Shown here: in pieces, positions 1 to 64,000 of the stretch
How positions within the stretch are numbered: the first letter of the stretch is position 1
Layout: each line of letters starts with the position of its first letter
NCBI GenBank assembly: GCA_025611195.1
Contig: GCA_025611195.1_4718.2
Direction: 5' to 3' (one strand)
Length of the DNA stretch: 64,000 nucleotides
Origin: a phage
The notes under the pieces: model-generated
Database searches by the model: none
What the model saw: only the letters and a program-made list of their open reading frames with translations
Told to the model about the DNA's origin: nothing
Made by a program: the position numbers and the translations under genes

Positions 1-542
1 GGAAAACCAGGTCGGAAAATATATACTTGAATATGTGTTAAAGCGTTATCGTTACCTCCACCAACAGCAACATTACGACGTCCGGATGATGGGAAATATT
101 CTTTTAAGAACAGGGGATCGGTTGCCAATAAAGAAGCAGGCCAAGGATTAGCGGATGCGTCAACATCGAATTCGGTCCATCGCCATTTGCGTCCGGTATC
201 GAACCAGGTTGACGTACCACCGCCACGCACCGCAAGATTGCGTGCATCACGGGCACTGTATATTGATTCGATGTTTCGCCACCCACCTTTTGCGGCGTTT
301 GCCGCATAGCAAATCGCATTACCACCATTCTTCTTTTCGTAAACGGTTCGTTTGATATGAACACGGTCGATAAACGCTTCACCGTATTTGTTGACAAGTG
401 TTTGCGCAATATCACGAAGATCGTGCATATGAAAGGCGATGTCTTCGTTGTGGAACCACGTTGTCGGGTTCCAAACGGTGCCGTTTGGTTCGGCACACAT
501 CGATCTGATATTGTTGCGCTGATTAATCGCGATAAAGCCCAT
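1..542 (-). CDS. hypothetical protein, N-terminal part only (gene runs off window start)
   Basis: Minus-strand frame from ATG at 542 (GAGGTGG upstream) is open to the window edge, about 180 codons (MGFIAINQRNN...). Absent from the ORF track because it has no in-window stop. Replaces ORF 104..496, which is in another frame. Confidence 0.5.
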   Translation of the reverse strand, partial: MGFIAINQRNNIRSMCAEPNGTVWNPTTWFHNEDIAFHMHDLRDIAQTLVNKYGEAFIDRVHIKRTVYEKKNGGNAICYAANAAKGGWRNIESIYSARDARNLAVRGGGTSTWFDTGRKWRWTEFDVDASANPWPASLLATDPLFLKEYFPSSGRRNVAVGGGNDNALTHIQVYIFRPGF

Positions 543-616
543 GGTCCACCTCGTTCCTGTTCTCGAAGGAAATTTCATACGATGACGCCATAACAGCTCC
601 CCCATCCCCCCAACCC

Positions 617-648
617 GTAAGGGAAGGGAGGATGTAAGGGAAGGAGGA
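617..648. repeat. tandem direct repeat GTAAGGGAAGG(G)AGGA x2 in intergenic spacer
   Basis: Two adjacent purine-rich copies between the lipoprotein gene stop and the next start, flanked by a C-rich run (CCCCCATCCCCCC). Confidence 0.4.
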
Positions 649-657
649 GCTATTTAA

Positions 658-1161
658 TTACTCGCTGACAACCTCAACGGAACTGGGATCGGCGATCAGC
701 GCACGGTCGGTAGAACAATTGAAGAAGACCATGCCAACACCATCGCCGTTCGAGTTCAGGGTTGAACTTACGTAAGACAATGTTGGTTTATTCATGCGGT
801 AGAAGCGTTCGTTGGTGGTGGTATTGAACCCCAGATCAACGTAGTCTTTCACCGTGGTGTACAGCTGGGTGGACTCGAAAACGGTTACCGGAGAGTCAAC
901 GGTAAACTGACTACCTTCGTCCACAATCAGAACCTTATCGTTCCAGATTTCAGTGGTTGAGAACTTCGGTTTCCAGTGTTCGAATTCCTGGGTTGCTCCC
1001 CAGCAGGAATACACAGCGAGATCGCTGTTCTTCTCAACCGGCTTCAAACCCACCAGTTGTGTCAGGCCTTTATCCAGATTCGGTAAGCCTTCCAGTGTAG
1101 CACACCCACCCAGAGAAAGTACCATCAACATACCGAGAATAATCGCGCAAAGTTTCTTCAT
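658..1161 (-). CDS. predicted lipoprotein
   Basis: N-terminus MKKLCAIILGMLMVLSLGGC has a signal peptide and lipobox (LGGC). AAGGAAA Shine-Dalgarno before ATG. Lies just downstream of the tail fibre and its chaperone. Confidence 0.7.
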   Translation of the reverse strand: MKKLCAIILGMLMVLSLGGCATLEGLPNLDKGLTQLVGLKPVEKNSDLAVYSCWGATQEFEHWKPKFSTTEIWNDKVLIVDEGSQFTVDSPVTVFESTQLYTTVKDYVDLGFNTTTNERFYRMNKPTLSYVSSTLNSNGDGVGMVFFNCSTDRALIADPSSVEVVSE

Positions 1162-1205
1162 CGTCGGATTTCCTTATGTGTTAACGGAAGTGATTTCCAT
1201 AGTAA

Positions 1206-1622
1206 TTACACAGTTTTAGGAAATTCCGGCCAGTCGATATTTGGCGCAGCATCGGTATCGATAGCCGTCACCTCGTCAATGTAATCCAAAACAGCATTAA
1301 GTTGGGCTGTTTCTTCCGGAGTCAGTTTTCGCCCAGCCCGTAATTTTAACTGAATAAGATCAATGGAAGCTAGCGCAGAATCAATCAAAGATTTTTTCAT
1401 CTGTTCTGCCTCGGCGACGAGATCTTCGTGTTGCCGCTCGGGTTCCGGGGGTGCGGTAAACTCACCATTTGAGTATAACCAACCTATTCCAGGCGACACG
1501 GCTACCGTATCGCTAATGCTGACCAACTGTTGATTGTCAGATACATCGAGCTCTGCTTCGCCATCGTAAACAATCGTGTTTACTACTACCCCATTTTCAA
1601 TAACAGCGTATGATGTACTCAT
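1206..1622 (-). CDS. tfa: tail fibre assembly chaperone (lambda Tfa-like)
   Basis: C-terminal region (AEAEQMKKSL...TDAAPNIDWPEFP) resembles the lambda Tfa C-terminus (AEETKKSL...TSTAPDIEWPAVP). Start set at the ATG that overlaps the fibre stop (TAATG); the ORF-track start at 1646 is further upstream. Confidence 0.8.
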   Translation of the reverse strand: MSTSYAVIENGVVVNTIVYDGEAELDVSDNQQLVSISDTVAVSPGIGWLYSNGEFTAPPEPERQHEDLVAEAEQMKKSLIDSALASIDLIQLKLRAGRKLTPEETAQLNAVLDYIDEVTAIDTDAAPNIDWPEFPKTV

Positions 1623-4600
1623 TACATAAACTCCTCGATGATGCAAATCCCGTCAGCGCCACGCCCACCACGCATAACGGTTCCAGTGTAACCGTTATCG
1701 TAAGCGCCGCCACCGCCCGAACCTCGTGCGAGGCCGTTTGACCCACCGCCAACAGCTGCACGACCACCGCCACCCCAATATGACGCACCCCCACCACCAC
1801 ATACAGGAAATGCGCCAGCTTGACCGTCATCACCATCACCACCTGAAATGCGTATATCCCCGGTACTAGGTACACCACCGCTGCCACCGCCAGTGTTTGT
1901 GACGGTTGTTTTTCCTGCACCTTGCCCACCGGGAGCAGTCAGCAGGGATGCAAATTTACTATCCCCGCCCCTGTTTCCAGTTGTTGCCCCGGAACCGCCA
2001 GTGCCACCAGAACCAATTACAACAGAATAACTAGTAGCTGCTACCGTTATAACCGAAATTACTGTTGCCCCGGCCCCACCGCCAGCACCAAAAAACGTTT
2101 CGCTGCCGGAAAAAGCCTGACAACCGCCGCCACCGCCACCGCCGCCGGTTATCGTTACTCTAATCCGTTTTGTTCCTTGTGTTGGGGTGTACGTCCCTGA
2201 CGATGTGAAAACACGCATGTTCAGTAAACGTCCGACATATCCACTAGAATCGGCTAAACCAAGATCTTTAGCTGCTAACGTGATATTAGCTGTGCCATCG
2301 AAAGGTTTACCGTTAATCGTGCGTGCCGTCTGCAGCTTCGTGGCCGTTGCTGCGTTTCCTGATGTATTCTGGTTTCCCGCGGCGTTAACACCTGGTAGAT
2401 TGATGTTCGCACTACCGTCGAAAGACACCCCACCAATAGTGCGGGCTGTTTTCAGTTTTGTCGCCGTGGCAGCATTACCGGTCGTGTCTTGGTTACCGGT
2501 GGTGTTTACCCCAGGTAGGTTGATATTGGCTGTTCCGTTAAATGAAACACCACCAATCGTCCTTGCCGTTTGCAACTTCGTTGCGGATGCCGCATTCCCC
2601 GTGGTGTTTTGGTTACCCGTCGCATTCACGCCTGGGATGCTATCCTTAGATGTGTAGATCTGTGCCCATTCCGACCAGTTCGAGTCGGCCGCATCACGAC
2701 GTGAACGTAGGTAAGCTGGAGCGTGTGCGCCTGAGGTACCTGACCACCCAATGAGGATTTCACCTTCACCGACCGATGAAGCCCCTTTAAGATGAATGAT
2801 GTTACCATAAGCGGTGGGATATCCGTTATTGTACGCTTCATACATCTGGATGCCCGCATTGCTGCCCTGAGCCGTGTTAGCTAAGGCCGTAACACGACCT
2901 TTGGAAGCGAGAGCGTTAATACTGAAGCTAATATCCTTAGTACCGTCAAAGGCGACCCCATTAATCTTCCGTGCTGTTTGGAGTTTCGTAGCAGTAGCCG
3001 CATTACCAGAGGTACTCTGATTACCTGCTTTGTTCACGCCCGGTAAATCAATGTTGGCTGTTCCATCAAAGGACACACCCCCGATGGTTCTCGCTGTCTG
3101 GAGTTTTGTTGCTGAACCAGCGTTTCCAGAAGTGCTTTGATTACCTGCCGCGTTGACACCCGGTAGGTCAATGCTAGCAGAACCATCAAAAGAAACTCCA
3201 CCGATCGTGATCGGTGTTTTCAATTTCGTGGCTGTCGCAGCATTACCCGTCGTATTCTGATTGCCAGCAGCATTAACACCAGGTAATGCGATATCGGTCG
3301 TACCATCGAACGCAACACCACCGACTTTACGGGCGGTCTGTAGCTTGGTCGCTGTAGCCGCGTTGCCGCTGGTATTTTGCGTGCCTGCTTTATTTACGCC
3401 AGGCAAATCAATGTTCGCAGTACCATCAAAAGAAACACCCCCGATGGTTCTCGCGGTCTCAAGTTTGGTTGCGCTTCCTGCGTTTCCGCTGGTGCTTTGA
3501 TTTCCCGCTGCATCAACACCTGGTAGACTGATGCTGGCCGAACCATCGAAACTCACACCGCCGATAGTAACAGCGGTTTTCAACTTCGTCGCCGTTGCTG
3601 CGTTACCGGTTGTATTTTGATTGCCTGTCGCATTAACGCCCGGTAATACAATATCCGCTGTTCCGTCAAAGGCAACGCCACCGATTCTACGTGCAGTTTG
3701 TAGCTTGGTTGCACTAGCAGCGTTACCGCTGGTATTCTGGGTGCCAGCTTTGTTAACACCGGGGAGATCGATATTAGCAGAACCATCGAAGCTGACGCCA
3801 CCTATCGTTCTTGCAGTAGCGAGTTTAGCTGCTGTGGCTGCATTATTACCCACTTTCAGCCAATCATCCCATGGACCATCCTGGCCGTTCCATGATGCCG
3901 TTAAACTACGTACGTAAATATTGCCGGTACGTACAGTGTAACGTTGCGTTCCACCGAATTGTCCGGCAGGGAGCACTTCAAGGTAACCTGCAGCATTTGC
4001 TTCAGGGAAATTGTGGGCGACGTCCGCGTTCGTTGATACTGGTTTAGACCAAATACCCACAGACGCTTCAACCGGACCGTAAGTATTCAGATTTGCGTCG
4101 GTGGGGAGCTGTCCTCGAAAACGTTGGAATTGTGTTGCCGATAACCCCAACGTTGTTTGCATGCTTTCAATGCTGGATTGCTGTAGTAACGTTCGTGCTG
4201 TCGACGTAATCACGGCAAGCGCAACTTTATTAACGCCGGTGAAATACGGGAGTTTGTCTGCTGATGTCGCTAAACCTGAAAAGGCGGTCAGTAATGCGTT
4301 AAGGGGCTGCTTCCCAGCTAACGCATTTGTTACCGTCGTTGCGAAATTAGGATCACTTCCTATAGCTCGAGCCAGCTTATTAAGCGTATTTAGCGTCGCT
4401 GGTGATGAGTCGATCAGCGCTGCGATCGCACGCATCACAAATTCCGTGTTGGCAATCTGTTGACTGCTATTGTTAACTGCTGCGGTGGGCGCTGCTGGCG
4501 TACCAGTGAATACAGGGCTATTAAGATCCGCTTTGAGGGCGATGAGGCGTTTAAGCGCTTCGACATCAACTTTCAGGTTTTCCCATCCGATGAGAGAACC

Positions 4601-5500
4601 ACCACCGCTGGTATGATAACGGTTGTACCAGAAGTCACCGTTAACACCCAAAAAGAATATTCCCTTCTCTTCGTTTTGTGGGCCGGAACTATTTCGTGAT
4701 GCGCTGATATATTTGATTTTAATAAGGCCGTTAAACACCACTCCTGGGATTATTTCGCTGCTTCCAGCTAACTGTGATACTTGGTAAATCCCCGGGGTCG
4801 CGGCTTTAACCCACGTTAAGAATTCTGTTACTCCAGAGTTACCACTGAAATTCTTAACGTCGGTAAGTATCGCACCATAACCGAACATACCGGGCAGAGC
4901 AACTCGCCCGTTGGTACGGTCACGAATATTTGATGCGACCACAGGTAGCTGTTTACGAACGTTATTAACCGCCTTTGGTGTGGCCGATTTTGTCTCATCG
5001 TCACTATCGATGGCATTGCTCAGGATGGTCAGTCCTCGCGTAGCAGTAGTTGCATCAGGAAGAAATGCGTTATCCAACACCTTAAGCTGTATTGCACTCG
5101 TATTACTAACAACGACATGCATCTGACAGTTAAGAACGCTAGTTGCGCCTTCGGTAGGCGTAGGCTTATATCTTTCTGGCGCACTGCAGACGGCAATCAG
5201 AACACCCTTGTCGTCGTACAGACCGATCTCACGTACCCAGAACCCACCTTGACCAGCAGGAATAATACCCTCAACGACAATCCTGGTTGTACTATCGCCA
5301 TCCGCATGGATATTAGAAACTTCCCCACGATAAACTTCGTGAACAAGCGCTGTTTGGCTGGCGGTCGGGGTTGGTGTCGAGCCGTTACCATCACCAACGG
5401 CAAAGTGTGTGATTTTTAGTTTCTCACCGTCGGGAAGTAACGCAGCGGTGATACGTTCTGCTCCTTTATCGGTAACTACCGTTTTATATGCTGTACTCAT
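1622..5500 (-). CDS. tail fibre protein (P2 gpH-like N-terminus, repeat shaft, glycine-rich C-terminal tip)
   Basis: 1292 aa. N-terminus (KTVVTDKGAERITAALLPDGEKLKITHFAVGDG...GGFWVREIGLYDDKGVLIAV) matches the P2 gpH tail-collar fibre N-terminal domain. About eleven 38-aa shaft repeats (TATKLKTARTIGGVSFDGSANIDLPGVNAAGNQ). Poly-Gly C-terminal domain. Followed by Tfa. Confidence 0.9.
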   Translation of the reverse strand: MSTAYKTVVTDKGAERITAALLPDGEKLKITHFAVGDGNGSTPTPTASQTALVHEVYRGEVSNIHADGDSTTRIVVEGIIPAGQGGFWVREIGLYDDKGVLIAVCSAPERYKPTPTEGATSVLNCQMHVVVSNTSAIQLKVLDNAFLPDATTATRGLTILSNAIDSDDETKSATPKAVNNVRKQLPVVASNIRDRTNGRVALPGMFGYGAILTDVKNFSGNSGVTEFLTWVKAATPGIYQVSQLAGSSEIIPGVVFNGLIKIKYISASRNSSGPQNEEKGIFFLGVNGDFWYNRYHTSGGGSLIGWENLKVDVEALKRLIALKADLNSPVFTGTPAAPTAAVNNSSQQIANTEFVMRAIAALIDSSPATLNTLNKLARAIGSDPNFATTVTNALAGKQPLNALLTAFSGLATSADKLPYFTGVNKVALAVITSTARTLLQQSSIESMQTTLGLSATQFQRFRGQLPTDANLNTYGPVEASVGIWSKPVSTNADVAHNFPEANAAGYLEVLPAGQFGGTQRYTVRTGNIYVRSLTASWNGQDGPWDDWLKVGNNAATAAKLATARTIGGVSFDGSANIDLPGVNKAGTQNTSGNAASATKLQTARRIGGVAFDGTADIVLPGVNATGNQNTTGNAATATKLKTAVTIGGVSFDGSASISLPGVDAAGNQSTSGNAGSATKLETARTIGGVSFDGTANIDLPGVNKAGTQNTSGNAATATKLQTARKVGGVAFDGTTDIALPGVNAAGNQNTTGNAATATKLKTPITIGGVSFDGSASIDLPGVNAAGNQSTSGNAGSATKLQTARTIGGVSFDGTANIDLPGVNKAGNQSTSGNAATATKLQTARKINGVAFDGTKDISFSINALASKGRVTALANTAQGSNAGIQMYEAYNNGYPTAYGNIIHLKGASSVGEGEILIGWSGTSGAHAPAYLRSRRDAADSNWSEWAQIYTSKDSIPGVNATGNQNTTGNAASATKLQTARTIGGVSFNGTANINLPGVNTTGNQDTTGNAATATKLKTARTIGGVSFDGSANINLPGVNAAGNQNTSGNAATATKLQTARTINGKPFDGTANITLAAKDLGLADSSGYVGRLLNMRVFTSSGTYTPTQGTKRIRVTITGGGGGGGGCQAFSGSETFFGAGGGAGATVISVITVAATSYSVVIGSGGTGGSGATTGNRGGDSKFASLLTAPGGQGAGKTTVTNTGGGSGGVPSTGDIRISGGDGDDGQAGAFPVCGGGGASYWGGGGRAAVGGGSNGLARGSGGGGAYDNGYTGTVMRGGRGADGICIIEEFM
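2290..2640 (-). repeat. intragenic tandem repeat block, about 3 x 114 bp (fibre shaft repeats)
   Basis: Imperfect 114-bp units within the fibre gene, each encoding a ...TARTIGGVSFDG..NI.LPGVN..GNQ.T.GNAA... unit. Confidence 0.8.
2925..3840 (-). repeat. intragenic tandem repeat block, about 8 x 114 bp with 342-bp higher-order periodicity
   Basis: Same 114-bp unit as 2290..2640. Three unit subtypes (K-, R- and V-type) recur in order, giving a 342-bp supra-repeat. Separated from the other block by a roughly 260-bp non-repeat insert. Confidence 0.8.
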
Positions 5501-5508
5501 GGTGTTTT

Positions 5509-6036
5509 TTATCCTGGATAAATAGTGATGATATCACCAATGACCGTTGTGGCACCGGCGTAAAGATGAGCCGGAGATACATCGTGTTGGTTTGTCACGG
5601 TAAGATCCAATCGACCACGCCAAACCATGGAGGTATTCGCGATGGGGATAGAAATCTTTTTGGATATATCGTCACGAAAATCAATAACAGTGGCAAGGGT
5701 AACTGTATCAAAGTCAACGTCGGGGTCAAAGACGAACCCGTATTGATCTGAAATCGCCCGAATAATCGCGTGTATAGTTGTTGTCTTAACAGACTCTAAA
5801 ACGATTTTTACTGGTATTCCTAGAAATGCCTTCGCAATATCGCGTCGAGCGTAAACGATAAAACTTTCACCGTTCCACCTTGTTCCTTCATTTGCCGTGA
5901 CGATCACTTTTGCCCTGTTAGCACCGGAACTTCCATCCAAGACTAATGTAAGATCGGAGCTGTTGAATACGCTACTGTTACGTCTGTTTATCAACGACGT
6001 CAGTTCGTCTTTCCATGGCGGGTAAAGTGAACACAT
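5509..6036 (-). CDS. short paralog carrying only the shared N-terminal module of the fibre-associated family
   Basis: MCSLYPPWKDELTSLINRRN...YARRDIAKAFLGIPVKIVL aligns to the N-termini of the 6194..7948, 11599..12429 and 48293..49744 products. Start moved to ATG 6036 (GGAGGAGGG upstream). Stop is 8 nt from the fibre start. Confidence 0.6.
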   Translation of the reverse strand: MCSLYPPWKDELTSLINRRNSSVFNSSDLTLVLDGSSGANRAKVIVTANEGTRWNGESFIVYARRDIAKAFLGIPVKIVLESVKTTTIHAIIRAISDQYGFVFDPDVDFDTVTLATVIDFRDDISKKISIPIANTSMVWRGRLDLTVTNQHDVSPAHLYAGATTVIGDIITIYPG

Positions 6037-6125
6037 ATGTGCACCCTCCTCCAACATAACCAGATTAAATATATATTTCTTAAACGTGGGACACGATTCG
6101 AGATAAACGTAAACGGCCTTAACGA

Positions 6126-6181
6126 CCGCATAAAATTCCGCGCATATTACCCCTCTATCCCGACAAAGCGAGATAGAGGGG
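6126..6181 (-). promoter_or_regulatory. intergenic stem-loop (CCCCTCTATC/GATAGAGGGG, 12-nt loop) followed on the minus strand by TTTTATGCGG
   Basis: Perfect 10-bp inverted repeat at 6150..6181 between the stop of 6194..7948 and the start of 5509..6036; TTTTATGCGG at 6126..6135 in minus orientation. Confidence 0.5.
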
Positions 6182-6193
6182 AGGATAATACGA

Positions 6194-7948
6194 TTATGCT
6201 GCTACATATCCAGGCCAACGTTCTCTTGGCCAGTTTGTTGCGCCCTGTCCAACGTTGTCCTTACCAGAAATTACGTTACTTACATCCCATCCACTCAGAT
6301 CCTGATTGAACGCGGTGTTTTCGCGCATCATGAGATCGATCTTACGTAGTGAACGGGTATTCCAGCCGGAAATGTCTTGGTTGAATGCTGTATTGTAGGC
6401 AAACATGTTAGACACGCTTTGTAATTTTGAGGTGTTCCAACCACTGATGTCGCTATTGAACGGCATGCTTGAGAACATGCTGCTCGCATCAACAAGGCTG
6501 TCGGTTTTCCAATTAACCAGTTTATCACCATCAAGTGCAGCGCTGCTGCTGAACATAAAACTCATGTCGTTAACTTTGGACACATCCCATTTATCCAACC
6601 CGTTACCCACGAACGCAGGACAGGACGAGAACATATAACTCATATTAGTAACCCGACTCACATTCCATTTACTGAAGTCGAGGTTAAGTTTCTGACACCC
6701 TAAGAAGGTTTTAGACATGTTGGTGATACGACTAACATCCCACTCTTGGATGTTGGGGTCGTTAAGTGTCGTTAAATAGTTGAACAACATCGCTAACGAC
6801 GTCCATTTCTCTGGAATCCGGTTTGGTACCGTACGAAGCGATGCGAGGTTGTTGGTTGACGGAGAGCAGAACATGCCGTTATCCCAATTTACGATCTCCG
6901 TAATTTTGGACCCTTTGATCGTCTGAGTGACGTTACCATCTTTCACCATACCTGTAGCGACGATGGTATATTCACCGGTGTCCGCATAATCGTGGGAGTA
7001 GGAGTTGTTGCTTGAGGTCTCCGTTACTTTATTCCCATCACCCCAATCGATATTGACCTTATCCCATCCACCTAGATAGAACTGTACTTTGCCTCCGGTG
7101 GCTTTTAGGATGTATTTACCCCCATTGTCTGTATAATAACAGACGACCATCGAACCGTACAGATTACCTATCTGCCAATCATCCTTTTGCGTTATTGCGA
7201 TTTGCGCCGCACCACGCTGTACGAAGAGTACCGTACGATTCTCGGCAGTCTGTAATGTGGTTATTGCCTGAGCCTTATCGTCCTCGCTAATTTCGCCAGA
7301 CACCACCAAAGCGCTTAACATCCTTTCGAAGTATTCGATCGGTAACTCGGTTCCAACAGACTTATCAACAGACGATACGGCAAGATCACCCAATGCTGCG
7401 GTGGTAGCCAACGCCAATGAACCCTTGGTCATATCTGTTTCTTGGATGTAATGCAGTCCTGTAAGCTGGTACGCTTGAATAATAGTAATCAGGTTCAGCG
7501 TATCGTTAACGACCTGTACCTGTAAATTCCCGGACCATACATAACTGCTTTCAGCAATCGGTAGTTCGACCGACTGAATACCCGATGTTTCAAAGGTGAT
7601 CTTCTTATTAAGATCGGTTTCCAGGAAATCAACCGCGAGGTCGAAATTCATGCCGTACTTTTCAGCGATGGAATCTACGATATTCTTGAAAGCAACATCT
7701 GTGCTTACGATAAAACGTAACGGAATTCCTGTAAACGCTTTAGCGATATCTCGACGAACATACGTAAGCGATTGTTCGAAGAAATAGGGACTGTTATCTC
7801 CAGGCTTGATGGTTACCTGACACGCTTCAGGATATTCAGCTGGGATGAACGATTCGAATTTAACATCAGATTCCTTCAACGAAAGCTTGTTATTTCGGTT
7901 CACTAACGCCAGAAGATCGGCTTTCCATCCGGGGTAAACTGTAGACAT
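6194..7948 (-). CDS. fibre-family protein: shared N-terminal module plus C-terminal DUF285/BspA-type repeats
   Basis: N-terminus MSTVYPGWKADLLALVNRNN... is paralogous to three other products. C-terminal half has repeated WDVS.V.NMS.MF..C.AFNQDISGW units typical of DUF285 (Mycoplasma/BspA-like) repeats. Start moved to ATG 7948 (GGAGTG upstream). Confidence 0.7.
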   Translation of the reverse strand: MSTVYPGWKADLLALVNRNNKLSLKESDVKFESFIPAEYPEACQVTIKPGDNSPYFFEQSLTYVRRDIAKAFTGIPLRFIVSTDVAFKNIVDSIAEKYGMNFDLAVDFLETDLNKKITFETSGIQSVELPIAESSYVWSGNLQVQVVNDTLNLITIIQAYQLTGLHYIQETDMTKGSLALATTAALGDLAVSSVDKSVGTELPIEYFERMLSALVVSGEISEDDKAQAITTLQTAENRTVLFVQRGAAQIAITQKDDWQIGNLYGSMVVCYYTDNGGKYILKATGGKVQFYLGGWDKVNIDWGDGNKVTETSSNNSYSHDYADTGEYTIVATGMVKDGNVTQTIKGSKITEIVNWDNGMFCSPSTNNLASLRTVPNRIPEKWTSLAMLFNYLTTLNDPNIQEWDVSRITNMSKTFLGCQKLNLDFSKWNVSRVTNMSYMFSSCPAFVGNGLDKWDVSKVNDMSFMFSSSAALDGDKLVNWKTDSLVDASSMFSSMPFNSDISGWNTSKLQSVSNMFAYNTAFNQDISGWNTRSLRKIDLMMRENTAFNQDLSGWDVSNVISGKDNVGQGATNWPRERWPGYVAA

Positions 7949-7966
7949 AAGCACTCCAAAGTTCAT

Positions 7967-7983
7967 GGGGCGGTAACCGCCCC
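7967..7983 (-). promoter_or_regulatory. GC-rich stem-loop GGGGCGG-TAA-CCGCCCC
   Basis: Perfect 7-bp stem between the stop of 7989..11585 and the start of 6194..7948. Confidence 0.45.
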
Positions 7984-7988
7984 GTTGG

Positions 7989-10900
7989 TTAAATTGTTGG
8001 TTTAATATCGCGTAATAGGGCGATATAATAGCCTAATCCTCGGAGGATCTCCCCGCTCCAGAAACCAAAATACATTCCGTCTCTGCCGAGATTAGCACTA
8101 TCTGGTGCAGGACTCCACCCACCATTCATTGCGTCATCAACGGTGTAACGGTTTATGTAGTTCTCAACGATCTCGTTATAAACATTAACAGCAACAGAAT
8201 AGCCTTTATCGTTGGGATGTTCGTACAACATCGCTAACGACGCTCCGGCTAACCATAATCCCGCCATATGACCAGTAAAGTCGTTCGGGATAAAGGTAGG
8301 GGGTTTATCCATCGGAAAATCCGTAGGAGACCGATAGGCGTTTTCCTGCTGATACGTAAACAAGAAATCGATCCAATGACTGATGTAAGTGGATAACTTC
8401 TCAGGGACAGCCAAACCACGATCAAGCAGTCCTGCATAAAGCCTCACCGCTGAAAAGAAAGCCCTCGGCTGATAACCAGACCATGCTGTCTGATCGCCGA
8501 AGTGGTACATCGTAAAATCATTAACTTTTGATCCGCTTGGCGCATCCCAACGATCCCACACGTACGCACTCGCACCCGGCCCTAAAACCCCGAATTTCTG
8601 ATAATACCACTGTTGTGAGTCATACCAGAAATTCACAACATTCTGGATCATAAGGTCACGTCGTTCAGCCGGTACGTCCATATCCAGGAAGACCCATGGA
8701 TGTTGGTAGCCGGGATAAGGCTGCCCGCGCCAACTGTCGAACGTCGGTGCGTTAGGGATATAGTTGTTCGAGAACGGAATAATACCCGGAGTATAAGGCA
8801 ACGGATCGAGACGCTGGTTGACAATCGTGCAATCACCAACCCGTAATGTTCCCTCCGCCTCAAAGGTTGCTTTTAACGTAAACAGCATGGTATATCCGTC
8901 ATCCGTGGTGTAAGTTGATGGCGGATTGTTGATGGTGTAAAGCTTAAATACCCCTTCAGCGATATCGCTGTCATCGGGCAAGAACAAAATTTCAGTTGAG
9001 CCATCACCCCACACAGGTGCAGAAGGTTTAGGGTCAGTATCCGTGTGGTTCGGTTGATACCCCGAGAGCGTCCATCCGGTAGCCGAAAGCGTCAACGTAT
9101 TTCTTGATGTGGTGGTCGGTAGCATCTGCCACCATCGCCAACCATTCGCATCTTCTACACGAACGTTGAAGTCAATCGACGCGAAATAACTGACCTGTCT
9201 TACGATCTGTTTTGCTGTTGGATTGAATTCAAATTGCCCGCCTGCCGCAGTAAGTTGTGCTTTTAAGAACAACCCATCCCAGGAATCTTCCGCCGCTTCG
9301 CTGAATTCTGTTGTGATTGCGACATCGTCTTTCCAGCCGACTTTATCGGCCGATATCAGCACAGAACCCGTAACAGCATCACCGGTTGGCGTTGAAGCTT
9401 CATCAACCGCATCAGCAGGAATCAACGAGCCTATTTTGAAATCCCATCCTTTCGGTTCAACGCTGGAAGGTAATACCAGCTTATACGTTTTGGCTTTCGC
9501 TTCGGTTTTGTCCAAAGAAAGCGATAACGAGATCTCAACCGGAATTGCAAGGCCTGTCGTATCTTTACCTCCGCAGGTTACACGAAGAATCGATTCGCGA
9601 TTTACGCGGAACGGAATGGCCTGCTGTTCGAGGTAAATTTGTGCTGAAGATGCTTGAATCACGATCCAGCCATCGGTATCACGCGTGATTGTGAACGGCG
9701 CTTTCGATGGGTATGTATACGTGTAAGCGATACCGTCGGTATCGTAACGATTGGTTCCTTTTACCTGACGGAAGAACTTATCGTTGGCGTCGATACGGGT
9801 ATATTCTTCAATTGTAAACAAAGATGCCTTGTACGCTTTCTGATAGCGCTCCTGCTGCGTTAAACGGTATAAGGTGTAGGCTGATTCACAAAACCACTGT
9901 TCGGCGTCTGACGCGTTTCCCATGTAGTCTCTGGTGACTGGCACCTGGATCGGTCGGTTATGCTGACATTCATTCGTTTTAATAAGGTATCCGCCATATT
10001 CAACAGGAACACGGGGTGCCCATGCAACCAAGTAAGAACCGTTGACGGATTTATCTTTGAGTACGATGGTGCCCACCTCATCGTCGGTACACGCTGCAAG
10101 ATCGTCCCCGTCGGCACTTACGTAACGTTTTGTGCGTAACGCAACTTTCTCGATAGGAAACACCGTACCCTTTGTATTCCAGTCAATTGTCCCATCATCA
10201 TTGGTTTTGAACACGTCCGCGTTCAAATTCTGCCAGCCGAGTTTACCCTCATAGACCTTAACAACAAGATCCGCGTATTCCCCGAACGTTGGTGCACCAT
10301 GTGCTATTTTTCCAATACCGTTGGTGAATGTAACCACTGTGTCATGGAAACCACCATGTGTTGGGTAATCGTCTTTTGCAAGAGGATAATGGGCCAACAC
10401 AGGCTGTTTACCATTAACAATCCAGTTAGCGATCCAGCGTGCTGGTGTATCCGGTGGTTCAAGGCCTGCATAGAACGCTTTTATATACGCATCGAACGAT
10501 GATTCTGCTAATGTAAGATAGTGCGCTTTAAGTTTGGTATCATCCGTTGTATGACTGAATATACCAGCACCCAGAATTAACAACGACTGTCCTTCTGTTG
10601 TCGCGTCACCGTCTGGTTGTGCTTCTTGTCGTGTTGCTGCGATGAAATGGCGATTGTTTACCATTACCCCGCTTTCATTTAACACGTAATGATCGGTTTC
10701 TGGGTTGGTAAACGTTCCTGTATTTCGGGTTAAGAAGCTTGCATGGCCGTAACCAACGAAATTAACCGGCGACGCTGTAATCATCCATTTACCGATAAGT
10801 TGGGCGACGTCGTTATAACGCTCCGATGCGGTGATTTGTTTCACGTACCAATCTTTACGGTTGAATGTCCAAAGCAGGAAGTAATACGTGGCATTGATTT

Positions 10901-11585
10901 CCATTACCGGAAACGTCGGTGTTAACGGCTCCAGCGTTAAGTAGTTGCTCCAATCAATCTGCCCACCAACAACCGACGGGGTAATCTCTAATAACTGACA
11001 CCATTCATAACGGTCCGACACACTACTGGACGTTGCTGGTAAAGGTAACTTGTATACGCCAGTACGATTCAGATTGAATGCTTTCCTAGCTGATCCTAAA
11101 TCAACATAAATACCGGATGATGCGTTTGCACTAGATGTCTCCAAAGCACCTAGCGTTGACCGATACATTGAGATGACCAGCGTATCTTTCCAGTAAGGGT
11201 TATCCTTGGTTGGTTCTAGTGCGATTTGTGCAAAGATGCTGTTCTGTGTCCCTAACTGGTATGTTGCACTTAAAGATTCTTCTGTGAAGTAACTTTCTGC
11301 AATCGCCAGATGGAACTGCTCGTTCAATAACGCGAGTGCCGCTCGACCAGAAACCGCTTCATTACCGGTTTCTTTTTTCATGATTGCGCCGAACGGAAAC
11401 AGTGTCGCGAATGACCGTTTTGGTTTATTAACCGTAACCGTCCCCGTGTAATTTCCAACACCATCAAGTTTTTGACTATCGCCGACAGCAGTGACTGTGA
11501 CGCCATCAACTGGGATATCTGTTTTGTTTAGTGCGTTGAGTTGGTCGACCAGATCCTGTTTATCATCAGGTAAGAATGTCGTCAT
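7989..11585 (-). CDS. large protein in the tail-fibre module (function unknown)
   Basis: 1198-aa ORF, tightly packed with neighbours and embedded among fibre-family genes. No catalytic motif recognised with confidence; a virion structural role is inferred from context only. Confidence 0.65.
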   Translation of the reverse strand: MTTFLPDDKQDLVDQLNALNKTDIPVDGVTVTAVGDSQKLDGVGNYTGTVTVNKPKRSFATLFPFGAIMKKETGNEAVSGRAALALLNEQFHLAIAESYFTEESLSATYQLGTQNSIFAQIALEPTKDNPYWKDTLVISMYRSTLGALETSSANASSGIYVDLGSARKAFNLNRTGVYKLPLPATSSSVSDRYEWCQLLEITPSVVGGQIDWSNYLTLEPLTPTFPVMEINATYYFLLWTFNRKDWYVKQITASERYNDVAQLIGKWMITASPVNFVGYGHASFLTRNTGTFTNPETDHYVLNESGVMVNNRHFIAATRQEAQPDGDATTEGQSLLILGAGIFSHTTDDTKLKAHYLTLAESSFDAYIKAFYAGLEPPDTPARWIANWIVNGKQPVLAHYPLAKDDYPTHGGFHDTVVTFTNGIGKIAHGAPTFGEYADLVVKVYEGKLGWQNLNADVFKTNDDGTIDWNTKGTVFPIEKVALRTKRYVSADGDDLAACTDDEVGTIVLKDKSVNGSYLVAWAPRVPVEYGGYLIKTNECQHNRPIQVPVTRDYMGNASDAEQWFCESAYTLYRLTQQERYQKAYKASLFTIEEYTRIDANDKFFRQVKGTNRYDTDGIAYTYTYPSKAPFTITRDTDGWIVIQASSAQIYLEQQAIPFRVNRESILRVTCGGKDTTGLAIPVEISLSLSLDKTEAKAKTYKLVLPSSVEPKGWDFKIGSLIPADAVDEASTPTGDAVTGSVLISADKVGWKDDVAITTEFSEAAEDSWDGLFLKAQLTAAGGQFEFNPTAKQIVRQVSYFASIDFNVRVEDANGWRWWQMLPTTTSRNTLTLSATGWTLSGYQPNHTDTDPKPSAPVWGDGSTEILFLPDDSDIAEGVFKLYTINNPPSTYTTDDGYTMLFTLKATFEAEGTLRVGDCTIVNQRLDPLPYTPGIIPFSNNYIPNAPTFDSWRGQPYPGYQHPWVFLDMDVPAERRDLMIQNVVNFWYDSQQWYYQKFGVLGPGASAYVWDRWDAPSGSKVNDFTMYHFGDQTAWSGYQPRAFFSAVRLYAGLLDRGLAVPEKLSTYISHWIDFLFTYQQENAYRSPTDFPMDKPPTFIPNDFTGHMAGLWLAGASLAMLYEHPNDKGYSVAVNVYNEIVENYINRYTVDDAMNGGWSPAPDSANLGRDGMYFGFWSGEILRGLGYYIALLRDIKPTI

Positions 11586-11598
11586 TATTTACTCCGCC

Positions 11599-12429
11599 TT
11601 AATCGTAACTGAAATAAAGTTTGCTGCTGACGCCGCTATCGGAATGAGGTTTTAATACCAGAACAGAGCTTCCGAACGACGGAAGTATCGGAACATTTAA
11701 ATCGTTTGCGTCGGCAACTTTTCCATTATAAACGACACTGGCTGTTGTGATAAGTTCCCAAGCTAAGGCATAACTCATTGAAATCAGTGAAGAGGCTAAA
11801 CGGAATGCGTTGTATCCTTCAGGAGAATCTCCAACCGACAATGAACGTATCGCATCTTGCGGTGGTAAATTTAGCTTGATGCCGTAGGTGCTAAACGTGT
11901 GGAAATCCCCTTGTTTACTATCTTCTGGATAATAAGAGGTTAGCGGTTCTCGCACCGTAATCAGTTCGCTAATATCGGTATTTACCGCTTTTCGCGCGAG
12001 GAATTGAAACGTACCGTACCACGATGCTGATGCATCAGAACGAATAGGAACAGTTATGGTTTTCTCGCCGCTTTCAAATTCAATCTGTGTCGCTAACATT
12101 GAAGAATCAAAGATCGTTAAATCGATCTTCAACCCATACTTCTTAAACAGCTGCGTTAAGCAGTCTGCTATAGTCGTCATATCAGCAACGACAATAAAAG
12201 GTTGGTGTTTGATAAAGAGCTTATTAATGTCTCGACGTTGAAGATAAACCTGTACCGGGTCTTCGATATAGTAAGTCGATTGTGATGTGGGGACTATAGA
12301 AAGGCGTAGCCGACCTGATGCACCATACCAGGCTGGCGTTAGCGTAATGTCTGACAGGGATAACGGATGCTGGAGATCGGTGTTTATTTTAGATAACACT
12401 TCCTCTTGCCATGATGCTTCAGGATACAT
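11599..12429 (-). CDS. fibre-family paralog (shared N-terminal module, distinct C-terminus)
   Basis: N-terminus MYPEASWQEEVLSKIN...YLQRRDINKLF aligns with the shared module. GAGG before ATG. Confidence 0.6.
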   Translation of the reverse strand: MYPEASWQEEVLSKINTDLQHPLSLSDITLTPAWYGASGRLRLSIVPTSQSTYYIEDPVQVYLQRRDINKLFIKHQPFIVVADMTTIADCLTQLFKKYGLKIDLTIFDSSMLATQIEFESGEKTITVPIRSDASASWYGTFQFLARKAVNTDISELITVREPLTSYYPEDSKQGDFHTFSTYGIKLNLPPQDAIRSLSVGDSPEGYNAFRLASSLISMSYALAWELITTASVVYNGKVADANDLNVPILPSFGSSVLVLKPHSDSGVSSKLYFSYD

Positions 12430-12488
12430 GCTGACCTCATAGATGATCGTTGATAGGAAAGAGACCTAATTCATACCATGGGAACCTC

Positions 12489-12543
12489 AAAAAAAAAAAA
12501 CAAAAATAGGAAAACGGTGCTCATCCTTTTAGGGATGAGCACC
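12489..12543 (-). terminator. rho-independent terminator (minus strand)
   Basis: Perfect 11-bp stem GGTGCTCATCC / GGATGAGCACC with 6-nt loop, followed on the minus strand by a long U-tract (plus-strand A-run at 12489..12514). Sits downstream of 12565..13143. Confidence 0.8.
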
Positions 12544-12564
12544 GCGTACCGTTATATCGAATGA

Positions 12565-13143
12565 TTAGTAAGGAATCAGATCGTTAAGCTTTTCTTCTTC
12601 GATGACAAAGAAGTTGTTCTGGTCGTCTAAATCTGTTAACAGGACTTGTCCGACAGTAAAGCACGTGCCACCCTTCTTAGGCATCCATACCGGCTCATTC
12701 GTTACCTTATCGGGATACCATTTGAAACGATTGGTATCTAAGAAGAACGCTGCTTTGTTCGCTTTATCCGTTGAATGATAACTAACCAATGCAGGCCATT
12801 CAATCCAGGTATTTGTGCACGGCACATGTAAAGGATACCATGCACGCCAGCGTTTGCCTGGCTTGTTAGGATCAACCCAATACTCGGCAGTCAATACAGC
12901 ATCTTTATAATGTTTCTGTATTAACATTTCGAGCACAAGCTCATTACCCTTTGGTGAATCTAAAGTCACTTCAGCCATATAAAGGGATTTAGGTAATCCA
13001 GACTGTTTTGCGGGTGGTATTACGACACCGGTAACCAACGGTCTGCTCGGCTTACGCTTCTGTTCTTTCCGATGTGTGTAAAGGAATAGCCCGATAGCTG
13101 CGGCAACAAGTATAATAAACAACACTACCTTAATCCAATTCAT
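12565..13143 (-). CDS. membrane-anchored protein
   Basis: N-terminal hydrophobic helix (NWIKVVLFIILVAAAIGLFLY) followed by basic residues. ATGA overlap with the upstream gene. Confidence 0.6.
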   Translation of the reverse strand: MNWIKVVLFIILVAAAIGLFLYTHRKEQKRKPSRPLVTGVVIPPAKQSGLPKSLYMAEVTLDSPKGNELVLEMLIQKHYKDAVLTAEYWVDPNKPGKRWRAWYPLHVPCTNTWIEWPALVSYHSTDKANKAAFFLDTNRFKWYPDKVTNEPVWMPKKGGTCFTVGQVLLTDLDDQNNFFVIEEEKLNDLIPY

Positions 13144-13889
13144 TCGTCAATATCTCCTTCTACAAACAGAGTCAATTTGATTTCAGGATCATAGAACATA
13201 GTAATCACACCATCTTGCTCTACTGAACGTTGCGCTGTCCATATTAACTGTTCATCCCGAATATCAAATTTATGCCGCTCATCACTCACCACGGCTTCCG
13301 CATCAACGTAATGGTAAACATCACCGAGAGGATTCTCAATCCAGCCGCGTACCATCAAACGTTCTTTTTGTTTACGTGTAAAGAAGCGATAAGGATCTTC
13401 GCACGTGCGCCATACATCCCCGTTCCCGCTGACCAGCTCATCATAAACTTTAGAGAGTTCGTCAGGTACCGGAATCAAAATGTTATCTTGATAGTTCGAC
13501 CAGAAACGACGTACATCTTGGATCAGCTCATCGTCCTGCAGTTTGATTACCGCGTCACTATGATCGATTTTAACAGTATCGATATCAAGACGGGTAAACG
13601 GAAGAGCGTCTAGGTTTACCGCAGCGACATCGATCCGATCATGATGAACATAAACCCACCCATCAAACCACCGGTAACCATCAGCTTGATATAGCGTTGT
13701 GTGGTATCTGACGACGTTGATGTCTTCAAACGATTCTAATAAGGCTTTAGCTGCTAAAAGCGGTGAAAAGTTCTTTGATTGTCCTGGTTTACGTATCTCT
13801 TCTTTGATGAACAATTTACCAAGCAGTGGGTGTTCGATAACAAAACCACAGGAAAGCATGATGCTTCCTTGATAGCGAGGTTCTTGCAT
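13140..13889 (-). CDS. hypothetical protein
   Basis: 249-aa ORF with GAGGAATAGG before ATG. Confidence 0.55.
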   Translation of the reverse strand: MQEPRYQGSIMLSCGFVIEHPLLGKLFIKEEIRKPGQSKNFSPLLAAKALLESFEDINVVRYHTTLYQADGYRWFDGWVYVHHDRIDVAAVNLDALPFTRLDIDTVKIDHSDAVIKLQDDELIQDVRRFWSNYQDNILIPVPDELSKVYDELVSGNGDVWRTCEDPYRFFTRKQKERLMVRGWIENPLGDVYHYVDAEAVVSDERHKFDIRDEQLIWTAQRSVEQDGVITMFYDPEIKLTLFVEGDIDE

Positions 13890-14064
13890 TTCCTATTCCT
13901 CAAACAAATGATTGTCTTTTACGCGACACGATTACAAGTACACAGGTTACTGAATTTCTGTAAGAGTTAATTTTCGTAAACTAAAAGAAAATGTATCCGT
14001 GTTTCCTGGTTCTTCCCCTCCACAGCCTCAGGAAGAGAAGAACCGTTTGCTAAGTTGTTATATA

Positions 14065-14313
14065 TTAAAATGCATTGATTGGGCTGTTCAATGCTTTATC
14101 ACGGATTTGAATCGCCGCCAGCATTGCTTTCTGGTACGAATCGTAAGCATCAACAGAAACAGTCGTATCAACCAATTCCTTTAATGCTGATTCAGCCGCT
14201 TTTACGCGGACGCGGAACTTGGTGATTGCGTTATCTTTGTTACGATAAACCGTGATGTGGTGCAGCGGTTGAACTTTGGTTTTAACGGATTTAGTTGCTT
14301 TGATCGTTTTCAT
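14065..14313 (-). CDS. hypothetical small protein
   Basis: 82-aa ORF with AAGGAAA Shine-Dalgarno; preceded by the stem-loop/TTATGC element. Confidence 0.5.
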   Translation of the reverse strand: MKTIKATKSVKTKVQPLHHITVYRNKDNAITKFRVRVKAAESALKELVDTTVSVDAYDSYQKAMLAAIQIRDKALNSPINAF

Positions 14314-14360
14314 GATGATTTCCTTCTTTATTAGGATGATTACATTTAGTCAGTTTAACA

Positions 14361-14392
14361 GCATAAACCCTTCCCGCGTAAGGCAGGAAGGG
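14361..14392 (-). promoter_or_regulatory. stem-loop CCCTTCC/GGAAGGG followed on the minus strand by TTTATGCTG
   Basis: Inverted repeat 14368..14374 / 14386..14392 between the stop of 14407..14904 and the start of 14065..14313; TTTATGCTGT read on the minus strand (plus 14358..14367). Confidence 0.5.
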
Positions 14393-14406
14393 CATACGGA
14401 TTTGTT

Positions 14407-14904
14407 TTACGCGTGTCGTCGTTTACCAAAGAAAATGTGATTGTCTACCACGGTGATATTGGTAGCGTGTTTTCTGAAATGTTTAGGGCGAAGATGTTTC
14501 GCGTTAAAGAATACGGCTCCTCGTGTTGGGTCGGCTTTATGGTAAGCCGCAATGTCAGTATAACGTAATGTTGCGACCTCTCGTGCTATCGCTCTTGCCC
14601 GCTCAAAAGCGGCATGATCGCGTATGACAATTCGTTGTTGTCTTGCCCAGGGGAATTGACCTCTTTGCAGTACGACGTCTCTGACGTTCGTAGGGAATCG
14701 GTAGTCCATAGATCGATTATGTATTAAAAACGCCACGGAGTATTGCCCTTTTACAGATTCGCCTCTGGCTTCCATATACACAGCGCATGCGACGATTTCT
14801 TTCCGGCAATCGATTCTAGGTCCTGCGTTCACCGATGCTTGACTTAACGGTGCGATAAGCAACATAACAAGCCCTAAAACCAACGTGTGTAAAATACCTT
14901 GCAT
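14407..14904 (-). CDS. secreted cell-wall hydrolase, SleB/Hydrolase_2 family (candidate endolysin)
   Basis: IVACAVYMEARGESVKGQYSVAFLIHNR matches the SleB-type cell-wall hydrolase signature. Start moved to ATG 14904, giving a signal-peptide-like N-terminus MQGILHTLVLGLVMLLIAPLSQASV. Confidence 0.75.
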   Translation of the reverse strand: MQGILHTLVLGLVMLLIAPLSQASVNAGPRIDCRKEIVACAVYMEARGESVKGQYSVAFLIHNRSMDYRFPTNVRDVVLQRGQFPWARQQRIVIRDHAAFERARAIAREVATLRYTDIAAYHKADPTRGAVFFNAKHLRPKHFRKHATNITVVDNHIFFGKRRHA

Positions 14905-14974
14905 CTTAATTAACCTCACGATAAGGTGCTGTCCACTGGCGTCTTGATAACGCATCCCGTCTATCGGGTTGTTC

Positions 14975-15140
14975 TATTCAGCGGGCAGCAGGTTAGCGTC
15001 AGATGTTTGCCCGACATCCACGACAGAAATAAACGGTACTGAAAATGCGGTCTCCTCTGGTTTGGCAATAAACATAACGTTGGATAACAGAACCCATTTC
15101 CCGCATCCAACGCGGTAAAGGTGTACATCGTTTGAATTCA
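14975..15140 (-). CDS. possible small ORF (55 aa)
   Basis: Open frame MNSNDVHLYRVGCGKWVLL... in the gap between the hydrolase and 15159..15461. Weak Shine-Dalgarno; below the ORF-track size cutoff. Confidence 0.25.
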
Positions 15141-15158
15141 TATAGTTTCTCAAAGATG

Positions 15159-15461
15159 TTAACCTCTACCGTCGAGCCACAAGTTGTATTTCTCACGAGC
15201 GTCGGGATCACGATAGATGCGACGATACCTTAATTCCGGTAATAATCCGGTTCGCACTAACTCATCCGTTAACTTTCTACGACGTTCTACGCCGTTATGG
15301 ATACGACGTAACTCACGAAAGTTAAGCGGTGTTTGTTTCATTAGAACCCCCATTACGATCGGGCGATGATCAATTTCATACAGCGATAATACACCACGTA
15401 TTTCATCTAATACCCGCTCGCGATCGATTAGTATTCGATCATGATATTTTAATTGTTCCAT
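15159..15461 (-). CDS. hypothetical protein
   Basis: 100-aa ORF directly downstream of the holin-like gene. Confidence 0.5.
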   Translation of the reverse strand: MEQLKYHDRILIDRERVLDEIRGVLSLYEIDHRPIVMGVLMKQTPLNFRELRRIHNGVERRRKLTDELVRTGLLPELRYRRIYRDPDAREKYNLWLDGRG

Positions 15462-15487
15462 AACAGTTGCTCTCGTTTCAGGGGGAG

Positions 15488-15691
15488 TTAAGTATTGTGT
15501 TTATTCCTACCTACATTCCTCAACAGTGTAACGATAACGAATACCGCTACCATCAAGAAGACGAACCATAACCCCACGTTAATTCGGACTGCTGGTTCAT
15601 CTACCATGAAGAACATCATCCCACAAAAACCAATTACCATCCATGCTAAAACCATCCCCGTTAATCCCCGTAGTAGCATATGTCCCATCAT
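15488..15691 (-). CDS. small two-TM membrane protein (holin-like)
   Basis: Start moved to ATG 15691 (AAGGAG upstream). 67 aa with two hydrophobic helices and a charged C-terminus (RNVGRNKHNT). Lies next to the SleB-type hydrolase. Confidence 0.5.
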   Translation of the reverse strand: MMGHMLLRGLTGMVLAWMVIGFCGMMFFMVDEPAVRINVGLWFVFLMVAVFVIVTLLRNVGRNKHNT

Positions 15692-15701
15692 GAACTCCTT
15701 C

Positions 15702-15872
15702 TTACTTCTTCTGATAGAGCGATGATTCAAATTTTAGAAACACCGCTAACGCGAGTGCGAGTAATAACGCACGTACCCACATACCTCCTTGACAACTGTT
15801 GTACAACATAAAGACCAGAGCGATGCCGCCCATATGTAGGCGGCACTTATCGAACAGTGTTGGTTTATACAT
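15702..15872 (-). CDS. possible small membrane ORF (56 aa)
   Basis: Frame MYKPTLFDK...MWVRALLLALALAVFLKFESSLYQKK is hydrophobic and ends just before the holin-like Shine-Dalgarno. No clear Shine-Dalgarno of its own. Confidence 0.25.
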   Translation of the reverse strand: MYKPTLFDKCRLHMGGIALVFMLYNSCQGGMWVRALLLALALAVFLKFESSLYQKK

Positions 15873-16074
15873 AGGAGATTAAACGTTGAATGATTTTTAC
15901 TTTGCCTTTACCCGGACCTTTCTTGCGACGATTCAACAGACGGATACGGTTTCCAATTACGGAATCGCCATCATAATCAGCCTGGAACTGTGATAAAAAA
16001 GCAGGTTGTACCCGGTCGACACCAGGATTGCTATAGAAACGATTGAAACTTAAAAGATGGTTAGTTGGAATCAT
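15865..16074 (-). CDS. small basic protein with KKGPGKGK motif
   Basis: Start moved to ATG 16074 (AAGGA upstream). C-terminus IGNRIRLLNRRKKGPGKGKVKII resembles three small proteins at 33866..34431. Confidence 0.4.
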   Translation of the reverse strand: MIPTNHLLSFNRFYSNPGVDRVQPAFLSQFQADYDGDSVIGNRIRLLNRRKKGPGKGKVKIIQRLISYV

Positions 16075-16092
16075 TGTATTGTCCTTATTCAA

Positions 16093-16443
16093 TTATTTAC
16101 CCAGATAGAGGTATTCGCCACCCTGAATAACACCGGTTGATGGGTCAACCAGTATGCGAACCCGCGCGTAGGTCTTGAAAGAGGGGTTGAAAACTTCGAA
16201 GTCAGCCACTTTCAATTTCACGCTGGGATTGATTGGATTCTTAACTCCTGGAAGTTCTTTCGGTAATCCGAAGTCGACTCCATATTCTTCAAGGTCTGCT
16301 GGTGTCATGCTCTCCATGGCCATGTAGATTGCTTTTGCTTTATCGTAAACCTCTGGGCTATCCAGCAACCCAGCCTGCGCTGAACCGACAACACTACCGA
16401 ACAGAATAGCAACAGCAACAAACAATTTAGTTAACGTTTTCAT
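16093..16443 (-). CDS. small secreted protein
   Basis: Signal peptide MKTLTKLFVAVAILFGSVVGSAQA with an AQA-G cleavage-type site. Confidence 0.6.
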   Translation of the reverse strand: MKTLTKLFVAVAILFGSVVGSAQAGLLDSPEVYDKAKAIYMAMESMTPADLEEYGVDFGLPKELPGVKNPINPSVKLKVADFEVFNPSFKTYARVRILVDPSTGVIQGGEYLYLGK

Positions 16444-16479
16444 GATATTTTCCTCGAAAGTAAAATGTTACAATACCTA

Positions 16480-16902
16480 TTAACGTACGGCTGCTACGCT
16501 GTTAGCGCATGCCTGAATATCATCGGTATTTACGATGATGGTTTCGTTAAACGCACGAATACGCGCACGACGGGCTTCTTTAAGGCTGGCGATTGCATTA
16601 GCAGCTTGATCTGTATTCGCAAGGCTAATAACCGGGATCAAACGCATATCCGGACTGCAGATATTCAATGCCTGGTATACACGTCCATTGATTCCTACGG
16701 TATCAGACATCGGATAGTGCGCGCGACATTGAAATTGACCCATGACAACAAGCGAACGATCGGAGATACCAATCTGATAACGACCGTCTTCGCTGTAGGT
16801 ATAGCAGTTATTCCCACGAGCCATCCAGTTAGCTTGCGCTTGTGCACTAACAAAAGCCAGGGTAGCGACGATAGCGAATGCGATATTTTTGAACAGTTTC
16901 AT
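16480..16902 (-). CDS. small secreted protein
   Basis: Start moved to ATG 16902 (AAGGAT upstream). Signal peptide MKLFKNIAFAIVATLAFVSAQAQA. Confidence 0.6.
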   Translation of the reverse strand: MKLFKNIAFAIVATLAFVSAQAQANWMARGNNCYTYSEDGRYQIGISDRSLVVMGQFQCRAHYPMSDTVGINGRVYQALNICSPDMRLIPVISLANTDQAANAIASLKEARRARIRAFNETIIVNTDDIQACANSVAAVR

Positions 16903-16960
16903 GATAAAGATCCTTATTGAAATAAAATCGGTATAAAGCCCCCCATTTAGGGGGACCTGA

Positions 16961-17278
16961 TTAGTTTGCACTTAAGAAATGACCCAGAACCGTTACGATT
17001 GGAAACAGTCCCGTAACCGTATTATCGCCCGAAAACATCATCTTTGAGTCGTTAACGGTGATGAAACGGATGTCGGTTGCGGATCCGTCGATAGCGACAA
17101 AACGCATCGAGTTTGGTGGAAGATCCTCAACAACTTCCACGAGGTGTTCACGATTTTCAAAGGCTTCTTTAACACGACGCATGAAACGAATCAATGTTCC
17201 TTCAGCGTCGGCTTCCAAATGACCTAAGATATCGCGATTATTGCGAATAGCGAATACAGTCATTTTAAACATACACAT
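16961..17278 (-). CDS. hypothetical protein
   Basis: 105-aa ORF with AAGAGGA before ATG; preceded by the TATATTAC-containing element. Confidence 0.5.
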   Translation of the reverse strand: MCMFKMTVFAIRNNRDILGHLEADAEGTLIRFMRRVKEAFENREHLVEVVEDLPPNSMRFVAIDGSATDIRFITVNDSKMMFSGDNTVTGLFPIVTVLGHFLSAN

Positions 17279-17319
17279 CTTGACATCCTCTTATATTGGA
17301 TTGCTTGCTAATAATTCAA

Positions 17320-17368
17320 GGTGAAGCTGATTACTGCATTGCTTCACCTAGGTAATATAGCCGTGAAA
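17320..17368 (-). promoter_or_regulatory. candidate early-type promoter: TTTCACGGCTATATTAC followed by 8-bp stem-loop
   Basis: Minus strand reads TTTCACGGCTATATTAC (plus 17352..17368), then hairpin GGTGAAGC...GCTTCACC (17320..17348), about 73 nt upstream of ATG 17278. The same 17-mer recurs at 45952..45968 and, as a variant, at 63985..64000. Confidence 0.5.
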
Positions 17369-17386
17369 ATTAATGCGTTAATTCAT

Positions 17387-18340
17387 TCACGTCCTTGCTT
17401 TATAGGGTTGGATCTCATTGATACGTTTAACCACAACCTCAGGGAAAAGTTTGAGGATTTCGTCAGGTGGTGTCGTACCTTCTGTCCAACGATAACGTTC
17501 AACCTTCTCGATGCGTGGACTCCCTCCGACGTCAGCGATACGAAAGATACAGGCGATGCCTAAATCAAAACACACGCTGTAAATATCTTCCGTGCCCCCT
17601 TTATCAGCAAGTATTTTCGCAAAATGCTCGTTATCAGGAAGAATGGCTAAATTACGTATACACCAAACGTTATTACCCATTTCTTCAAGTTTTGGGTAGG
17701 TTAAAGTGTGTCCGTATTGTGTTAACCATCGATGATTTTCTAGGTAGAAGTCCTTATCCCCTGGCCGGTAACCCAATATCACTCTGGTGTAGAAGAGATT
17801 GGGCATGTCGAGCAGTTCTTGAATCGTTGGACCGGTATACTCCCAGAGACAGATTTGTTTGCGGTCTATATCGTAATCTGTGACGTTACTCACCTCCCAA
17901 CTTATCGTAAGTTCGTCAACAACATGCCAACCGAAAGTGTGTTCGCCGCCAAGCAGATTAACAATAGCTGATATCTCATGCTTGTCAAATACCCCCAAAT
18001 TACACGGTGGCTGCATCGTACGTAATGGTTCCCACAACACACTGTAATCATAGAGCAAATGGCGACATAAACTTTTTGTTAAGGGTGTATGTTCAGTAAA
18101 CAGTGGAAGAATCACCGTATCTAACAGTGGACGTAATGGATGGTTGTCAGGTGGTAGAGGAGAAACCAGACGACCTCCTTCTTTAGGGTAATCAAGACCA
18201 AACCCGTAACGCTCCGAAATGAGTGCGATCAGCACTTTTGCTACGCGGTTACGCAACATGCGATGGATATCATCACTGTAACTGAATTTAGGTCTATTAC
18301 CGCAAACGAAGGTGATGTATCTAGGCGTTAGTTCAGCCAT
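17387..18340 (-). CDS. hypothetical protein
   Basis: 317-aa ORF; no motif recognised. Confidence 0.55.
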   Translation of the reverse strand: MAELTPRYITFVCGNRPKFSYSDDIHRMLRNRVAKVLIALISERYGFGLDYPKEGGRLVSPLPPDNHPLRPLLDTVILPLFTEHTPLTKSLCRHLLYDYSVLWEPLRTMQPPCNLGVFDKHEISAIVNLLGGEHTFGWHVVDELTISWEVSNVTDYDIDRKQICLWEYTGPTIQELLDMPNLFYTRVILGYRPGDKDFYLENHRWLTQYGHTLTYPKLEEMGNNVWCIRNLAILPDNEHFAKILADKGGTEDIYSVCFDLGIACIFRIADVGGSPRIEKVERYRWTEGTTPPDEILKLFPEVVVKRINEIQPYKART

Positions 18341-18349
18341 GGTCTTTCC

Positions 18350-18796
18350 TTAATCCAAATAGTACGTGATGGATAGGTCTTTTCCATCGAACACGATATC
18401 CGTGCAGTCATGGATTGTCGGCAACACCATTTTTGCCGCTACTGGAACATACGCCTGCAACTCCATGAGGTTGTCCATACGGAATGCACGGCGCACCATC
18501 AACGGTGTTAGCGTAAACGTTACGCTGACGTTACCGCCCTGAGTCAAGTGCATTATCGCATGCCCGTGATCGCACCAACAATGGTTTTCGATCCATCCGG
18601 TGTAAATCAGAATGTTTTTATCTTCGTCGTAATAAGCAATACCGGTCTGCTTTAAACGACTGGTAAATCGAGAAGCTTGCTCGTAGCCCGCACGCAACAT
18701 TCGAGCAACCAGTCGGGTATTGTTAGCAATTCGATTCTGTTCGTTGGTTTTTGTGGTTTTGAAAAGTTCGATACGTTCTGCTTTTGTAATTTGCAT
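18350..18796 (-). CDS. hypothetical protein
   Basis: 148-aa ORF. Confidence 0.5.
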   Translation of the reverse strand: MQITKAERIELFKTTKTNEQNRIANNTRLVARMLRAGYEQASRFTSRLKQTGIAYYDEDKNILIYTGWIENHCWCDHGHAIMHLTQGGNVSVTFTLTPLMVRRAFRMDNLMELQAYVPVAAKMVLPTIHDCTDIVFDGKDLSITYYLD

Positions 18797-18798
18797 GA

Positions 18799-19215
18799 TT
18801 ACTGTCCTAATGAATTGCGTTTAAATAATTGGATGTATGGGGTACCGAATAAAGGGTTGTATGACTGTATTTGGTTCTCCTCTGACTCGTAATACTCGAT
18901 AGGCCACGATACTGGTTTAGGTAGACGATCTAATGCTTGCAACACAGCAAGTTTAACTCTACTACTTTCAACCGGAAATGGGAGTGCCGTTGACGAACAG
19001 AATACTCGTGTTCGATGTAGGTAAATGAGACGCCGTTGCAGCTTAGATAAACGCCTACGCTTGATTAAGAAACCCGTTACATGGCAATCGGGATGATCGC
19101 AGTGATACCGTATACTATCGAAATACACCTCTTCTCTTCTAACAACGAGATACTTTATCGCTTGCATGAAAGAGTAGCGGCGTAATTCTCCATTAGCCAA
19201 CTTAACACGAATCAT
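18799..19215 (-). CDS. hypothetical protein
   Basis: 138-aa ORF with Cys/His cluster (YHCDHPDCH). Confidence 0.45.
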   Translation of the reverse strand: MIRVKLANGELRRYSFMQAIKYLVVRREEVYFDSIRYHCDHPDCHVTGFLIKRRRLSKLQRRLIYLHRTRVFCSSTALPFPVESSRVKLAVLQALDRLPKPVSWPIEYYESEENQIQSYNPLFGTPYIQLFKRNSLGQ

Positions 19216-19814
19216 TACTTAGGTTCCAGTATTGGTCCGAACAACCAGAATGTCAGACGCTGGTAAACCTGTTCGATGACGGCGGCTTCTGTTTGCTCTT
19301 CTAGTGCTTTCCCTTTCTTATGTTGTATTTCTGGCGGGATGTCTCCGCTGTAAACATACTCTGTTGAGAAGTCCCACGCCAACCGTTTACCGAAAGTGGG
19401 TAAGAACACCTCTTCGAATCGGAACGCTTTCGAATTCCAATGAAGCAGCTGATCGGATTCAACATGTAAAGCTTTATTACGTTTGCTTGGCATGTTTCCG
19501 AAGTACTGAACGATAGCTGATTTCATAACCCGATCGACGAAGTCTTTGGCTTCGGCCTCATCGAGGGGAGGCAAGCGATGCGACAGATTCAACTTACGTT
19601 GTTCGATATCGATCTTACGCATTGCTTTAATCAAATCACTAGGGACGATTTTACCTTTATGTCCTTCCTGTCGGTGTACGAAACACCCCTGGAATAGCAC
19701 GCAAAGTTCTTGAGGTGCGGTACTTTCCATTCGTCCGTAAGCAACGATCACCGAACGTCGACGGTCAATAACTTCACGGATAAACCGCGGCTCAGTAATA
19801 CTCACCACTGTCAT
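19215..19814 (-). CDS. hypothetical protein
   Basis: 199-aa ORF. Confidence 0.5.
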   Translation of the reverse strand: MTVVSITEPRFIREVIDRRRSVIVAYGRMESTAPQELCVLFQGCFVHRQEGHKGKIVPSDLIKAMRKIDIEQRKLNLSHRLPPLDEAEAKDFVDRVMKSAIVQYFGNMPSKRNKALHVESDQLLHWNSKAFRFEEVFLPTFGKRLAWDFSTEYVYSGDIPPEIQHKKGKALEEQTEAAVIEQVYQRLTFWLFGPILEPK

Positions 19815-19858
19815 TTAAAGCCCTCTTTATCTTTTTCCATTTCTCTTTACATAACCAA

Positions 19859-20545
19859 TTAAGACGTCGCCATCTTATCTTCCAGAGACTTCTTCGGTAA
19901 ACCATGGATAACTCCTTCCGGGGTTAAGAACACACAGTCTGGATTCTGCGTTCGTGAGCGGTCGTCTGGACTGTTCAACGAGAACAGCAACGCAGAAATA
20001 CCTTTCGTCCGATTTAATGCCGCTACGATCACATCAAGCTGTCGCAGCGCATCCGACACCGTTCGATGAGGAACAATACGTGACTGTTTGAAGCTGGCTA
20101 ACCGCCAAGTCTCGAACAAACAACGTAGTTTAAACACGTCGGACGGAATAGCAGTAGATCCCTGTTCGATAACCTCAACACGATCAGCTTCAGGATAACC
20201 TACAGCAACCGCACTAAAGTGTCTTACCCCATTATGAAAATCATCGATAGATGCTTCGGCGTATTTACATACCGTACCAGAAACGACCATCACTTTTGCT
20301 AAACCGCGATAATTGATCGTCAATGGAATACGAAATACGCGCAAAGCATGTTCTGGATTTAATGAGACGTCGTTAACCTTTGTTGCGGTCAACTTACCAC
20401 GCTCGTAACGTGCGGTGAACGGCAGCCCGTCATAAACGGGATTAATCACAACGCCCCCTGGGGAGGCGTTAGCGTTAAGATGGACATTAAGCCAATCGGA
20501 TACTTCCTGTCTACTAGTTACGATTAACATAAAACGGTCCTCCAT
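19859..20545 (-). CDS. hypothetical protein
   Basis: Start moved to ATG 20545 (AAAGGAAAAG upstream), which removes the overlap with the methyltransferase gene. Confidence 0.5.
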   Translation of the reverse strand: MEDRFMLIVTSRQEVSDWLNVHLNANASPGGVVINPVYDGLPFTARYERGKLTATKVNDVSLNPEHALRVFRIPLTINYRGLAKVMVVSGTVCKYAEASIDDFHNGVRHFSAVAVGYPEADRVEVIEQGSTAIPSDVFKLRCLFETWRLASFKQSRIVPHRTVSDALRQLDVIVAALNRTKGISALLFSLNSPDDRSRTQNPDCVFLTPEGVIHGLPKKSLEDKMATS

Positions 20546-20555
20546 TTCTTTTCCT

Positions 20556-21206
20556 TTATTCATGACGAGTATCTTCCAAATCATCCCTTTGTTTTGTAAA
20601 TTCTGATTGCTTGCGATAAACCGTCCATGAATCGTATATGCCGTGAAAGTTCAAATGACGTGCATTTAAGTTAACGGTGAATTCTTCCACAGAGGAGAAA
20701 TCCGAACGAAGCATCGAATGGAAGGCGTCATCTCCGGTGCAGCCCCCGTATCCCTCACCCTGATAGATCAAAAGCTGATGTGGTTGAATACGCGCGGCAA
20801 CCAACGCAGCTTGTGGTTCGTCGTAAGGTGGCCATGACAGTAAAATAACATCGTACTGTGAAAGATCGATGTTTGTGTAGTCGACCTGCTGAATGTCCTC
20901 GATAAACGGATGGGGATGTACTTTAATATCGTACGCGGTAACATCCTCTACACCGAGTTTACGCAGGACGTAAGTCAGGTAACCTGTCCCACAACCCAAG
21001 TCAGCGACGCGTCGCCCGTAACAGATGTTCGCTAACTGGAGCGCGGTATCCATAGTTAACAACGACCATCCAACGCGTTGTGTGTATTCTTCACGTACAT
21101 CCCATTGTTGATGGAACGTCATGGGTTCTATGATATTAGCAAGCTGCTGGTACGGCAACGGCATTTTGGTTTCGCCTTGCGTGAGTAAAGCAATAACATC
21201 GTTCAT
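20556..21206 (-). CDS. SAM-dependent methyltransferase (Rossmann fold), substrate unknown
   Basis: Motif I VADLGCGTGY, then about 45 aa later ILLSWPPY, resembling the (D/N/S)PPY motif IV of amino-methyltransferases. Start moved to ATG 21206 (AAGGAAAC upstream). Confidence 0.65.
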   Translation of the reverse strand: MNDVIALLTQGETKMPLPYQQLANIIEPMTFHQQWDVREEYTQRVGWSLLTMDTALQLANICYGRRVADLGCGTGYLTYVLRKLGVEDVTAYDIKVHPHPFIEDIQQVDYTNIDLSQYDVILLSWPPYDEPQAALVAARIQPHQLLIYQGEGYGGCTGDDAFHSMLRSDFSSVEEFTVNLNARHLNFHGIYDSWTVYRKQSEFTKQRDDLEDTRHE

Positions 21207-21223
21207 TTTGTTTCCTTTTATCA

Positions 21224-21249
21224 GCATAAACCCTCCCATACCGGGAGGG
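21224..21249 (-). promoter_or_regulatory. stem-loop CCCTCCC-ATACC-GGGAGGG followed on the minus strand by TTTATGCTG
   Basis: Perfect 7-bp stem at 21231..21249 just after the stop of 21255..21683; TTTATGC at 21224..21230 (minus), 15 nt before the methyltransferase Shine-Dalgarno. Confidence 0.55.
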
Positions 21250-21254
21250 CACGA

Positions 21255-21683
21255 TTATTCATTTTCAATAACTTTAAGATTCGGTGTACCGAGCGTTTTC
21301 TTCACCAACGCCTCAGCAATGCGTTTCTCGATGAAATCGGTCGCATTGCTTCCGTCTATCGTACGCATATCACCACGGAAATTGTTGAAGACCATAAACA
21401 AGTCACACCCGTCGATAGGTATCGCAAGATCGTAACTGACTTGTGATGCGGTGAAATGGACGCCAACGACAACGGCGGGAACGAATTCAACCGCCATGTT
21501 ATCTCCTTCTTCTCCGGTTCCGAATGGAAGTTCAACACGATCGCCGATAGAGAATTGAGTGACATCATTAATTGCGTTCGTTAATGCAATTCGTTGCATG
21601 TTAGCGATATTTTCATTATTCGCACCACAAGGTAGATCCAGGACTTCTTCCAATGTGAAGAATTTACGATCGAACCAGCTCAT
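21255..21683 (-). CDS. hypothetical protein
   Basis: 142-aa ORF. Confidence 0.5.
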   Translation of the reverse strand: MSWFDRKFFTLEEVLDLPCGANNENIANMQRIALTNAINDVTQFSIGDRVELPFGTGEEGDNMAVEFVPAVVVGVHFTASQVSYDLAIPIDGCDLFMVFNNFRGDMRTIDGSNATDFIEKRIAEALVKKTLGTPNLKVIENE

Positions 21684-21684
21684 G

Positions 21685-22218
21685 TTAATCTCCTTTGTGT
21701 TTTACGGACGATGTTAACCACGATGATCTTACAGTGAAACCCTCAGACTCGTAGAACGCCTGGGCTTCATCGTTATCGGCACGAACATCCAGGCCGATAG
21801 AATGCCCACCACATCGGTAAGCGATGTTACGTGCTTCATTCATCAAGGCGTGGCCGATCCCGCGTCCACGGTATTCCGGTTTTACAACAATCGATGTAAC
21901 ATCGTGAATGCCCATTTGGCTCTCTGTATTCACTTCCAAGAGGCCTACTGGTATCGAAGCGATGGCGTCGATCATAACGACCAACTTTGCGGTGTCCGGT
22001 AAACGCTTCTCTAATTCTAAGGCATCGTACTCGCGTTTTAAATCGGGGATATTCTCAAACATAAACGTGGTAGCCCATGCCTCTGATTCTACATCGTCGA
22101 GAATACGGTACAGCTCACGAATCTGTCGTTTATGCGGGTAAAGGTGTGGATCGGCAGCCGTTGAGGCGATAACGCAATAGAACGGCCGTTCATTAATAAC
22201 TACTGTTTTGATGCTCAC
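21685..22218 (-). CDS. GNAT-family N-acetyltransferase
   Basis: Acetyl-CoA binding motif VVKPEYRGRGIGHALMNEA and C-terminal AQAFYESEGF. Confidence 0.75.
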   Translation of the reverse strand: MSIKTVVINERPFYCVIASTAADPHLYPHKRQIRELYRILDDVESEAWATTFMFENIPDLKREYDALELEKRLPDTAKLVVMIDAIASIPVGLLEVNTESQMGIHDVTSIVVKPEYRGRGIGHALMNEARNIAYRCGGHSIGLDVRADNDEAQAFYESEGFTVRSSWLTSSVKHKGD

Positions 22219-22721
22219 GCTAAAATTCCCTCATTACCTAACAGTCGATTACGGTGACGTCGGTACATTTGACAAAGTGTTGTGATTTGATAAAGTTTGT
22301 TATAACGTAATTCGATACGTTTTTGCACCTCTTTCCATGAAAGTTTATCGTATTGCCGATAACGATGAATTTCATTCAACATACGAAGACGAGTAGGATC
22401 GGTATTCTTTATTGTTGTGAGCTTCACGCGTTGGTATCCACGCTGTAGTCCCGATTCAGAATACGTGACGCCAAACTCATCTTGAATGGTAGTAATTATC
22501 TCCCGCCATCGGCGCTTCTCGCCGTCACGTAAATGGACAACCCGCGATAAGATATCGTTCCGATTACGATGACTCAGTTTAATGTTAAGCATTGAAGCAA
22601 TCGCGCTGATTGCTCTCTGACTCCGCCCTAACGCTTCACCGATCTCTTTCGATGTCATGACGCCAGCGTTTCGGCGTATGAATGCGATTTCGGTTGTTGT
22701 GTATTCTTTACCTGCTGCCAT
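22215..22721 (-). CDS. Myb/GcrA-like HTH protein, tandem paralog 1
   Basis: Repeat YTTTEIAFIRRNAGVMTSKEIGEALGRSQRAISAIASML plus C-terminal W..I....EF......Y motif. ATGA overlap with the next gene. Confidence 0.6.
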   Translation of the reverse strand: MAAGKEYTTTEIAFIRRNAGVMTSKEIGEALGRSQRAISAIASMLNIKLSHRNRNDILSRVVHLRDGEKRRWREIITTIQDEFGVTYSESGLQRGYQRVKLTTIKNTDPTRLRMLNEIHRYRQYDKLSWKEVQKRIELRYNKLYQITTLCQMYRRHRNRLLGNEGILA

Positions 22722-23185
22722 TTTTTACCACGCGTGTTATAATAGTAACGCTGACAAAGATGTGTGTGATGGTACTCCCGTTTGAACTCGACATTGATAA
22801 TGCGAGTAACTTCTCTCCATCTGACCCCTTCATGTCGCAGTGCTGTGATACGGTCTGAAATTTTGCACCATTCATCTGGGTCGTATCGTCGCAGTTTATG
22901 GCGTCGTATTACGGAGGCGACACTCGCTCTCGATCGGCCAAGATGGTTTGACAGTTGTTTAACCGAGTATCTGTGGATATTGTCGCGAATATAGGAAATC
23001 TCGTTGTCCGTATATGCCTCATTGGTTCTTGACGAAGGGAACAACATATACAACTTATTCTTAATCGCGCTTTCTGTGCGTTGAAACACGGTAACCAGAT
23101 CACTAATCGGTGGTCTGGGTATCTGATCCGCGTAATTCTCGAGGCGTGAGAGTTCCTCATCTGTCCAGCGGCGGTACTTGCGCAT
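22655..23185 (-). CDS. Myb/GcrA-like HTH protein, tandem paralog 2
   Basis: Start moved to ATG 23185 (AAGGAG upstream). Repeats RRWTDEELSRL... and YTDNEISYIRDN...LSNHLGRSRASVASVIRRHKL. Confidence 0.7.
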   Translation of the reverse strand: MRKYRRWTDEELSRLENYADQIPRPPISDLVTVFQRTESAIKNKLYMLFPSSRTNEAYTDNEISYIRDNIHRYSVKQLSNHLGRSRASVASVIRRHKLRRYDPDEWCKISDRITALRHEGVRWREVTRIINVEFKREYHHTHLCQRYYYNTRGKKWQQVKNTQQPKSHSYAETLAS

Positions 23186-23660
23186 GGGCAACTCCTTTGT
23201 TTTTCGTGTAATAGCACCAACGTTGATACAACGCATGTTTATTCGTTGTAATCCCAAATTTAACAACAACGTCGTATGTGATAATATTCCAATTTTGGGT
23301 GACGTTAAGTCGTTCCGCGATAAACGCGATAATCGCTTCCCGTTCTTGCTTGGTTAACGCACGACGAATTCCATTAAGTCGTATAAACTGACGAACCGAG
23401 TCATACGAACGGTTTAAATCATACGCAATCTCCCGCAACGATTTTTGTCTGATTACAGACTTGATGTACGCACGTTCTTCTTCCGTATACGGTCGATGCT
23501 TCTGGCGTTGACGTATTCCCAAACGCCCCAGACACGCGTCGATGCTGGCGCGTGTTCGTCCTGCCTGTTGCGCGATTTCATCAATCGTCAGCGACGTGTT
23601 CAAGTACAGATGTGTAACATCTTTTAACTCATCGTTACGCCACGGCCGAGGTCGTCCCAT
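23157..23660 (-). CDS. Myb/GcrA-like HTH protein, tandem paralog 3
   Basis: RPWRNDELKDV...IDEIAQQAGRTRASIDACLGRL and YTEEERAYIKSV...IAYDLNRSYDSVRQFIRL. AAGAGGGA before ATG. Confidence 0.7.
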   Translation of the reverse strand: MGRPRPWRNDELKDVTHLYLNTSLTIDEIAQQAGRTRASIDACLGRLGIRQRQKHRPYTEEERAYIKSVIRQKSLREIAYDLNRSYDSVRQFIRLNGIRRALTKQEREAIIAFIAERLNVTQNWNIITYDVVVKFGITTNKHALYQRWCYYTKNKGVAHAQVPPLDR

Positions 23661-24138
23661 CTTGTATCCCTCTTTTCTTTCTATGATGCCACCAACGCTG
23701 ATAAACAGCTTGCTTCGTACGTGTTATGCCAAAATGCGCATTAACCCGTTCAGCAATGTGGTACCAATCCTGCGTTTCTTCTAACAATGCATCAACGAAG
23801 GCTATGAAGATCTTAGTATCATCCTCGCTTAACCGCTTGAAGCCATGGCGGTGTGCTATTGTTCGAATACTGTTTGGATCTCTGTTTAAATCGCGCGCAA
23901 GCTGTTTGTAACTTTTGTGCTTACAGTGTAGTCTGATATGTTCCAATTCATCGTCGCTGAAACGTTTATGCGGTTTACGGCGTTCGACGTTTAAGTACCT
24001 CAACCTTGATTCGATTGCTCCATACGTCGTTTCCATGATTTCCGCGATTTCACGGATTTTCAATTTCGGACGACGGTCGTACAATTTCAGCAACTGTTCG
24101 TCGTACTGACGATTCCATCGTCGTATAGGTGGTCTCAC
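23635..24138 (-). CDS. Myb/GcrA-like HTH protein, tandem paralog 4
   Basis: GTG start at 24138 with AGGAGAA upstream. RRWNRQYDEQLLKLY...IAEIMETTYGAIESRLRYL and FSDDELEHIRLH...LARDLNRDPNSIRTIAHRH. Confidence 0.65.
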   Translation of the reverse strand: MRPPIRRWNRQYDEQLLKLYDRRPKLKIREIAEIMETTYGAIESRLRYLNVERRKPHKRFSDDELEHIRLHCKHKSYKQLARDLNRDPNSIRTIAHRHGFKRLSEDDTKIFIAFVDALLEETQDWYHIAERVNAHFGITRTKQAVYQRWWHHRKKRGIQDGTTSAVA

Positions 24139-24151
24139 AACTAAGATTCTC

Positions 24152-24619
24152 CTATTCTACGCGTCTTAATGCCTGAGTGTAGTAAAGAGTATGAACTCCG
24201 CTTAACGTGTAATGGGTGTTAAATTCTTTATTGATGATATTCCGTATTCTCTCCCAGGTTTTCTTCTCTTTTCTAAGAGTATGTATTCGGTGATAAATCA
24301 TCTCTCGACGTTGCGCCTTGCATGCGACGATGCCGTAGCGGTAGCAGAGTTTAGCGATCGCGTCCACGCTACGATTGAACATTACCGCGGCTTCTTTCAC
24401 GCTGTGCGTCTTGAGATAATCGGCTAACATTACCCGCTCTTCGAAACAACAATAGCGATGACGCGACATGAGTTTCCAACGCTTGCGATTGCGGTTAATT
24501 CGACCTTGAACCGAACCTTCCGTTCGGCCAAGCCGTACCGCAATCTCTTGCATCGGGATACCGTTTCGATAGAGGGTAATCAACAACGCATCTTCTTCGG
24601 GTGTCCAGTCCTTGACCAT
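24152..24619 (-). CDS. Myb/GcrA-like HTH protein, tandem paralog 5
   Basis: KDWTPEEDALLITLYRNGIPMQEIAVRLGRTEGSVQGRINRN resembles the GcrA N-terminal HTH (WTDE...L...G.S...IA..LG..RNAVIGK..RL). GGGGTGG before ATG. Confidence 0.7.
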   Translation of the reverse strand: MVKDWTPEEDALLITLYRNGIPMQEIAVRLGRTEGSVQGRINRNRKRWKLMSRHRYCCFEERVMLADYLKTHSVKEAAVMFNRSVDAIAKLCYRYGIVACKAQRREMIYHRIHTLRKEKKTWERIRNIINKEFNTHYTLSGVHTLYYTQALRRVE

Positions 24620-24631
24620 AATGCCACCCCA

Positions 24632-27292
<2,661 letters not shown>

Positions 27293-27339
27293 GTTGTCGT
27301 TTCCTCCATACGAAACCAAAAAATTGTCAAAATGTACAT

Positions 27340-27379
27340 CGGCATAACACCCGTGTCCGCCCGCGATGGGAGGGACACG
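27340..27379 (-). promoter_or_regulatory. stem-loop CGTGTCC/GGACACG followed on the minus strand by GTTATGCCG
   Basis: Inverted repeat 27352..27379 after the stop of 27400..28008; TTATGCCG at 27340..27348 (minus) upstream of the 27008..27292 start. Confidence 0.45.
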
Positions 27380-27399
27380 AGCAATACGCTTTTATTTCT

Positions 27400-28008
27400 T
27401 CAAGACTTCACAACACATTCGACTTCGTCGTTCATATAGGCTTCGTATAAAGACAGCACTTCCTTCATTTTAATTTCAGGTAGCGCGACGGAACGAATCG
27501 CTTTCAGGATATTCCGTGTTTGATGATGTTTAACCTTCGCTTCACGTAGTTTACAGAATTGACGGATGCAGGTATTAACTTTACCACCTTCCGCACGTTC
27601 GAGGGCGACGTGCAGTTTCAGATCCAGTAATACTTCCGTGAGTTCCTGGGTGGCGGGATCGTTACGAATAAGTCGCACCGTCCGTTCATCCGGATTCAGC
27701 ATCGTAAGGTACTGAAGCTTGATCTGCTCAGGTACGGGTTTCGTGTTCATCATGATGGTGTCAAACTGTTCCTTAACATCCAACTCATTGAACACATAAC
27801 GTTCGATGTGTACGACGTGCGCTTTTCCTGACTCGCCATAAACCGCCATCGCACGATAGTCATCGAACAACACGACATACATCAGATCTTGTTCCGGTCC
27901 GGTGGTACCATCGATGAGCTTCGGTGCATACTTCTTAAAGAAGCCGCAACGAACCGCCTCATCCGGCATGAGCGTCCACGCATTAACGGGTTGCTTTACG
28001 AGTTCCAT
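27400..28008 (-). CDS. hypothetical protein
   Basis: Start moved to ATG 28008 (GAGGTG upstream). Confidence 0.5.
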   Translation of the reverse strand: MELVKQPVNAWTLMPDEAVRCGFFKKYAPKLIDGTTGPEQDLMYVVLFDDYRAMAVYGESGKAHVVHIERYVFNELDVKEQFDTIMMNTKPVPEQIKLQYLTMLNPDERTVRLIRNDPATQELTEVLLDLKLHVALERAEGGKVNTCIRQFCKLREAKVKHHQTRNILKAIRSVALPEIKMKEVLSLYEAYMNDEVECVVKS

Positions 28009-28276
28009 GTAACACCTCATCAAGATTATCACTTACACCTGGCGGTACCACGATGCCGGTACGAATCACAGCAGCAACTTCCTGCATGCCTTTACCCTTC
28101 AACGCATAGGTTTCATGTACCACATTACGTCGAGTCGTTAATCCAACAAATTTACATACAACCATGTTGTTTTCTGAAAGATAAGCGGTGTCGAGTTCAC
28201 CGTGCAACAATTCTTTTTCTTTGGTATCGATGCCTAATAACGCAATTTGATAAGCGGAAAGTTTCCAATAACGCAT
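27983..28276 (-). CDS. hypothetical protein
   Basis: Start moved to ATG 28276 (GGGTGA upstream). Confidence 0.5.
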   Translation of the reverse strand: MRYWKLSAYQIALLGIDTKEKELLHGELDTAYLSENNMVVCKFVGLTTRRNVVHETYALKGKGMQEVAAVIRTGIVVPPGVSDNLDEVLHGTRKATR

Positions 28277-28292
28277 GTTATCACCCAAACTG

Positions 28293-28709
28293 TTAAGAAG
28301 CGTCCTGTTTAATGTTGATGACTATTTCCGTTCGAACCGGATTGGTCAGTACGGTCTGCATGCGTTCAAGCATCATTGGGTTATCCGTAACCACCACATC
28401 GGCGTAACACAACGGATGACTTTCGAACGCTTCGGTGTCACTTACTAACAGAACGCCCATCACATTTACGTATTGCGGTATGCGACCACGAATGCGTTGC
28501 CACATGTCTTGAGTAAGGTCTTCGCTTTCTAATGCAACCACGACAACAGGACTGATATTTACCGGGAAACGCGGATGCACCGTGCGGCGAAACGTTATCC
28601 AGCTTTCGACGTGGGATAATGCAAGCTCGAGAGAACAGCATTTTGGAGAAATCTGTATGTTTATTTGCTGAATCAATGAAAGGGGGTTTTGTACAGTCGC
28701 TTCAGCCAT
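28293..28709 (-). CDS. hypothetical protein
   Basis: 138-aa ORF abutting the upstream gene. Confidence 0.5.
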   Translation of the reverse strand: MAEATVQNPLSLIQQINIQISPKCCSLELALSHVESWITFRRTVHPRFPVNISPVVVVALESEDLTQDMWQRIRGRIPQYVNVMGVLLVSDTEAFESHPLCYADVVVTDNPMMLERMQTVLTNPVRTEIVINIKQDAS

Positions 28710-29687
28710 TTACTTTTTCCTGAAAATCAATGTCGGTAAGCCGTTTCTTACAGCATAATACAACACTAAGAGGTTAATCTTGCCTGCGGATACCGTAAGC
28801 ATTTTACGACGACGCGGTAAACTAACCGGTACCGTCGACGCCATCGTCGCACTGTTCTTGAACGTTTGGGAATAACGTCGCAGCGACGCTTCACCTAACA
28901 ACGGAAGGAACAGATCTTCGGTAAGAATATCATCGCAGATATACGTAATCGCAAGTAACGGCGGATTCCACTCGTTCAGGAACTCGAAAATCTCGTTTGC
29001 GATACCCAATACATTATTAGGAAGCGGAACCTCACGAACGTATTTCTGATTGCCTTTATCCAGCAGGATTCTCGACATACAGTAGTCGTGGATTATACCC
29101 GCAACGTCATCGGCTGTTTCTGCCGTCTGCATCAACGCTTGTGCTTCTTCCCAAGCCAGCTGACGTTTTGTTTCGTAATAGGTTGGTTTCAAAACCGCGT
29201 AAAAATCATGGATTAAACGACCAACGTCGCCACGGGTTTTCTCAGCCAGCGCGATTGCGTACGCTTTCTTCTCCGCATCCGTTAAGATCTGATTACGCCA
29301 CAGTTCATATTCGTCTAACAGCTCGGTGTATTTGGCGGTCCAGTCAGAGGAAAGATAATAACCGATGCTATCAATCAACGCCTTCGTTAAAACACCCAGA
29401 CGTTCGCGTCTCGGATCGACCGACGGCTCATAGACGAAAGGCAGCTTCGGTTTTTCAAAACCACTGGCTACGACGGTATCTGAAAAAGCGTTCGCGAAAA
29501 CACCCATCGGTTTCCATGACGTAAGGAGATCCTGATATAGCATCGGATGAACGTTATTGATCGCTGTGAATTTATCGTCGAAAAGACTCACGCTTGGATG
29601 TTCGGCATTCGCAAGTTCAAAATAAATTATTTCGAGCAACGCCTTTACCGCATCGCGTGTCTTATCGATAGGGCCAACAGAAGCCAT
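28710..29687 (-). CDS. hypothetical protein
   Basis: 325-aa ORF with GAGGA before ATG. Confidence 0.55.
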   Translation of the reverse strand: MASVGPIDKTRDAVKALLEIIYFELANAEHPSVSLFDDKFTAINNVHPMLYQDLLTSWKPMGVFANAFSDTVVASGFEKPKLPFVYEPSVDPRRERLGVLTKALIDSIGYYLSSDWTAKYTELLDEYELWRNQILTDAEKKAYAIALAEKTRGDVGRLIHDFYAVLKPTYYETKRQLAWEEAQALMQTAETADDVAGIIHDYCMSRILLDKGNQKYVREVPLPNNVLGIANEIFEFLNEWNPPLLAITYICDDILTEDLFLPLLGEASLRRYSQTFKNSATMASTVPVSLPRRRKMLTVSAGKINLLVLYYAVRNGLPTLIFRKK

Positions 29688-29701
29688 TTAAATTATCCTC
29701 G

Positions 29702-29968
29702 TTAAAAAGTACCCATGATCGATAGGGCAATATGGTCTTTATTCGCACGCGCTTGTAACGACATATCGAGACCGCTTTTCTTAATATGCCAACGTGCCAC
29801 CAGTTCCGGTTGGTCAACGGAATACAACCCTTCTCGATGTTGATTCAACCATTTAGCAATCGGATGCAATTTATCGGGATTGACCACACCCAATTCCAAG
29901 CCGCCAGGTGTTAATGGTTTAGAATAAAAGTCAAGTGCGTTCCGTAAAAAGTCATCCTCGATGTTCAT
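29702..29968 (-). CDS. hypothetical protein
   Basis: 88-aa ORF; its ATG overlaps the stop of the small upstream ORF (ATGA). Confidence 0.5.
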   Translation of the reverse strand: MNIEDDFLRNALDFYSKPLTPGGLELGVVNPDKLHPIAKWLNQHREGLYSVDQPELVARWHIKKSGLDMSLQARANKDHIALSIMGTF

Positions 29969-30081
29969 CGTAACATACCTACCATGCCAATTACAGCAAA
30001 CAGTACGCCGACGGCGCTATACGCAAGCAGCGCTTTAGCAACCCAAGATTTTATTTCCGTAAGCTCGTCATTATTTACCAT
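29965..30081 (-). CDS. possible small membrane ORF (38 aa)
   Basis: MVNNDELTEIKSWVAKALLAYSAVGVLFAVIGMVGMLR with a hydrophobic C-terminus. Its stop overlaps the next ATG. Below the ORF-track cutoff. Confidence 0.35.
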   Translation of the reverse strand: MVNNDELTEIKSWVAKALLAYSAVGVLFAVIGMVGMLR

Positions 30082-30157
30082 ATCTCACCCCGTTATGTTA
30101 TTGTCTGATCTCATACCTTTACCTAAGCGTATCCCCGCCATTAAGACGGGGTACTTA

Positions 30158-30532
30158 TCACCAGAGACGATTACCTTCCTCGTCCCACCAAGCAATCGCT
30201 TGTGTCGACCCAAATGCGTTAGGGCGTAATGCCATGCCCTTACGGTCAACGATTAACCGCAACTCAGTACCGAACCATTCAATCGAGATAAACAAACCCT
30301 TCCGAATGATTGCTTGATAACCTGATAGCCGTTCAAAGAGTCGTTGAAAAATCTCATCATGTTCACACGACACTAATGCTTCTGAATAGCGCCGCATCGA
30401 TCTTGCGTCAGCGGGTAAACGTGTTTTACAGTCCCACCATAACACAGCGTACATCAATGCGGCATTACGCAATCGTAGTGATTGAACCGGTGTTAATTGT
30501 CGTCCTTCAACATCGTCGATAATAACGTACAT
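30158..30532 (-). CDS. hypothetical protein
   Basis: 124-aa ORF. Confidence 0.5.
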   Translation of the reverse strand: MYVIIDDVEGRQLTPVQSLRLRNAALMYAVLWWDCKTRLPADARSMRRYSEALVSCEHDEIFQRLFERLSGYQAIIRKGLFISIEWFGTELRLIVDRKGMALRPNAFGSTQAIAWWDEEGNRLW

Positions 30533-30538
30533 TGCGTC

Positions 30539-30793
30539 TTATTCCGCACTTGTTTCCTTAACATGAACACATTCCGCATCGATAGTCACGCCGGTAGAAC
30601 GATGGGTCTCGTTGGGAGAATCAAATCCGCCATTGAACAGCATCGCGAACGTGTTATTATCCATACGAGCAAAGGTCTCCGCAATACGATCGGGATGAAA
30701 ATCGGTACGGTTGATGGTCGATTTCACAAAAACTCCTATAAACAATTTAATTATTGGTATTAAGATTAAAGCAGGATCTGCGGACAGCAACAT
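30539..30793 (-). CDS. hypothetical small membrane protein
   Basis: GAAGGTGG before ATG; hydrophobic N-terminus LLSADPALILIPIIKLFIGVFV. Confidence 0.4.
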   Translation of the reverse strand: MLLSADPALILIPIIKLFIGVFVKSTINRTDFHPDRIAETFARMDNNTFAMLFNGGFDSPNETHRSTGVTIDAECVHVKETSAE

Positions 30794-31251
30794 GATTCGT
30801 AACCACCTTCATGCGGTAACGTATTGCTGGTGTCAGGCCAGACAAGCTGAATGCCTGCAACTTTTTTACCATATCGAGCGACAGCAGCTATCGCATACAC
30901 TTCATTGAAGGATTCAATATCCTCAATTTCGCGTACGTCGAGACGCAACGTTTCGCCTGTACCCTTCAAAGTCAGATTGCCATCGAACGCGCCTAACGGG
31001 ATGGTCTTTGCCTTCACCATGAAGTTACCCAGCTTGTTGATTGCCGAACCAAGGGCAGGGCAGTAACCGGACACGAAGATTTCCGGCATTCCGTGTTCGG
31101 TTAGACCAACGGTATACATAAAGCCAGGCTCGTCGCTTCCCTCATCAGGAGCGACACCGACAATAGCCCACTGCTTTTTCTCGATATATTCTTCGACAAA
31201 ATCGTCCAGTTTTGAAAAATTGTTTTCATTAAGTTTAACCGTGTTACTCAT
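30766..31251 (-). CDS. hypothetical protein
   Basis: 161-aa ORF. Confidence 0.5.
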   Translation of the reverse strand: MSNTVKLNENNFSKLDDFVEEYIEKKQWAIVGVAPDEGSDEPGFMYTVGLTEHGMPEIFVSGYCPALGSAINKLGNFMVKAKTIPLGAFDGNLTLKGTGETLRLDVREIEDIESFNEVYAIAAVARYGKKVAGIQLVWPDTSNTLPHEGGYESCCCPQILL

Positions 31252-31525
31252 GTTCTTTATCCTTTAATGCGTTTTCTAACCAACGGACATAACTTTCGCG
31301 ATAAACATGAATATGTCTTTTACCGTCGCGAAAGTTGGGATCAATAAGATGAATCGCAGCGTGGGTTGAGGCAGCCGCATGCTGCAAATGTTTTCGTGTT
31401 AATCGTCCACGTTTTACCCAGCGTTGAATATACCGTGCGTCTGCTGCAAGACAGGTACGTTCATCGATGAAAGGTACCAATACCTGAACGATACTACCGT
31501 AATACACCATCGAACTGTTGAACAT
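31244..31525 (-). CDS. hypothetical protein
   Basis: 93-aa ORF. Confidence 0.45.
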   Translation of the reverse strand: MFNSSMVYYGSIVQVLVPFIDERTCLAADARYIQRWVKRGRLTRKHLQHAAASTHAAIHLIDPNFRDGKRHIHVYRESYVRWLENALKDKEHE

Positions 31526-31555
31526 CTGCGTCTCCGTGCAAATGGATGGGGCGGA

Positions 31556-31864
31556 TTAGTGAAGAATTACTGTTTGCGATCCGTTCTCGTATTCAGCGAG
31601 TAACTCGTCGTACCGACGATCAACTGTCTTGATCGCATTATCAATCTCCGACATGTCTGATACAACAGATCGTTTCGCTTCCAATCGATATACTAACGCA
31701 TCACGCATACCTTCGGCTGCAGCGAGTTCACAGGTTGCTTGATGTTTATTATCCGAAAAGACGAAGAACGGTTTGTTCTCTTCATCAGCCAAGAAGTAGT
31801 CACGAATCGCAGCCAATCTTTCTTCTGGAACCAGTTCACAATTGTTTTCGTTCATTTTCATCAT
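31556..31864 (-). CDS. hypothetical protein
   Basis: 102-aa ORF. Confidence 0.45.
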   Translation of the reverse strand: MMKMNENNCELVPEERLAAIRDYFLADEENKPFFVFSDNKHQATCELAAAEGMRDALVYRLEAKRSVVSDMSEIDNAIKTVDRRYDELLAEYENGSQTVILH

Positions 31865-31869
31865 CTCAC

Positions 31870-32202
31870 TTAAAGTTTTAACGTATTGACGCCGCTTATA
31901 AAGGCGTTGATTTCATTGTCGATGTTACCGGTTTGCTCGATAATCTTCTCCACCATCAATCTTGGTTTGTTGTAAGCGATGCTTACAGCATCGGGTCCAT
32001 TTCCATACACGCTCGCCACGTAAATTCGAAGTTCTTTTAAACGATCAAGTAACAACTGTGCGATTTCCAGAGCTTCTTCTGTGGCGGTCTGTGTGTTGCA
32101 ACCACGTAACTTGTGCTCTAACAGCGAAGTCGCGGCATCGAGCATGGATGTGTATTTACGATAGTTATAAATATCAATTATAGCTGTCTGATTCATATAC
32201 AC
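31870..32202 (-). CDS. hypothetical protein
   Basis: 110-aa ORF. Confidence 0.45.
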   Translation of the reverse strand: MYMNQTAIIDIYNYRKYTSMLDAATSLLEHKLRGCNTQTATEEALEIAQLLLDRLKELRIYVASVYGNGPDAVSIAYNKPRLMVEKIIEQTGNIDNEINAFISGVNTLKL

Positions 32203-32207
32203 GTTGT

Positions 32208-32900
32208 TTATTTGTTAGGGTCAGGTAATACTAGGTATTGCCGGTAAAGAGAGTCGATCGCTTTCCTAATATGGCTTGCTTGAAGACGACGCCCGAGAAA
32301 AGTCTTATAAAAGGGGTTACGGTCCATGTACAGATCATAATTCCATCTCATCACGACTATGACGTTTTTTATAAACAAACGACATTGCATAATGACTGGA
32401 TCGTTATCTTGAGTGTACTTACTCGCGCTACCGATACCACACCTCTTATTAACTTCCCTTAACCGTATTATCACTTTCACGAATTTAATCAGTTCAACCA
32501 ATTGGCGTAAATTACGTCGAAACCAATATTGTCGCCAACCTCTCAATGTTTTATGAAAAGGGCCGAAGAGAGTTCTATACCCACACGCATAAAAACTTAA
32601 TGTAGATTTCGTATAGCTTGTATATACCCTCAGGCTCTTTTTGGCGCTCTCTTTGTCGTAGTAAACAACACGACCAGGTTTATAATTACGGTTATATAAC
32701 TGATCAACACATTCGCCGATTAGACCCACGGTCGACAAACAATCGGTCATGGCTTTAACGGTTTCCGTGTCGTTATACAGTTCTCCTAGCCAGCGAAGCT
32801 GTTCTGCTTTTTCCCGTAAACGACGAATACGTTGCTGCCACCAAAACCATCGAATATCCCGAATAGGTTTCTCTGTCCCTGTATTAGAGTTTGTCGTCAT
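32208..32900 (-). CDS. hypothetical basic, Trp/Arg-rich protein
   Basis: 230-aa ORF. Confidence 0.5.
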   Translation of the reverse strand: MTTNSNTGTEKPIRDIRWFWWQQRIRRLREKAEQLRWLGELYNDTETVKAMTDCLSTVGLIGECVDQLYNRNYKPGRVVYYDKESAKKSLRVYTSYTKSTLSFYACGYRTLFGPFHKTLRGWRQYWFRRNLRQLVELIKFVKVIIRLREVNKRCGIGSASKYTQDNDPVIMQCRLFIKNVIVVMRWNYDLYMDRNPFYKTFLGRRLQASHIRKAIDSLYRQYLVLPDPNK

Positions 32901-33531
32901 TAATACCCTCTATTAGTTGTACGGCAACTTCTCTTTCGGTGTTATAAAAGAACTTACGGTGAAACTGAACAAGAAGTTTTTCGAATTTATGTTGAACGAT
33001 CTTTTTGCGTTCAATATGACCCAGGGAGAGCAAAGCGCCCATGCAACGTACCGCTTGTTCGAGAACTTGTTTCGCGGTATCGTGATCGTCCGGCAACGGT
33101 AAATCTTCCTCGTCATCTTTCGCGATAAGGCGTCTGATGATGTTATCAATACGTATCTCATCACCGTTAATGAAAGCGCCTTTCTCCCATTCATCAAATC
33201 GTTGATGGATTCGACGTTGTAAGTTGGCCCTGTCTTCCATTAACTCTTTCAACTGTTTTTCTAAGTGGGATACGGTACGGCGGTCGGTATCAGTGAAGTT
33301 TTCCGATTCTTTATACCACCAATCATTACGCGCTTGTAGGTCATTGATGCGAGATATTATCCGACGACACTCGTTAACAAACGCATCACCGTTCGATAGC
33401 TCCGTACCGAAATAGCATTTGTATTTATAACGCATAACACGGATTAAACGTTTCGCTAGAAAACCTTGTTTCTCCAGTTTCTTCTTCAGTTGTGCGTATT
33501 TCTCTTCTTTTGTTTCCGCGATATCTTTCAT
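32884..33531 (-). CDS. hypothetical protein
   Basis: 215-aa ORF; ATGA overlap with the next gene. Confidence 0.5.
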   Translation of the reverse strand: MKDIAETKEEKYAQLKKKLEKQGFLAKRLIRVMRYKYKCYFGTELSNGDAFVNECRRIISRINDLQARNDWWYKESENFTDTDRRTVSHLEKQLKELMEDRANLQRRIHQRFDEWEKGAFINGDEIRIDNIIRRLIAKDDEEDLPLPDDHDTAKQVLEQAVRCMGALLSLGHIERKKIVQHKFEKLLVQFHRKFFYNTEREVAVQLIEGINDDKL

Positions 33532-33845
33532 GTCATATTCTCCGCTATATGCTTTAAACTGTTGCGTATACTTTTCAATCGATGGTTAAATCCGGAACGA
33601 TAACATTTCCGTACAACCCTTGGCGCTCGCGCTTTATTCGCCTGATGAAGCTGTTCATTCACCTGCGACGCTATACGTAAACGTTCTAATAAAGACCTCA
33701 ACCGAACGACAACCAACGGTTGTTCTTTCACCTTCTCTAGTTTGAGTAAAGAGTCAATACGAAACTTTATATCGATAATCTGATTCCTGTTTTTGCGGTA
33801 CTGATGAATATACCAGCATCGACGAAAATAGGTGATGCTAAGCAT
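33528..33845 (-). CDS. hypothetical protein
   Basis: Start moved to ATG 33845 (AAGAGGA upstream); the ORF-track start is TTG. Confidence 0.45.
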   Translation of the reverse strand: MLSITYFRRCWYIHQYRKNRNQIIDIKFRIDSLLKLEKVKEQPLVVVRLRSLLERLRIASQVNEQLHQANKARAPRVVRKCYRSGFNHRLKSIRNSLKHIAENMT

Positions 33846-33865
33846 AGGGTAGATCCTCTTCAACG

Positions 33866-34063
33866 CTATCTCCAACAATACATCGGATTAGGTGCTTTAT
33901 GGCATTTATAAATACCTACTTTCTTCTGTCTACCTTTACCTGGGCCTCGTTTAACGCGTTTGTTATAAACACGACCAAAATATCGTGTGGCGATAAATCG
34001 GGATGTATACATCGGGTCGATATATTCTAGCGTACCTGCTTCTGTCACTTCGAGACATTGCAT
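33866..34063 (-). CDS. small basic protein with K-R-G-P-G-K-G motif
   Basis: GRVYNKRVKRGPGKGRQKKVGIYKC; start moved to ATG 34063 (GAGAGGT upstream). Confidence 0.45.
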   Translation of the reverse strand: MQCLEVTEAGTLEYIDPMYTSRFIATRYFGRVYNKRVKRGPGKGRQKKVGIYKCHKAPNPMYCWR

Positions 34064-34088
34064 GCGTAACCTCTCTTTCATCTAAAAG

Positions 34089-34295
34089 TCAGTCCAACAT
34101 AAGCCATGGCATCGCTTTCGCGATAGAATCCACCGCAGCATTTGCGATCCTTCGTTCAGTCGTTGGTACCACGTGCGCCACGAACCGTTTCCCTTTATTG
34201 CAACCTTTCTTGTGTTTTCCTTTGACTAAACGAACACCAATCATGTCGTTGATAACATGATTTAGTATGTGGCGCTGTAGAGAATTAATCATCAC
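34089..34295 (-). CDS. small basic protein with related Lys/Gly motif
   Basis: IGVRLVKGKHKKGCNKGKRFVAHVV; start overlaps the stop of the upstream small ORF. Confidence 0.45.
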   Translation of the reverse strand: MMINSLQRHILNHVINDMIGVRLVKGKHKKGCNKGKRFVAHVVPTTERRIANAAVDSIAKAMPWLMLD

Positions 34296-34431
34296 TTTTA
34301 CTCCAGGCAGAGAAGATTCTCGGTTTTAGTTCTATCTGTCCGCAAATCCAGGTGTATCGCCATTTACCTTTACGAGGACCTTTCTTATTTTTAACGCCTA
34401 TCAGAATACGATAGGGGTATGACCAAGCCAT
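34285..34431 (-). CDS. small basic protein with KNKKGPRKGK motif (48 aa)
   Basis: Not in the ORF track (under 60 aa). ATG at 34431 with AGGAG 7 nt upstream; ILIGVKNKKGPRKGKWRYTWIC; stop overlaps the next start. Confidence 0.45.
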   Translation of the reverse strand: MAWSYPYRILIGVKNKKGPRKGKWRYTWICGQIELKPRIFSAWSKSDD

Positions 34432-34461
34432 TCTAAACTCCTAAAATAAATCTCGATATTC

Positions 34462-34755
34462 TTAATGCAATTGCTTCTTAAAACCTAATTTAAGAAGCGT
34501 CATTCTCTTGTCGATGGTATCCAAGGCTTCCAGCAAGGATTTACGCTGCTCCTTTGTAAGCATATCGACGCGTAGACGTTCGTTAATTTCTGCTTTAAGC
34601 TGTATAGGAAGGGTTTGTGTAAGTATGCTATCAGCCTCCATCTCGTAACTATTTTTCGGTATGGGTAATGCTTCAGTAACACCAGTGAGATAAAAACCGA
34701 TAGTGGTTACTCGCTCATCCATTGCTTCTAACAGTTCAGAACTTACTTCATCCAC
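34462..34755 (-). CDS. hypothetical protein
   Basis: GTG start at 34755 with GGAG 7 nt upstream; alternative ATG at 34722. Confidence 0.4.
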   Translation of the reverse strand: MDEVSSELLEAMDERVTTIGFYLTGVTEALPIPKNSYEMEADSILTQTLPIQLKAEINERLRVDMLTKEQRKSLLEALDTIDKRMTLLKLGFKKQLH

Positions 34756-34772
34756 GATAGTTCTCCGTATTA

Positions 34773-34790
34773 GGGTGGGCGTACCCACCC
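34773..34790 (-). promoter_or_regulatory. stem-loop GGGTGGG-CGTA-CCCACCC
   Basis: Perfect 7-bp stem between the thymidylate synthase stop and the next gene. Confidence 0.45.
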
Positions 34791-34802
34791 CCAGTTGTTA
34801 AT

Positions 34803-35822
34803 TTACACCGCCACCTTAGCCTTGATAGCCGGATGTGATTGATATCCGACGAACACAAAGTCTTCGTAACGGTAATCCGTAATACTTTCCGGTTTACGTA
34901 CGATTGTTAGCTTCGGTAATGGATACGGCTCACGGCTGAGCTGCTCTTTAACCTGTTCGAAGTGGTTGTGATAGATGTGGCAATCTCCACCCGTCCACAC
35001 GAACTCACCAACGTCCATATTCAGCTGTTGGGCAAGCATATGCGTCAGCAACGAATATGATGCGATGTTGAACGGTTTCCCGAGCACTGCGTCGCACGAA
35101 CGCTGGTAAAGCTGACAGGATAAGGCACGTGTTGGTACGTTATGCGCATTCAACCAAAGTTCTGTTTCACTGTGTCGTACATCATCCGTAACCCACTGGG
35201 TTCTTAATACGTCATTGCGTTGAACATAACCAACGCGTTCATCGATGGTGAGCTCGTGGGTATAGAACTGATAAAATGAATGGCACGGAGCGAGATGCAT
35301 ATCGTCTAAATCACCTACGTTCCACGCGCTAACGATGATCCGTCGAGAATCGGGGTCTTCTTTAAGCTGGCGCATCACGTTTGCAATCTGATCGTGATGT
35401 CTAACATACACGAGGTGTTTTAGCATACCGTCATTAAGAATGCCGCAATACTCATAGCCGCGTTGCATCAACTCACGAGTACGTTCTGTATCGTGCGGAA
35501 CAACCACTTTGTAGTCGATCCATTCCCGCCATTGTTTGCCGTAAATCGGTCCTAGATTCCCTTCTTCGTCAGCCCACTCATTCCAAATACGAACACCGTT
35601 ATCTTGAAGATAAGCAACGTTTGTGTCGCCGTTAAGAAACCAGAGCAGTTCGTGGATAACGCTCTTAAGGTGAATCTTCTTGGTGGTTACCAGCGGGAAC
35701 CCTTTCTTCAAGTCAAAACGCATCTGACGTCCGAATACAGAACGGGTCCCGGTGCCTGTACGATCGGCTTTATCACGGCCGTTATCCATGATGTCTTGCA
35801 AAAGGTCCAAATACTGTTTCAT
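34803..35822 (-). CDS. thyA: thymidylate synthase with two insertions
   Basis: Near-colinear with E. coli ThyA (MKQYL.L.Q..., DRTGTGT, LLWFL.GDTN, SAWNV, catalytic [21 protein letters not shown]). Two inserts of about 35 and 40 aa, after WREW and after FYQFY; 339 aa against 264. Confidence 0.9.
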
Positions 35823-36022
35823 TTTAATCCTCTAAGTGTTTCAAGTAGTTCCTGAAATTTGTAACGATATTTAGAATCACTTAACGTGTAACAGCAACCA
35901 CGTAACACGTTATGCGCGTAATCAGCTTGTAAACCACGAACCTTCGGATCCAGTGATAGATTCAATGACGCGTCATCAAAAATCCACGCTTCAATGTTCT
36001 TCTTAGATTCCTTCGTTAACAT
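35819..36022 (-). CDS. hypothetical small protein
   Basis: Start moved to ATG 36022 (GAGGTGA upstream); the ORF-track start lies inside the stem-loop. ATGA overlap with thyA. Confidence 0.45.
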
Positions 36023-36146
36023 CGTTTTCACCTCGTAGTAAAAGTAAATAGAGTTTTGTCGAGACGCCCTAATTACATACAACGTAGGTTCTCCTGGCTT
36101 CAGAGAATTCTTAAAATCCGTTAGTTTTGATGGACAGGATAAGACA

Positions 36147-36175
36147 GCATAAAAGCCTCCCATTACGGGAGGCTT
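36147..36175 (-). promoter_or_regulatory. stem-loop AAGCCTCCC-ATTAC-GGGAGGCTT followed on the minus strand by TTTTATGCTG
   Basis: 9-bp stem 36153..36175 after the stop of 36187..36735; TTTTATGC at 36147..36154 (minus). Confidence 0.55.
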
Positions 36176-36186
36176 CATTAATCAGC

Positions 36187-36735
36187 TTATTTCACAAGAA
36201 CAGCGAATTCGAGAACGTAAATAGCTTCATCGTCCATCGGATTTGTTGTGGTATAGCCAACGAAGCAATAACCCATATCCACGATAAACTCGCTAAGTTT
36301 ATCGATGACTGATGCCTCGATGCGATCATCAACAGACAGACGACATTTACGGGTTATGTTTTGCCCGCGAGGAACACCAGCCAACACGGATAGAAAATGT
36401 ACGATCCGATTATTGGTTGTGAACTGCACGTAATCATCGTAGTGCTTAAGGTCTTTCATCGCAGACTCTACCGTCATCCGGCGACCAGGTGATACATACT
36501 CAGAATAAGAATAAGCTGCAATCGTGCGGCGGTCTTCAGTGAGGTAAGTATTCCCTTCGGGATGATAGCTCTCGATTGTTCCGTCTTCATAGGCGACGGT
36601 TACAACAGGTGCGCCGTACTCGTCGCGACCGAAATCAATCTTACATTTATTCGAAAGCGGTAGAACTGTACAAGGCTTTGCATTGTTCTCATCGGGGAGA
36701 TCGTAACCACTCATCATTTTCAAGAACATAGACAT
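36187..36735 (-). CDS. hypothetical protein, tandem paralog A
   Basis: MSMFLKMMSGYDLPDENNAKPCTV... resembles the 36822..37355 product. Confidence 0.55.
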   Translation of the reverse strand: MSMFLKMMSGYDLPDENNAKPCTVLPLSNKCKIDFGRDEYGAPVVTVAYEDGTIESYHPEGNTYLTEDRRTIAAYSYSEYVSPGRRMTVESAMKDLKHYDDYVQFTTNNRIVHFLSVLAGVPRGQNITRKCRLSVDDRIEASVIDKLSEFIVDMGYCFVGYTTTNPMDDEAIYVLEFAVLVK

Positions 36736-36821
36736 AATAGAACCTCATGATAATAGATAATAGAAATGATAGATAGTACAACAAATTGAGGGGGTATTAT
36801 CCCACCCCCTCGCAGGGATTA

Positions 36822-37355
36822 CTACTTAACGATCGCGATGATTTTGCCGCTCGCACCGGCGTAATATGCTGTTAATTCACCAGTAAACAACTCTTGTAAA
36901 AGACGATTTACGTGACTAACAAAGTTAGGATTGTCTGATTTTACAAACTCGATATTGCGCGTTTGTTTTATATCACGATCGATTAAACGGATTTCCAACA
37001 ACGCACAAATAAGGCGATCGTCGAGTTCACCACTCGCATCCAGCACTTCCCCATACTTCGTAGCACGGACGTCCGCATACATACGGTCAACATCATCCTT
37101 CCCAAAACCACAGGAATAGGCATACGTTGCGATGGTGTTACCATTGTCCATCACATAAACGTTACCACCTGGGTAATCGATAAATCGTTGATCCTTATCA
37201 CCATGAGCGACGAACTCCAGTGTCGGTCTACCCATCGAATCACGGTTGAATTCAATTGTGGTCAAGCGATCTGGTACCACATGCAACGTAAATGGTTTCG
37301 CATTGTTACGATCGCTAGTATCGCAGTTGCCCATTACTTTTACAATAACACTCAT
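36822..37355 (-). CDS. hypothetical protein, tandem paralog B
   Basis: MSVIVKVMGNCDTSDRNNAKPFTL... resembles the 36187..36735 product; AAGGA before ATG. Confidence 0.55.
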   Translation of the reverse strand: MSVIVKVMGNCDTSDRNNAKPFTLHVVPDRLTTIEFNRDSMGRPTLEFVAHGDKDQRFIDYPGGNVYVMDNGNTIATYAYSCGFGKDDVDRMYADVRATKYGEVLDASGELDDRLICALLEIRLIDRDIKQTRNIEFVKSDNPNFVSHVNRLLQELFTGELTAYYAGASGKIIAIVK

Positions 37356-37429
37356 GTTTTATTCCTTAGTAGTCCTAGTAGTAGTATTGAGGAATAGCAC
37401 CTCATTAGATAGTCTATTTTGGTAATGAT

Positions 37430-37729
37430 TTACTGAAACAGGACATTAAACTCGACGAGATACCCATCGGATCTATCACCACGATATCTGTTGCAGAAAA
37501 CACCGAATTTCATCAAGAACTCACATAACTCTTCGGCTTTGTATAACGGAATACGATTTTCGTCGAGCAGAGGACACATATGGCTAACCAGCTCCGACGA
37601 ATCAACGCAACACAAATAAAGAAGGAACCGAACAATAGCTCGGTTCTTAGTGAAGCTCTCGAATTCACCTGCGGTTCTGAACTCATCGAGGAGCTTTGTC
37701 GTTTTCTTCAATCGTTCACGATCAAGCAT
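37430..37729 (-). CDS. hypothetical protein
   Basis: 99-aa ORF with GAGGT before ATG. Confidence 0.5.
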   Translation of the reverse strand: MLDRERLKKTTKLLDEFRTAGEFESFTKNRAIVRFLLYLCCVDSSELVSHMCPLLDENRIPLYKAEELCEFLMKFGVFCNRYRGDRSDGYLVEFNVLFQ

Positions 37730-37742
37730 GTTAACCTCAATA

Positions 37743-37783
37743 CGAACATAACCCTCCTCCGACCCATCAGGGAAGGAGGAGGG
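37743..37783 (-). promoter_or_regulatory. stem-loop CCCTCCTCC/GGAGGAGGG (14-nt loop) followed on the minus strand by TTATGTTCG
   Basis: 9-bp stem 37752..37783 after the stop of 37793..38107; the plus strand carries AATATGCTG on the other side. Confidence 0.5.
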
Positions 37784-37792
37784 AATATGCTG

Positions 37793-38107
37793 TTATTTTG
37801 TTTTAGGTGTTGAACCGTTCTTCTTGAAGTCGGATTCGTATTTCACGTTAGAATCGAGAACCTCACGAACGGTTTTATCCGTACAGCCACGAGCGATGTA
37901 TGCATTAAGATCATCACGTAATTTACGCATTGTTGTTTTATCCGCATCAGAAATATCTGACTTGGTAAGACGGAATGCAATTGCGTCACGGATTTTATTC
38001 AGCGTCGCTGGGTTAATACGCTGTTCTGCAAATACCGCTTTGATGAACTTATCGCTATCTTTCGAAGCGACGGCAGCATCAAGAATCTCAATATGCTTTT
38101 CAGACAT
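37793..38107 (-). CDS. hypothetical protein
   Basis: 104-aa ORF. Confidence 0.5.
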   Translation of the reverse strand: MSEKHIEILDAAVASKDSDKFIKAVFAEQRINPATLNKIRDAIAFRLTKSDISDADKTTMRKLRDDLNAYIARGCTDKTVREVLDSNVKYESDFKKNGSTPKTK

Positions 38108-38163
38108 CTTCTTTCCTTTAATAAACGATCATCGTCATATTCATTGCGCAGGGTACTATCACT

Positions 38164-39387
38164 TCAGTAGCTTAGACATCCCGTGCTACGCGCCAACGCA
38201 ACGTCATATGCATCCATGATCGCATCACCGATAGCGGTATGACGAATCAACGGAATACCCATGTCTGGATACTCTTTGGTACCTAAGATGGATACCGGTT
38301 TGTCTTGATACGCGGCAATCATCGAACGGATATCCTGAACCTGGTTATAACGACAAACTGGCTTAAAGCCTGCTTTACGGAACCAATGTTCTAATTGAGG
38401 CCAATCTGTTTCACCGCGAGCAAGATAATAGAAGGTATCCTTACCGTAGTATTCGGTCATCTCATCACGGATATTGTTAACAAATGCATTTACTGTAGCA
38501 ATGGCTTCTTTATAGTCCATCACTCCGACATGCTGAAAACAATAGTCGCGCGCTTCCTTCGGTGCTTTGGTTTGCCACCATTCTACCGTGGACTTACTAA
38601 TATCACCGCCATCAGCGATTTGACCGTAAACGTCAGGGAAGATATCTATACGTGGACCGTTAATAACAGATTCTGGATTAGCTAGATCAAAGAACAAGAT
38701 GCCGATTTCCAGCAGTACCCCGTTCTTTTCCAGACTGAGATTCTCCACATCCAGGCAAAACGCAGGTTTCTCTACCGCTGAAAAATCAAAATATTCTTCG
38801 AGGCGCGGCGTTGGTTCGGCGGCGAAAAACGTCTCATGAATGAACTGGGCGAATGTCTTATTCTCTGCTACTAAGTCAATACCCAATTTACTTAGCAGAG
38901 GTATAATTGCACGGTCGTTGTACTCCATTACCACCAACTCTTGGCTTTTGATAGAACGACCAATTGAGTAAAAAAGATGAACGATATCTAACGGTTTGTA
39001 CGGAGCCTCAAAAGTTGTTCCCTGGAACGACTCAGCCAGCGCCTTATGCGTTTCTTCACGATGATTCATCAGTTGGAAAATAGCACAGCGCAGATAATGC
39101 CGTAATGTTATCTCGTGAAGGTGTGATGTATCTTCCTGAAATAACGTCATGAAACCGTGATATGTATAATACTCGCCTCTTTGAATTTCTTCGAGGAGTT
39201 CTTTGTCCCCATTTATTTCCTCTGGTGTTATCGGTTCGATTTGATCATGGATAATATTGAGCAGGTCACTGCCGTGTACCTTAAACAGTTTTTCAACGCT
39301 AAAATCGGGTAATGTCGCAATTGCTGCGTACATTAATGTTTCTGCGGGATTAAGTTCTTTATTGTCAATTGTGATGGTTAAAGCCAT
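38164..39387 (-). CDS. protein with C-terminal DEDDh (DnaQ-like) 3'-5' exonuclease domain
   Basis: Exo I-like FCLDVENLSL (DxE) and Exo III-like HTAIGDAIMDAYD (H-x4-D). Start moved to ATG 39387 (GAGGT upstream). Confidence 0.55.
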   Translation of the reverse strand: MALTITIDNKELNPAETLMYAAIATLPDFSVEKLFKVHGSDLLNIIHDQIEPITPEEINGDKELLEEIQRGEYYTYHGFMTLFQEDTSHLHEITLRHYLRCAIFQLMNHREETHKALAESFQGTTFEAPYKPLDIVHLFYSIGRSIKSQELVVMEYNDRAIIPLLSKLGIDLVAENKTFAQFIHETFFAAEPTPRLEEYFDFSAVEKPAFCLDVENLSLEKNGVLLEIGILFFDLANPESVINGPRIDIFPDVYGQIADGGDISKSTVEWWQTKAPKEARDYCFQHVGVMDYKEAIATVNAFVNNIRDEMTEYYGKDTFYYLARGETDWPQLEHWFRKAGFKPVCRYNQVQDIRSMIAAYQDKPVSILGTKEYPDMGIPLIRHTAIGDAIMDAYDVALARSTGCLSY

Positions 39388-39412
39388 TTTATTATACCTC
39401 ATCGAAATCAAA

Positions 39413-39754
39413 TTAGTTAAATTCAGGTTTATCAGCAGCCAGACCAAGTCCAGCCAGTATTACGTAATCATACCAAGCTTTTACTTTTGCTTTCGCTTCA
39501 TCTAAACTATCTGCGTTGATGTGCGGAAACTCATCGTTGACTGGGAAAGGTAAATCGCAGTCGTAGCTTGTATAGTCTTTCCAACCTTTCCATTCGATAG
39601 TTAGAGAACCAAAAACGGTCTCAGCAACAACGTGGTTATAGCGACATTCTTCACATGGCGTACGCTCTTCCGACCAAACAAGCTCGTGCTGTGCTAAAAG
39701 TTGTTGTACGACCGATAATGGTTGCTCTTCATTAAGTTCGATACTGTCTATCAC
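39413..39754 (-). CDS. hypothetical protein
   Basis: 113-aa ORF; ATGA overlap. Confidence 0.5.
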   Translation of the reverse strand: MIDSIELNEEQPLSVVQQLLAQHELVWSEERTPCEECRYNHVVAETVFGSLTIEWKGWKDYTSYDCDLPFPVNDEFPHINADSLDEAKAKVKAWYDYVILAGLGLAADKPEFN

Positions 39755-40347
39755 TGTATACCCTCCTTTTCCTTATCGTAATTACTACACATATTGACAA
39801 ACGCAGTATTATCAGACAGCATGCTAACCATCTGACGGATTGCGTCCAACGGTTCAAGTTTAGGATTGATTGATTCACCGGTCAACGCGCTTATTGCTCG
39901 TGTGATCTCAGCCAAATCAACGTTCGGGTCTTTATCATCAATGATGAGCAGACTCTTCGCCGGTTTCTGACGACGTTTGATGATTAACAAATACGTGACA
40001 AGGTTCTCACGCCAAGCGTCAGAATCCAGATTGCGTATCAGGGTTAACGCACGACGTTCTTCCGCCCATGATGGTTTCTCACGGATAACGGGCATGTAAG
40101 ATAATTGCTCAGCAAGCCCTTTCAAACTGACACGGTTGGTGCCACCAGGATGCTCACTAATCCGCAACATCTCGGTTAACAGACGGACATATGCGGTTGT
40201 TGTAGAAACACCCCGCAGCGGCAGGAACAAATTATGTCCCGGAACCCCATCATGACTCAGCGGTGCGATATACGCCATGAATTGACGGATATCGTCATCG
40301 GTCTGTTCTCCAGCAACGAACTTAAACGCTTCACGTAGAACGCTCAC
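39751..40347 (-). CDS. hypothetical protein
   Basis: 198-aa ORF. Confidence 0.5.
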   Translation of the reverse strand: MSVLREAFKFVAGEQTDDDIRQFMAYIAPLSHDGVPGHNLFLPLRGVSTTTAYVRLLTEMLRISEHPGGTNRVSLKGLAEQLSYMPVIREKPSWAEERRALTLIRNLDSDAWRENLVTYLLIIKRRQKPAKSLLIIDDKDPNVDLAEITRAISALTGESINPKLEPLDAIRQMVSMLSDNTAFVNMCSNYDKEKEGIQ

Positions 40348-40633
40348 TACGAAGTCTCCTTAATGTTTCTTTTATATGCAATCTCTTCGGCAAGTACAGA
40401 CGTTTGTACAGATCAACTAACAGATAACGCATAACGGAAGCAACCACCAGGTATTCGCCTTCAGCTTCCGAATAGCGTATCATGTTAATCGGGTAATTCA
40501 AATAAGAATAAGAAAAGAGATCATCATTGGTGAGGCGATGATCTTCAAGATACTGACGAAACAATTCTGCTAAGGCATCGTACTCCATTCCGTAGTAACA
40601 CAACGATACCTGTCTTACCGACAGTCGTTTCAT
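40331..40633 (-). CDS. hypothetical protein
   Basis: 100-aa ORF. Confidence 0.45.
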   Translation of the reverse strand: MKRLSVRQVSLCYYGMEYDALAELFRQYLEDHRLTNDDLFSYSYLNYPINMIRYSEAEGEYLVVASVMRYLLVDLYKRLYLPKRLHIKETLRRLRSERST

Positions 40634-41472
40634 GCTGAGTTACCTTTTAGTTTTCCGCGTATCATGTCAACAACGCGTGAGGGATCAGAAATAACATTAG
40701 CGATAAGATGATCGATAGGTAGGTCGAGAACGATTTTCTTCAGCTGGAAAGTCGTATCTTTACGACGCACGCCGTAGAACACACCATCTTTAAACACAAC
40801 CTCGTACGAAATTGGTAGCTGACTGATAATCGTGTTAGCGTAATCACCCAACCACATCGACCCCGCCATCAAATGCGCACAAACCGCATGACTAATACGC
40901 ACATCTTTGTTCTTCTGGCTAACGTCTTTGATTTTCGACATGGTGACCAGAAGTTCACCGATCTTACTGAGCATATCGTCGTATACCCCAAAGAACTTAA
41001 TCAGTTGTCGGGCACCTAACGATATATATGTTTCTCGCGGTAAGACACAACACACCTGCGGTAACGTCCCAACCCCATAGACACAACTGTGGGGTGACAA
41101 TGGGAGCAAATCAGCAACCGCGTTCTTGATGTTGTTATACTCAACGATATCGTTGAACGGCGAAAGCCCTTTCGTAATCGGTTTATCAATCGCCACATCA
41201 AACTCCGCGAACGTCCATGCTGCTTTACGGGGTTCCCCTTTCTTGTACGGTGGGGCCAGTATCGCAACAACACGAAGTCGATACTCATGTGTATCGCGTA
41301 GCTTAAGTTGGATACCATCATCATCGCCTTCACGCACAAGTGAGTAGCGGCTCGCGCAACCATCACAGACCACCGTTGGTTCGTGTTGACCGTATGCTGC
41401 AAGCATCGGTTTACTAAGATCTTTATCACAGTGTTTACAATGATGATCCTGTTCCTGATAACTGATTTTCAC
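40630..41472 (-). CDS. hypothetical protein with N-terminal zinc ribbon
   Basis: HHCKHCDK...VVCDGCASRY (CxxC...CxxC). Confidence 0.5.
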   Translation of the reverse strand: MKISYQEQDHHCKHCDKDLSKPMLAAYGQHEPTVVCDGCASRYSLVREGDDDGIQLKLRDTHEYRLRVVAILAPPYKKGEPRKAAWTFAEFDVAIDKPITKGLSPFNDIVEYNNIKNAVADLLPLSPHSCVYGVGTLPQVCCVLPRETYISLGARQLIKFFGVYDDMLSKIGELLVTMSKIKDVSQKNKDVRISHAVCAHLMAGSMWLGDYANTIISQLPISYEVVFKDGVFYGVRRKDTTFQLKKIVLDLPIDHLIANVISDPSRVVDMIRGKLKGNSA

Positions 41473-41487
41473 ATCAGGGCTCCTTTG

Positions 41488-42444
41488 TTAATGTAATACG
41501 CGATCTACTGGAATTGTCGACGCGTTGCTGGCGGACAGATTCGTTGCTTTACGATCAGGACTGAATCGACGAGCGTTCTCTTCATGGTAGTTAACCGGGT
41601 TATCCTGTTTCAGCAATTCTATTGCTTCATCAAACGCTAATTCCCTATAACCCTTTGGATATAGGAACAGGGGTTCGTCAATATCCAACCCTTTAACAAA
41701 CTCATGCGACAACCAAACGCTACCATCAGCACTGTAAAGAACAGGCTCAACATCATAATCCAAAACGTATTGATACCAGTAATTAAACAGTTGGGCGATC
41801 CATCGATTACGTAATAAATAATCGATTACAACCGCACTACGCACGCTATGGCACCAGCCGATCTTACCGTCAACTCTCTGCAACAACGTACCGTCATTTG
41901 CTTGGTGGATGACAGCATTAAATAACCAGGCAAGATCGGTTGCGAAAAGTGCCGCTTCTTGAATATCGCTAATGTAGCGCACAGGTATCGTCAGATGAGT
42001 GCGGTAATGCGCCATCGCTTCTTCGTAGTTGTCTCCTTCGATACAGAGAATACCATTTGACGACAGATGCCCCTGATTCAATGACTGACTGATATAAAGA
42101 TCAGCGATCGCGTTAATATGTTCGACGGTACCCAAGGTTAATTCAGACATAAAACGATCAACGTCAACGGACATCGATGTACCGGAAATGAACGGATTGG
42201 CTGGGCGAGCCGTATTAGAGAAAATAATCGACCAGATCGCTTCGTGTTTTTCATCCGATGGGACAAACGAAATATGGCGTTCTGCACTATTAGCATCAAC
42301 AGATACTTCTACTGTTTTCAAGCAGCTAGTACAAACATAACACGTGTTCGGCAACGGCATATCCGAAAACATATCGTAACGAATTGTCGCAATTGAAATA
42401 TCATGTCCGCAGTGAGGGCATGTGGTATCAATAAGTGTTCTCAT
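41488..42444 (-). CDS. hypothetical protein with N-terminal zinc ribbon
   Basis: TTCPHCGHD...CYVCTSCLK. Confidence 0.5.
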   Translation of the reverse strand: MRTLIDTTCPHCGHDISIATIRYDMFSDMPLPNTCYVCTSCLKTVEVSVDANSAERHISFVPSDEKHEAIWSIIFSNTARPANPFISGTSMSVDVDRFMSELTLGTVEHINAIADLYISQSLNQGHLSSNGILCIEGDNYEEAMAHYRTHLTIPVRYISDIQEAALFATDLAWLFNAVIHQANDGTLLQRVDGKIGWCHSVRSAVVIDYLLRNRWIAQLFNYWYQYVLDYDVEPVLYSADGSVWLSHEFVKGLDIDEPLFLYPKGYRELAFDEAIELLKQDNPVNYHEENARRFSPDRKATNLSASNASTIPVDRVLH

Positions 42445-42674
42445 TGTTGAATTCCTTTTGATAAGAATAACTGTATATCGGTAAACTGTTCTTTAGGAAC
42501 ATCGTCGGCAGCCGTTAGAACCTCAGGACCGTGTTCGTTGAGGTAAGCTTCTCGTTGAAGATGATAAAGTCGATTGGCTTCTTGGAACTCAGTGTCCGTC
42601 ATGTAAACCAACTTAAACTTCGAACGTTTATTCGGATTATATCTCTTATTACGTTTCTTTGGTTTCTTCGCCAT
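42441..42674 (-). CDS. small basic protein
   Basis: Start moved to ATG 42674 (GAGG upstream); MAKKPKKRNKRYNPNKRSK. Confidence 0.45.
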   Translation of the reverse strand: MAKKPKKRNKRYNPNKRSKFKLVYMTDTEFQEANRLYHLQREAYLNEHGPEVLTAADDVPKEQFTDIQLFLSKGIQQ

Positions 42675-42686
42675 AATAGCCTCGTG

Positions 42687-42713
42687 AAGGTGGATGGTAC
42701 ACCCATCCACCTT
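42687..42713 (-). promoter_or_regulatory. stem-loop AAGGTGGATGG-TACAC-CCATCCACCTT
   Basis: Perfect 11-bp stem between the stop of 42722..43243 and the start of 42441..42674. Confidence 0.5.
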
Positions 42714-42721
42714 CCTCCATG

Positions 42722-43243
42722 TTAAAGTGCGTTCATTTCTTCAGGTGTGCGTACAGTGCGCGTGTTGGGATCGACCATTGCTGGTACGCCCGCAGGACAT
42801 TTACGGACATCAATCCGCATCTCAGGCTCGATCGGACGAACGCGATACGTTTTACCGTCGTCGGTTAACACCGAAATGGTCAACGCTTGGTTCAATTCAT
42901 TAACGAAGTTCACCAAACGCTGCTGCCCGCCTGCCGACCAGAAGTTGAGATCGGTTTCTCCGCTGAAATAACTGATTCCTTCGGCGGTCCCAATCGTGAT
43001 TTTAACGATGCCCGGATAGTCACGAAGAAGGGGTGCCTGATAACCTTCATCTTCCGTATCCAATTTTACCCACGCGCCTCCCGTAGACAAGCAGTTAACT
43101 TCCAAGGCGGTTGGCGCACTGACTTCTGCCGATGACCAGGTATACATCGTGCCTAGTTTAGCGTGTCCGGTTTCCAGCTCGCTGTAATCCCAAGCGTGTG
43201 CTGATGCCGTAATAAAGAGGGCTGCAAGAAACAACTTTTTCAT
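42722..43243 (-). CDS. secreted protein
   Basis: Signal peptide MKKLFLAALFITASAHA. Confidence 0.6.
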   Translation of the reverse strand: MKKLFLAALFITASAHAWDYSELETGHAKLGTMYTWSSAEVSAPTALEVNCLSTGGAWVKLDTEDEGYQAPLLRDYPGIVKITIGTAEGISYFSGETDLNFWSAGGQQRLVNFVNELNQALTISVLTDDGKTYRVRPIEPEMRIDVRKCPAGVPAMVDPNTRTVRTPEEMNAL

Positions 43244-43298
43244 TCTTTTCGATTCCTATTAAAAGTGACCGATTTCTGTGGTCAGGATTGCTAATACA

Positions 43299-43733
43299 TT
43301 AAATCTGGTTTTGTTTCCGTATTGCACGGTTACGTTTACGTTCTTGGTCTTTGACAGTACCAAGAAACTTCCTTAATTCTGACGGTTCGAGCGTACCCTC
43401 ACGTACCACGCCGTTTTGTTCGATATGGTACGACCAATAACCAACTTCAGCTGTTAAAGATAACGTTGTTGGTTGCGCATCAGGCAACGATCGGGGTGAG
43501 AAAATAAAGAGTAATTCAAAAGGCGTTTCTCGGCTGATGGTGGGACGGATACTAACGTCAAGCCCCTCCCATCGCTGCGGCTTAAATATTCCTCCGGCGG
43601 CGACGATTGTCTCCGAGCGTTGGTCTACAAGCTCAGCTAATTCACGATCGTCATTGAAATAAATATCGTGAAGGATATCTGTGTCGATAAAAAACCCGCG
43701 CTCCAAATCGTGACGAACAATTGAATTCTTCAT
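43299..43733 (-). CDS. hypothetical protein
   Basis: Start moved to ATG 43733; the ORF-track ATG at 43760 is the alternative. Confidence 0.45.
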   Translation of the reverse strand: MKNSIVRHDLERGFFIDTDILHDIYFNDDRELAELVDQRSETIVAAGGIFKPQRWEGLDVSIRPTISRETPFELLFIFSPRSLPDAQPTTLSLTAEVGYWSYHIEQNGVVREGTLEPSELRKFLGTVKDQERKRNRAIRKQNQI

Positions 43734-43807
43734 TCTAACGCCTTTGTTGTTTGTTTTCATGTCCTATACGAACACGAAAAACCGTTAATTTTTACCTTGA
43801 TTGCGTG

Positions 43808-44095
43808 TTAAAATTCCACACCGCGACCGGTCATCGACGAAGGAACCGTGCGATAATAGAAGTAGATGTAATGGTCACGATGGCTAAAATAGTTTTTGCA
43901 AGCATAGAACTCTCCAGATCCAATGAATGATTTAATACGTGTAACTTGAGGGTGTCGTTCGATTAGCGCTCGTAGGACGATTTCCATTTGGTGTGCGCTC
44001 AAGCCTGGTCGAGCTGCGACATGATAATGAAGCTCCTTAAGAAATCGTTTCCAGGGTTCGGGTTGTGTCGACGATCGAGACATCGTTATCTCCAT
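43808..44095 (-). CDS. hypothetical protein
   Basis: 95-aa ORF downstream of a stem-loop/TTATGC element. Confidence 0.45.
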   Translation of the reverse strand: MEITMSRSSTQPEPWKRFLKELHYHVAARPGLSAHQMEIVLRALIERHPQVTRIKSFIGSGEFYACKNYFSHRDHYIYFYYRTVPSSMTGRGVEF

Positions 44096-44114
44096 AGCAG
44101 GTACCGGTAACGCG

Positions 44115-44139
44115 GCATAAACCCTCCCCGAAGGGAGGG
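44115..44139 (-). promoter_or_regulatory. stem-loop CCCTCCC-CGAA-GGGAGGG followed on the minus strand by TTTATGCCG
   Basis: 7-bp stem 44122..44139 after the stop of 44150..44707; TTTATGC at 44115..44121 (minus). Confidence 0.55.
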
Positions 44140-44149
44140 CGGTTAATGA

Positions 44150-44707
44150 TTACTCCATCCATACTTCTTCGTCGTAATGATTTTCTATCGCATTACGCCA
44201 AAAACGTACGGTGTCCAAACTAATCGGTGCGTAAAAATGTTGGTCAACGCCTACATTAAGTCCGTTGGCCTTCGCTAACATACAGCGATGAATATGCCCG
44301 AATAGATTGAAGTAGCCCGGGTTTCTTTCGCTGGGTTTATGGCATAGCCAGTAGGATTCGTCATTGCTAATCGGCAATACCAACGGATGTTCATAAACAG
44401 CAGCAAACCCCATACCGAGCAGTTTATCACGCCACGCGTCGAAGCTTAATCCTGTCGCTTTGTATGCGTCTTCGTCCCAATTCCCCATTACCAATTGAAC
44501 CTGGATATCAGAACGAATGGCTTCCACGAACTCGAACTTACCCCAATCACCTAAATGCCACAACACACTGTTCTTTGGAAGATTGTTGATGGCTTTCAGC
44601 ATATGTTGGTTCATATCGGCGACGCTTGCGAACGGACGGCGTGAATACGTCCATGTACGCTCGCTATCGAAATGGGTATCCGATGTAAAGAAGATGGGTG
44701 GGGTCAT
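44150..44707 (-). CDS. calcineurin-like metallophosphoesterase
   Basis: Motifs SDTHF (D-x-H), LGDWG (GD), GNWDED (GNHD/E-like) and GHIHR (GH-x-H) in canonical order. Confidence 0.75.
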   Translation of the reverse strand: MTPPIFFTSDTHFDSERTWTYSRRPFASVADMNQHMLKAINNLPKNSVLWHLGDWGKFEFVEAIRSDIQVQLVMGNWDEDAYKATGLSFDAWRDKLLGMGFAAVYEHPLVLPISNDESYWLCHKPSERNPGYFNLFGHIHRCMLAKANGLNVGVDQHFYAPISLDTVRFWRNAIENHYDEEVWME

Positions 44708-45186
44708 TGATCTAATTGCTCCAGAAATGCGCGACCCGATTTACTTGCTTTTAAATGCTGTTCTGCGGAAGTAAGCAGAAGATCGGTTGGTGTGAATGCA
44801 GCGCTACCTTTCCACGCCGTTTTCAGTTTACCCTTTTCGATACTGAACTGAATCAGTTGTTGGGTACCGAAGTTAAGCGTGTTCGTCGCGGCGCTAAATA
44901 CACCACCCATCATGCTGTAACCAAAGACTTTCACATTTTCCGTGTAGAAGTCATTGTCGATCAATTTGTTCTGGAGCTCGAGTTGATCGGACGGCAGCAA
45001 TCCCCCATCAAAGACACTTAAAATACCAGCCAGGCGATACATACTCACCTTCCCTGCAACGCCCACCACGTAATTGCCATACACGGTTTCTTCCAGTTTA
45101 GCAACAACGGTGCGATCGTCGGAGGTTTTCATCGAAACCTCAATACCATCACCAACTTCTGTCAACGTTAAATCAACGATACTCAT
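44704..45186 (-). CDS. hypothetical protein
   Basis: 160-aa ORF; ATGA overlap with the phosphoesterase gene. Confidence 0.5.
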   Translation of the reverse strand: MSIVDLTLTEVGDGIEVSMKTSDDRTVVAKLEETVYGNYVVGVAGKVSMYRLAGILSVFDGGLLPSDQLELQNKLIDNDFYTENVKVFGYSMMGGVFSAATNTLNFGTQQLIQFSIEKGKLKTAWKGSAAFTPTDLLLTSAEQHLKASKSGRAFLEQLDQ

Positions 45187-45208
45187 TCATCATTCTCCGC
45201 TTTCATGT

Positions 45209-45895
45209 TTAACACATGATTTCACCATGTTTCTTTTCAACATACGTATAAACATCATCCAAATAAGCAATGAGTTTATCCCGATTTGCACAAAGCGATT
45301 TAATCACCGCAATCTCTTTCATATAAAGCTGCTGACCTAACGCCGGATAAGTAATCCAAGCATAGCCGTCAGGCGCAAATTTAGAAATAAGATAATCGGC
45401 GGTTTCCTGTAGTGCGAACTCTTTACTCATCTGACCGTAACGATGTTCGATTGCACGGATACCAAAACGTTCGCTATCCAGACGACCCATATCCGCCAAA
45501 CGAAGCACCTGAGAAGCAACCGAGCTACGTGGACCGGAGTATGAGGCGCGGTGTTCAGCAATAAGTACACGTATCTCCTCGATGTCTTCTGGTGTGAAAA
45601 TATGTTGCTCGTTACGAAGCAGGATAACCGATGCACGAATACCTCCGATAAGGTGGTGGTACGTTCTGTTTTCGTGGCATGCAATATCATGCATAAAAGC
45701 GGCAGTTAATAGACGACGACGTTCCGTGGGTCTGATGATGCCAACCACATCGGCAAGTTCATTTGCCAATTCGACAACAGCAAGCACGTGTTCTTCTTGA
45801 TGAGCAAGATCATTTTTACGAATATTATCAATTACTTCAGTGCGTGTTTCCTGAGATAAGAAATTTAGACAATCCAACGAATATAAAGATTTCAT
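45209..45895 (-). CDS. HD-domain phosphohydrolase
   Basis: H...HD...D pattern (HVLAV ... AAFMHDIA ... D). AAAGAGG before ATG. Preceded by the TATATTAC element. Confidence 0.6.
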   Translation of the reverse strand: MKSLYSLDCLNFLSQETRTEVIDNIRKNDLAHQEEHVLAVVELANELADVVGIIRPTERRRLLTAAFMHDIACHENRTYHHLIGGIRASVILLRNEQHIFTPEDIEEIRVLIAEHRASYSGPRSSVASQVLRLADMGRLDSERFGIRAIEHRYGQMSKEFALQETADYLISKFAPDGYAWITYPALGQQLYMKEIAVIKSLCANRDKLIAYLDDVYTYVEKKHGEIMC

Positions 45896-45944
45896 CGCAC
45901 GTACCTCTTTGAATCGGTAGATAGATTAATAGATATTGATTACT

Positions 45945-45968
45945 CACGTAAGTAATATAGCCGTGAAA
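45945..45968 (-). promoter_or_regulatory. candidate early-type promoter: TTTCACGGCTATATTAC (second copy)
   Basis: Exact 17-mer shared with 17352..17368, minus orientation, about 56 nt upstream of ATG 45895, followed by the imperfect palindrome TTACGTGAGTAA. Lies in the divergent intergenic region 45896..46111. Confidence 0.5.
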
Positions 45969-46048
45969 GGATTTGTGTTGGTCCGTTTCGATGCCCATCG
46001 TATTTTATGGATTGTCGAATGACGTCATTTTTAAGGGACATCCCCGAC

Positions 46049-46088
46049 CTCCTCCCCACACCTTTCCTGGGGAGGAGTTTTATCATAC
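46049..46088 (+). promoter_or_regulatory. stem-loop CTCCTCCCC/GGGGAGGAG followed by TTTTATCATAC, upstream of plus-strand helicase gene
   Basis: 9-bp stem at 46049..46077, then TTTTATCATAC at 46078..46088, 24 nt before ATG 46112. The same TTTTATCATAC occurs at 54712..54722. Confidence 0.45.
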
Positions 46089-46111
46089 TTTCTATTAATT
46101 CGAGCGCGATT

Positions 46112-48193
46112 ATGTTGGATAGAATCAATCGTTTAATGAACCGAATGACGGTTAAAAATCAGAGTAACAATACCGTGCATATCGGGGGTATCGATGCGTG
46201 GCGTCTTTCAGATGACATTCAGCGTATATGGGGTACCTCCCGATTTATGAAACACATGTTTCGTAATTTCTCTTCTAGTGGACTCAGTCTCCACAACTTT
46301 TACCTTCCCGATTTCGTTTATATTCTCGAAACGATCATCGAAGCAAAGAATACCCGTAGTAACAAACGCATGCTGAAACACCTTATCGAGATACTACTGC
46401 AGGAAACATGGTTGCAAAATACCACCATCGAGCAGCCTGCAATCCTCGATAAAGCACGCATGAACAAAATGCTAACGCTCTCTTTGTTCGATTATCAAGA
46501 TGAGTTCATCGACATCTATAACCGTAATGTACCTAAGTATCGACTGAAAGGATACGTGTGTGCGATGGGTGCTGGTGCTGGTAAAACGATCACAGCATTG
46601 GCATTAAGCGCCGCAATGAACGTCGATGTATTTGTGGTCTGCTGCCCTAAGAACACCATGCGTTCAGCATGGCAATCCGATGTAAACAAAGCCATCGTTG
46701 ATCCTGCAACAGAAACCGCGTTCTGGTCGGATACAATGCCACCATCACAGCTGCAGAAAAGCGATAAATACTATTTTTTACATTACGAATCGATGGGCTT
46801 ATTAAACGATGTGATGATCAAGCATAAACGCACAGCGAAGCGCGTTCTTATTGTTGTTGACGAAAGCCATAACTTCAACGACAAGAACAGCCAACGTTCC
46901 CAGCGACTGGTTGATCTTGTACAGACAATGCGTCAAACCATGAATGCGGATGTGCACGTCTTGTTTATGTCGGGTACGCCTGTTAAACAGATGGGTTCTG
47001 AGATGATCCCATGTTTAGGTTGTATCGATCCGATGTTCCAAGGACAGGTGGTCGATAGCTTCAAAGCAATTTACGGTTTAACCAGCAGCCGTGCTAACGA
47101 TATCCTCAGACATCGTCTTGGGTTCATGATGCATGTCGTACCTAAAGAGGCTTACCGTAAAACCCGTCCGGAAGTTCAGGACGTTTACGTGAAGCTCCCT
47201 AACGGTAGCGATTATACCATCTCGAGCATTCGTGACGACATGGCGATATTTGTACGCGATCGGGCGAAGTATTACAAGGATAACTGGGGACATTACCGAA
47301 AGATTTTTGATGATGCCTTGGACTACTATCGTAAGACTATTCGTACCGACGGAGAACGTAAAGAGCTATCTCGATACGAATCGATTGTTGCGCGTTTCCA
47401 GAAAGGTTACGATCCCGTCAGAGACAAAGAAGATGCGATGTTCTGCAACGCGTTTGAAAAACGTTCCATCATGCCAGTTCTTCCTTCTGATTTAAGGGTT
47501 GCTTTCAAAGACGCCAAGAGCGTCATCAAGTACGTTGGGTTGAAAATTCAGGGTGAAGCGTTGGCGCGTGTTCTGGGCGCAGCGCGCATTCGGTGTCATG
47601 TCGACATGGTGGAATACATCGACTTCGAAGAGTACATCAATAACGCCGAAGCCAAAGTGTTGATCTTCACATCGTACGTTCAGGTGGTTGAACGCGTCGA
47701 TAACATGCTTCGTGATGCGGGCTTCTTACCGGAACCCATTTACGGGAAGACCAACAAAAACATCAACCAAATACTTGCCCGTCTACGCGACGATCCTGAC
47801 AGCGGTCCCGCTATCGCAACATTTGATAGCTTAGCTGAAGGGGTTCCGATGCTGATGTGTAATGTGGGTCTTTTCCTGAACAACCCGTGGCGCTCATCCG
47901 ATGAAATCCAAGCCATCAGCCGTCTCGATCGTGTAGGGCAAACGCAACCTGTTCGGATTTATCGTTTCATGTTAGATACAGGAAGCGAAGGTAACGTTTC
48001 TACACGTAGCCACGAAATCATGGAGTTAAGTCGGCAGCTTGTTGAAGAAATCACGGGCGTCAAATACGTGGTGAACAAGCAAGATGATGTTAACTTGCAG
48101 GAAACGTTAGCGATGGAAGGATACGATCAATACGTTACCGTAAACACCTCGGAATACGATATTAAACCACGACCTGCGTTCTTGGAATGGTAA
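46112..48193 (+). CDS. SNF2-family helicase/ATPase
   Basis: Motif I MGAGAGKT, motif II VVDESHNF, motif III FMSGTPV, motif VI QAISRLDRVGQ. Start moved to ATG 46112. Confidence 0.8.
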   Translation: MLDRINRLMNRMTVKNQSNNTVHIGGIDAWRLSDDIQRIWGTSRFMKHMFRNFSSSGLSLHNFYLPDFVYILETIIEAKNTRSNKRMLKHLIEILLQETWLQNTTIEQPAILDKARMNKMLTLSLFDYQDEFIDIYNRNVPKYRLKGYVCAMGAGAGKTITALALSAAMNVDVFVVCCPKNTMRSAWQSDVNKAIVDPATETAFWSDTMPPSQLQKSDKYYFLHYESMGLLNDVMIKHKRTAKRVLIVVDESHNFNDKNSQRSQRLVDLVQTMRQTMNADVHVLFMSGTPVKQMGSEMIPCLGCIDPMFQGQVVDSFKAIYGLTSSRANDILRHRLGFMMHVVPKEAYRKTRPEVQDVYVKLPNGSDYTISSIRDDMAIFVRDRAKYYKDNWGHYRKIFDDALDYYRKTIRTDGERKELSRYESIVARFQKGYDPVRDKEDAMFCNAFEKRSIMPVLPSDLRVAFKDAKSVIKYVGLKIQGEALARVLGAARIRCHVDMVEYIDFEEYINNAEAKVLIFTSYVQVVERVDNMLRDAGFLPEPIYGKTNKNINQILARLRDDPDSGPAIATFDSLAEGVPMLMCNVGLFLNNPWRSSDEIQAISRLDRVGQTQPVRIYRFMLDTGSEGNVSTRSHEIMELSRQLVEEITGVKYVVNKQDDVNLQETLAMEGYDQYVTVNTSEYDIKPRPAFLEW

Positions 48194-48196
48194 TTA

Positions 48197-48233
48197 AGAA
48201 GCTCTGCCTGATGTCAGGCAGAGCTTTATGCTG
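48197..48233 (+). terminator. rho-independent terminator after the helicase gene, followed by TTTATGCTG
   Basis: At least 10-bp stem GCTCTGCCTG / CAGGCAGAGC with a 4-nt loop, directly after stop TAA (48191..48193), followed by TTTATGCTGCG. Confidence 0.75.
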
Positions 48234-48292
48234 CGTTCGCTGCAAAATCGTATGACGTATATGCGTTGTACTTATTAAATAGGACTGAATAC

Positions 48293-49744
48293 ATGAAACT
48301 CAAACAAAGCTGGAAAGACGAACTTCTTGCGTTAGTAAATAGCAAAAACAGTTTACAGCTGACATTAGACGACGTAAAATTTGAACTAACTGAACCGGTA
48401 AGCGAAGTGCCCGGAACGGTTACTGTCACGATCAAACCGAACGATGATAGCCGTTACTTTAACGAGCAGTCTCTGACCTACGTTCGTCGAGACATCGCTA
48501 AAAACTTCACCGGGATCCCGTTACGGGTTATCGTTAAAAATGATACCGCCGTAAAGGATATCATCAACACGATCGCTGAACGTTACGGATTGGTATTTGA
48601 CACAACCGTCGACTTCCTCGAATCCGAGCTGAATAAACAAATTACGTTCGCAGACACCGGTATTAAAGACATCACGGTTCCGGTTGCAAACACGTCTTAT
48701 GTTTGGGCTGGTAATCTTCAGTTCAACATTGCTAACGATACGTTAAGCTTGATTACGATCATCAAGAAAACCGATCTTACGAATCTGGTTTATCTGGATG
48801 GTGTTGAAGCTGATACAACGGGATCGTTACTATTAGCAACGACCTCGGTTATCGACGAAAACGGAAATACCGAAACAACTGAAGGTGTCCTTGACGCCGC
48901 GCACTTCCAGAATGTCCTGAACGTCATGGTTCGTTATGGTGATATTACCAACGAACAAATGCAACAAGCAATGCAGACAATTAACCAAAGCGAAGACGTT
49001 CGTAGAGTAGAGGTGAGATCATACGGTGACGCCGAATTACTGGTAACCACCAAGAAAGATTGGGCTATCGGTAGCCTTAAGGGTGCTATGGCTGTTGGAC
49101 GCGCTTCACCTAAACCGATCCAATACGTTCTTAAAACAAAAGGCGGCAGCATTATATTATCATTAAATGGTTGGACAAATGTTTCCATCGATTGGGGTGA
49201 TGGGAATAAGACGACGGAGGACTCAGTCGATAATGAATATCGGCACAATTATACGGACACTACAGAACGTACGATCGTCGCTACGGGTACCCCTACCAAC
49301 GTTGAAGATACAGAGGTACAGCAAAGCTTCACCGGTGGTAACATTACAGAAATCGTTGACTGGAACAACGGATTACCTAAGGCCCCATCATTACTTGCGG
49401 CGAACAGTTTAACTAAGGTTCCTAATTATATCCCGGCATACTGGACATCGTTAGAAGGTATGTTTACGAGATGTAGCGTTATTAACGACGTGAACATCAC
49501 CAAATGGAACACCCGCAACATTACTTCAATGAAGGACCTCTTCTACGGTTGCGCTGCGTTCAACCAACCGATCGGTTCGTGGGATGTTTCGTCTGTTAAG
49601 AATATCGACAATATGTTGTCTGGATGCTTCGCGTTCAATCAGGATCTGAGTGGTTGGACATTCCCGGCAGGCACTTCACACATTAACTACGACGCCATGA
49701 CCGCCGTGTGGAGTACTGAACACAAACCACACTTCACCGAGTAA
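48293..49744 (+). CDS. fibre-family paralog on the plus strand: shared N-terminal module plus DUF285/BspA-type repeats
   Basis: MKLKQSWKDELLALVNSKN...YVRRDIAKNFTGIPLRVIV aligns with the 6194..7948 product. C-terminus has the same TSMKDLFYGCAAFNQPIGSWDVSSV units. Start moved to ATG 48293 (AGGA upstream). Confidence 0.7.
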   Translation: MKLKQSWKDELLALVNSKNSLQLTLDDVKFELTEPVSEVPGTVTVTIKPNDDSRYFNEQSLTYVRRDIAKNFTGIPLRVIVKNDTAVKDIINTIAERYGLVFDTTVDFLESELNKQITFADTGIKDITVPVANTSYVWAGNLQFNIANDTLSLITIIKKTDLTNLVYLDGVEADTTGSLLLATTSVIDENGNTETTEGVLDAAHFQNVLNVMVRYGDITNEQMQQAMQTINQSEDVRRVEVRSYGDAELLVTTKKDWAIGSLKGAMAVGRASPKPIQYVLKTKGGSIILSLNGWTNVSIDWGDGNKTTEDSVDNEYRHNYTDTTERTIVATGTPTNVEDTEVQQSFTGGNITEIVDWNNGLPKAPSLLAANSLTKVPNYIPAYWTSLEGMFTRCSVINDVNITKWNTRNITSMKDLFYGCAAFNQPIGSWDVSSVKNIDNMLSGCFAFNQDLSGWTFPAGTSHINYDAMTAVWSTEHKPHFTE

Positions 49745-49762
49745 AAAAAATAGTTAGCATAT

Positions 49763-49795
49763 CTTCCTCCCTACCCATAACGGGCGGGGAGGAAG
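49763..49795. terminator. bidirectional stem-loop at convergent gene junction
   Basis: CTTCCTCCC / GGGAGGAAG 9-bp stem with 15-nt loop between the plus gene (stop 49744, then an A-run) and the minus gene (stop 49813). Flanked by AGCATAT and TTTATG. Confidence 0.6.
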
Positions 49796-49812
49796 GTTTA
49801 TGTGGCTATGAC

Positions 49813-50151
49813 TTAGAACCAGAGTTCTTTCATGAGGTAGGCTTCCATATCGTAGATAAGCCACTCGTCAGGAATTTCTAAAGGATCGTCTTCGGTTAAG
49901 GTCAGCATGTGCAGGGCGAACGCACGCTTAATATCGTTCAGCAGTTTCTCGTCGTCGTAACCTTCAGGTAACTTACGGTCTACCAGTTGGGTTTGTTTAT
50001 AGACAGCACAGAACGCTTCTGGGCTGTGTTTGTCCATCGGAAATTGTTCAGCAGCCTGAACCATCGTCAACGTCCAGCTTACAACATTGTAGCGCTCACC
50101 GTTAATTTCACTGAACTGATCATCGATTAAACAGATTTGTTGTACGTTCAT
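49813..50151 (-). CDS. hypothetical acidic protein
   Basis: 112-aa ORF; ATGA overlap. Confidence 0.5.
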   Translation of the reverse strand: MNVQQICLIDDQFSEINGERYNVVSWTLTMVQAAEQFPMDKHSPEAFCAVYKQTQLVDRKLPEGYDDEKLLNDIKRAFALHMLTLTEDDPLEIPDEWLIYDMEAYLMKELWF

Positions 50152-51041
50152 TCATTTTCTCCATTCTTATCTTGGTCGCAATCACACTCTTCGACGTCTT
50201 TCTTACTTAAACGCAAGACACCAAGTGCGGCATGCTTGAGTTCTTGCAACGCGCTTTTCAGCTGACCTTCTTCATCGAAATCAAAATACTTCTCGTTGTA
50301 GCTTAATGCTGGAATCATATTTACGAGAGGCTCGATGGCAGGCATCAACATTTCAATAACAACCTTAGGATCAACAAAGCGTTCAAACCCTTCAGGAAGT
50401 TTGCTCGCCACAACCTTATCGTTCTTGATGAAGAATTTGTTCTTGAATAAATCGTCAAGAATAGCGTTCTCTTCATCCGTACGTTTTGCGTGAGGACGAT
50501 CGATCATCTGCACAAACACATCACTCAACGCTTCAGGCAGGGTCGGATTTTCACGAAGAGAAGTTCCAGCCGGAATTTCAATATCGATCTTTGCCCACTC
50601 AACAACCTGGTGATCTCGTGTGTAGATAACATCGACTTCCCACGCCAGGCCGTCCGGACTTTCCACAGTGTAACGTGTTTTCGCTTGACCTTCCGGAGCC
50701 ATACGCTCAATGGCATCAAACATCTCGACTGGGATTTCGACTTCGCTTTCCGTTGCATCGCCTGGACCACGATACACCTTCGTGGTCATGATGTATTTCG
50801 GTTCTTCGTTATCGATCTGTATCGCACGTGCGCGTACCTGACCTTTCACACCACCAACGGCCGTGTTATCAAACAACCATTGATGTTGCACCATATGTTC
50901 GATTTTTGATGCGACTTGACGAAGACGTTCAACACCGTCCTCAGCCAGTTTACCAAAGAAGACCAGCTCACGTTCCTGCTGTGTCTCACCACTTAACATC
51001 ATTAAATTGGCGATTTGTTTCACGCCTCTTACTTTTGACAT
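50148..51041 (-). CDS. hypothetical protein
   Basis: 297-aa ORF. Confidence 0.55.
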   Translation of the reverse strand: MSKVRGVKQIANLMMLSGETQQERELVFFGKLAEDGVERLRQVASKIEHMVQHQWLFDNTAVGGVKGQVRARAIQIDNEEPKYIMTTKVYRGPGDATESEVEIPVEMFDAIERMAPEGQAKTRYTVESPDGLAWEVDVIYTRDHQVVEWAKIDIEIPAGTSLRENPTLPEALSDVFVQMIDRPHAKRTDEENAILDDLFKNKFFIKNDKVVASKLPEGFERFVDPKVVIEMLMPAIEPLVNMIPALSYNEKYFDFDEEGQLKSALQELKHAALGVLRLSKKDVEECDCDQDKNGENE

Positions 51042-51056
51042 ACATGCTCCGGTTAT

Positions 51057-51094
51057 AAGGGCCTGCTTCGAGGCCCTTCATTGATTTTTTGATT
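51057..51094 (+). promoter_or_regulatory. stem-loop AAGGGCC/GGCCCTT followed on the plus strand by a T-tract
   Basis: Hairpin 51057..51078 then CATTGATTTTTTGATT. Has plus-strand terminator polarity although the flanking genes are on the minus strand. Confidence 0.4.
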
Positions 51095-51110
51095 CCACCA
51101 AACGCTATCG

Positions 51111-52685
51111 TTACAATTCAAAATCTTCATCGATAACGCGCTGGGTAAGCACTTTGTCGCTGAAGAACTCCACCTTGCGCTGATGGTATTTACGATGCGC
51201 TTCGATAGAAGTACATACCAGATACCAGAAGGTTGGCGTCATTCCTTCAAACTTCCCTTTCAGCTGACGCAGTCGCCCCAACACCTGAATGTTACCGGTT
51301 CGTGACCCCATCGCTAACGTCATGAACGCCATCACCAAGTCAGGAAGGTCGATACCCGTACCTGCCGATTTCACCGTCGTAACGCTAATATCGTTATCCA
51401 ACAAGACCATGAAATCTTCTTCAGCCGTATAAGGACCGATCTCTAACTCAGGAATACGTTCACTAAGGTAATGCGACAACGACTTACACATATCGACGGT
51501 TGCACAATACACCAGCATCTTCATACCTTCCTGATACTGGTTCATGAAACCTTTGATGATAACCGTATAGATGAAGTTAAAATACGCGAGTTTGAGTTGC
51601 TTGTTCTTCATGATAGACTGTTCGAATATCGTGTGAGAATAAGAACCCCCAAACCCTTTATATCTGACTTTATCTGTACTGCGTAGTCGATACGTCACGG
51701 CATTTACCGCAATGTATTTCTTGTATTCGCCTTTCGCATAACGGGCTTCTTTCGGATACATCAAATACAACATCCGCTCGATGAACGGATCATCGGACAC
51801 CGCCGTTGCTGACAGATAGATGATTTCCGGAATACTAGCGTAACACTTGACCTTAAACAAGAAATGCAATGCTTCATGGCACTCGTCATGAATCAGAAGG
51901 CCTATGCCGGTCTTTTCCCAAAACTCAGCGGGATGGAAGGCATATGGCGCAACGCAGTTATTCTTCTCGTAGTCCGCAATATAACGTTGGAACATGTTCA
52001 AGGAGAACAATGCGATTTTGAAGTCGAGTTCGCCTTGTTCAACCAAGGTTTGAAACTCCAACATACTGTAACGAGGAATGTCAGGATGCGGTGGATCCTC
52101 CTTAGCGTTCCCGCGTATCTCGATAACATCCCCTGGTTCCATCCCGAAGAAGTTCAGTAGTGAGCTTCGCCAACCTGGCATGTATCTCGGCGACAGAATG
52201 ATACCCGTCCGCACACCGCGTCGGAAGGTAATCTCCTGCGACATGGCCGTTTTTCCCGACCCCGTTTGAGCGGTGTTTAGGCTCATTCTGAAGGGGGTAT
52301 CCTTACCCCCGTCCATGTACTCCAACCATTCTTGCTGATCTTCACGCCATGGGAACTTCCATTTCTTTACGAACTCCACTTCTTTACCTGGTGCCGGATC
52401 GTGGTAAACGATTTCCAACCACTCTTTTCGTATCCCTCGGGAAAAGATAAAATCCAAAAACGATTTCAACTGTTCGCGGAGTAAGTATACCTCACTATAA
52501 TCGCTTCTTGCCGCGGCATACGTGTTTATGGTATCGGTAACCATTCTCCGTGTACGAGGGTCGCGCCGTTTCCTCAGATGCAAACAACGGTCTCGAAGGT
52601 AATGGCCGATAAGATGGGCAAATCGAAGTCCGTATCCGCTCAGCCTCATGCCGTGCGAGAAGACATCGATACGAGCTAACTTCAT
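51111..52685 (-). CDS. SF2 DExH-box helicase
   Basis: Motif I QTGSGKT, motif II LLIHDECH, motif III YLSATAV, motif VI-like QVLGRLRQ. ATGA overlap with the upstream gene. Confidence 0.75.
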   Translation of the reverse strand: MKLARIDVFSHGMRLSGYGLRFAHLIGHYLRDRCLHLRKRRDPRTRRMVTDTINTYAAARSDYSEVYLLREQLKSFLDFIFSRGIRKEWLEIVYHDPAPGKEVEFVKKWKFPWREDQQEWLEYMDGGKDTPFRMSLNTAQTGSGKTAMSQEITFRRGVRTGIILSPRYMPGWRSSLLNFFGMEPGDVIEIRGNAKEDPPHPDIPRYSMLEFQTLVEQGELDFKIALFSLNMFQRYIADYEKNNCVAPYAFHPAEFWEKTGIGLLIHDECHEALHFLFKVKCYASIPEIIYLSATAVSDDPFIERMLYLMYPKEARYAKGEYKKYIAVNAVTYRLRSTDKVRYKGFGGSYSHTIFEQSIMKNKQLKLAYFNFIYTVIIKGFMNQYQEGMKMLVYCATVDMCKSLSHYLSERIPELEIGPYTAEEDFMVLLDNDISVTTVKSAGTGIDLPDLVMAFMTLAMGSRTGNIQVLGRLRQLKGKFEGMTPTFWYLVCTSIEAHRKYHQRKVEFFSDKVLTQRVIDEDFEL

Positions 52686-54688
52686 AACGTGAATACATCC
52701 TCCGGTTTAGGTTCTTTGCGCGGTAAAAGCATGTAGTCGATCGGATGATCCGGCTTCATGGTTGGGATATAACTGTTCGGGTTTTGGAACGCATCCAGTT
52801 GCTCTTGGTGAGCGAACTTCATACTCAAGGAGCGCATGTTCATGTTCTTCTTGAAGGTGCTGAAGTATCGTGTTGTTCCCTGTTTCGGCATGCGATAATC
52901 TTTCGTGTGTGGCGAACGAATCATGCTGGCGTAGAGAATAACATCGAGATGCGAAAGGTTCATTCGCAGACGCTGTGCGCACAAGCGATGCCAATAGTAC
53001 AGCACGTTTGCAACTTCTTCCGGTGTTGCTTCGTCTTCCGAGAGGAACCCGGCACTGAAAGAACCTTTCCCGAATTTGAACTCACGTTCGATTTCTTTTG
53101 CGTATTCCATCATGTTTTTGTGGATTAACGGCATCTGGAATAACGTACGTGAATTGTCCCAATGTTTCAAGTCGAAAATCACAATCCCGTCAGACGTCAC
53201 TTCCCAGCTATGGCGTTTAAGATAACGGATAAACGCTTTACTCGGTACAACAGGACGTCCGCAGAAATCGAAATTGACTTTGAGCTTACGATAGCTTTCA
53301 TCTTTCCTGTCGTAAATCTCCATATCGCAAAGCGTCATGTTAAACAGACGCTGTGGTATCAGCGAACTGATTTCTTCCGCTTCGGCTACATCGTACAACA
53401 TGTTCGCAAGACCTAACTTCATCTTAATCAGCACGTGTTTACCTTTCAGCTCACGTGCGAGTTTGATGTCGTTCATGTTCTGGCTGTAACGAAGGATATG
53501 TTGATATTCCGGTGGGATTGGTGCTGTAGAGACCGTTGACGAACCGTCGTGGTGTTTGGTAGAAAGAATGTTCTGCGTTACCTGTTGCGAGCAGGTACGC
53601 GCTGCGCCATCGCCGACATTATCGGTTAATGCGAAGTTATGACTTAATTCACCATAACACGTTGTGCATACCCCAGCAGGATCGGGATGATGACAATAGT
53701 TAACGGAGCGCATACGCACTGTGGTGCCGATCAATTCTTTCATATGTGGTTGTATCGCTACCAACGAACCGTCATCACGAATAATGAATCGGCCGTGGAA
53801 GCCACGCAGGTCGGTCTCATCACGGATTGGCATCGGGATGGTCTCTCTACTACCACAATCACCAGGATGTAGTCGTTGCACAACCGCTGTCGCTATCTGA
53901 AGTTCACGACCGAAATATTCAGACTTTTTAATCTGCTCTTTGTTGAACAGCAACGATTTCGCCGCAGAACGACTTTCTTTCAAGCTGTCGGGAAGAGAGA
54001 TCAAACCTGACGCGTACGACCGCATTACTGGATCACGGAATATCTCGGAGTTAATATCGGTCAAGAATCCACGCATCCCAATACACTGCAGCACCTGCCC
54101 AATCGAAACGTGTTCGGTTCTTACCGCACGTGCAATAGGGTTTGCATGTAATGTTTTATCGGTGCTCAGTACCTTTGTCAGTTTCTTGTATGCGCTTTCG
54201 ATACCTTCGCGGGTGGGTTCCGCTTCAGCGATGATTTTCTTAACTTCGGGGTGTACGGTAATCTGATAAAAATCATCCGCACAAATAGTTGTTACGTATT
54301 CCTCCAACGCATACGTAAAGAAGTTATACACGTTGTTAAACATATCGAACAGTGCTTTCCAGAGAACCTCACGATTCTCTTGTGGGTAAGCATACATGCA
54401 TTGACGATACGCTGCGCTTTGCAACGCTACCGATGAACCCGCTGTAAACTTACGTTTATCAACCAGGTTCTCTTTTGTCAATGGTGTCTCAGGATACATG
54501 CGATGTACAGACCAGTGCATGTAACTAAAGAAAATGCGTCGCGCACGTAATTCATGAACGCCATCGTCCATCTCGATATATACACGGTCATTAGGCTGTG
54601 CCCACTCGAATACCTCATCAACCGGCCAGTGCATAAGCTCGCGTGCCCTCACACGACGTTTCGTGGTGGTCGTCTGTGTTGTAGTCAT
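52682..54688 (-). CDS. RNA polymerase beta'-like subunit, C-terminal fragment (multisubunit phage RNAP)
   Basis: Colinear similarity to bacterial beta' region F through the trigger loop: CIGMRGFLTDINSEIF (beta' AGMRGLMAKPDGSIIE), bridge-helix-like SRSAAKSLL, VRMRSVNYCHHPDPAGVCTTCYGEL (beta' [22 protein letters not shown]). No NADFDGD motif, so the N-terminal part is encoded elsewhere. Confidence 0.7.
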   Translation of the reverse strand: MTTTQTTTTKRRVRARELMHWPVDEVFEWAQPNDRVYIEMDDGVHELRARRIFFSYMHWSVHRMYPETPLTKENLVDKRKFTAGSSVALQSAAYRQCMYAYPQENREVLWKALFDMFNNVYNFFTYALEEYVTTICADDFYQITVHPEVKKIIAEAEPTREGIESAYKKLTKVLSTDKTLHANPIARAVRTEHVSIGQVLQCIGMRGFLTDINSEIFRDPVMRSYASGLISLPDSLKESRSAAKSLLFNKEQIKKSEYFGRELQIATAVVQRLHPGDCGSRETIPMPIRDETDLRGFHGRFIIRDDGSLVAIQPHMKELIGTTVRMRSVNYCHHPDPAGVCTTCYGELSHNFALTDNVGDGAARTCSQQVTQNILSTKHHDGSSTVSTAPIPPEYQHILRYSQNMNDIKLARELKGKHVLIKMKLGLANMLYDVAEAEEISSLIPQRLFNMTLCDMEIYDRKDESYRKLKVNFDFCGRPVVPSKAFIRYLKRHSWEVTSDGIVIFDLKHWDNSRTLFQMPLIHKNMMEYAKEIEREFKFGKGSFSAGFLSEDEATPEEVANVLYYWHRLCAQRLRMNLSHLDVILYASMIRSPHTKDYRMPKQGTTRYFSTFKKNMNMRSLSMKFAHQEQLDAFQNPNSYIPTMKPDHPIDYMLLPRKEPKPEDVFTL

Positions 54689-54809
54689 TATTGCTTTCCG
54701 ATTTAAATGGTTTTATCATACGGTTTACCAAATCCGTTGGACTTTACTATCGTTGTGATAGCATCGGGAATCCCTTCCCTTAGGTTATGTAGGTGTTAAT
54801 ATATCTCCA

Positions 54810-54831
54810 CTGCTGTCGTAAAGGTCAGCAG
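54810..54831 (-). promoter_or_regulatory. stem-loop CTGCTG/CAGCAG just after the stop of 54834..55319
   Basis: 6-bp stem with 10-nt loop. On the minus strand it is followed by GGAGATATATTAACACC, a TATATTA-containing variant. Confidence 0.35.
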
Positions 54832-54833
54832 CA

Positions 54834-55319
54834 TTATCCAGCTTCCTGTTGTATAGCGTATGGATCCATAGCGTCTGACATATTCGCAAAAACGGTGAGA
54901 ATAAACCCCTTTATCTGTCTCACCTCGGTTACACGAAGCCCTTTATCATTACGGTATACGTTTTCTTCACCAACCAACTTCGGCCTGATAGCATAAACCC
55001 CATCAACAAACGGGAATGTCGGATACGGATAAATACCGATACGAATGATGTTTGGATGATCGCCTAGAAGGTCACGCCCAAATGTATCTACTCTACCGTA
55101 AACCGTTCCATCCACACCCTCCACTTCAATGAGATCATTTCGAATATCCTGAAATAGCTGCTCTAATGTGTCGGCGGGGTACGTATATGCGACACCTAAC
55201 GCTGGGTCCTCAATGGTTTTGACACTGAATCCGTTAAGCCAAACAATCTGTTCATCCGCCCATGTTTCTTCATATACCGTTAATCCATCGCCGTATATGT
55301 TGGCGCGTGCTATCTCCAT
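54834..55319 (-). CDS. hypothetical protein
   Basis: 161-aa ORF with AAGAGGAAA before ATG. Confidence 0.5.
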   Translation of the reverse strand: MEIARANIYGDGLTVYEETWADEQIVWLNGFSVKTIEDPALGVAYTYPADTLEQLFQDIRNDLIEVEGVDGTVYGRVDTFGRDLLGDHPNIIRIGIYPYPTFPFVDGVYAIRPKLVGEENVYRNDKGLRVTEVRQIKGFILTVFANMSDAMDPYAIQQEAG

Positions 55320-55433
55320 AATCTCATTTCCTCTTATACGTTCGGATAGATGACATGTTGGATATACGTTGCCTTTGCATATATTGCTTTATTTCCGTCA
55401 GAAATAACGGAAAATAAAAACAACGACATAGTT

Positions 55434-55463
55434 CCCTCCCACCTCCACATGGGAGAGGGAGGG
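55434..55463 (-). promoter_or_regulatory. stem-loop CCCTCCC/GGGAGGG (16-nt loop) after the stop of 55477..55842
   Basis: 7-bp stem; a second hairpin TTTCCGT...ACGGAAA lies at 55391..55412. Confidence 0.5.
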
Positions 55464-55476
55464 CTATTCGTGTTTA

Positions 55477-55842
55477 TTACTCTATGCTGTCTTCTTCAAC
55501 ACAATCCTCTTCGGAACCGTCGAACGTTTTCTGCACCGCAGTGGTATCCCAGTTGGCAGCGTAATCAGCCATCGCTTCGCGCAACGCTTCTTCACCAGCA
55601 TCGCCAGCCAGATCAAGCACAACCAAACCTTGCGCGACGTTTTGAGCGACAGTATCAATAACGGTTGCATCTTCTTCAAAACTACGTACCGGTTCAATGG
55701 TGCCTACATCAACAGCATAGTTCGTGGTCGCTGTAAGCACGGCGACTTGTAGTGCATCGCTATTATCATCATCATGCAGTGCTGCTTCAATACCGATTGG
55801 ACGGGCCAGTTCTTGCAGTGTTAATTTGCGAATTAAGTTCAT
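55477..55842 (-). CDS. small acidic protein (acidic trio A)
   Basis: Shares LTLQELAR with the 55866..56216 product and VLDL.G with the 56335..56748 product. Confidence 0.5.
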   Translation of the reverse strand: MNLIRKLTLQELARPIGIEAALHDDDNSDALQVAVLTATTNYAVDVGTIEPVRSFEEDATVIDTVAQNVAQGLVVLDLAGDAGEEALREAMADYAANWDTTAVQKTFDGSEEDCVEEDSIE

Positions 55843-55865
55843 TATGTTTTTTCCTCAGGTGAATG

Positions 55866-56216
55866 TTAGCAATCGTTTAAAACTTTTTCGATACGATGGT
55901 TGACGAGTTCATTGAACGACTCTTCAACTTGTTCGATAATTTCATCAACGTCGATATCTAATTGTTGGGGTTGGATAACATGCTCTTTCATGGTTTCTAA
56001 CCAGTATTCGGCTTTAACCATAACGTTAGCTACTTGTTCGACCTGGCTGCGTATGTCGACGATCTGGCAGTCAGGATTTTTAATATCGATGATGTGTCCG
56101 TGCTGATTGATAAAGCCTAGTTTATTCGACGCCTTTACCGCATCGCGGGCAAGTTCTTGCAAGATTAAATTATTTACGTAGTTCACTGCTACGGAACGAT
56201 TTTCTTTATCACTCAT
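55866..56216 (-). CDS. small acidic protein (acidic trio B)
   Basis: Start moved to ATG 56216 (AAGAGGA upstream); the ORF-track N-terminal extension runs through the stem-loop. Confidence 0.5.
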   Translation of the reverse strand: MSDKENRSVAVNYVNNLILQELARDAVKASNKLGFINQHGHIIDIKNPDCQIVDIRSQVEQVANVMVKAEYWLETMKEHVIQPQQLDIDVDEIIEQVEESFNELVNHRIEKVLNDC

Positions 56217-56284
56217 ACCAGGGATCCTCTTTAAGTCTTCACATTCTAGTGTTAAGCAGTTAAAATAAACCGTCCCTTTAATCA

Positions 56285-56323
56285 GCATAAACATCCTCCT
56301 CCTACCATGCGGGCAGGAGGAGG
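56285..56323 (-). promoter_or_regulatory. stem-loop CCTCCTCCT/AGGAGGAGG followed on the minus strand by TTTATGCTG
   Basis: 9-bp stem 56295..56323 after the stop of 56335..56748; TTTATGC at 56285..56291 (minus), about 70 nt upstream of ATG 56216. Confidence 0.55.
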
Positions 56324-56334
56324 CGTAATATGCA

Positions 56335-56748
56335 TCAGAAAGGTGTGCGATTCTTATATTCGAATAATGTCTGAAGGACACATCGTGTTAACGAGTTTTG
56401 TAATTCGATACGTCCTTGTTCTCCGAACAGATCCAACACCATCATCCCTTTTGCTGTTTTCTCTGCCACTTCTTCACAAATCTGTAAATTGTACATGTCG
56501 TCATTGCCGAGTTCCTTTCGACCGATCGAACTGACACGCATCAACTCACCTTTACTATCGCGAACATCGGAGAATGCATCATAGACCGCATCGATGTTCG
56601 CAGAACGCGTCAAACCCTCCGCTTCGCGCCACTCTCGATATGTACCATCAAGCGTTTGTTCCTCGCCCGAGGTTGTTGATTCGCTGTTGGTGGTTGGGCG
56701 AATTAAATGGGGTGTTATCATCGCGATCACGCTGTCGTAATGGTCCAT
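56335..56748 (-). CDS. small acidic protein (acidic trio C)
   Basis: 137-aa ORF immediately downstream of the beta-like gene. Confidence 0.5.
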   Translation of the reverse strand: MDHYDSVIAMITPHLIRPTTNSESTTSGEEQTLDGTYREWREAEGLTRSANIDAVYDAFSDVRDSKGELMRVSSIGRKELGNDDMYNLQICEEVAEKTAKGMMVLDLFGEQGRIELQNSLTRCVLQTLFEYKNRTPF

Positions 56749-56759
56749 CGTTTACCTCG

Positions 56760-58928
56760 TTAGCTTTCGCAGTCATCTGCGTCGATGATTTGTCCGCCAG
56801 CAACGTTCAGTTGATGATACAGAATCCTCAACGCACGGTTGCCACCAATGGGATACTTCTCGAAGTTGGTCGCAATAGGAATCGCTGACGGCTTATCGGT
56901 CGCATAGATGCTTTCAGTGATGCTATCCACCTGTTTTGGATTGTTCGCATAGTCCATAAAGACGCTCGCAAACCATCCGCCAGCGAAGGCGGTAACTTCG
57001 CGATGTTCAGATTCGCCACAGTAACGAGTCGGTTGCTCTTTACCGGGAGAACTGTATTTATCGCTATTACTGAGTTTCGACGGTAATCCATGCGCTTGCA
57101 ATTTAGGGATACCCACAGCCGACCAATCGTTCGCCGTCTTCTCCAACATCATGATGTACGTGTCACCGATCGCAATATCGTTCTTGGTTGTCCGCCACTG
57201 TCCAGAACGCCCGCGGTACCGTACAGGACCTTTCTTCAACGGGAACTCACGAATCAGATTCTCCATACGTTCTGAACCTGCTGCGATACTGTCCGTCGGG
57301 ATATAAACTTCCGTACCGTGGCGCTGTACGTACCGTAAATGATCCCATTTATCCTCATTCGTGATACAGTATTTTTCAACAACCTGTTCCACGAACTCAG
57401 GACTGACGATATAGTAATAGCGCATCAGTGTGTTCCAGGCGGTCTCCAGATCGCCTGCATCCATCACTGGTTTCAGTTCACGCATGATCTGATCACCAAC
57501 GCCGTTGATGTATGGCGCATTAACACGACTTAAACTCATCCTTTTAATTACCGTGCTATCGTCAAACATAAAGTCCGCAACGTTACCCCATTGGTCAACC
57601 GGCATTTCATCGTCTTCCATGATGTCGGTTACGACGAATTTATCGCCTGCCATACCGGTGAATTTAAACCCGATGCCTGGAACAACGTCATACGTGTATG
57701 TGATGGTCACACGCCAATCATCAAGATTCTCTTTACGGTAATCGCGGGTCGGTAACACATGGCGTAGCTGTCCGTTAGGATTGCGGATATCAATACCGTG
57801 TTCAGCGTCAGCCAGGTTCAACCACCACATCACCGTTTGATGATGACGTATCGGCGTACCAACGCGTTCACGTTCGTACTTACGAACAGCATCCTGAATT
57901 CGGGTGTAAAGCAAACCGATTGCGTTCTCGTATTTCAGGAATTGACGATACGGAGGACGCATCTTCTCTTCCATCATAATCGCGCGCTCGCGGGCTTGAC
58001 GTCCAGAACGACGATGTCGATCGCTGACAACATCGATATCCGTTACACGCGCATTCGGTTCAGCGTAAGTGAGATCATCGTAAACATAATCCACACGCTG
58101 AAGATTACACGTCATCATGTCAACAACGCTGAGGATAGGATCTATTTCGCGTGTTGCTGCAAGTAACCCATCCTTACGAATACGCTCACCGTTCTCGGGT
58201 ATCGCTTGATATACCTCATCATCGCCGTAGAGATTAATTGGATATCGTGATTTACCTGATGTGATCGTTCGCTTCTCAATGCCGGTACTGGTGAAATGCT
58301 TCAATACACCACGACGGGCAACGCCACCATCTTCAATACACTGGTAGAAGCTACCGAAACACACCTTGCAATCGCGACCGTAACCCCACTCACGTGTTTC
58401 TTGATTGATCGCTGGGCTTTCCATCAAACGAGAATATCGCGGTACGATCTGGCCTCGACGAAGGGAATGGAACAAGTTGGTTGGTCGAAAACGGAAACCG
58501 TACTGCTGATGCATGATGTGATGCTCAGGCACTTCAAGCAAGCGTAGCTCGTGACGGTTACCATCCTCTTGGTTTTCGTACAGCACGTAATGCATCGTGT
58601 TTGTTTTGATGCTGTTTGCTGTATGTCCTGGTTGAAACCGTGGAATGATATCTATGATGCGAGATTCAACTGGAAACTCTACTGACCAAGTGTTCTGTCC
58701 GTACTGGTATTCAATCCCCGTCGTTAGTCGGGACGGCTTCGCATCTTTGATAACCAACGCTTGGCTAAGATGTCCACCAAACATCGCAGCGCGCTGTGCT
58801 GAGTTATAATGCAATAGCCCGTTAAGTCCAGTCCCTACGCCAGTATACTCCTGTTTAATGGGAATGATTTTACCTTCAGCGATTGCCTGCTTCACAGATT
58901 CATAAAGAGGTTTTTCTTTATAATGCAT
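56760..58928 (-). CDS. RNA polymerase beta-like subunit, C-terminal fragment (multisubunit phage RNAP)
   Basis: Colinear matches to the beta catalytic region: GMAGDKFVV (beta GDKMAGRHGNKG), EDDEMPVDQWGNVAD...KRMSLSR (beta EDMPYDENGTPVD...SRMNIGQ), IGDTYIMMLEKTANDW (beta GYMYMLKLNHLVDDKMHA), GESEHREVTAFAGG (beta GEMEVWALEAYGAA). Start moved to ATG 58928 (AGGAAG upstream). Confidence 0.65.
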   Translation of the reverse strand: MHYKEKPLYESVKQAIAEGKIIPIKQEYTGVGTGLNGLLHYNSAQRAAMFGGHLSQALVIKDAKPSRLTTGIEYQYGQNTWSVEFPVESRIIDIIPRFQPGHTANSIKTNTMHYVLYENQEDGNRHELRLLEVPEHHIMHQQYGFRFRPTNLFHSLRRGQIVPRYSRLMESPAINQETREWGYGRDCKVCFGSFYQCIEDGGVARRGVLKHFTSTGIEKRTITSGKSRYPINLYGDDEVYQAIPENGERIRKDGLLAATREIDPILSVVDMMTCNLQRVDYVYDDLTYAEPNARVTDIDVVSDRHRRSGRQARERAIMMEEKMRPPYRQFLKYENAIGLLYTRIQDAVRKYERERVGTPIRHHQTVMWWLNLADAEHGIDIRNPNGQLRHVLPTRDYRKENLDDWRVTITYTYDVVPGIGFKFTGMAGDKFVVTDIMEDDEMPVDQWGNVADFMFDDSTVIKRMSLSRVNAPYINGVGDQIMRELKPVMDAGDLETAWNTLMRYYYIVSPEFVEQVVEKYCITNEDKWDHLRYVQRHGTEVYIPTDSIAAGSERMENLIREFPLKKGPVRYRGRSGQWRTTKNDIAIGDTYIMMLEKTANDWSAVGIPKLQAHGLPSKLSNSDKYSSPGKEQPTRYCGESEHREVTAFAGGWFASVFMDYANNPKQVDSITESIYATDKPSAIPIATNFEKYPIGGNRALRILYHQLNVAGGQIIDADDCES

Positions 58929-58959
58929 AGGACTTCCTATTATCGAATTGAGGTACGTC

Positions 58960-59313
58960 ATGTCTAACACGCCCCTGAACGACTTTCTTAAGACAAACCC
59001 CGATGACCTCATCCACGATCTTGATTTCAGGAACGTTGTTGAGATGCATCTGGAATATTTCAAAAATGCCGGACTGGTCTCTACGATAGACATACCACCC
59101 GAACGCGCCTACGAATTCGATGGTAACTTTTATGGATTGTGTCGTGTTCTGCTCGGCGAGGGCAGTGAATCAATGCACTGGATCACCATGAGACTCAATG
59201 GTTATCGCGACCCTACGGAATACACGGCCGATGTTCTAACCATGAAGATTGTCGATACAAGCGCAATCAACACATTAAAACAGCAGTACCGCACAATCCA
59301 CTACAGCGCTTAA
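58960..59313 (+). CDS. hypothetical protein (lone plus-strand gene)
   Basis: MSNTPLNDFLKTNPDDLIHDL...; GAGGT 6 nt before ATG 58960. Divergent from the beta-like gene with a 31-bp spacer. Confidence 0.5.
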   Translation: MSNTPLNDFLKTNPDDLIHDLDFRNVVEMHLEYFKNAGLVSTIDIPPERAYEFDGNFYGLCRVLLGEGSESMHWITMRLNGYRDPTEYTADVLTMKIVDTSAINTLKQQYRTIHYSA

Positions 59314-59318
59314 GATAA

Positions 59319-59358
59319 CCCTCCCACAGCGTAAAGCGTAGGGAGGGCATTTATGCCG
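59319..59358. terminator. stem-loop CCCTCCC/GGGAGGG at convergent junction, followed on the plus strand by ATTTATGCCG
   Basis: 7-bp stem 59319..59347 with 15-nt loop between the plus gene stop (59313) and the minus gene stop (59379). Confidence 0.5.
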
Positions 59359-59378
59359 TCGTTCGTTGGCTTAGCACA

Positions 59379-60659
59379 TCAGAAACGATTTACAGTACGT
59401 CCTGTCCACGCACTCAGGATGTTGTTACGTTCCATCTCAGCCCGACGACGTAAACCGTTTGGCGACTGCGGTGCTGGCGGCATCCCCCACCCAGCAGGCT
59501 GCATACCCATACCAGGCCAAGCGGTATTATTGAACATCGTGCCGTTACGTTCCGCGACACGATTCATCAACGCATCAAACGTGCTATTACCTGCCGGTTG
59601 GTTACCACCACTTTCCCACTGATTAGGTTGAACAGGTGCGGTTTTACCTAACAGGTTATCAATCACGTTACTTGTTGCAGCAGGACGCGGTTGCATACCT
59701 TCATGTGCAGCTGCTGATGGATTTGGCTTAACCGTCGGCTGCGGACGACTGTTCAGCGTTACACCCATGTTGTATTTCGCTGGTGGAATCTGACCACGAT
59801 GTTGGGTAATCGGCTCAAAATCCTCGACCCAGGTAACATCGCAATAACCGTTCTCTTTACCGTCGTACTTATCACCAAACAGTTTGATGAGATTGTTCAG
59901 CGGTTCCATCAGCTTCGCGAAGCTGTGGATAAGACAATCGAAATAGGGAGCATGAGGATCGCTTGACCCAGCATTATACGTTTCACTTACTTCACCGGAG
60001 TGAGGGATAACGTACTCAACCAGGTTTCTCAGCATGTTAAGATCTTTCTTGGAAATCTCAACACCACACCAGTACGTTTTCTTATCTTTCGTGCTGATGT
60101 GTTCCTCTTCCATGAACGGGAAAGTAACTACCGCAACACGGGTCATCTTCTTACCCATGTAGGTTGCGCCGGTACGACGAAGATAAATTTTAGACAGCGT
60201 ATACGGTGTGTCGCGTTTCAACCAAACGGTAACCAGTTTGCCCAGGGTCGTTAATGTTTTATCGCTGGCGTCCGCAAGGATGTTGAAGAACTCTTTTTGC
60301 TTCGGTCCGAAACGTTTTGCTTCTTTAGGGTTGATTGCGGTTTCAACCATCCAAATCAGCATAGAACACAGCGTGGCGTTAAAACGAACAACCATCGCGC
60401 GACGCAGGAACTGAAGTACTTCCGATTCGCCGTTCATCACGTCTTCACTTAACGGATGGAACAACACGCGTTCAGCTAACTGGTTTCCGGTACGAACTTC
60501 GGGAACCGGCATCAGCAACGGCATGCTTTCCACGGTAGCGGCAACTGCAACAACTTTACCATCCCCATCCGTAAAACGATATTCTAATTCGTGGGCATCA
60601 TTCTCAAAATAGTTAACGCTTTGCAGCGCTTTGCGATAAGCTTCAATAAGCTTCGACAT
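59379..60659 (-). CDS. hypothetical protein with Gln/Pro/Gly-rich C-terminal tail
   Basis: 426-aa ORF with AAGGAAA before ATG. Confidence 0.55.
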   Translation of the reverse strand: MSKLIEAYRKALQSVNYFENDAHELEYRFTDGDGKVVAVAATVESMPLLMPVPEVRTGNQLAERVLFHPLSEDVMNGESEVLQFLRRAMVVRFNATLCSMLIWMVETAINPKEAKRFGPKQKEFFNILADASDKTLTTLGKLVTVWLKRDTPYTLSKIYLRRTGATYMGKKMTRVAVVTFPFMEEEHISTKDKKTYWCGVEISKKDLNMLRNLVEYVIPHSGEVSETYNAGSSDPHAPYFDCLIHSFAKLMEPLNNLIKLFGDKYDGKENGYCDVTWVEDFEPITQHRGQIPPAKYNMGVTLNSRPQPTVKPNPSAAAHEGMQPRPAATSNVIDNLLGKTAPVQPNQWESGGNQPAGNSTFDALMNRVAERNGTMFNNTAWPGMGMQPAGWGMPPAPQSPNGLRRRAEMERNNILSAWTGRTVNRF

Positions 60660-60687
60660 ATTACGTTTCCTTTTCTTTTACGTCAAC

Positions 60688-60708
60688 GGTCCCCCACAAC
60701 AGGGGACC
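60688..60708 (-). promoter_or_regulatory. stem-loop GGTCCCC-CACAACA-GGGGACC
   Basis: 7-bp stem after the stop of 60715..62301. Confidence 0.45.
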
Positions 60709-60714
60709 TATGGA

Positions 60715-62301
60715 TTAGAAGTTGCCTTTGGTAGTTACCGCATCCACCAGGTTAAACAAATCAACACTCAGCTTGTAAACCTCCTGCTGGCTACGGTTGA
60801 GCAGTGGGCTGTACGCGGACGGGTTGATGTTCGGCATGGTGTACGGAATCGGTGAAGAGCCGTCAACGCTGATCTTGAACTGGCTGTCCAGGAACAGGTT
60901 GATTGCGCCACTCACCATAACCGCGTTCGGGTTGTTACCCAACATGGAGGGCAGGATATTGGTAATCATGTCAGAGCGCATCTGTTCAGCAGCGCGGTTA
61001 CAATCATACCCTTTAATGAACGGTACAGCGTCAGTAACCGCAACCGCCCATTGCCCAGGCATGATACCTAGTTCTGGATGGCCGTGGTTATCAGCAATGA
61101 AACGGAACGATTCCAACATGCGATACGTCATCGCAGCAGGCATCATCGCAGCAAGCGACGAACAGTACAATGTTGGGTAATCGATAACGTCCCAGCTCTG
61201 GCTATCGGTCGGCATCCAGCCAAACTCAGTGGTTGCTGATGTACCGCGACGAGCTTCCACATACGGGAATAACGTTAATACGTCACGGATATGTTCGCCG
61301 AACATCCGTTTCATGTCTACCCAACTCATGCTACCGCTGAAGGCGAATCCCTCATCACGCATGATCGCACCGAATACCGGATGTGCAACCAACGGTTCTT
61401 CACGAACAGCTTGAGCTGCTTCTACGTAAATATCCTCATTCTCTGCGCTACCTGGATGAGACCCGCTTTCGTACGTCTGACGAATAGCCCCGACGTTATC
61501 GAAGGCTTTTCTTAGATAGATGGTTGGGATGTTCGTATCAGCACTCGCTGGTTTGATTTTCTCCGTTGCGAAACACATTGCTGCTTCCACACCACGAAAA
61601 ACCGGTTCCGGTTGCGATTGATAGGAAGAGCGATGGACCACATCAGCGTAGGCTGGATCGAACTGCTGCATCACGTTCTGCATGGCTGGGTCCATGAACT
61701 GGTTATCAAAACCACCATTGCCTACCCAACGTGCTGTCGACGCATAAGTCAGCGTATCCTGAACACGAGTACTGAACTGAACATCACGATTAACAGGGTC
61801 GTATGCGCCAGTCAAAAGGTTCGTTGCGTCCATCGGGGTCGCGCGAACGATTTGCTTACCGAACATATCCGTTGTGGTTGTTTCGGTTACCTGGATTACA
61901 TTCGTGAAGAAGAACACCAGTTCGTTCGGTAGATCGATAGAACGCGTTGTAAACGCATCGAGGCTTACCGAATGGTCGGTGTATCCAGAAATGTAATGGA
62001 CGCGCTTGGTTCCTGGTGCAAGGGCCAAGGATTCTTCCACAGCCATCATGAAATGGAAACGACGTGTGCCCCAACCATTCGCAATCTCCGAAACCCCCTC
62101 AGGTTCTGCAGACTGCTGTAACAAACCGGTTGCAAGCTTATTGATTGCTGATGGGGTTGTTGCCGTACCGAACTTCGTCGTGTTAATAAAGTCTTCGATG
62201 CTACGCATGCTATCTGCATGGAATCGTAGTGGACGACGTTGTACGTTGTTGTACGGTGCGGTTTCAACCATCAGTATTTCACGAACATTCATCGGGATCA
62301 T
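60715..62301 (-). CDS. hypothetical protein (528 aa)
   Basis: Long ORF with AAGAGGAAA before ATG; one of two adjacent 528-aa genes. Confidence 0.6.
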   Translation of the reverse strand: MIPMNVREILMVETAPYNNVQRRPLRFHADSMRSIEDFINTTKFGTATTPSAINKLATGLLQQSAEPEGVSEIANGWGTRRFHFMMAVEESLALAPGTKRVHYISGYTDHSVSLDAFTTRSIDLPNELVFFFTNVIQVTETTTTDMFGKQIVRATPMDATNLLTGAYDPVNRDVQFSTRVQDTLTYASTARWVGNGGFDNQFMDPAMQNVMQQFDPAYADVVHRSSYQSQPEPVFRGVEAAMCFATEKIKPASADTNIPTIYLRKAFDNVGAIRQTYESGSHPGSAENEDIYVEAAQAVREEPLVAHPVFGAIMRDEGFAFSGSMSWVDMKRMFGEHIRDVLTLFPYVEARRGTSATTEFGWMPTDSQSWDVIDYPTLYCSSLAAMMPAAMTYRMLESFRFIADNHGHPELGIMPGQWAVAVTDAVPFIKGYDCNRAAEQMRSDMITNILPSMLGNNPNAVMVSGAINLFLDSQFKISVDGSSPIPYTMPNINPSAYSPLLNRSQQEVYKLSVDLFNLVDAVTTKGNF

Positions 62302-62302
62302 T

Positions 62303-63889
62303 TTATTTTTTTCCTCTTAAATTTACTACATGTTCATTTAATCGAACAACTAATTGCACAAGCTGCTGACGGATATCTGCTGGACAAAGCATCAATCCTT
62401 TACGATCAGCTGGGACTTTCTCAAGGATTTCCGGACCTGCTGCGGAAACATCCCAATCCCATTCACAAAACGCATCAGCCACCATGTTAATACCGACAAC
62501 CGGTAAAGTTGTACGTTCATCTTCATACATGGCATGCGGATACAATTTATTGACGGTAATGACCTCCTGTGGTTTTAACTGATGGATAATCTGGTAAACG
62601 TCGTCGCGTTTAACCTGGATACCTACGGTCAGCGCAGCCAGTTGAGGAAAACCCCAATGGTCTAATAAACACGCTGCGATCGCTAACGCTTTTGCCTGAT
62701 GTACGGCTTCAATCGGTGATAGACTTCTCGCTGGAAGATGGCTATCAAGCAACCATTGTGCCAATGCTCGGCATCCACGGTTGATTGGTTTTAACTCAAC
62801 GCTGTCATCATGTTTAGCGTAGGTGTATCCGTCGTAACGTTTTGCGATACGCGCATACATGTCTTCAACTTTACCGTAAGGTGCCGTTTCATCGATGTCG
62901 TGCAGCACCCGTTCCATCTGGGTAAGATACGCGATGTCGAGAATGAGTACGCGCGGTGAACGTTTATCTTTCACCATCAACGCATCGATCACGCCTTGGC
63001 TATCTTCGTCTTGCGCGTTCCCTCGCGGGGTTTTCTCGCGAATCGGTCCGCTGAAACGTCGTTCCGTACAAAGGTTATTCACATAGCTAAAGATCAACGT
63101 TACCAGGTGCGTACAACTTACCAACACCCCATCTTTAACGACAGGCTGTACGGCTTGGTCCAAATCGCGTACTGCGAGACGGCGAACGATGGCTTGTGAA
63201 CGCAACCAACCGGGTACTTTCTCCGTCGACATGTAATCCACTGTCATCGACAGCGTGATCTTTTTATCACCTGTCTGCGCACGGATATAATCTTCCAGTC
63301 GGTCGTAAGCAGCGATATCATGAATGCGTGTTTTATACATTAACGACATAGCTACTTCTTCTTTACGTACCGTCCCGTACGTTTTCCCTGCGTCAATCAG
63401 AAACTCCGCCCAAATCGGCACCATCAGACGGACGTAGATCGCTAACGCCGTTAACTCAACGTAATCATTTCGTAAATAGGTTTTCTCGGGTATATCATCC
63501 TCACCTAATGTTGTTTTCATGTCCGGCGGTAATTTTACCCAACCTGGGGTATTACACAACGCCAGAATCTCTTCATACACAACCGGTTTGTAAATTTCAC
63601 CAACAGCGCGGCTCAACTCCTCCATTTGTTGTTGTGGAGCAATGTAGTTATCCATCGCTTCACGTGCTTTAACGAACCCTTCGAAGATGTCGTCGATTCG
63701 ACGTGGGTTCTTTTGTTCTATCCAGGCGAGATACTTGTTAATCTCCCGCATCTGATTGCTAGCCATATCCCCATCAATCTTGATGTAACCCTGGCCTGAA
63801 AATTCCACGGTACGTCCGTCACGATGTTTGATGAGATAGTGATCCAGCTTTTCTTTGCCTTGCGTCGTAATGACGGGCACTATGTGCAT
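62303..63889 (-). CDS. hypothetical protein (528 aa)
   Basis: Long ORF with AAGAGG before ATG; preceded by the TATATTAC-like element. Confidence 0.6.
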   Translation of the reverse strand: MHIVPVITTQGKEKLDHYLIKHRDGRTVEFSGQGYIKIDGDMASNQMREINKYLAWIEQKNPRRIDDIFEGFVKAREAMDNYIAPQQQMEELSRAVGEIYKPVVYEEILALCNTPGWVKLPPDMKTTLGEDDIPEKTYLRNDYVELTALAIYVRLMVPIWAEFLIDAGKTYGTVRKEEVAMSLMYKTRIHDIAAYDRLEDYIRAQTGDKKITLSMTVDYMSTEKVPGWLRSQAIVRRLAVRDLDQAVQPVVKDGVLVSCTHLVTLIFSYVNNLCTERRFSGPIREKTPRGNAQDEDSQGVIDALMVKDKRSPRVLILDIAYLTQMERVLHDIDETAPYGKVEDMYARIAKRYDGYTYAKHDDSVELKPINRGCRALAQWLLDSHLPARSLSPIEAVHQAKALAIAACLLDHWGFPQLAALTVGIQVKRDDVYQIIHQLKPQEVITVNKLYPHAMYEDERTTLPVVGINMVADAFCEWDWDVSAAGPEILEKVPADRKGLMLCPADIRQQLVQLVVRLNEHVVNLRGKK

Positions 63890-63962
63890 AACAACCTCTT
63901 TTCGCGGTTCCCTGTTAAAACGTCTTCGGCGACGTCTACCACAAAGGTAACATTTATGTCGC

Positions 63963-64000
63963 CTCTATGACTTTGTTCATAGAGGTAATATAAGCGTGAA
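63963..64000 (-). promoter_or_regulatory. candidate early-type promoter variant: TTCACGCTTATATTAC next to 8-bp stem-loop (truncated by window end)
   Basis: Minus strand reads ...TTCACGCTTATATTAC (plus 63985..64000) then hairpin CTCTATGA...TCATAGAG (63963..63984), about 96 nt upstream of ATG 63889. Same layout as 17320..17368. Confidence 0.4.

What the first reader, a model, noticed from the sequence alone, without database searches (positions are those of the whole stretch)
14407..16902. Envelope-targeted cluster: secreted SleB-type hydrolase, holin-like protein and two secreted proteins
A SleB/Hydrolase_2-family cell-wall hydrolase with a predicted signal peptide lies beside a two-TM holin-like ORF and one or two further tiny hydrophobic ORFs. 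Downstream are two small signal-peptide proteins (16093..16443, 16480..16902). This could be the lysis cassette with a Sec-exported endolysin. The secreted proteins could instead be periplasmic effectors or superinfection-exclusion factors. The TATATTAC element sits at 17352.
Basis: partly seen in the sequence, partly recalled or inferred. Interest (0 to 1): 0.5.

Follow-up and report, generated by a model that had tools for sequence, protein, structure and literature searches.

The report
Jumbo-phage envelope gene cluster, secreted hydrolase
In a relative of the nucleus-forming E. coli jumbo phage Goslar, a secreted cell-wall hydrolase of an already known type sits beside small membrane proteins and two secreted proteins; these may act in lysis but are not shown to, and the unexpected part is a 254-base stretch just upstream of the hydrolase that is almost invariant across related phages.

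Summary

- **Hydrolase.** It is Goslar gp098, already annotated "endolysin" (Pfam Hydrolase_2, E 2e-16). Its true start is 14904, giving 165 aa. It has a leucine-rich, cleavable-type signal sequence, as do the published SleB-like hydrolases of Vequintavirinae.
- **Membrane proteins.** The 2-TM ORF is gp101. A 56-aa membrane ORF (15702-15872) is real but is missing from the Goslar annotation.
- **Secreted proteins.** gp104 and gp103 are not spanins. gp104 has an IalB-like fold with four conserved cysteines; gp103 has a cystatin/PepSY-like fold. Together they form a gene pair that also occurs, sometimes fused into one protein, next to WYL regulators in CP4-57-type enterobacterial islands.
- **Transcription.** TATATTAC is part of a 16-nt promoter-like element that heads the gp105-gp099 operon. 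The hydrolase appears to be a separate unit.
- **Ultraconserved spacer.** The 254-nt spacer before the hydrolase has 3.5% variable columns across nine genomes, against 23.5% in the hydrolase itself. It folds so that the ribosome-binding site and the AUG are paired.

The lysis-cassette reading is only partly supported. Goslar has a second, soluble endolysin candidate (gp024), another holin-like protein (gp122), and no spanins that I could find.

The parts
17352..17367 (-). Promoter-like element TTCACGGCTATATTAC, 74 nt upstream of the gp105 start
   Evidence: Three exact copies in the window, all minus strand and intergenic. Five copies with at most one mismatch in 121 kb of Goslar. Invariant in all Goslar-like genomes, including the 80%-identical L032.
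17319..17349 (-). 9-bp stem-loop GGTGAAGC..GCTTCACC directly after the promoter-like element (probable 5' end hairpin of the transcript)
   Evidence: -13.5 kcal/mol, z -2.2. The stem is kept while the loop varies among genomes.
16961..17278 (-). gp105 homologue, 105 aa, soluble, unknown function; first gene of the operon
   Evidence: 15 syn/8 nonsyn against Goslar.
16480..16902 (-). gp104 homologue, 140 aa: Sec signal peptide (..SAQAQA|NW) plus an IalB-like beta-rich domain with 4 conserved Cys
16093..16443 (-). gp103 homologue, 116 aa: Sec signal peptide (..GSAQA|G) plus a cystatin/PepSY-like alpha+beta domain
15865..16074 (-). gp102 homologue, 69 aa, soluble, basic C-terminus, unknown function
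15702..15872 (-). 56-aa membrane protein gene not annotated in Goslar (MYKPTLFDKCRLHMGGIALVFMLYNS.QGGMWVRALLLALALAVFLKF...)
   Evidence: Intact in all genomes compared, including L032. Substitutions are mostly synonymous in this frame only. One strong TM segment and one short one.
15488..15691 (-). gp101 homologue, 63-67 aa, two TM segments, acidic loop, basic C-terminus (class-II-holin-like topology)
   Evidence: Hydropathy. Conserved in all genomes. No holin family match (Pfam Phage_holin_3_6 E 0.077, no PHROG). No relatives outside Goslar-like phages.
15159..15461 (-). gp099 homologue, 100 aa, arginine-rich, two very divergent alleles; last gene of the operon. Goslar's 4-TM gp100 is absent here (indel 15346-15510).
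15066..15113 (-). Hairpin CGTTGGAT..ATCCAACG followed by a U-rich tail: terminator-like end of the gp105-gp099 unit
   Evidence: -18.5 kcal/mol, followed by UUAUGUUUAUUG. Inferred, not mapped.
14905..15158 (-). Ultraconserved 254-nt spacer/leader upstream of the hydrolase
   Evidence: 9/254 variable columns in 9 genomes, against 23.5% (gp098), 27% (gp097), 39% (next spacer) and 44% (gp099 3' part). 1.2% divergent from L032, where gp098 is 16.9% divergent and the 11.3 kb compared is 80% identical. It is the most conserved 254-nt stretch of 27 kb compared with Goslar. No Rfam, tRNA, phage or E. coli match.
14890..14990 (-). Structured proximal leader: multibranch stem, a hairpin pairing the GAGG ribosome-binding site (14913-14927) and a hairpin pairing the AUG (14890-14908)
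   Evidence: -32.4 kcal/mol, z -3.7, 0 of 200 shuffles fold as well. The five variable positions here fall in loops or linkers, or keep a G-U pair.
14407..14904 (-). gp098 homologue, 165 aa: signal sequence MQGILHTLVLGLVMLLIAPLSQA|SV plus a Hydrolase_2 (SleB catalytic-domain family) murein hydrolase
   Evidence: PF07486 60.7 bits. PHROG 938 endolysin. SleB 4F55/4FET E 2e-4, with the query's YME aligned to SleB's YGE. Signal conserved in 9 genomes. Homologues in phages Arash and CR9 also carry signal peptides.
14367..14393 (-). Intrinsic terminator after the hydrolase (11-bp G+C-rich stem, then UUUAUGCUGUU)
   Evidence: -23.5 kcal/mol, z -5.2, 0 of 200 shuffles.

Best explanation
This is an envelope-directed region of a Goslar-like nucleus-forming jumbo phage. 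It appears to consist of two transcription units on the minus strand.

**Unit A (about 17367 to 15066).** It starts at a phage promoter-like element with a 5' hairpin. It encodes gp105, the periplasmic pair gp104 (IalB-like) and gp103 (cystatin/PepSY-like), gp102, an unannotated 56-aa membrane protein, the 2-TM protein gp101, and gp099. It ends at a terminator-like hairpin.

**Unit B (about 15060 to 14367).** It consists of an ultraconserved leader, the signal-peptide SleB-type hydrolase gp098, and a strong terminator.

**Most likely mechanism**
- gp098 is exported through Sec into the periplasm, as are its signal-peptide homologues in Vequintavirinae. There it acts as a murein-degrading lysis enzyme.
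- Because export bypasses the need for a large-hole holin, its amount and timing are controlled instead. The leader, which pairs the ribosome-binding site and the AUG, controls synthesis. Activity probably also depends on the energised membrane.
- gp101, possibly with the 56-aa protein, is the best local candidate for a small holin/pinholin-like trigger.
- gp104 and gp103 work together as a separate periplasmic module that is exchanged with enterobacterial integrative islands. It is not part of the lytic machinery proper.

**Shown:** gene content; family and fold assignments; export signals by simple sequence rules; the gp104-gp103 gene pair and its fusion; the conservation of the leader; the predicted hairpins.

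**Inferred:** transcription unit boundaries; Sec export and signal cleavage; a role in lysis; the regulatory role of the leader; holin function.
For: - **Hydrolase family and catalytic region:**
- **Signal sequence:** conserved in 9 genomes, with a Leu/Val/Ile/Met-rich h-region (12 of 17 residues), Pro at -5 and S-Q-A before the cleavage site.
- **Homologues:** those in phages Arash and CR9 have classical signal peptides. For Certrevirus CB7_83 the literature reports a signal peptide and toxicity in E. coli, and the CR3_087 homologue is implicated in lysis (PMC7344957).
- **gp101 topology:**
- **Enrichment of envelope proteins in this run of genes:**
- **Promoter-like element:**
- **Terminators and leader structure:**
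- **Ultraconservation of the leader:**
- **gp104/gp103 pair:** Rosetta-stone fusion P0012. The same gene order occurs in Salmonella and Kluyvera islands.
Against: - Goslar encodes a soluble GH108-type endolysin candidate (gp024) and a tail-associated lysozyme domain (gp204). gp098 therefore need not be the lysis enzyme.
- gp122 (window 27008-27292) looks at least as holin-like as gp101.
- gp101 and the 56-aa protein match no holin family.
- No spanin pair was found anywhere in the genome.
- The signal sequence lacks Lys/Arg in its n-region, so it could be an uncleaved anchor.
- No transcript data for Goslar were found in the literature searches I ran.
- The few substitutions in the leader give no real covariation: 5 unpaired, 2 wobble-kept, 2 broken.
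- The whole-leader fold z-score is only -1.9.
Confidence: 0.45

Rival explanations
1. The cluster is an accessory envelope-modifying region rather than a lysis cassette. On this reading gp024 is the true endolysin, perhaps with gp122 as holin. The secreted hydrolase remodels murein during infection, for example to allow the cell bulging seen around the phage nucleus (from memory, not checked) or to affect superinfecting phages. The gp104/gp103 pair and the small membrane proteins would be exclusion or host-takeover factors.
For: - A second, soluble endolysin candidate exists, as does another holin-like protein elsewhere.
- gp104/gp103 homologues sit in CP4-57-type islands beside WYL regulators, TIR, AbiGi and antirestriction genes.
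- Gene content is variable: gp100 and gp096 are present or absent, and gp099 has two alleles.
- The promoter-like element is shared with operons of nucleotide-metabolism-type genes such as gp159.
- In Vequintavirinae the SleB-like enzyme coexists with other murein hydrolases and is not in a lysis cassette.
Against: - The homologue CR3_087 has been implicated in lysis, and CB7_83 is toxic in E. coli.
- No defence or exclusion family match: PADLOC gives only E 0.013 for P0012.
- The hydrolase, its signal sequence and its leader are strictly conserved in every Goslar-like genome seen. That looks more like a core function than an accessory one.
Confidence: 0.3
2. The spacer is conserved because it encodes protein: one or two overlapping 55-codon ORFs (B: 14974..15141, MNSNDVHLYRVGCGKW...; A: 14961..15128, MYTFTALDAG...).
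For: Both frames are open in all nine genomes. Gene callers on ENA contigs call ORF B. Dual coding would constrain most positions.
Against: - Every base substitution inside the two ORFs is nonsynonymous in both frames. The only codon change scored synonymous (frame A, Goslar and L008) is the TAG-to-TGA stop change made by the 1-nt deletion at 14962.
- At the divergence of L032, about 15-20 synonymous changes would be expected in a 55-codon gene. None is seen.
- Ribosome-binding sites are weak or absent.
- No family match.
- Conservation extends beyond both ORFs, to 14856-15180.
Confidence: 0.15
3. The spacer is conserved at the DNA level, as a recombination linker that is repeatedly homogenised next to the hypervariable gp099/gp100 cassette, and has no function of its own.
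For: It borders the most mosaic spot of the region: two gp099 alleles about 38% apart, and the gp100 indel.
Against: It is equally conserved in genomes with either allele and in the 80%-identical L032. Gene conversion would have to reach all lineages yet stop precisely at the flanking genes. Other junctions, such as the gp096 indel, have no such block.
Confidence: 0.12
4. gp104 and gp103 are the spanin equivalents of this phage.
For: They are two adjacent exported proteins near a murein hydrolase, and no canonical spanins were found in the genome.
Against: - No lipobox and no membrane anchor after the AXA-type cleavage sites.
- Compact globular folds rather than extended coiled coils.
- Homologues and a fused form occur in bacterial islands that have no lysis genes.
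Confidence: 0.03

Closest known systems
Signal-peptide SleB-like hydrolases of Vequintavirinae and related phages (Certrevirus CB7_83, Cronobacter CR3_087/CR9 gp095, phiTE SleB; Salmonella phage Arash gp62c)
   Same: Same Pfam family (Hydrolase_2), 35-44% identity. N-terminal signal peptide (PMC7344957). They coexist with other murein hydrolases.
   Different: In those phages no holin-like genes flank the enzyme. Their signal peptides have a basic n-region, which gp098 lacks. No counterpart of the ultraconserved leader was found outside Goslar-like phages.
Bacillus spore cortex-lytic enzyme SleB (PDB 4F55, 4FET) with its partner YpeB
   Different: Not an orthologue: TIGR02869 scores 42.6 bits against a cut-off of 236.5. 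It lacks SleB's N-terminal peptidoglycan-binding domain. The gp103-YpeB resemblance is at the level of a common small fold only. gp103 relatives in bacteria are not next to hydrolases.
Exported endolysins: SAR endolysins with pinholins (P1 Lyz, phage 21 R/S21-68) and the signal-peptide endolysin Lys44 of Oenococcus phage fOg44 (from general knowledge)
   Same: The endolysin reaches the periplasm or wall through Sec before lysis. Only a small membrane-depolarising holin would then be needed. gp101 has the 2-TM topology of class II holins and pinholins.
   Different: The gp098 N-terminus is Leu/Val/Ile/Met-rich (12 of 17 h-region residues, only 3 Gly/Ala/Thr) and has an S-Q-A cleavage motif. It therefore looks like a cleavable signal or a firm anchor, not a releasable SAR domain. 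It has a different catalytic family. No function has been tested.
IalB (invasion-associated locus B) family, e.g. Bartonella henselae IalB, PDB 3DTD
   Different: No sequence-level match to any Pfam family, IalB included, at E <= 0.1. gp104 has 4 conserved cysteines and belongs to a distinct enterobacterial and phage family with variable C-terminal modules.
Uncharacterised secreted proteins of CP4-57-type integrative islands (336-aa 'hypothetical protein' P0012 of E. coli, Klebsiella and Enterobacter; 139-aa plus 109-aa pairs in Salmonella and Kluyvera)
   Same: These are true homologues. The gp104 domain and the gp103 domain occur in the same order, either as adjacent genes or fused.
   Different: Identity is only 25-42%. 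They lie in a bacterial island, downstream of a WYL regulator and upstream of DUF932/antirestriction/RadC/CbeA, rather than in a phage operon. Their function is equally unknown.
5'UTR-derived small RNAs of jumbo phages (phiKZ gp182 leader, 201phi2-1 sRNA005; PMC11512511)
   Same: A conserved, structured RNA element upstream of a late-type gene in Chimalliviridae.
   Different: Different gene, no sequence relationship, and no transcript evidence here. The conservation seen here is far stronger: about 99% where the surrounding DNA is about 80% identical.

Membership tests
Pfam Hydrolase_2 (PF07486; SleB/CwlJ catalytic domain) | Profile match above the curated gathering score over the whole domain | tested here: met
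   60.7 bits against a cut-off of 27, profile positions 1-100 of 100.
Pfam Hydrolase_2 (PF07486; SleB/CwlJ catalytic domain) | Conserved acidic catalytic residue in the N-terminal Y-x-E-(A/S)-R-G-E motif (catalytic role recalled from memory of the SleB structure papers) | tested here: met
   The query's AVYMEARGES aligns with SleB's AVYGESRGEP. The motif is invariant in 9 genomes.
SleB proper (NCBIfam TIGR02869 spore_SleB equivalog) | Score above the equivalog cut-off; N-terminal PG-binding domain | tested here: not met
   42.6 bits against a cut-off of 236.5. Only the C-terminal catalytic part aligns.
Sec-type cleavable signal peptide (gp103, gp104) | Basic n-region, uncharged hydrophobic h-region of 10-15 residues, small residues at -3/-1 | tested here: met
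   MKTLTK/LFVAVAILFGSVVG/SAQA|G and MKLFKN/IAFAIVATLAFV/SAQAQA|N. Simple rule-based check only; SignalP was not available.
Sec-type cleavable signal peptide (gp098) | Basic n-region, hydrophobic h-region, -3/-1 rule | tested here: inconclusive
   The h-region and S-Q-A|S with Pro at -5 are present and conserved. The n-region (MQGILH) has no Lys/Arg. Cleavage versus an uncleaved anchor cannot be decided here.
SAR (signal-anchor-release) endolysin | Weakly hydrophobic N-terminal TM domain rich in Gly/Ala/Ser/Thr | tested here: not met
   The h-region ILHTLVLGLVMLLIAPL has 12 of 17 Leu/Ile/Val/Met, and only 1 Gly, 1 Ala and 1 Thr.
Holin (class II / pinholin-like) for gp101 | Small size, two TM segments with N-in/C-in topology, charged C-terminus | tested here: met
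   63-67 aa. TM segments at 12-30 and 39-57, loop DEPAVR, C-terminus RNVGRNKHNT.
Holin (class II / pinholin-like) for gp101 | Membership of a described holin sequence family | tested here: not met
   Best match is Phage_holin_3_6 at E 0.077, 13.5 bits against a cut-off of 28.4. No PHROG or NCBIfam hit, and no tblastn hit outside Goslar.
Holin (class II / pinholin-like) for gp101 | Timed, lethal permeabilisation or depolarisation of the inner membrane | not testable with these tools
   Needs expression experiments.
Spanins (i-spanin/o-spanin or u-spanin) for gp104/gp103 | o-spanin lipobox with Cys; i-spanin N-terminal TM anchor and extended periplasmic coiled coil | tested here: not met
   No lipobox in either protein. 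The only lipobox ORF in the window is 658..1161. AXA cleavage sites. Compact globular models.
IalB family (PF06776) for gp104 | IalB fold | tested here: met
IalB family (PF06776) for gp104 | Sequence profile match | tested here: not met
   No Pfam hit at E <= 0.1 for gp104 or at E <= 0.01 for P0012.
PepSY / cystatin-like inhibitor domains for gp103 | Helix packed on a 4-stranded antiparallel sheet | tested here: met
PepSY / cystatin-like inhibitor domains for gp103 | Sequence family membership or inhibitory activity | tested here: not met
   No Pfam, NCBIfam or PHROG match. Activity is not testable here.
Known RNA families (Rfam 15) for the 254-nt leader | Covariance-model match | tested here: not met
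   No match at E <= 1 on either strand of 13800-17500. No tRNA or tmRNA.
Cis-regulatory structured leader (translational control) | Stable structure that pairs SD/AUG, supported by covariation | tested here: inconclusive
   For the proximal 101 nt, z is -3.7, and the SD and AUG each lie in a hairpin. There are only 9 variable columns: 5 unpaired, 2 wobble-kept, 2 broken. That is too little variation for covariation.

The most novel reading that the evidence does not exclude
The 254-nt ultraconserved spacer upstream of the secreted hydrolase could be a new cis-regulatory RNA: a ligand-, protein- or temperature-responsive leader that keeps the ribosome-binding site and start codon paired. It would gate synthesis of a Sec-exported murein hydrolase, and with it the timing of lysis, in nucleus-forming jumbo coliphages. 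The neighbouring gp104/gp103 pair would in addition represent a new periplasmic two-component module exchanged between jumbo phages and CP4-57-type islands.
Probability: 0.3. Interest if true: 0.7.

Novelty: new variant of a known kind. Interest (0 to 1): 0.45.

Why it matters
How Chimalliviridae (nucleus-forming jumbo phages) time and execute lysis is largely unknown. The Goslar annotation names no holin or spanin.

The hydrolase itself is ordinary: an annotated, known kind of signal-peptide SleB-like enzyme. Three things found around it are useful leads:

1. **A near-invariant, structured 254-nt leader.** It stays about 99% identical where the surrounding DNA is about 80% identical. It is a concrete, testable candidate for post-transcriptional control of an exported lytic enzyme.
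2. **A Rosetta-stone fusion linking gp104 and gp103.** It ties them into one functional module shared with widespread, uncharacterised genes of E. coli, Klebsiella and Salmonella integrative islands. Either system can therefore inform the other.
3. **A 16-nt promoter-like element and an unannotated membrane-protein gene.** Both improve the annotation of the Goslar reference genome, which is now used as an E. coli model for phage-nucleus biology.

Tried and rejected
- **Family scans.** Pfam, PHROGs, NCBIfam and PADLOC scans of gp097, gp099, gp101, gp102, the 56-aa ORF, gp103, gp104, gp105 and the two spacer ORFs gave nothing significant. The only hints were PDC-S11 at E 0.013 for P0012/P0043 and Phage_holin_3_6 at E 0.077 for gp101.
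- **tblastn against 50,697 phage records.** gp101, the 56-aa ORF, gp103 and gp104 hit only Goslar.
- **The spacer.** Rfam and ARAGORN found nothing. blastn against phages and 5,426 E. coli genomes found nothing beyond Goslar. It has no internal or genome-wide repeats.
- **TATATTAC as an 8-mer.** It is not enriched, and a full-text search for it returned only irrelevant papers. It became meaningful only as part of the 16-nt element. I could not verify from the library whether it corresponds to the phiKZ early-promoter consensus.
- **K-12 CP4-57 proteins YpjK, YfjS and YfjT.** They occupy the syntenic slot of P0012 but show no BLASTP similarity to gp103 or gp104.
- **The 182-aa form of the hydrolase, and a read-through fusion of spacer ORF B with gp098.** Both rejected, because 1-nt indels change the frame among relatives.
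- **SAR endolysin and spanin readings.** Rejected on composition and on the absence of a lipobox.
- **gp087/gp088 as a spanin pair.** Rejected: gp087 has no TM segment, and gp088 is a 167-aa globular lipoprotein.
- **YpeB-like partner idea for gp103.** It is a fold-level resemblance only, and the bacterial gp103 homologues are not linked to hydrolases.
- **Covariation analysis of the leader.** Too few substitutions.
- **AFDB50 fold search.** Not available.
- **Literature on Goslar lysis.** None of the hits examined for 'Goslar' with 'endolysin' said anything specific about Goslar lysis.

Full report
**Identity of the window.** Positions 13000-19000 match Escherichia phage vB_EcoM_Goslar (NC_048170, Goslarvirus, a nucleus-forming jumbo phage) at 92.7% identity over 95% of the query. 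All genes of the region lie on the minus strand. From the Goslar annotation and pairwise alignment the mapping is:

| Window coordinates | Goslar gene | Note |
|---|---|---|
| 14065-14313 | gp097 | |
| 14407-14904 | gp098 | annotated "endolysin", Hydrolase_2 |
| 15159-15461 | gp099 | |
| 15488-15691 | gp101 | |
| 15865-16074 | gp102 | |
| 16093-16443 | gp103 | |
| 16480-16902 | gp104 | |
| 16961-17278 | gp105 | |

Compared with Goslar, the window lacks gp096 (166 aa) and the 4-TM gp100 (123 aa). It also carries a very different allele of the first two thirds of gp099.

I collected eight further Goslar-like genomes or contigs:
- L005 from IMG/VR;
- L006, L007 and L008 from ENA/Logan;
- L027-L032 from metagenomes.

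L032 is the most divergent, at about 80% nucleotide identity over 11.3 kb.

The hydrolase matches Pfam Hydrolase_2 over the full profile (60.7 bits against a cut-off of 27) and PHROG 938 "endolysin". It also matches the solved SleB catalytic domains 4F55 and 4FET, with its AVYMEARGES aligned to SleB's AVYGESRGEP. It is not an orthologue of SleB: TIGR02869 scores 42.6 bits against a cut-off of 236.5.

The reported 182-aa ORF is too long. The 51 nt before ATG 14904 are put out of frame by single-base indels in relatives, and GAGG precedes that ATG. The protein therefore begins MQGILHTLVLGLVMLLIAPLSQA|SVNAG.

This N-terminus is conserved in all genomes. Its h-region is Leu/Ile/Val/Met-rich (12 of 17 residues), with Pro at -5 and S-Q-A before the putative cleavage site. 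It looks like a cleavable Sec signal or a firm anchor, not a Gly/Ala-rich SAR domain. Its n-region has no Lys/Arg, so I leave cleavage undecided.

The other elements:
- gp101 has two hydrophobic segments, an acidic loop and a basic tail.
- The 56-aa ORF 15702-15872 is not annotated in Goslar but is a real gene. It is intact in every genome including L032, and its substitutions are mostly synonymous in that frame only.
- gp103 and gp104 have textbook signal peptides and evolve under purifying selection.

A crude scan of the whole Goslar genome supports real clustering. Cleavable signal peptides turned up only in gp088 (a lipoprotein), gp098, gp103, gp104 and gp154. Small multi-TM proteins turned up only in gp100, gp101 and gp122. 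The concentration of exported and membrane proteins in this run of genes is far beyond chance.

**The secreted pair gp104/gp103.** Neither protein has relatives in 50,697 phage records apart from Goslar. A word-indexed search with gp104 found only Goslar-like copies.

A full HMMER scan with gp103 was more informative. It found small (108-111 aa) signal-peptide proteins of Salmonella, Citrobacter, Lelliottia and Kluyvera. It also found the C-terminus of a 336-aa "hypothetical protein" (P0012) that is nearly identical in E. coli, Klebsiella, Enterobacter, Raoultella and Serratia.

The first 140 residues of P0012 align end to end with gp104. The invariant positions are W26, C33, D39, G40, C59 and C82, and a fourth cysteine near the C-terminus is also shared. 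P0012 is therefore a Rosetta-stone fusion of the two phage proteins.

Relatives of P0012 keep the gp104-like module. They carry either the gp103-like domain, a different C-terminal domain (the 393-aa forms), or none (the 205-aa forms).

All of these genes lie in CP4-57-type integrative islands. They sit just downstream of a WYL (YfjR-like) regulator and upstream of DUF932, antirestriction, RadC, DUF987 and CbeA genes, sometimes beside TIR and AbiGi genes. In Salmonella and Kluyvera the unfused arrangement has the same order as in the phage: a gp104-like gene, plus a lipoprotein paralogue, followed by a gp103-like gene.

The structure predictions were good:

The YpeB link is attractive but rests on fold resemblance only, and the bacterial homologues are not next to hydrolases.

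The pair has no lipobox, no anchor and no coiled coil, so it is not a spanin pair. Its function remains unknown. From the fusion, the shared synteny and the conserved cysteines I conclude that it is a periplasmic two-part module moving between jumbo phages and enterobacterial islands.

**Is this the lysis cassette?**

Points in favour:
- A murein hydrolase lies next to membrane proteins with holin-like topology.
- Published data on homologues exist. Certrevirus CB7_83 has a signal peptide and is toxic in E. coli, and CR3_087 has been implicated in lysis (PMC7344957).
- The homologues in phages Arash and CR9 also start with classical signal peptides.

Points against:
- Goslar also encodes a soluble GH108-type "endolysin", gp024, among the structural genes, and a tail protein with a lysozyme domain, gp204.
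- gp122 (window 27008-27292) has two TM segments and a long, highly charged tail. It is at least as holin-like as gp101.
- gp101 and the 56-aa protein match no holin family.
- I found no spanin candidates in the genome.
- In the other phages the SleB-like enzyme is not flanked by holins.

I therefore rate the lysis-cassette reading as plausible but unproven.

**Transcription signals.**
- It has three exact copies in the window, all on the coding strand. They lie 74, 57 and 96 nt upstream of gp105, gp159 and gp175.
- Five copies with at most one mismatch occur in 121 kb of Goslar.
- Upstream of gp105 it is invariant in all relatives. A 9-bp hairpin follows it, whose loop varies while the stem is kept.
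- This looks like a phage RNA polymerase promoter heading the gp105-to-gp099 operon. I could not assign its temporal class.
- For comparison, phiKZ late promoters need only TATG at the start site (PMC4666361).

After gp099 there is a hairpin of -18.5 kcal/mol with a U-rich tail. After the hydrolase there is a strong terminator (-23.5 kcal/mol, z -5.2). The hydrolase therefore appears to be its own transcription unit.

**The unexpected finding: an ultraconserved leader.** The 254 nt between gp099 and the hydrolase show very little variation.
- They differ from Goslar by two substitutions and two single-base indels, against a background of about 8% divergence. This is the most conserved stretch of that length in the 27 kb compared.

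| Segment (nine genomes) | Variable columns |
|---|---|
| Spacer | 9 of 254 (3.5%) |
| gp098 | 23.5% |
| gp097 | 27% |
| Next spacer (gp098-gp097) | 39% |
| gp099 3' part | 44% |

- Against L032 the hydrolase is 16.9% divergent but the spacer only 1.2%. Conservation of at least 97% spans 14856-15180.
- The spacer matches no Rfam family, no tRNA, no other phage and no E. coli sequence, and it is not repeated in the genome.

Two overlapping 55-codon ORFs stay open in all genomes, and gene callers call one of them. Coding does not explain the conservation, for two reasons. Every base substitution inside them is nonsynonymous in both frames; the one codon change scored synonymous (frame A, Goslar and L008) is the stop-codon change made by the 1-nt deletion at 14962. 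And the synonymous changes expected at this divergence are absent.

The proximal 101 nt fold significantly better than shuffled controls (-32.4 kcal/mol, z -3.7). One hairpin pairs the GAGG ribosome-binding site and another pairs the AUG. The five variable positions in this part fall in loops or linkers, or keep a G-U pair.

Over the whole spacer, 5 variable columns are unpaired, 2 are kept by wobble pairing and 2 are broken. That is too little variation for a covariation test.

My preferred reading is a cis-regulatory leader that restrains translation of an exported, potentially self-lethal enzyme. 5'UTR-derived small RNAs are known in other jumbo phages (PMC11512511). The alternatives are dual coding and a recombination linker next to the mosaic gp099/gp100 spot.

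**Comparison with what is known, and novelty.**
- The hydrolase is a new member of a known kind: the signal-peptide SleB-like phage hydrolases. It is already annotated as an endolysin in the reference genome.
- The membrane proteins resemble class II holins in topology only.
- The gp104/gp103 pair is a previously unlinked family of unknown function, with a fold-level resemblance to IalB and to cystatin/PepSY domains.
- The ultraconserved leader has no described counterpart that I could find.

Overall I file the cluster as a new variant of a known kind, of moderate interest. The leader is the item most worth an experiment.

Noticed in passing
window 45952-45967 and 63985-64000 (minus strand): Two more exact copies of the promoter-like element TTCACGnnTATATTAC. 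They lie 57 nt upstream of the gp159 homologue (HD-domain protein) and 96 nt upstream of the gp175 homologue. The consensus extends to TTCACGGCTATATTACYTAnGTGA, and TTCAC..GTGAA forms a short inverted repeat around the TATATTAC core.
   Followed up: partly
window 27008-27292 (minus strand): Homologue of Goslar gp122: 94 aa, two TM segments and a long, highly charged C-terminal tail ([31 protein letters not shown]). It is a holin-like candidate outside the cluster, next to the NAD-dependent DNA ligase gene.
   Followed up: partly
window 658-1161 (minus strand): The only lipobox ORF in the window (MKKLCAIILGMLMVLSLGGC..., 167 aa; Goslar gp088), located beside the tail-fibre genes. It is globular and not spanin-like. 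It could be a surface-exclusion type lipoprotein.
   Followed up: partly
window 42722-43243 (minus strand): Homologue of Goslar gp154, 173 aa, with a classical signal peptide (MKKLFLAALFITASAHA|W). It is another secreted protein of unknown function.
   Followed up: no
window 12565-13143 (minus strand): Homologue of Goslar gp094, 192 aa, with a single N-terminal TM anchor followed by a basic stretch (type II membrane protein). It lies three genes downstream of the hydrolase.
   Followed up: no
window 13972-14003 and 15346-15510: Two presence/absence polymorphisms among Goslar-like phages. gp096 (166 aa) and the 4-TM gp100 (123 aa) are missing here and in L005/L031, but present in Goslar, L006 and L008 (L032 also has both). 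gp099 exists as two alleles that differ at about 38% of aligned nucleotides.
   Followed up: partly
window 22631-22755: The only other stretch at least 97% identical to the divergent genome L032 within 13231-24619. It covers the start of the gp115-like putative transcriptional regulator (MAAGKEYTTTEIAFIRRNAG...).
   Followed up: no
window 2273-4102 and 6206-7952: The tail-fibre region aligns to Goslar in many overlapping, repeated pieces at 65-82% identity, which points to internal repeats and hypervariability. About 1.7 kb (6206-7952) has no counterpart at the matching Goslar junction (about 103565).
   Followed up: no
L012:8001-9011, with L020-L024 (enterobacterial genomes): The gp104-like module is followed by interchangeable C-terminal domains in CP4-57-type islands: gp103-like, an unrelated roughly 140-aa domain, or none. 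It always sits directly after a WYL regulator. One weak PADLOC hit (PDC-S11, E 0.013) hints at a defence-island association.
   Followed up: partly
Goslar NC_048170 17700-18335 (outside the window): A second annotated endolysin, gp024 (GH108/COG3926 type, no signal peptide), lies among the virion structural genes. It matters for deciding which enzyme drives lysis.
   Followed up: partly

Follow-up and report, generated by a model that had tools for sequence, protein, structure and literature searches.

Upstream of three minus-strand genes in a stretch of phage DNA, analyzed here at its full length of 64,000 nucleotides and referred to below as the window, lies a short sequence that recurs almost unchanged, and this raises the question of whether these sites are promoters and, if so, which RNA polymerase (RNAP) reads them. 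A sequence-only reading of the window had proposed them as early-promoter candidates on the strength of a match to the phiKZ-type consensus. We conclude that the three sites are very probably early promoters of the phiKZ type, used by the virion RNAP of a Goslar-like phage of the Chimalliviridae. With 92-94% identity, Escherichia phage vB_EcoM_Goslar (MK327938; Chimalliviridae, a nucleus-forming jumbo phage) is a close relative of the window, which corresponds approximately to the 96-161 kb region of that genome.

A scan of the window finds the exact 17-mer TTTCACGGCTATATTAC twice in minus orientation, at 17352-17368 and 45952-45968, the two sites for which identity had been claimed, and the close variant reported at 63985..64000 is likewise present there as a third minus-strand copy, TTCACGCTTATATTAC, which differs from TTTCACGGCTATATTAC by two mismatches and is interrupted by the window end. 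With up to three mismatches allowed, 0.16 matches to TTTCACGGCTATATTAC are expected, and two or more were reached in only one of 100 shuffles. The first two copies were also recovered by a repeat finder (family D9) as a shared stretch of 25 nt (17344-17368 versus 45944-45968) with 92% identity and a conserved GA at its end. The octamer TATATTAC at the heart of the motif occurs only three times in the window, each time on the minus strand and in an intergenic region, and this count is at chance level (3 versus 2.4 expected). Measured from the end of the octamer, the ATG lies 73, 56 and 95 nt away at sites 1, 2 and 3, in agreement with the spacing of 55-95 nt to minus-strand start codons given in the earlier reading, and all three downstream ORFs (16961-17278, 45209-45895 and 62303-63889) are preceded by an AGAGG Shine-Dalgarno sequence. 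The coordinates of the sites and of the features around them are collected in Table 1.

Table 1. Candidate promoters, predicted starts, associated genes and repeats of the window, with the sequences upstream of chmA in six phages
Feature	Position	Strand	Sequence or description
Candidate early promoter P1 (site 1)	17344..17381	-	TTAACGCATTAATTTTCACGGC-TATATTAC-CTAGGTGA; octamer 17359-17352
Predicted P1 start	17345	-	G 7 nt past octamer; implied 5' UTR 67 nt
First gene after P1	16961..17278	-	105 aa; Goslar gp105 ortholog
Site 1 inverted repeat	17320..17348	-	perfect 8 bp, GGTGAAGC-13 nt-GCTTCACC (17348-17341 / 17327-17320)
Candidate early promoter P2 (site 2)	45944..45981	-	CCAACACAAATCCTTTCACGGC-TATATTAC-TTACGTGA; octamer 45959-45952
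Predicted P2 start	45945	-	G; implied 5' UTR 50 nt
First gene after P2	45209..45895	-	HD-domain phosphohydrolase (PF01966 and Goslar annotation)
Second ORF of P2 unit	44704-45186		small ORF
Metallophosphoesterase of P2 unit	44150-44707		PF12850 and Goslar annotation
G+C hairpin, then TTTATG	44096-44149		after the P2 metallophosphoesterase gene
Candidate early promoter P3 (site 3)	63977..64000	-	TTCACGCT-TATATTAC-CTCTATGA; octamer 63992-63985; upstream part beyond window
Predicted P3 start	63978	-	G; implied 5' UTR 89 nt
First gene after P3	62303..63889	-	phiKZ gp068 homolog (fifth, sigma-like non-virion RNAP subunit)
Site 3 inverted repeat	63985-63977 / 63970-63962	-	perfect 9 bp, CCTCTATGA/TCATAGAGG
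38-nt segment	63947..63984	-	adjoins P3 octamer; hairpin CCTCTATGA/TCATAGAGG and GCGACATAAATGTTAC
Weak variant site	54776..54803	-	TATATTAACACC-TACATAAC-CTAAGGGA; TACATAAC-CTAAGG-G
chmA upstream, Goslar			TTGAAAAAAATTTCAGGGTTATATTACCTAGGTGA
chmA upstream, phiKZ			ATGAAAAAAATTTGAGATTTATATTACTAAATTGA
chmA upstream, Erwinia RAY			TTCAAAAAAATTACAAGTCTATATTACGTATGTGT
chmA upstream, Salmonella SA002			TTCAAATTTTTTACACCCCTATATTACCTAGGTGT
chmA upstream, Klebsiella Eowyn			...ACGTATATTACTTAGGTGA
chmA upstream, PhiPA3			TTGAAAAAAATCTCACATCTATATCACAGGTGTG

For the genome-wide test we turned to Goslar, the closest relative, and used its complete genome. There too, the number of TATATTAC octamers is at chance level (10 versus 7.7 expected), and over-representation was accordingly given no weight as evidence in either sequence. 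All ten copies are on the minus strand, home of approximately 80% of the genes, and according to the GenBank annotation eight of them are intergenic, with two copies inside genes; given that 6.9% of the Goslar sequence is non-coding, the probability of at least eight of ten being intergenic is approximately 2e-8. The intergenic octamers precede the minus-strand genes gp004, gp105, gp159, gp175, gp182, gp189, gp221 and gp236. A weight matrix built from the Goslar TATATTAC sites and scanned over both strands (2 x 237 kb) yields a bimodal score distribution, in which 13 sites score between 21.9 and 40.7, the next one scores 16.7 and no others reach 9. Five of these extended sites were added by the scan and have the core TACATTAC (15067, 43266, 49732, 86705 and 187639). 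Each of the 13 shares the orientation of the gene that follows and lies 25-205 nt upstream of it, which is the outcome of the search with orientation and start distance that the sequence-only reading had called for, and 12 are intergenic in the GenBank annotation, the thirteenth being inside a 62-aa hypothetical ORF. The motif, with eight of its ten exact copies and 12 of the 13 extended ones between genes, thus does not lie mostly in coding sequence, which was the outcome that the sequence-only reading had named as speaking against promoters. Taken together, the 13 Goslar sites and those of the window define a 38-nt consensus, TAAT.CAA.A..TTTCAcGgc-TA[T/C]ATTAC-YT...tGA, in which a G stands 7 nt past the octamer at 16 of the 16 sites. 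On the 38-nt matrix, P1 scores 49.4, the highest score among shuffles being 14.5, and P2 scores 44.2. What departs from chance is where the octamer sits, on which strand and in which 38-nt context, and not how often it occurs.

All three window sites are kept at orthologous positions in Goslar (113797, 142800 and 160791, with predicted starts at 113783, 142786 and 160777) and in UViG_3300011560_000001 (UViG_3300011560 in what follows), the nearest IMG/VR contig carrying the motif, which is 93-96% identical to the window; none is identical. The orthologs at Goslar 160791 and in UViG_3300011560 supply the upstream part of P3 that is missing from the window, ccggaatccaaaatta. Between approximately -22 and the start codon of site 1, there are six differences among the window, Goslar and UViG_3300011560, four of which fall in the loop of a hairpin (discussed below) whose stem is unchanged; variation is greater at the end of the preceding coding sequence. 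P2 is invariant in both relatives, with an 8-nt indel in the 5' UTR just downstream. Such a pattern is as expected of a functional element, though relatives this similar do not allow strong footprinting. The remaining matches in an IMG/VR scan with a 16-mer are in unrelated chance or sigma-70-like contexts.

The early (virion-RNAP) promoters of phiKZ were reportedly described by Ceyssens et al. in 2014, and later work on them includes Wicke et al. 2020 and Putzeys et al. 2024 (PMC10914365). A direct scan of the phiKZ genome finds 42 TATATTAC octamers, 33 of them on the plus strand, and approximately 25 share an extended context, TTTAAACAG or TTTRAGATY-TATATTAC-N5-tG, before genes that include gp054 (chimallin), gp068 and gp260. 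These extended sites are consistent with the 28-32 published phiKZ early promoters and with the starts of PHIKZ054, which has an early-motif primary transcription start site (TSS) and a middle secondary start, and of PHIKZ260, which has a primary TSS (Wicke et al. 2020, PMC8244752). The published early core of phiKZ is TATATTAC (PMC7058600, Table 2), so that the core named in the sequence-only reading is borne out both by the literature and by the genome scan. The same table lists the motifs TTAWTAVAA_HYWTTTRARR_BTATATTACDWHDGTG for 201phi2-1 and TBYAWWWWWTTTCARRYAKATATTATYWAAGTGWA for N1M2 (PMC7058600, Table 2), and a comparison of our sites with the published consensus sequences of phiKZ, 201phi2-1 and N1M2 aligns them almost position for position. 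Every RNAP-encoding jumbo phage has a conserved A/T-rich motif of approximately 10 nt near -10 before its early operons, which has turned out to be the early-promoter consensus wherever it was tested (PMC7598289), and conservation at -10, -20 and -30 has also been reported (PMC11512511). Early transcription of phiKZ and AR9 needs neither the host RNAP nor protein synthesis (PMC7598289); recognition by the virion RNAP was inferred for the phiKZ group from insensitivity to rifampicin and chloramphenicol, none of the virion RNAPs having been purified as of 2017 (PMC5312081).

The published starts also guided the placement of +1. The AR9 early consensus is AAATATATATTAT-(6N)-G+1, i.e. ...TATATTAT-(6N)-G+1, and phiKZ and phiR1-37 start 6 nt downstream of their consensus (PMC5312081). 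Because of this 6-nt rule, +1 was put at the invariant G of each window site; the layout of core, N6 and G+1, with the G present at all 16 sites, agrees with the AR9, phiKZ and phiR1-37 rule, and the starts are thereby predicted from sequence.

Could the sites instead be middle or late promoters of the non-virion RNAP, or be read by both phage polymerases? Genes with both early and late promoters exist in AR9 (PMC7598289), and PHIKZ054 with its early primary and middle secondary start offers a comparable case (PMC8244752). This reading fails, however, because the published middle and late motifs of phiKZ differ from the one seen here, the former being a weak A/T-rich or TACT motif near -22 to -24 and the latter T-3ATG+1, whereas the window motif equals the early consensus position for position, and we regard it as very unlikely. 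Still less likely, in our estimate, is that the sites are host sigma-70 promoters, at which E. coli RNAP would use TATATT as the -10 hexamer for the first phage genes. TATATT does match TATAAT at five of six positions, and site 1 offers TTAACG-16-TATATT (9 of 12 positions), but the match at site 1 is at chance level (1 found versus 1.1 expected) and site 2 has no match of any kind. Moreover, a -35 hexamer would lie at 16-18 nt, which the conserved upstream blocks (TTTCACGGC; TTGAAA, spaced by 13 nt) do not provide, and the invariant final AC of the octamer, the YT and the G at 7 nt are features foreign to sigma-70 promoters that typify the host-RNAP-independent early motifs of phiKZ, 201phi2-1, N1M2 and AR9. 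The sigma-70 reading was rejected on account of the missing match at site 2, the chance-level match at site 1 and the wrong spacing of the upstream blocks.

The reading as virion-RNAP early promoters can be followed further at the gene for the nuclear-shell protein chimallin (chmA), which is gp189 in Goslar. The element TTGAAAAAAATTT...TATATTAC(N5)TG lies before chmA in Goslar, phiKZ, RAY and SA002 and, partially, in Eowyn, and PhiPA3 has TATATCAC (Table 1), so that the same element is found ahead of chmA in six genera. Since the proteins of the phages compared share only approximately 22-25% identity, this putative promoter is far better conserved than the genes that it would drive. The early promoter sites come in two upstream sub-classes, in phiKZ (TTCAAACATATTTAAACAG/AAAAAAANTTTRAGATY) as well as in Goslar (CCAACATTTTTCACGRC/TTGAAAAAAATTTCAGGGT); the chmA promoter is of the A-tract type in most genera examined, and the TTCACG type is the one present at all three sites of the window. 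The sub-classes might reflect differences in strength or timing. As regards expression, all five subunits of the virion RNAP are present in Goslar virions by mass spectrometry; the virion RNAP genes lie outside the window, and the packaging is known from Goslar, 92-94% identical. In the RNA-seq data of Armbruster et al., expression at 5 min post infection is seen for 175 of 249 Goslar genes, and the same data served to map the chmA start. The sequence in the published figure starts 91 nt before the ATG of Goslar chmA and the motif lies 80-73 nt before it, which is consistent with the motif being the promoter but is not decisive.

Each site had also been described as being followed immediately by a short stem-loop that would sit at the 5' end of the transcript. 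This is only partly borne out. It is clear at site 1, where an RNA beginning at 17345 would open with a 5-bp stem from +1 (GAAGC/GCUUC), which is part of a longer inverted repeat (Table 1). At site 2, there is only a marginal 6-bp A+T-rich repeat (ATTACT/AGTAAT), which overlaps the octamer. At site 3, the perfect repeat spans the predicted start, and the hairpin would be absent from the RNA because seven of the nine bases of its 5' arm lie upstream of that start; the transcript is predicted to form a different hairpin at +10 to +39. Across the class, a perfect stem of at least 5 bp starts at +1 or +2 at 4 of 14 sites against a background of 4% (P ~0.002, with a metric chosen post hoc); the sites with a stem from the predicted +1 are site 1 and three in Goslar (49732, 86705 and 166069). 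A scan of stem starts over the class shows no peak at +1 and a loose cluster from -7 to +4. Folding energy near the start is marginally below background in the Goslar-like phages (P = 0.03-0.09), the early leaders of phiKZ have a folding energy above background, i.e. they are less structured, and an Rfam search of the whole window returned no known RNA family. A class-wide 5' hairpin was therefore not counted as part of the promoter, there being no peak at +1, a weak folding signal in Goslar-like phages and none in phiKZ. The hairpins at sites 1 and 3 are real, and they are gene-specific leader or DNA features that do not define the promoter. Stem-loops of the ompA type in the 5' UTR are known to stabilize E. 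coli mRNAs, a stem at the 5' end hindering decay that depends on the 5' end. Site 1 and Goslar 49732, 86705 and 166069 resemble them in that the stem begins at the predicted +1, and the class differs from them in that the hairpin is missing at some sites and that at site 3 most of its 5' arm comes before the predicted start.

The 38-nt segment that adjoins the P3 octamer and harbors the site 3 hairpin is found in the window and in UViG_3300011560, and the Goslar ortholog at 160791 is without it. The segment is bounded by a TTACCT direct repeat, and a module of the same layout, a hairpin and GCGACGTATAACGTTACC, accompanies the Goslar promoter at 226695. It could be a degenerate tandem copy of the promoter or a portable leader module. 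It is conceivable, but on balance unlikely, that the perfect inverted repeats which straddle the initiation site, or begin there, at a subset of early promoters in Goslar-like phages, including this module, form a distinct, portable regulatory layer. If so, the layer could protect or otherwise handle the 5' ends of mRNAs in the early infection vesicle or, alternatively, act at the DNA level as a structure by which initiation of the virion RNAP is modulated, and either role would exceed that of an incidental, gene-specific leader structure. The least probable reading of the sites, namely that they are no promoters at all and serve as an operator for a protein or as a site of recombination or homing, or are the relic of a segmental duplication, can point to the perfect inverted repeats overlapping sites 1 and 3 and to the TTACCT-flanked indel as a sign that recombination acted at site 3, and is contradicted by the co-orientation with genes, the fixed distance to the conserved G and the conservation before chmA across genera, by repeats that differ in sequence between sites and are therefore not a common operator, and by a similarity that ends at the motif of approximately 38 nt with unrelated flanks and is therefore not a duplication.

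Starting from what is observed, namely the motif with its bias of strand and location, its conservation and its identity to the phiKZ-type consensus, we infer the start positions, the timing and the reading polymerase of the three early promoters as follows. The injected virion RNAP would recognize an extended element of approximately 35 bp, consisting of the A/T-rich block TAAT.CAA.A near -30, TTTCAcGgc near -20, the near-invariant octamer TA[T/C]ATTAC near -10 and the initiation region YT...tGA. Initiation would take place at the conserved G that stands 7 nt past the octamer (17345, 45945 and 63978, all on the minus strand). Firing would take place within minutes of injection, in need of neither the host RNAP nor new protein synthesis. 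The first unit would comprise a string of small genes from gp105 onward; P1 heads a run of small ORFs that have no family match in Pfam, its first gene (16961-17278) included. The second would deliver the HD-phosphohydrolase and the metallophosphoesterase. The assignment of 45209..45895 as an HD hydrolase, made earlier from the letters and their translation, is upheld by a match to PF01966 with E = 6e-8. Site 2 is situated within a divergent intergenic region (window 45896-46110), and the plus-strand helicase ORF opposite to it can be opened at 46007, the Goslar start being annotated approximately 100 nt further in; at Goslar 142891-142915, ahead of the annotated helicase start, the hairpin CTCCTCCCC...GGGGAGGAG is annotated as a plus-strand terminator.

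The third unit would be the non-virion RNAP block, beginning with the gp068-like subunit, and site 3 would act as the switch for this second polymerase, which would then assume middle and late transcription. The product of 62303-63889 matches phiKZ 58082-59578 with a tblastn E-value of 2e-31, its KTN4 homolog, found by tblastn against a phage collection, is annotated as 'non-virion DNA-dependent RNA polymerase subunit', and the gene order of phiKZ gp068-gp075, with a helicase and the RNAP beta-like genes among them, is retained in window 51111-63889. In phiKZ, a TATATTAC promoter is present at 57984, 41 nt upstream of gp068. Given the shared gp068 homolog, the colinear block and phiKZ's own TATATTAC promoter, site 3 is the positional ortholog of the phiKZ gp068 promoter and heads the non-virion RNAP gene block. 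Within this block, a further intergenic and co-oriented site at 54776-54803, identical at Goslar 151634, lies upstream of an RNAP beta-like ORF (52682-54688, the phiKZ gp074 homolog). Its core weight-matrix score of 16.7 exceeds the maximum of 14.6 in 30 shuffles, and it is possibly a weak variant of the promoter, much weaker than the three main sites.

Other features of the window concern the ends of transcription units. At least seven G+C-rich hairpins of the form CCCTCCC...GGGAGGG, in minus-strand reading, occupy gaps between genes and are followed by TATG, mostly as TTATG (gaps at, for example, 497-657, 6058-6193, 27320-27399, 37730-37792, 44096-44149, 49745-49812, 55320-55476 and 59094-59378, the last with TTATC after its hairpin). 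They resemble the phiKZ terminator motif ...GGGRRGGBYTTATKYYGT (PMC10914365) and also hold the phiKZ late-promoter core TATG, so that they may serve both as terminators and as late promoters. A different style of terminator is seen at 12430-12564 on the minus strand, a canonical intrinsic one with GGTGCTCATCC-loop-GGATGAGCACC, a T run and then a run of 12 T's, which is distinct from the CCCTCCC/TTATG hairpins of the window. Tandem repeats with a period of 120 nt are present at 2283-3830, inside an ORF of 1292 aa (1622-5500, minus strand) that corresponds to Goslar gp090, a 'tail fiber repeat protein', and comprise seven copies of a 300-nt reference that are 62-73% identical.

Promoters of this type have been described in phiKZ, and the sites do not represent a new kind of element. 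Our literature search found no published promoter consensus for Goslar, and the sites provide a map of candidate early transcription units for Goslar-type coliphages, a main E. coli model of the phage nucleus. They also show that the putative virion-RNAP promoter has been kept almost base for base between phages with strongly diverged proteins, and they offer compact, phage-specific promoter sequences for engineering, reporters and annotation.

Among known systems, phiKZ is the closest. It shares with the window the identical core TATATTAC, a T-G approximately 6-7 nt downstream and blocks near -20 and -30, and its sites, like those of the window and Goslar, are intergenic, co-oriented with genes and present before chmA and the gp068 homolog. 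The -20 block is TTTCACGGC at the three window sites versus TTTAAACAG or TTTRAGATY in phiKZ, Goslar unlike phiKZ accepts the core TACATTAC (5 of its 13 sites), the flanks are richer in G+C at Goslar-like sites than in phiKZ, and the starts are mapped in phiKZ whereas those of the window are predicted from sequence. The number of sites also differs (13-14 in Goslar versus 28-32 in phiKZ), which reflects either long transcripts or a further promoter type in Goslar. The motif of 201phi2-1 and that of N1M2, W5-TTTCARRYAKATATTATYWAAGTGWA, align almost base-by-base with the Goslar sequences TTAATCCAACATTTTTCACGGCTATATTACTTACGTGA and TTGAAAAAAATTTCAGGGTTATATTACCTAGGTGA, while the cores of N1M2, OBP and EL end in TTAT and not in TTAC as here, these motifs being mostly bioinformatic predictions (PMC7058600; PMC11512511). 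AR9, which differs from the window phage in its uracil-containing DNA, nevertheless has the same general layout of an A/T-rich core, 6 nt and a G start, and its reader is likewise an injected multisubunit RNAP (PMC5312081).

Follow-up and report, generated by a model that had tools for sequence, protein, structure and literature searches.

A phage gene that joins a SAM-binding glycine loop to a Trp-Pro-Pro-Tyr motif raises two questions: what its product methylates, and whether the GNAT acetyltransferase encoded one gene away acts together with it. The gene lies in a 64-kb stretch of phage DNA, analysed over its whole length and called the window below, which is a relative of the E. coli jumbo phage Goslar (92.6% nucleotide identity). 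Its coding sequence (20556..21227, minus strand; 223 aa) is the orthologue of Goslar gp111 (YP_009820796), with 90% amino acid identity, and is the single open reading frame of the window that pairs motif I with a PPY-type motif. The open frame reaches an upstream ATG at position 21239 (20556-21239, 227 aa). Judged from the sequence, translation almost certainly begins at the second ATG (21227), the start used in the Goslar annotation, since a Shine-Dalgarno sequence, GGGAGGG, precedes it by 5 nt; residues are nevertheless numbered here in the 227-aa frame. The Shine-Dalgarno sequence also forms the 3' arm of a hairpin, CCCTCCC-GGUAU-GGGAGGG (21231..21249, minus strand; MFE -16.5 kcal/mol, z = -2.8), located after the stop codon of the preceding gene and before the start of the methyltransferase. 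In Goslar and in locus L013 the stem is the same and the loop differs, and the hairpin may have a regulatory role.

In the direction of transcription, an array of HTH-like paralogs (22215-24952) is directly followed by three genes on the minus strand that encode i) the GNAT acetyltransferase (21685..22218; 177 aa, Goslar gp113), ii) a 142-aa protein (21255..21683; Goslar gp112), and iii) the methyltransferase, an order that agrees with the earlier note, made from the sequence of this stretch, which had placed the GNAT gene one gene away and both genes immediately downstream of the array. The GNAT protein matches Pfam Acetyltransf_1 (PF00583) with 54.3 bits against a gathering cut-off of 20.7 (E 2e-14), and its acetyl-CoA motif RGRGIG lies within YRGRGIGHAL. 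The intervening 142-aa frame has no match in Pfam, PHROG, NCBIfam or PADLOC and no recognisable domain; its homologues are found only in Goslar and, as a weak one, in Erwinia phage Bue1.

Motif I of the methyltransferase, VADLGCGTGY (residues 78-87; 20979..21008, minus strand), makes the SAM-binding glycine loop after strand 1; among 190 diverse family representatives, G82, G84 and G86 are kept in 95-99% and Y87 in 95%. Asp104 (motif II; 20928..20930, minus strand), the acidic residue that ends strand 2, is 99% conserved in the same set. In class I methyltransferases an acidic residue at this place is expected to bind the hydroxyls of the SAM ribose, and by analogy Asp104 would fill this role. 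The SWPPY motif (residues 135-139; 20823..20837, minus strand) follows motif I after a gap of 47 residues, close to the approximately 45 counted in the earlier note, which had recognized both motifs and had likened SWPPY to the (D/N/S)PPY motif. The likeness holds for the motif IV register right after strand 4 but stops at the first residue: the Ser is variable across the family (C/S/A/N/T/M/V), and the position that is a catalytic Asp, Asn or Ser elsewhere is Trp in 189 of the 190 members. With W136 and P137 each conserved in 99%, P138 in 89% and Y139 in 97% of the representatives, the family signature is W-P-(P)-Y, and at the sequence level it is confirmed as more than a chance pattern. To our knowledge, no PPY methyltransferase characterised so far departs from Asp, Asn or Ser at the position where the gp111 family has Trp.

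A second, equally diagnostic motif that was absent from the earlier note is GEGYGGCTGDD (GEGxGGCTGDD in the family; residues 161-171; 20727..20759, minus strand), which covers the end of strand 5 and the following loop at the motif VI position. Its residues E162 (100%), G166 (98%), C167 (99%), T168 (93%) and D170 (86%) are retained across the 190 members, E162 and C167 being conserved as strongly as the SAM-binding residues; Cys167 is located 6 residues past strand 5. Asp203, before strand 7, is a further family-specific invariant residue. The gene differs from its Goslar orthologue by 37 synonymous and 21 non-synonymous codons, and all motif residues are retained. In one viral homologue an intein is inserted precisely within the motif I loop, which fits a functional enzyme under selection.

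The AlphaFold (AF2) model of the protein (pLDDT 88.6) shows a class I methyltransferase of minimal size with seven core strands, among them strand 2 (residues 100-104) and strand 4 (residues 131-135). All secondary structure in the model is accounted for by this core of ~165 aa and four N-terminal helices (~55 residues), with no extra target-recognition domain, and many family members are merely 175-200 aa long. The seven-stranded alpha/beta core superposes on known methyltransferases; Foldseek TM-scores against the PDB are below 0.5, and Mtq2, PrmA, METTL21A/B/D and FAM86A occur in the lists of fold matches. Sequence and model together establish that the gene encodes a small stand-alone SAM-dependent methyltransferase of class I (Rossmann fold), its activity being predicted.

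Profile and structure comparisons, the route to a class assignment proposed in the earlier note, lead to class I as a whole, with amino-methyltransferases and small-molecule enzymes scoring alike; statistically, they secure neither a class nor a substrate. The family profile was compared by HH-suite with a panel of 18 E. coli methyltransferases of known class, the templates being single sequences. Probabilities were 85% for UbiG, 84% for PrmC, 83% for TehB, 75% for PrmA, 65% for YfiC and 59% for Pcm; they were 3.1% for TrmA, 0.6% for Dcm, 0.4% for RsmB and below 1% for RsmD, RlmJ and YhdJ (0.2% for YhdJ). This panel did not separate the methyltransferase classes, and the alignments to UbiG, TehB and PrmC are driven by the SAM-binding half. 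WPPY falls in register with the NPPY, DPPY or NPPF of PrmC, YfiC, RsmC, PrmB, RlmJ and YhdJ, its Trp lying on the Asp/Asn position; in PrmC it aligns on N183PPY (E 8e-6). The earlier note had considered that the protein might turn out to belong to a small-molecule class devoid of amino-methyltransferase features; the PPY register is in fact retained, although UbiG, TehB and a halide methyltransferase score equally.

When searched against PDB sequences, the full family profile finds matches confined to the motif I/II region (best E ~1e-4), and of all PDB chains the tRNA m1G37 methyltransferase Trm5b (5yac; E 0.005) alone can be aligned from motif I up to and including strand 5. A profile of the C-terminal half gives zero matches even at E<=10, and GEGxGGCTGDD is without a counterpart among solved structures. 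With a median pI of 5.35 the family is acidic, which is atypical of RNA-binding enzymes; as an indicator for nucleic acid this value is indecisive, since TrmA is acidic too.

The family is large and without a name, comprising 8,418 representative clusters at E<=1e-3 and 2,441 at E<=1e-30, and it is undescribed in the literature searched, where nothing relevant was found on the WPPY and GEGxGGCTGDD motifs or on Goslar gp111, including papers on the Goslar structure, core-genome papers and jumbo-phage reviews. Pfam matches are to generic models and limited to the N-terminal half, and neither Pfam nor NCBIfam has a family-specific model. The protein is a member of PHROG 19090 (E 2.3e-18; residues 46-209 on profile positions 32-190 of 191), which is annotated as 'unknown function' and adds only a name. 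Membership in a defence system was considered and rejected, the PADLOC matches being only partial (mad2, residues 74-136; MTase_II, residues 66-139).

Most family members are viral or metagenomic. Homologues are found in jumbo phages of Aeromonas, Klebsiella, Salmonella, Xanthomonas and Pseudomonas and in the haloviruses PhiCh1, phiH and HGTV-1, and structural relatives in giant viruses are detected at E 3e-10 to 1e-7. IMG/VR contributed 50 loci with the gene, many of them on contigs of 100-480 kb. Only 8 loci, all in MAGs, were found in 185,579 species genomes by a scan with a single peptide pattern, which undercounts. The carriers of the family are thus mainly viruses: jumbo and huge phages, viruses of haloarchaea and, probably, giant viruses of eukaryotes. 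The domain is also found fused, as the C-terminal part, behind TPR repeats in three bacterial MAG proteins and in the proteins P0066 and P0072, which suggests a macromolecular partner; one further fusion joins it to a GNAT domain (P0087) and another to NADAR (P0094).

The question of a partner was approached through the gene neighbourhoods of approximately 50 loci, using phmmer with the neighbours from the window, all-against-all BLAST clustering, and a Pfam scan of 148 neighbours. Neither the clustering nor Pfam reveals a neighbour family that is recurrent among these loci. The 148 neighbours include two GNATs plus one Mec-17-type protein and three HNH endonucleases, and no recurring nuclease partner is found among them. 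When GNATs were sought by jackhmmer in the vicinity of the gene, the adjacency proved to be confined to Goslar-like genomes, and in four Klebsiella/Serratia phages of ~300 kb that have both genes these are ~195 kb apart. The link between the two enzymes that the earlier note had implied is therefore not sustained: a functional module was rejected since the adjacency is lineage-specific, the distributions do not track each other and the genes are not co-inherited. The GNAT domain of the fusion protein P0087 has only a generic relation to gp113 (E 0.002 over 41 residues). The GNAT gene looks like a co-transcribed neighbour whose adjacency is an accident of this phage lineage, and the lack of a conserved neighbour indicates that the methyltransferase works solo. 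The GNAT itself shares the fold and the RGRGIG motif with RimI-like enzymes, and RimI (TIGR01575) is its best NCBIfam match. The score of 55.4 bits is under the curated cut-off of 86.4, so that an equivalog of the ribosomal protein S18 alanine N-acetyltransferase was rejected.

The sole context signal of the family is a modest enrichment of tRNA genes (~3x) near its members. Of 50 non-redundant viral and MAG loci, 8 have tRNA genes within 5 kb of the methyltransferase gene and 4 have them within 700 nt; the HGTV-1 gene is located within the tRNA array, and the gene of locus L009 begins 3 nt past the end of a tRNA. This proximity is 3.3 times the rate of random viral loci over two independent sets (p = 0.019), whereas against the control subset of comparable flank length (2/24) the enrichment is not significant (p = 0.30). 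The tRNA-adjacent members share 35-51% identity and hence do not form a single lineage. No tRNA was found near the gene in the Goslar-like, Aeromonas, Miami and PhiCh1 loci, nor anywhere in the 64-kb window, and accessory genes in general tend to accumulate at tRNA islands. A specific partner, tRNA-Ile(UAU), was considered and rejected: among tRNAs it lies closest to the gene at three loci of the first set and at no new locus of the metagenome set.

As the best explanation overall we tentatively propose that the gene encodes an orphan viral WPPY methyltransferase with a target in the translation apparatus, most likely tRNA. The WPPY segment would offer an aromatic platform for a planar acceptor, which would be a flipped base or an amide. 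Trp cannot accept a hydrogen bond from the target NH2 group as Asp and Asn do, so the chemistry is probably unlike the classical transfer to N6 of adenine, N4 of cytosine or N5 of glutamine, and the Glu162/Cys167 loop is the probable supplier of catalytic or recognition groups. W136, E162 and C167 would come to lie around the methyl donor, a placement drawn only from the strand topology of the model. The acceptor would be a universally conserved component of translation, tRNA in the first place and a translation factor or ribosomal protein in the second, and by means of the enzyme the virus could tune host or virus-encoded tRNAs. The proximity to tRNA genes, the presence of PrmC, PrmA and YfiC among the best HH matches, the Trm5b alignment and the TPR fusions were counted towards the leaning to translation. 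In Trm5 and Trm5b (m1G37; NLPxY loop) the family's xWPPY falls on NLPKY, the Pro being preceded by a hydrophobic residue; in contrast, the Asn of the Trm5b NLP corresponds to a variable residue in the gp111 family, the tRNA-binding domains D1 and D2 are absent from gp111, and the E-value is just 0.005.

Taken target by target, RNA in the form of tRNA comes first while itself being doubtful, protein is somewhat less probable, a small molecule or nucleotide is unlikely, DNA is more unlikely again, and any other acceptor has the lowest probability of all.

Rather unlikely as a whole, yet the strongest of the alternatives, is an enzyme that methylates proteins in the manner of HemK/PrmC or METTL21. 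It would modify a host or phage protein, such as RNA polymerase, a ribosomal protein or a release factor, and might in the Goslar lineage share its target with the RimI-like GNAT. The HemK/PrmC-type (D/N)PP(Y/F) amino-methyltransferases (PrmC, PrmB, YfiC/TrmN6, RsmC and RlmJ; Pfam MTS, PF05175) have the class I fold, the spacing of motifs I to IV and the P-P-Y register in common with gp111. PrmC in particular is a top HH match with WPPY on its NPPY, is likewise acidic, and likewise places an N-terminal helical extension before a Rossmann domain, which in gp111 is minimal. Further points in favour are the score of PrmA, the occurrence of Mtq2, PrmA, METTL21A/B/D and FAM86A in the fold lists, the TPR and GNAT-WPPY fusions, and RimI as the best named match of the GNAT. 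However, the HH signal stems from the SAM-binding half and is equally strong for UbiG and TehB, and the GNAT arguments are weakened by an adjacency that is lineage-specific, by genes that are not co-inherited, by the only generic relation of the P0087 GNAT domain to gp113 and by a RimI score below cut-off. Motif IV itself speaks against this reading, since Trp cannot stand in for the Asn to which the glutamine amide is bound: the HemK/PrmC-type enzymes begin the motif with a hydrogen-bond-accepting Asp, Asn or Ser, in place of the invariant Trp of the gp111 family, and they are without its invariant Glu162/Cys167 loop.

Less likely still is an enzyme that methylates a small molecule or nucleotide, such as a metabolite, the nucleotide pool or a host signalling nucleotide, with GEGxGGCTGDD binding phosphate or metal and W136 and Y139 sandwiching an aromatic ring. 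The UbiG and TehB probabilities in the HH panel agree with it, as do the minimal single-domain size, the acidic surface, the existence as a solo accessory gene without partner, and the NADAR fusion P0094, which ties the domain to NAD/ADP-ribose chemistry. These HH matches are, however, no better than those to macromolecule-modifying enzymes, and UbiG, TehB, the halide methyltransferase 8ajp and ToxA, which are matched through the SAM-binding half, have neither a PPY after strand 4 nor the GEGxGGCTGDD loop. A PPY segment after strand 4 is typical of base- or amide-directed enzymes and is present in this protein, and the TPR fusions and tRNA proximity favour macromolecules.

The invariance of E162 and C167, equal to that of the SAM-binding residues, also permits a C5-pyrimidine methyltransferase of the m5U or m5C type acting on RNA or DNA, in which C167 would attack C6, E162 would protonate or deprotonate the ring and WPPY would stack on the base; we regard it as improbable. 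TrmA and RumA (RNA m5U) have DPPR after strand 4 and a nucleophilic Cys (SCNP) after strand 5, RNA m5C enzymes have TCS after strand 5, and DNA m5C enzymes have ENV at the end of strand 5. The gp111 family resembles these enzymes (TrmA/RumA; RsmB; Dcm and M.HhaI, with PC and ENV) in Pro-Pro after strand 4, a Cys after strand 5 and a Glu at the end of strand 5; the TrmA alignment puts P137-P138 on P300-P301 and C167 on the catalytic C324, and the modest tRNA adjacency is compatible. The alignment of C167 on C324 carries little weight, since TehB and YfiC have a non-catalytic Cys at the same aligned position, and an invariant Cys could equally be structural or metal-binding. Moreover, Cys167 lies 6 residues beyond strand 5, not 1-2; the model has no RNA- or DNA-binding domain, and the TRAM, PUA and target-recognition domains of the known enzymes are missing; and there is no significant profile similarity, with an HH probability of 3% for TrmA and less than 1% for RsmB and Dcm. 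A bolder form of the favoured explanation, to which we give an equally low probability, is that the WPPY/GEGxGGCTGDD proteins are a new catalytic class, distributed over bacterial, archaeal and eukaryotic viruses, in which the Trp platform would replace (D/N)PPY and Glu162/Cys167 would carry out a covalent (Michael-type) pyrimidine transfer or another non-classical transfer on tRNA, so that large viruses could retune the tRNAs of the host or their own in the course of infection.

Just as improbable is an amino-methyltransferase that acts on N6 of adenine or N4 of cytosine in DNA, has a degenerate motif IV and shields phage DNA from restriction: the PPY register shared with the DPPY of YhdJ and RlmJ and the NPPY of YfiC, the weak PADLOC matches (mad2, 7.7e-7; MTase_II, 2e-5, reaching residue 139), the PhiCh1 homologue that directly follows two DNA methyltransferase genes and the common occurrence of orphan DNA methyltransferases as solo viral genes are outweighed by the exchange of the defining Asp/Asn/Ser for an invariant Trp, by the acidity of the protein and the HH probability of 0.2% to YhdJ, and by a core of ~165 aa plus N-terminal helices without target-recognition domain, characterised DNA amino-methyltransferases being larger. 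Goslar is described in published work as replicating in a protein nucleus that excludes restriction enzymes, which implies a low need for a methyltransferase that protects DNA.

In this window the gene specifies an accessory enzyme conserved among Goslar-like phages, and its pairing with the GNAT is not to be taken as a system. The invariant Trp and Glu/Cys loop of the enzyme suggest an acceptor or a chemistry outside the current rules for motif IV, for which the family would be a useful test. Identification of the target would allow a function to be assigned to several thousand unannotated viral and metagenomic proteins. If the association with tRNA genes is real, the family would represent a widespread virus-encoded tRNA-modifying enzyme, relevant to the takeover of translation by large viruses.

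The minus-strand open reading frame at 20556-21227, the orthologue of gp111 of Escherichia phage vB_EcoM_Goslar, is predicted from its sequence and a structural model to encode a conserved, stand-alone class I SAM-dependent methyltransferase. The window is 92.6% identical at the nucleotide level to this 237-kb jumbo phage between 19800 and 22800, and the minus strand carries every gene of the stretch. In Goslar numbering and annotation these are the class I SAM-dependent methyltransferase gp111 (20556-21239), the hypothetical gp112 (21255-21683), the acetyltransferase gp113 (21685-22218), the HTH-like paralog array gp114-gp120 (22215-24952) and the NAD-dependent DNA ligase gp121 (24945-27011). 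The earlier note correctly placed motif I (VADLGCGTGY, aa 78-87 in the 227-aa frame used here for numbering) and SWPPY (aa 135-139) in one ORF, with a GNAT gene one gene away, across gp112, and both genes downstream of the array. The array is real and comprises six or seven paralogous ORFs, the first of which matches PHROG 323 ('transcriptional regulator, D5-like') at 1.3e-10; one member is annotated in Goslar as a SANT/Myb domain protein.

The methyltransferase almost certainly starts at 21227 and has 223 aa, matching the Goslar annotation, because a Shine-Dalgarno sequence (GGGAGGG) lies 5 nt ahead of its second ATG. This sequence is the 3' arm of a 7-bp GC-rich hairpin, CCCTCCC-GGUAU-GGGAGGG (21231-21249, minus strand; MFE -16.5 kcal/mol, z = -2.8), in the gap that separates the gp112 stop from the start of the methyltransferase. 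The hairpin may serve in translational control of the methyltransferase, since its stem is the same in Goslar and a second relative while the loop differs. Relative to Goslar, the gene has 37 synonymous and 21 non-synonymous codon differences, with all motif residues unchanged, and is under constraint. At least four more Goslar-like genomes of 237-240 kb (L013, L199, L200 and L201) were found in IMG/VR and public metagenomes, with methyltransferases of 89-95% amino-acid identity; L013 has the gene order of the window and is nearest to it, yet not identical. Downstream, the gp110 ORF (19859-20584, minus strand) overlaps the 3' end of the methyltransferase by 29 nt in its longest frame; it is basic (pI 9.0), with no detected domain and no homologue beyond Goslar-like phages. 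A 531-aa open frame at 51114-52706 (minus strand) contains a DPPH tetrapeptide, lacks motif I and is probably unrelated to methyltransferases.

A word-indexed search yielded 47 relatives, in whose alignment D104, W136, P137, Y139, G161, E162, G166, C167, G169 and D170 are invariant. When 1.84 billion representative proteins were searched with the full profile, 8,418 matched at E<=1e-3, 6,279 at E<=1e-10 and 2,441 at E<=1e-30. Among 190 representatives, conservation is 100% for E162, 99% for G84, D104, W136, P137 and C167, 98% for G166, 97% for Y139 and D203, 96% for R49, 95% for Y87 and F173, 93% for T168 and 89% for P138. The position preceding W136 varies (C, S, A, N, T, M, V), and so the family signature, as read from the alignment, is not S-PPY but W-P-(P)-Y combined with GEGxGGCTGDD. 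At the N terminus, a subgroup (P0036, P0037, P0040 and P0043) has a short Cys/His-rich extension (…AHCT…x7…CTCGWxSP…), reminiscent of a small zinc-binding module. No curated model specific to the family was found in Pfam, NCBIfam or PHROGs: Pfam gave generic matches only, within residues 60-133 (FtsJ at 24.7 bits against a cut-off of 24.1, and Methyltransf_23), no NCBIfam score came close to any cut-off, and the protein falls in phrog_19090, 'unknown function'. Literature searches for the family motifs and Goslar gp111 returned nothing relevant.

The AlphaFold2 model built with the family alignment is confident (pLDDT 88.6, pTM 0.85); in it, four helices at the N terminus precede a class I core of seven strands (residues 78-81, 100-104, about 117-118, 131-135, 156-161, 181-183 and 204-210), with no extra domain. 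Strand 4 ends directly before WPPY, which therefore takes the motif IV position in the model, with E162 at the motif VI position at the end of strand 5 and C167 in the next loop. Fold searches revealed no close neighbour: Foldseek matches in the PDB were weak (best E 6e-5, TM <0.5), and the family sequence profile aligned to PDB entries in the motif I/II region only, except for a longer alignment to the tRNA m1G37 methyltransferase Trm5b (E 0.005) that places xWPPY over NLPKY. With the profile of the C-terminal half alone, not one PDB sequence was retrieved at a threshold as loose as E<=10. The viral structure library BFVD returned phage members and giant-virus relatives (Gaeavirus, Harvfovirus, Bodo saltans virus, Hokovirus, Fadolivirus and others) at E 3e-10 to 1e-7, and the GEGxGGCTGDD stretch is present on a giant-virus MAG contig (L062, GVMAG-M-3300005613-25); the family may therefore occur in viruses of bacteria, archaea and eukaryotes alike.

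By tblastn the gene was found in 33 of 50,697 phage records. Besides Goslar and an uncultured phage of 462 kb, these comprise the haloarchaeal viruses PhiCh1, phiH and HGTV-1 and jumbo phages whose hosts are Aeromonas, Klebsiella, Serratia, Salmonella, Xanthomonas, Stenotrophomonas and Pseudomonas. IMG/VR contributed 50 loci, many from contigs of 100-480 kb, and metagenomes at least 214 more, and one genome each of 185,579 species gave eight, all in MAGs, by a single peptide pattern that undercounts. The family is large and mostly virus-borne, and no specific model or literature description of it was found. It has no conserved neighbour: the neighbours in the window recur in Goslar-like genomes only, all-against-all clustering found no common family except among close relatives, and a Pfam scan of 148 neighbours found every family in at most three. 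The supposed pairing with the GNAT does not hold as a system, because the two distributions differ and the genes are distant elsewhere; the adjacency is particular to the Goslar lineage. gp113 has homologues in OBP, in ~275-305 kb phages of Serratia and Klebsiella and in others, most of which lack the methyltransferase; methyltransferase-bearing Aeromonas phages have no gp113-type GNAT, and in the four phages with both the genes lie ~195 kb apart. Homologues of gp112 were found in Goslar only, besides a weak Erwinia match.

Several family members are fused to other domains. A 313-aa metagenomic protein (P0087) joins WPPY to a GNAT only generically similar to gp113, and P0094 (337 aa) joins it to NADAR; tandem proteins (P0049, P0052) carry two copies (610 aa, low-complexity, eukaryote- or giant-virus-like) or four (1,932 aa). 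Proteins of 820-926 aa from bacterial MAGs (Obscuribacterales and a Proteobacteria MAG; L006:4021-6561, L008:3967-6582, L007:4036-6495), as well as P0066 and P0072, combine an unrecognised N-terminal region of ~450 aa, TPR_10/TPR_12 repeats and a C-terminal WPPY domain. The N-terminal region lacks a Walker A motif in L006, L007 and L008, and is Ala/Ser/Gly-rich in the two Obscuribacterales proteins. One viral homologue (L049:3498-5390, IMGVR_UViG_3300037845_000029) is split by a class 1 intein of ~400 aa, with Cys first, a LAGLIDADG-like block (MIGIMIADGDS), an HN end and Thr at +1, inserted exactly within the motif I glycine loop (GAG | C...HN | TGYWA). Inteins typically sit in essential motifs, and the insertion thus speaks for a SAM site that is functional.

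The WPPY gene lies inside or adjoining tRNA arrays in several unrelated viruses (HGTV-1, L009:5740-6513, L041, L025 and L045), whose proteins do not form one lineage, being only 35-51% identical to each other. In HGTV-1 (L078, NC_021328 39847-50320) it is the sole functionally annotated CDS in a large co-directional array, with 25 tRNA genes by ARAGORN in the 10.5-kb stretch examined; in L009 it begins 3 nt past a tRNA. Among 51 loci, ARAGORN placed a tRNA within 5 kb in nine (eight non-redundant) and within 700 nt in four, compared with four and none of 120 random IMG/VR loci picked with an arbitrary 14-mer (Fisher tests, p = 0.006 and p = 0.007). The controls sit on smaller contigs than the WPPY loci, and significance is lost (p = 0.30) against those with at least 9 kb scanned (2/24). 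From a second, independent set of 80 loci from metagenomes came six new ones with tRNAs, and the tRNA rate per kb scanned is ~3.3x control in both sets (combined p 0.019). tRNA-Ile(UAU), the nearest tRNA in three first-set loci, was rejected as a recurrent partner, being unseen in the metagenome set; across its 64 kb, the window is devoid of tRNA genes. The enrichment is modest and real-looking, and could be functional or result from the way accessory genes generally accumulate in tRNA islands.

To compare classes, HH-suite was used to align the 190-sequence profile with 18 methyltransferases of E. coli K-12 whose class is known (L063-L077). HH probabilities were 84.6% for UbiG, 83.7% for PrmC, 82.9% for TehB, 75.1% for PrmA, 64.8% for YfiC, 58.9% for Pcm, 21.9% for RlmE, 19.5% for RsmC, 5.8% for PrmB, 3.1% for TrmA and <2% for the rest. 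Originating in the SAM-binding half, this signal fails to tell amino-methyltransferases apart from small-molecule enzymes: in this comparison, of the kind proposed in the earlier note for assigning the class, UbiG and TehB score like PrmC. The likeness to (D/N/S)PPY described in that note stands for the PPY, as W136-P-P-Y139 is exactly in register with (D/N)PP(Y/F) wherever aligned, and fails for the preceding variable Ser and for the D/N that defines the amino-methyltransferase group: W136 falls on PrmC N183, YfiC N122, RsmC N268, PrmB N207, RlmJ D164 and YhdJ D40. By position, the aligned WPPY is a motif IV in which the hydrogen-bond acceptor is exchanged for an aromatic residue, and the enzyme may work in a way related to the amino-methyltransferases.

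WPPY, Glu162/Cys167 and Asp203 mark the putative acceptor side. WPPY would form an aromatic platform holding a planar acceptor, and the Glu/Cys loop would provide catalysis or recognition; since Trp cannot serve as hydrogen-bond acceptor for an NH2 group, the enzyme would depart from classical amino-methyltransferases in its chemistry or in its acceptor. We favour a component of the translation apparatus as acceptor, because of the tRNA proximity, the matches to Trm5b, YfiC, PrmC and PrmA, the TPR fusions and a fold list that includes Trm14, TrmN, Mtq2 and METTL5. Within this reading tRNA ranks first, as a tentative choice, and a protein is possible in second place. A small-molecule or nucleotide substrate, consistent with equally good matches to UbiG, TehB and a halide methyltransferase, seems rather unlikely. 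Methylation of DNA, suggested by weak partial PADLOC matches and by PhiCh1, where the homologue follows two DNA methyltransferase genes, is improbable for an acidic protein that lacks a recognition domain and has lost the motif IV D/N. A Cys-dependent C5-pyrimidine mechanism, in which C167 would correspond to the catalytic C324 of TrmA and the two prolines to its DPPR motif, is doubtful; this low-confidence alignment allows it without lending it statistical support.

The generic RefSeq annotation of the gene is already known and its fold is ordinary; no description was found of the family itself, the invariant Trp that opens motif IV or the invariant Glu/Cys loop. The WPPY proteins form a widespread, uncharacterised family of predicted enzymes, unusual in their active-site signature.
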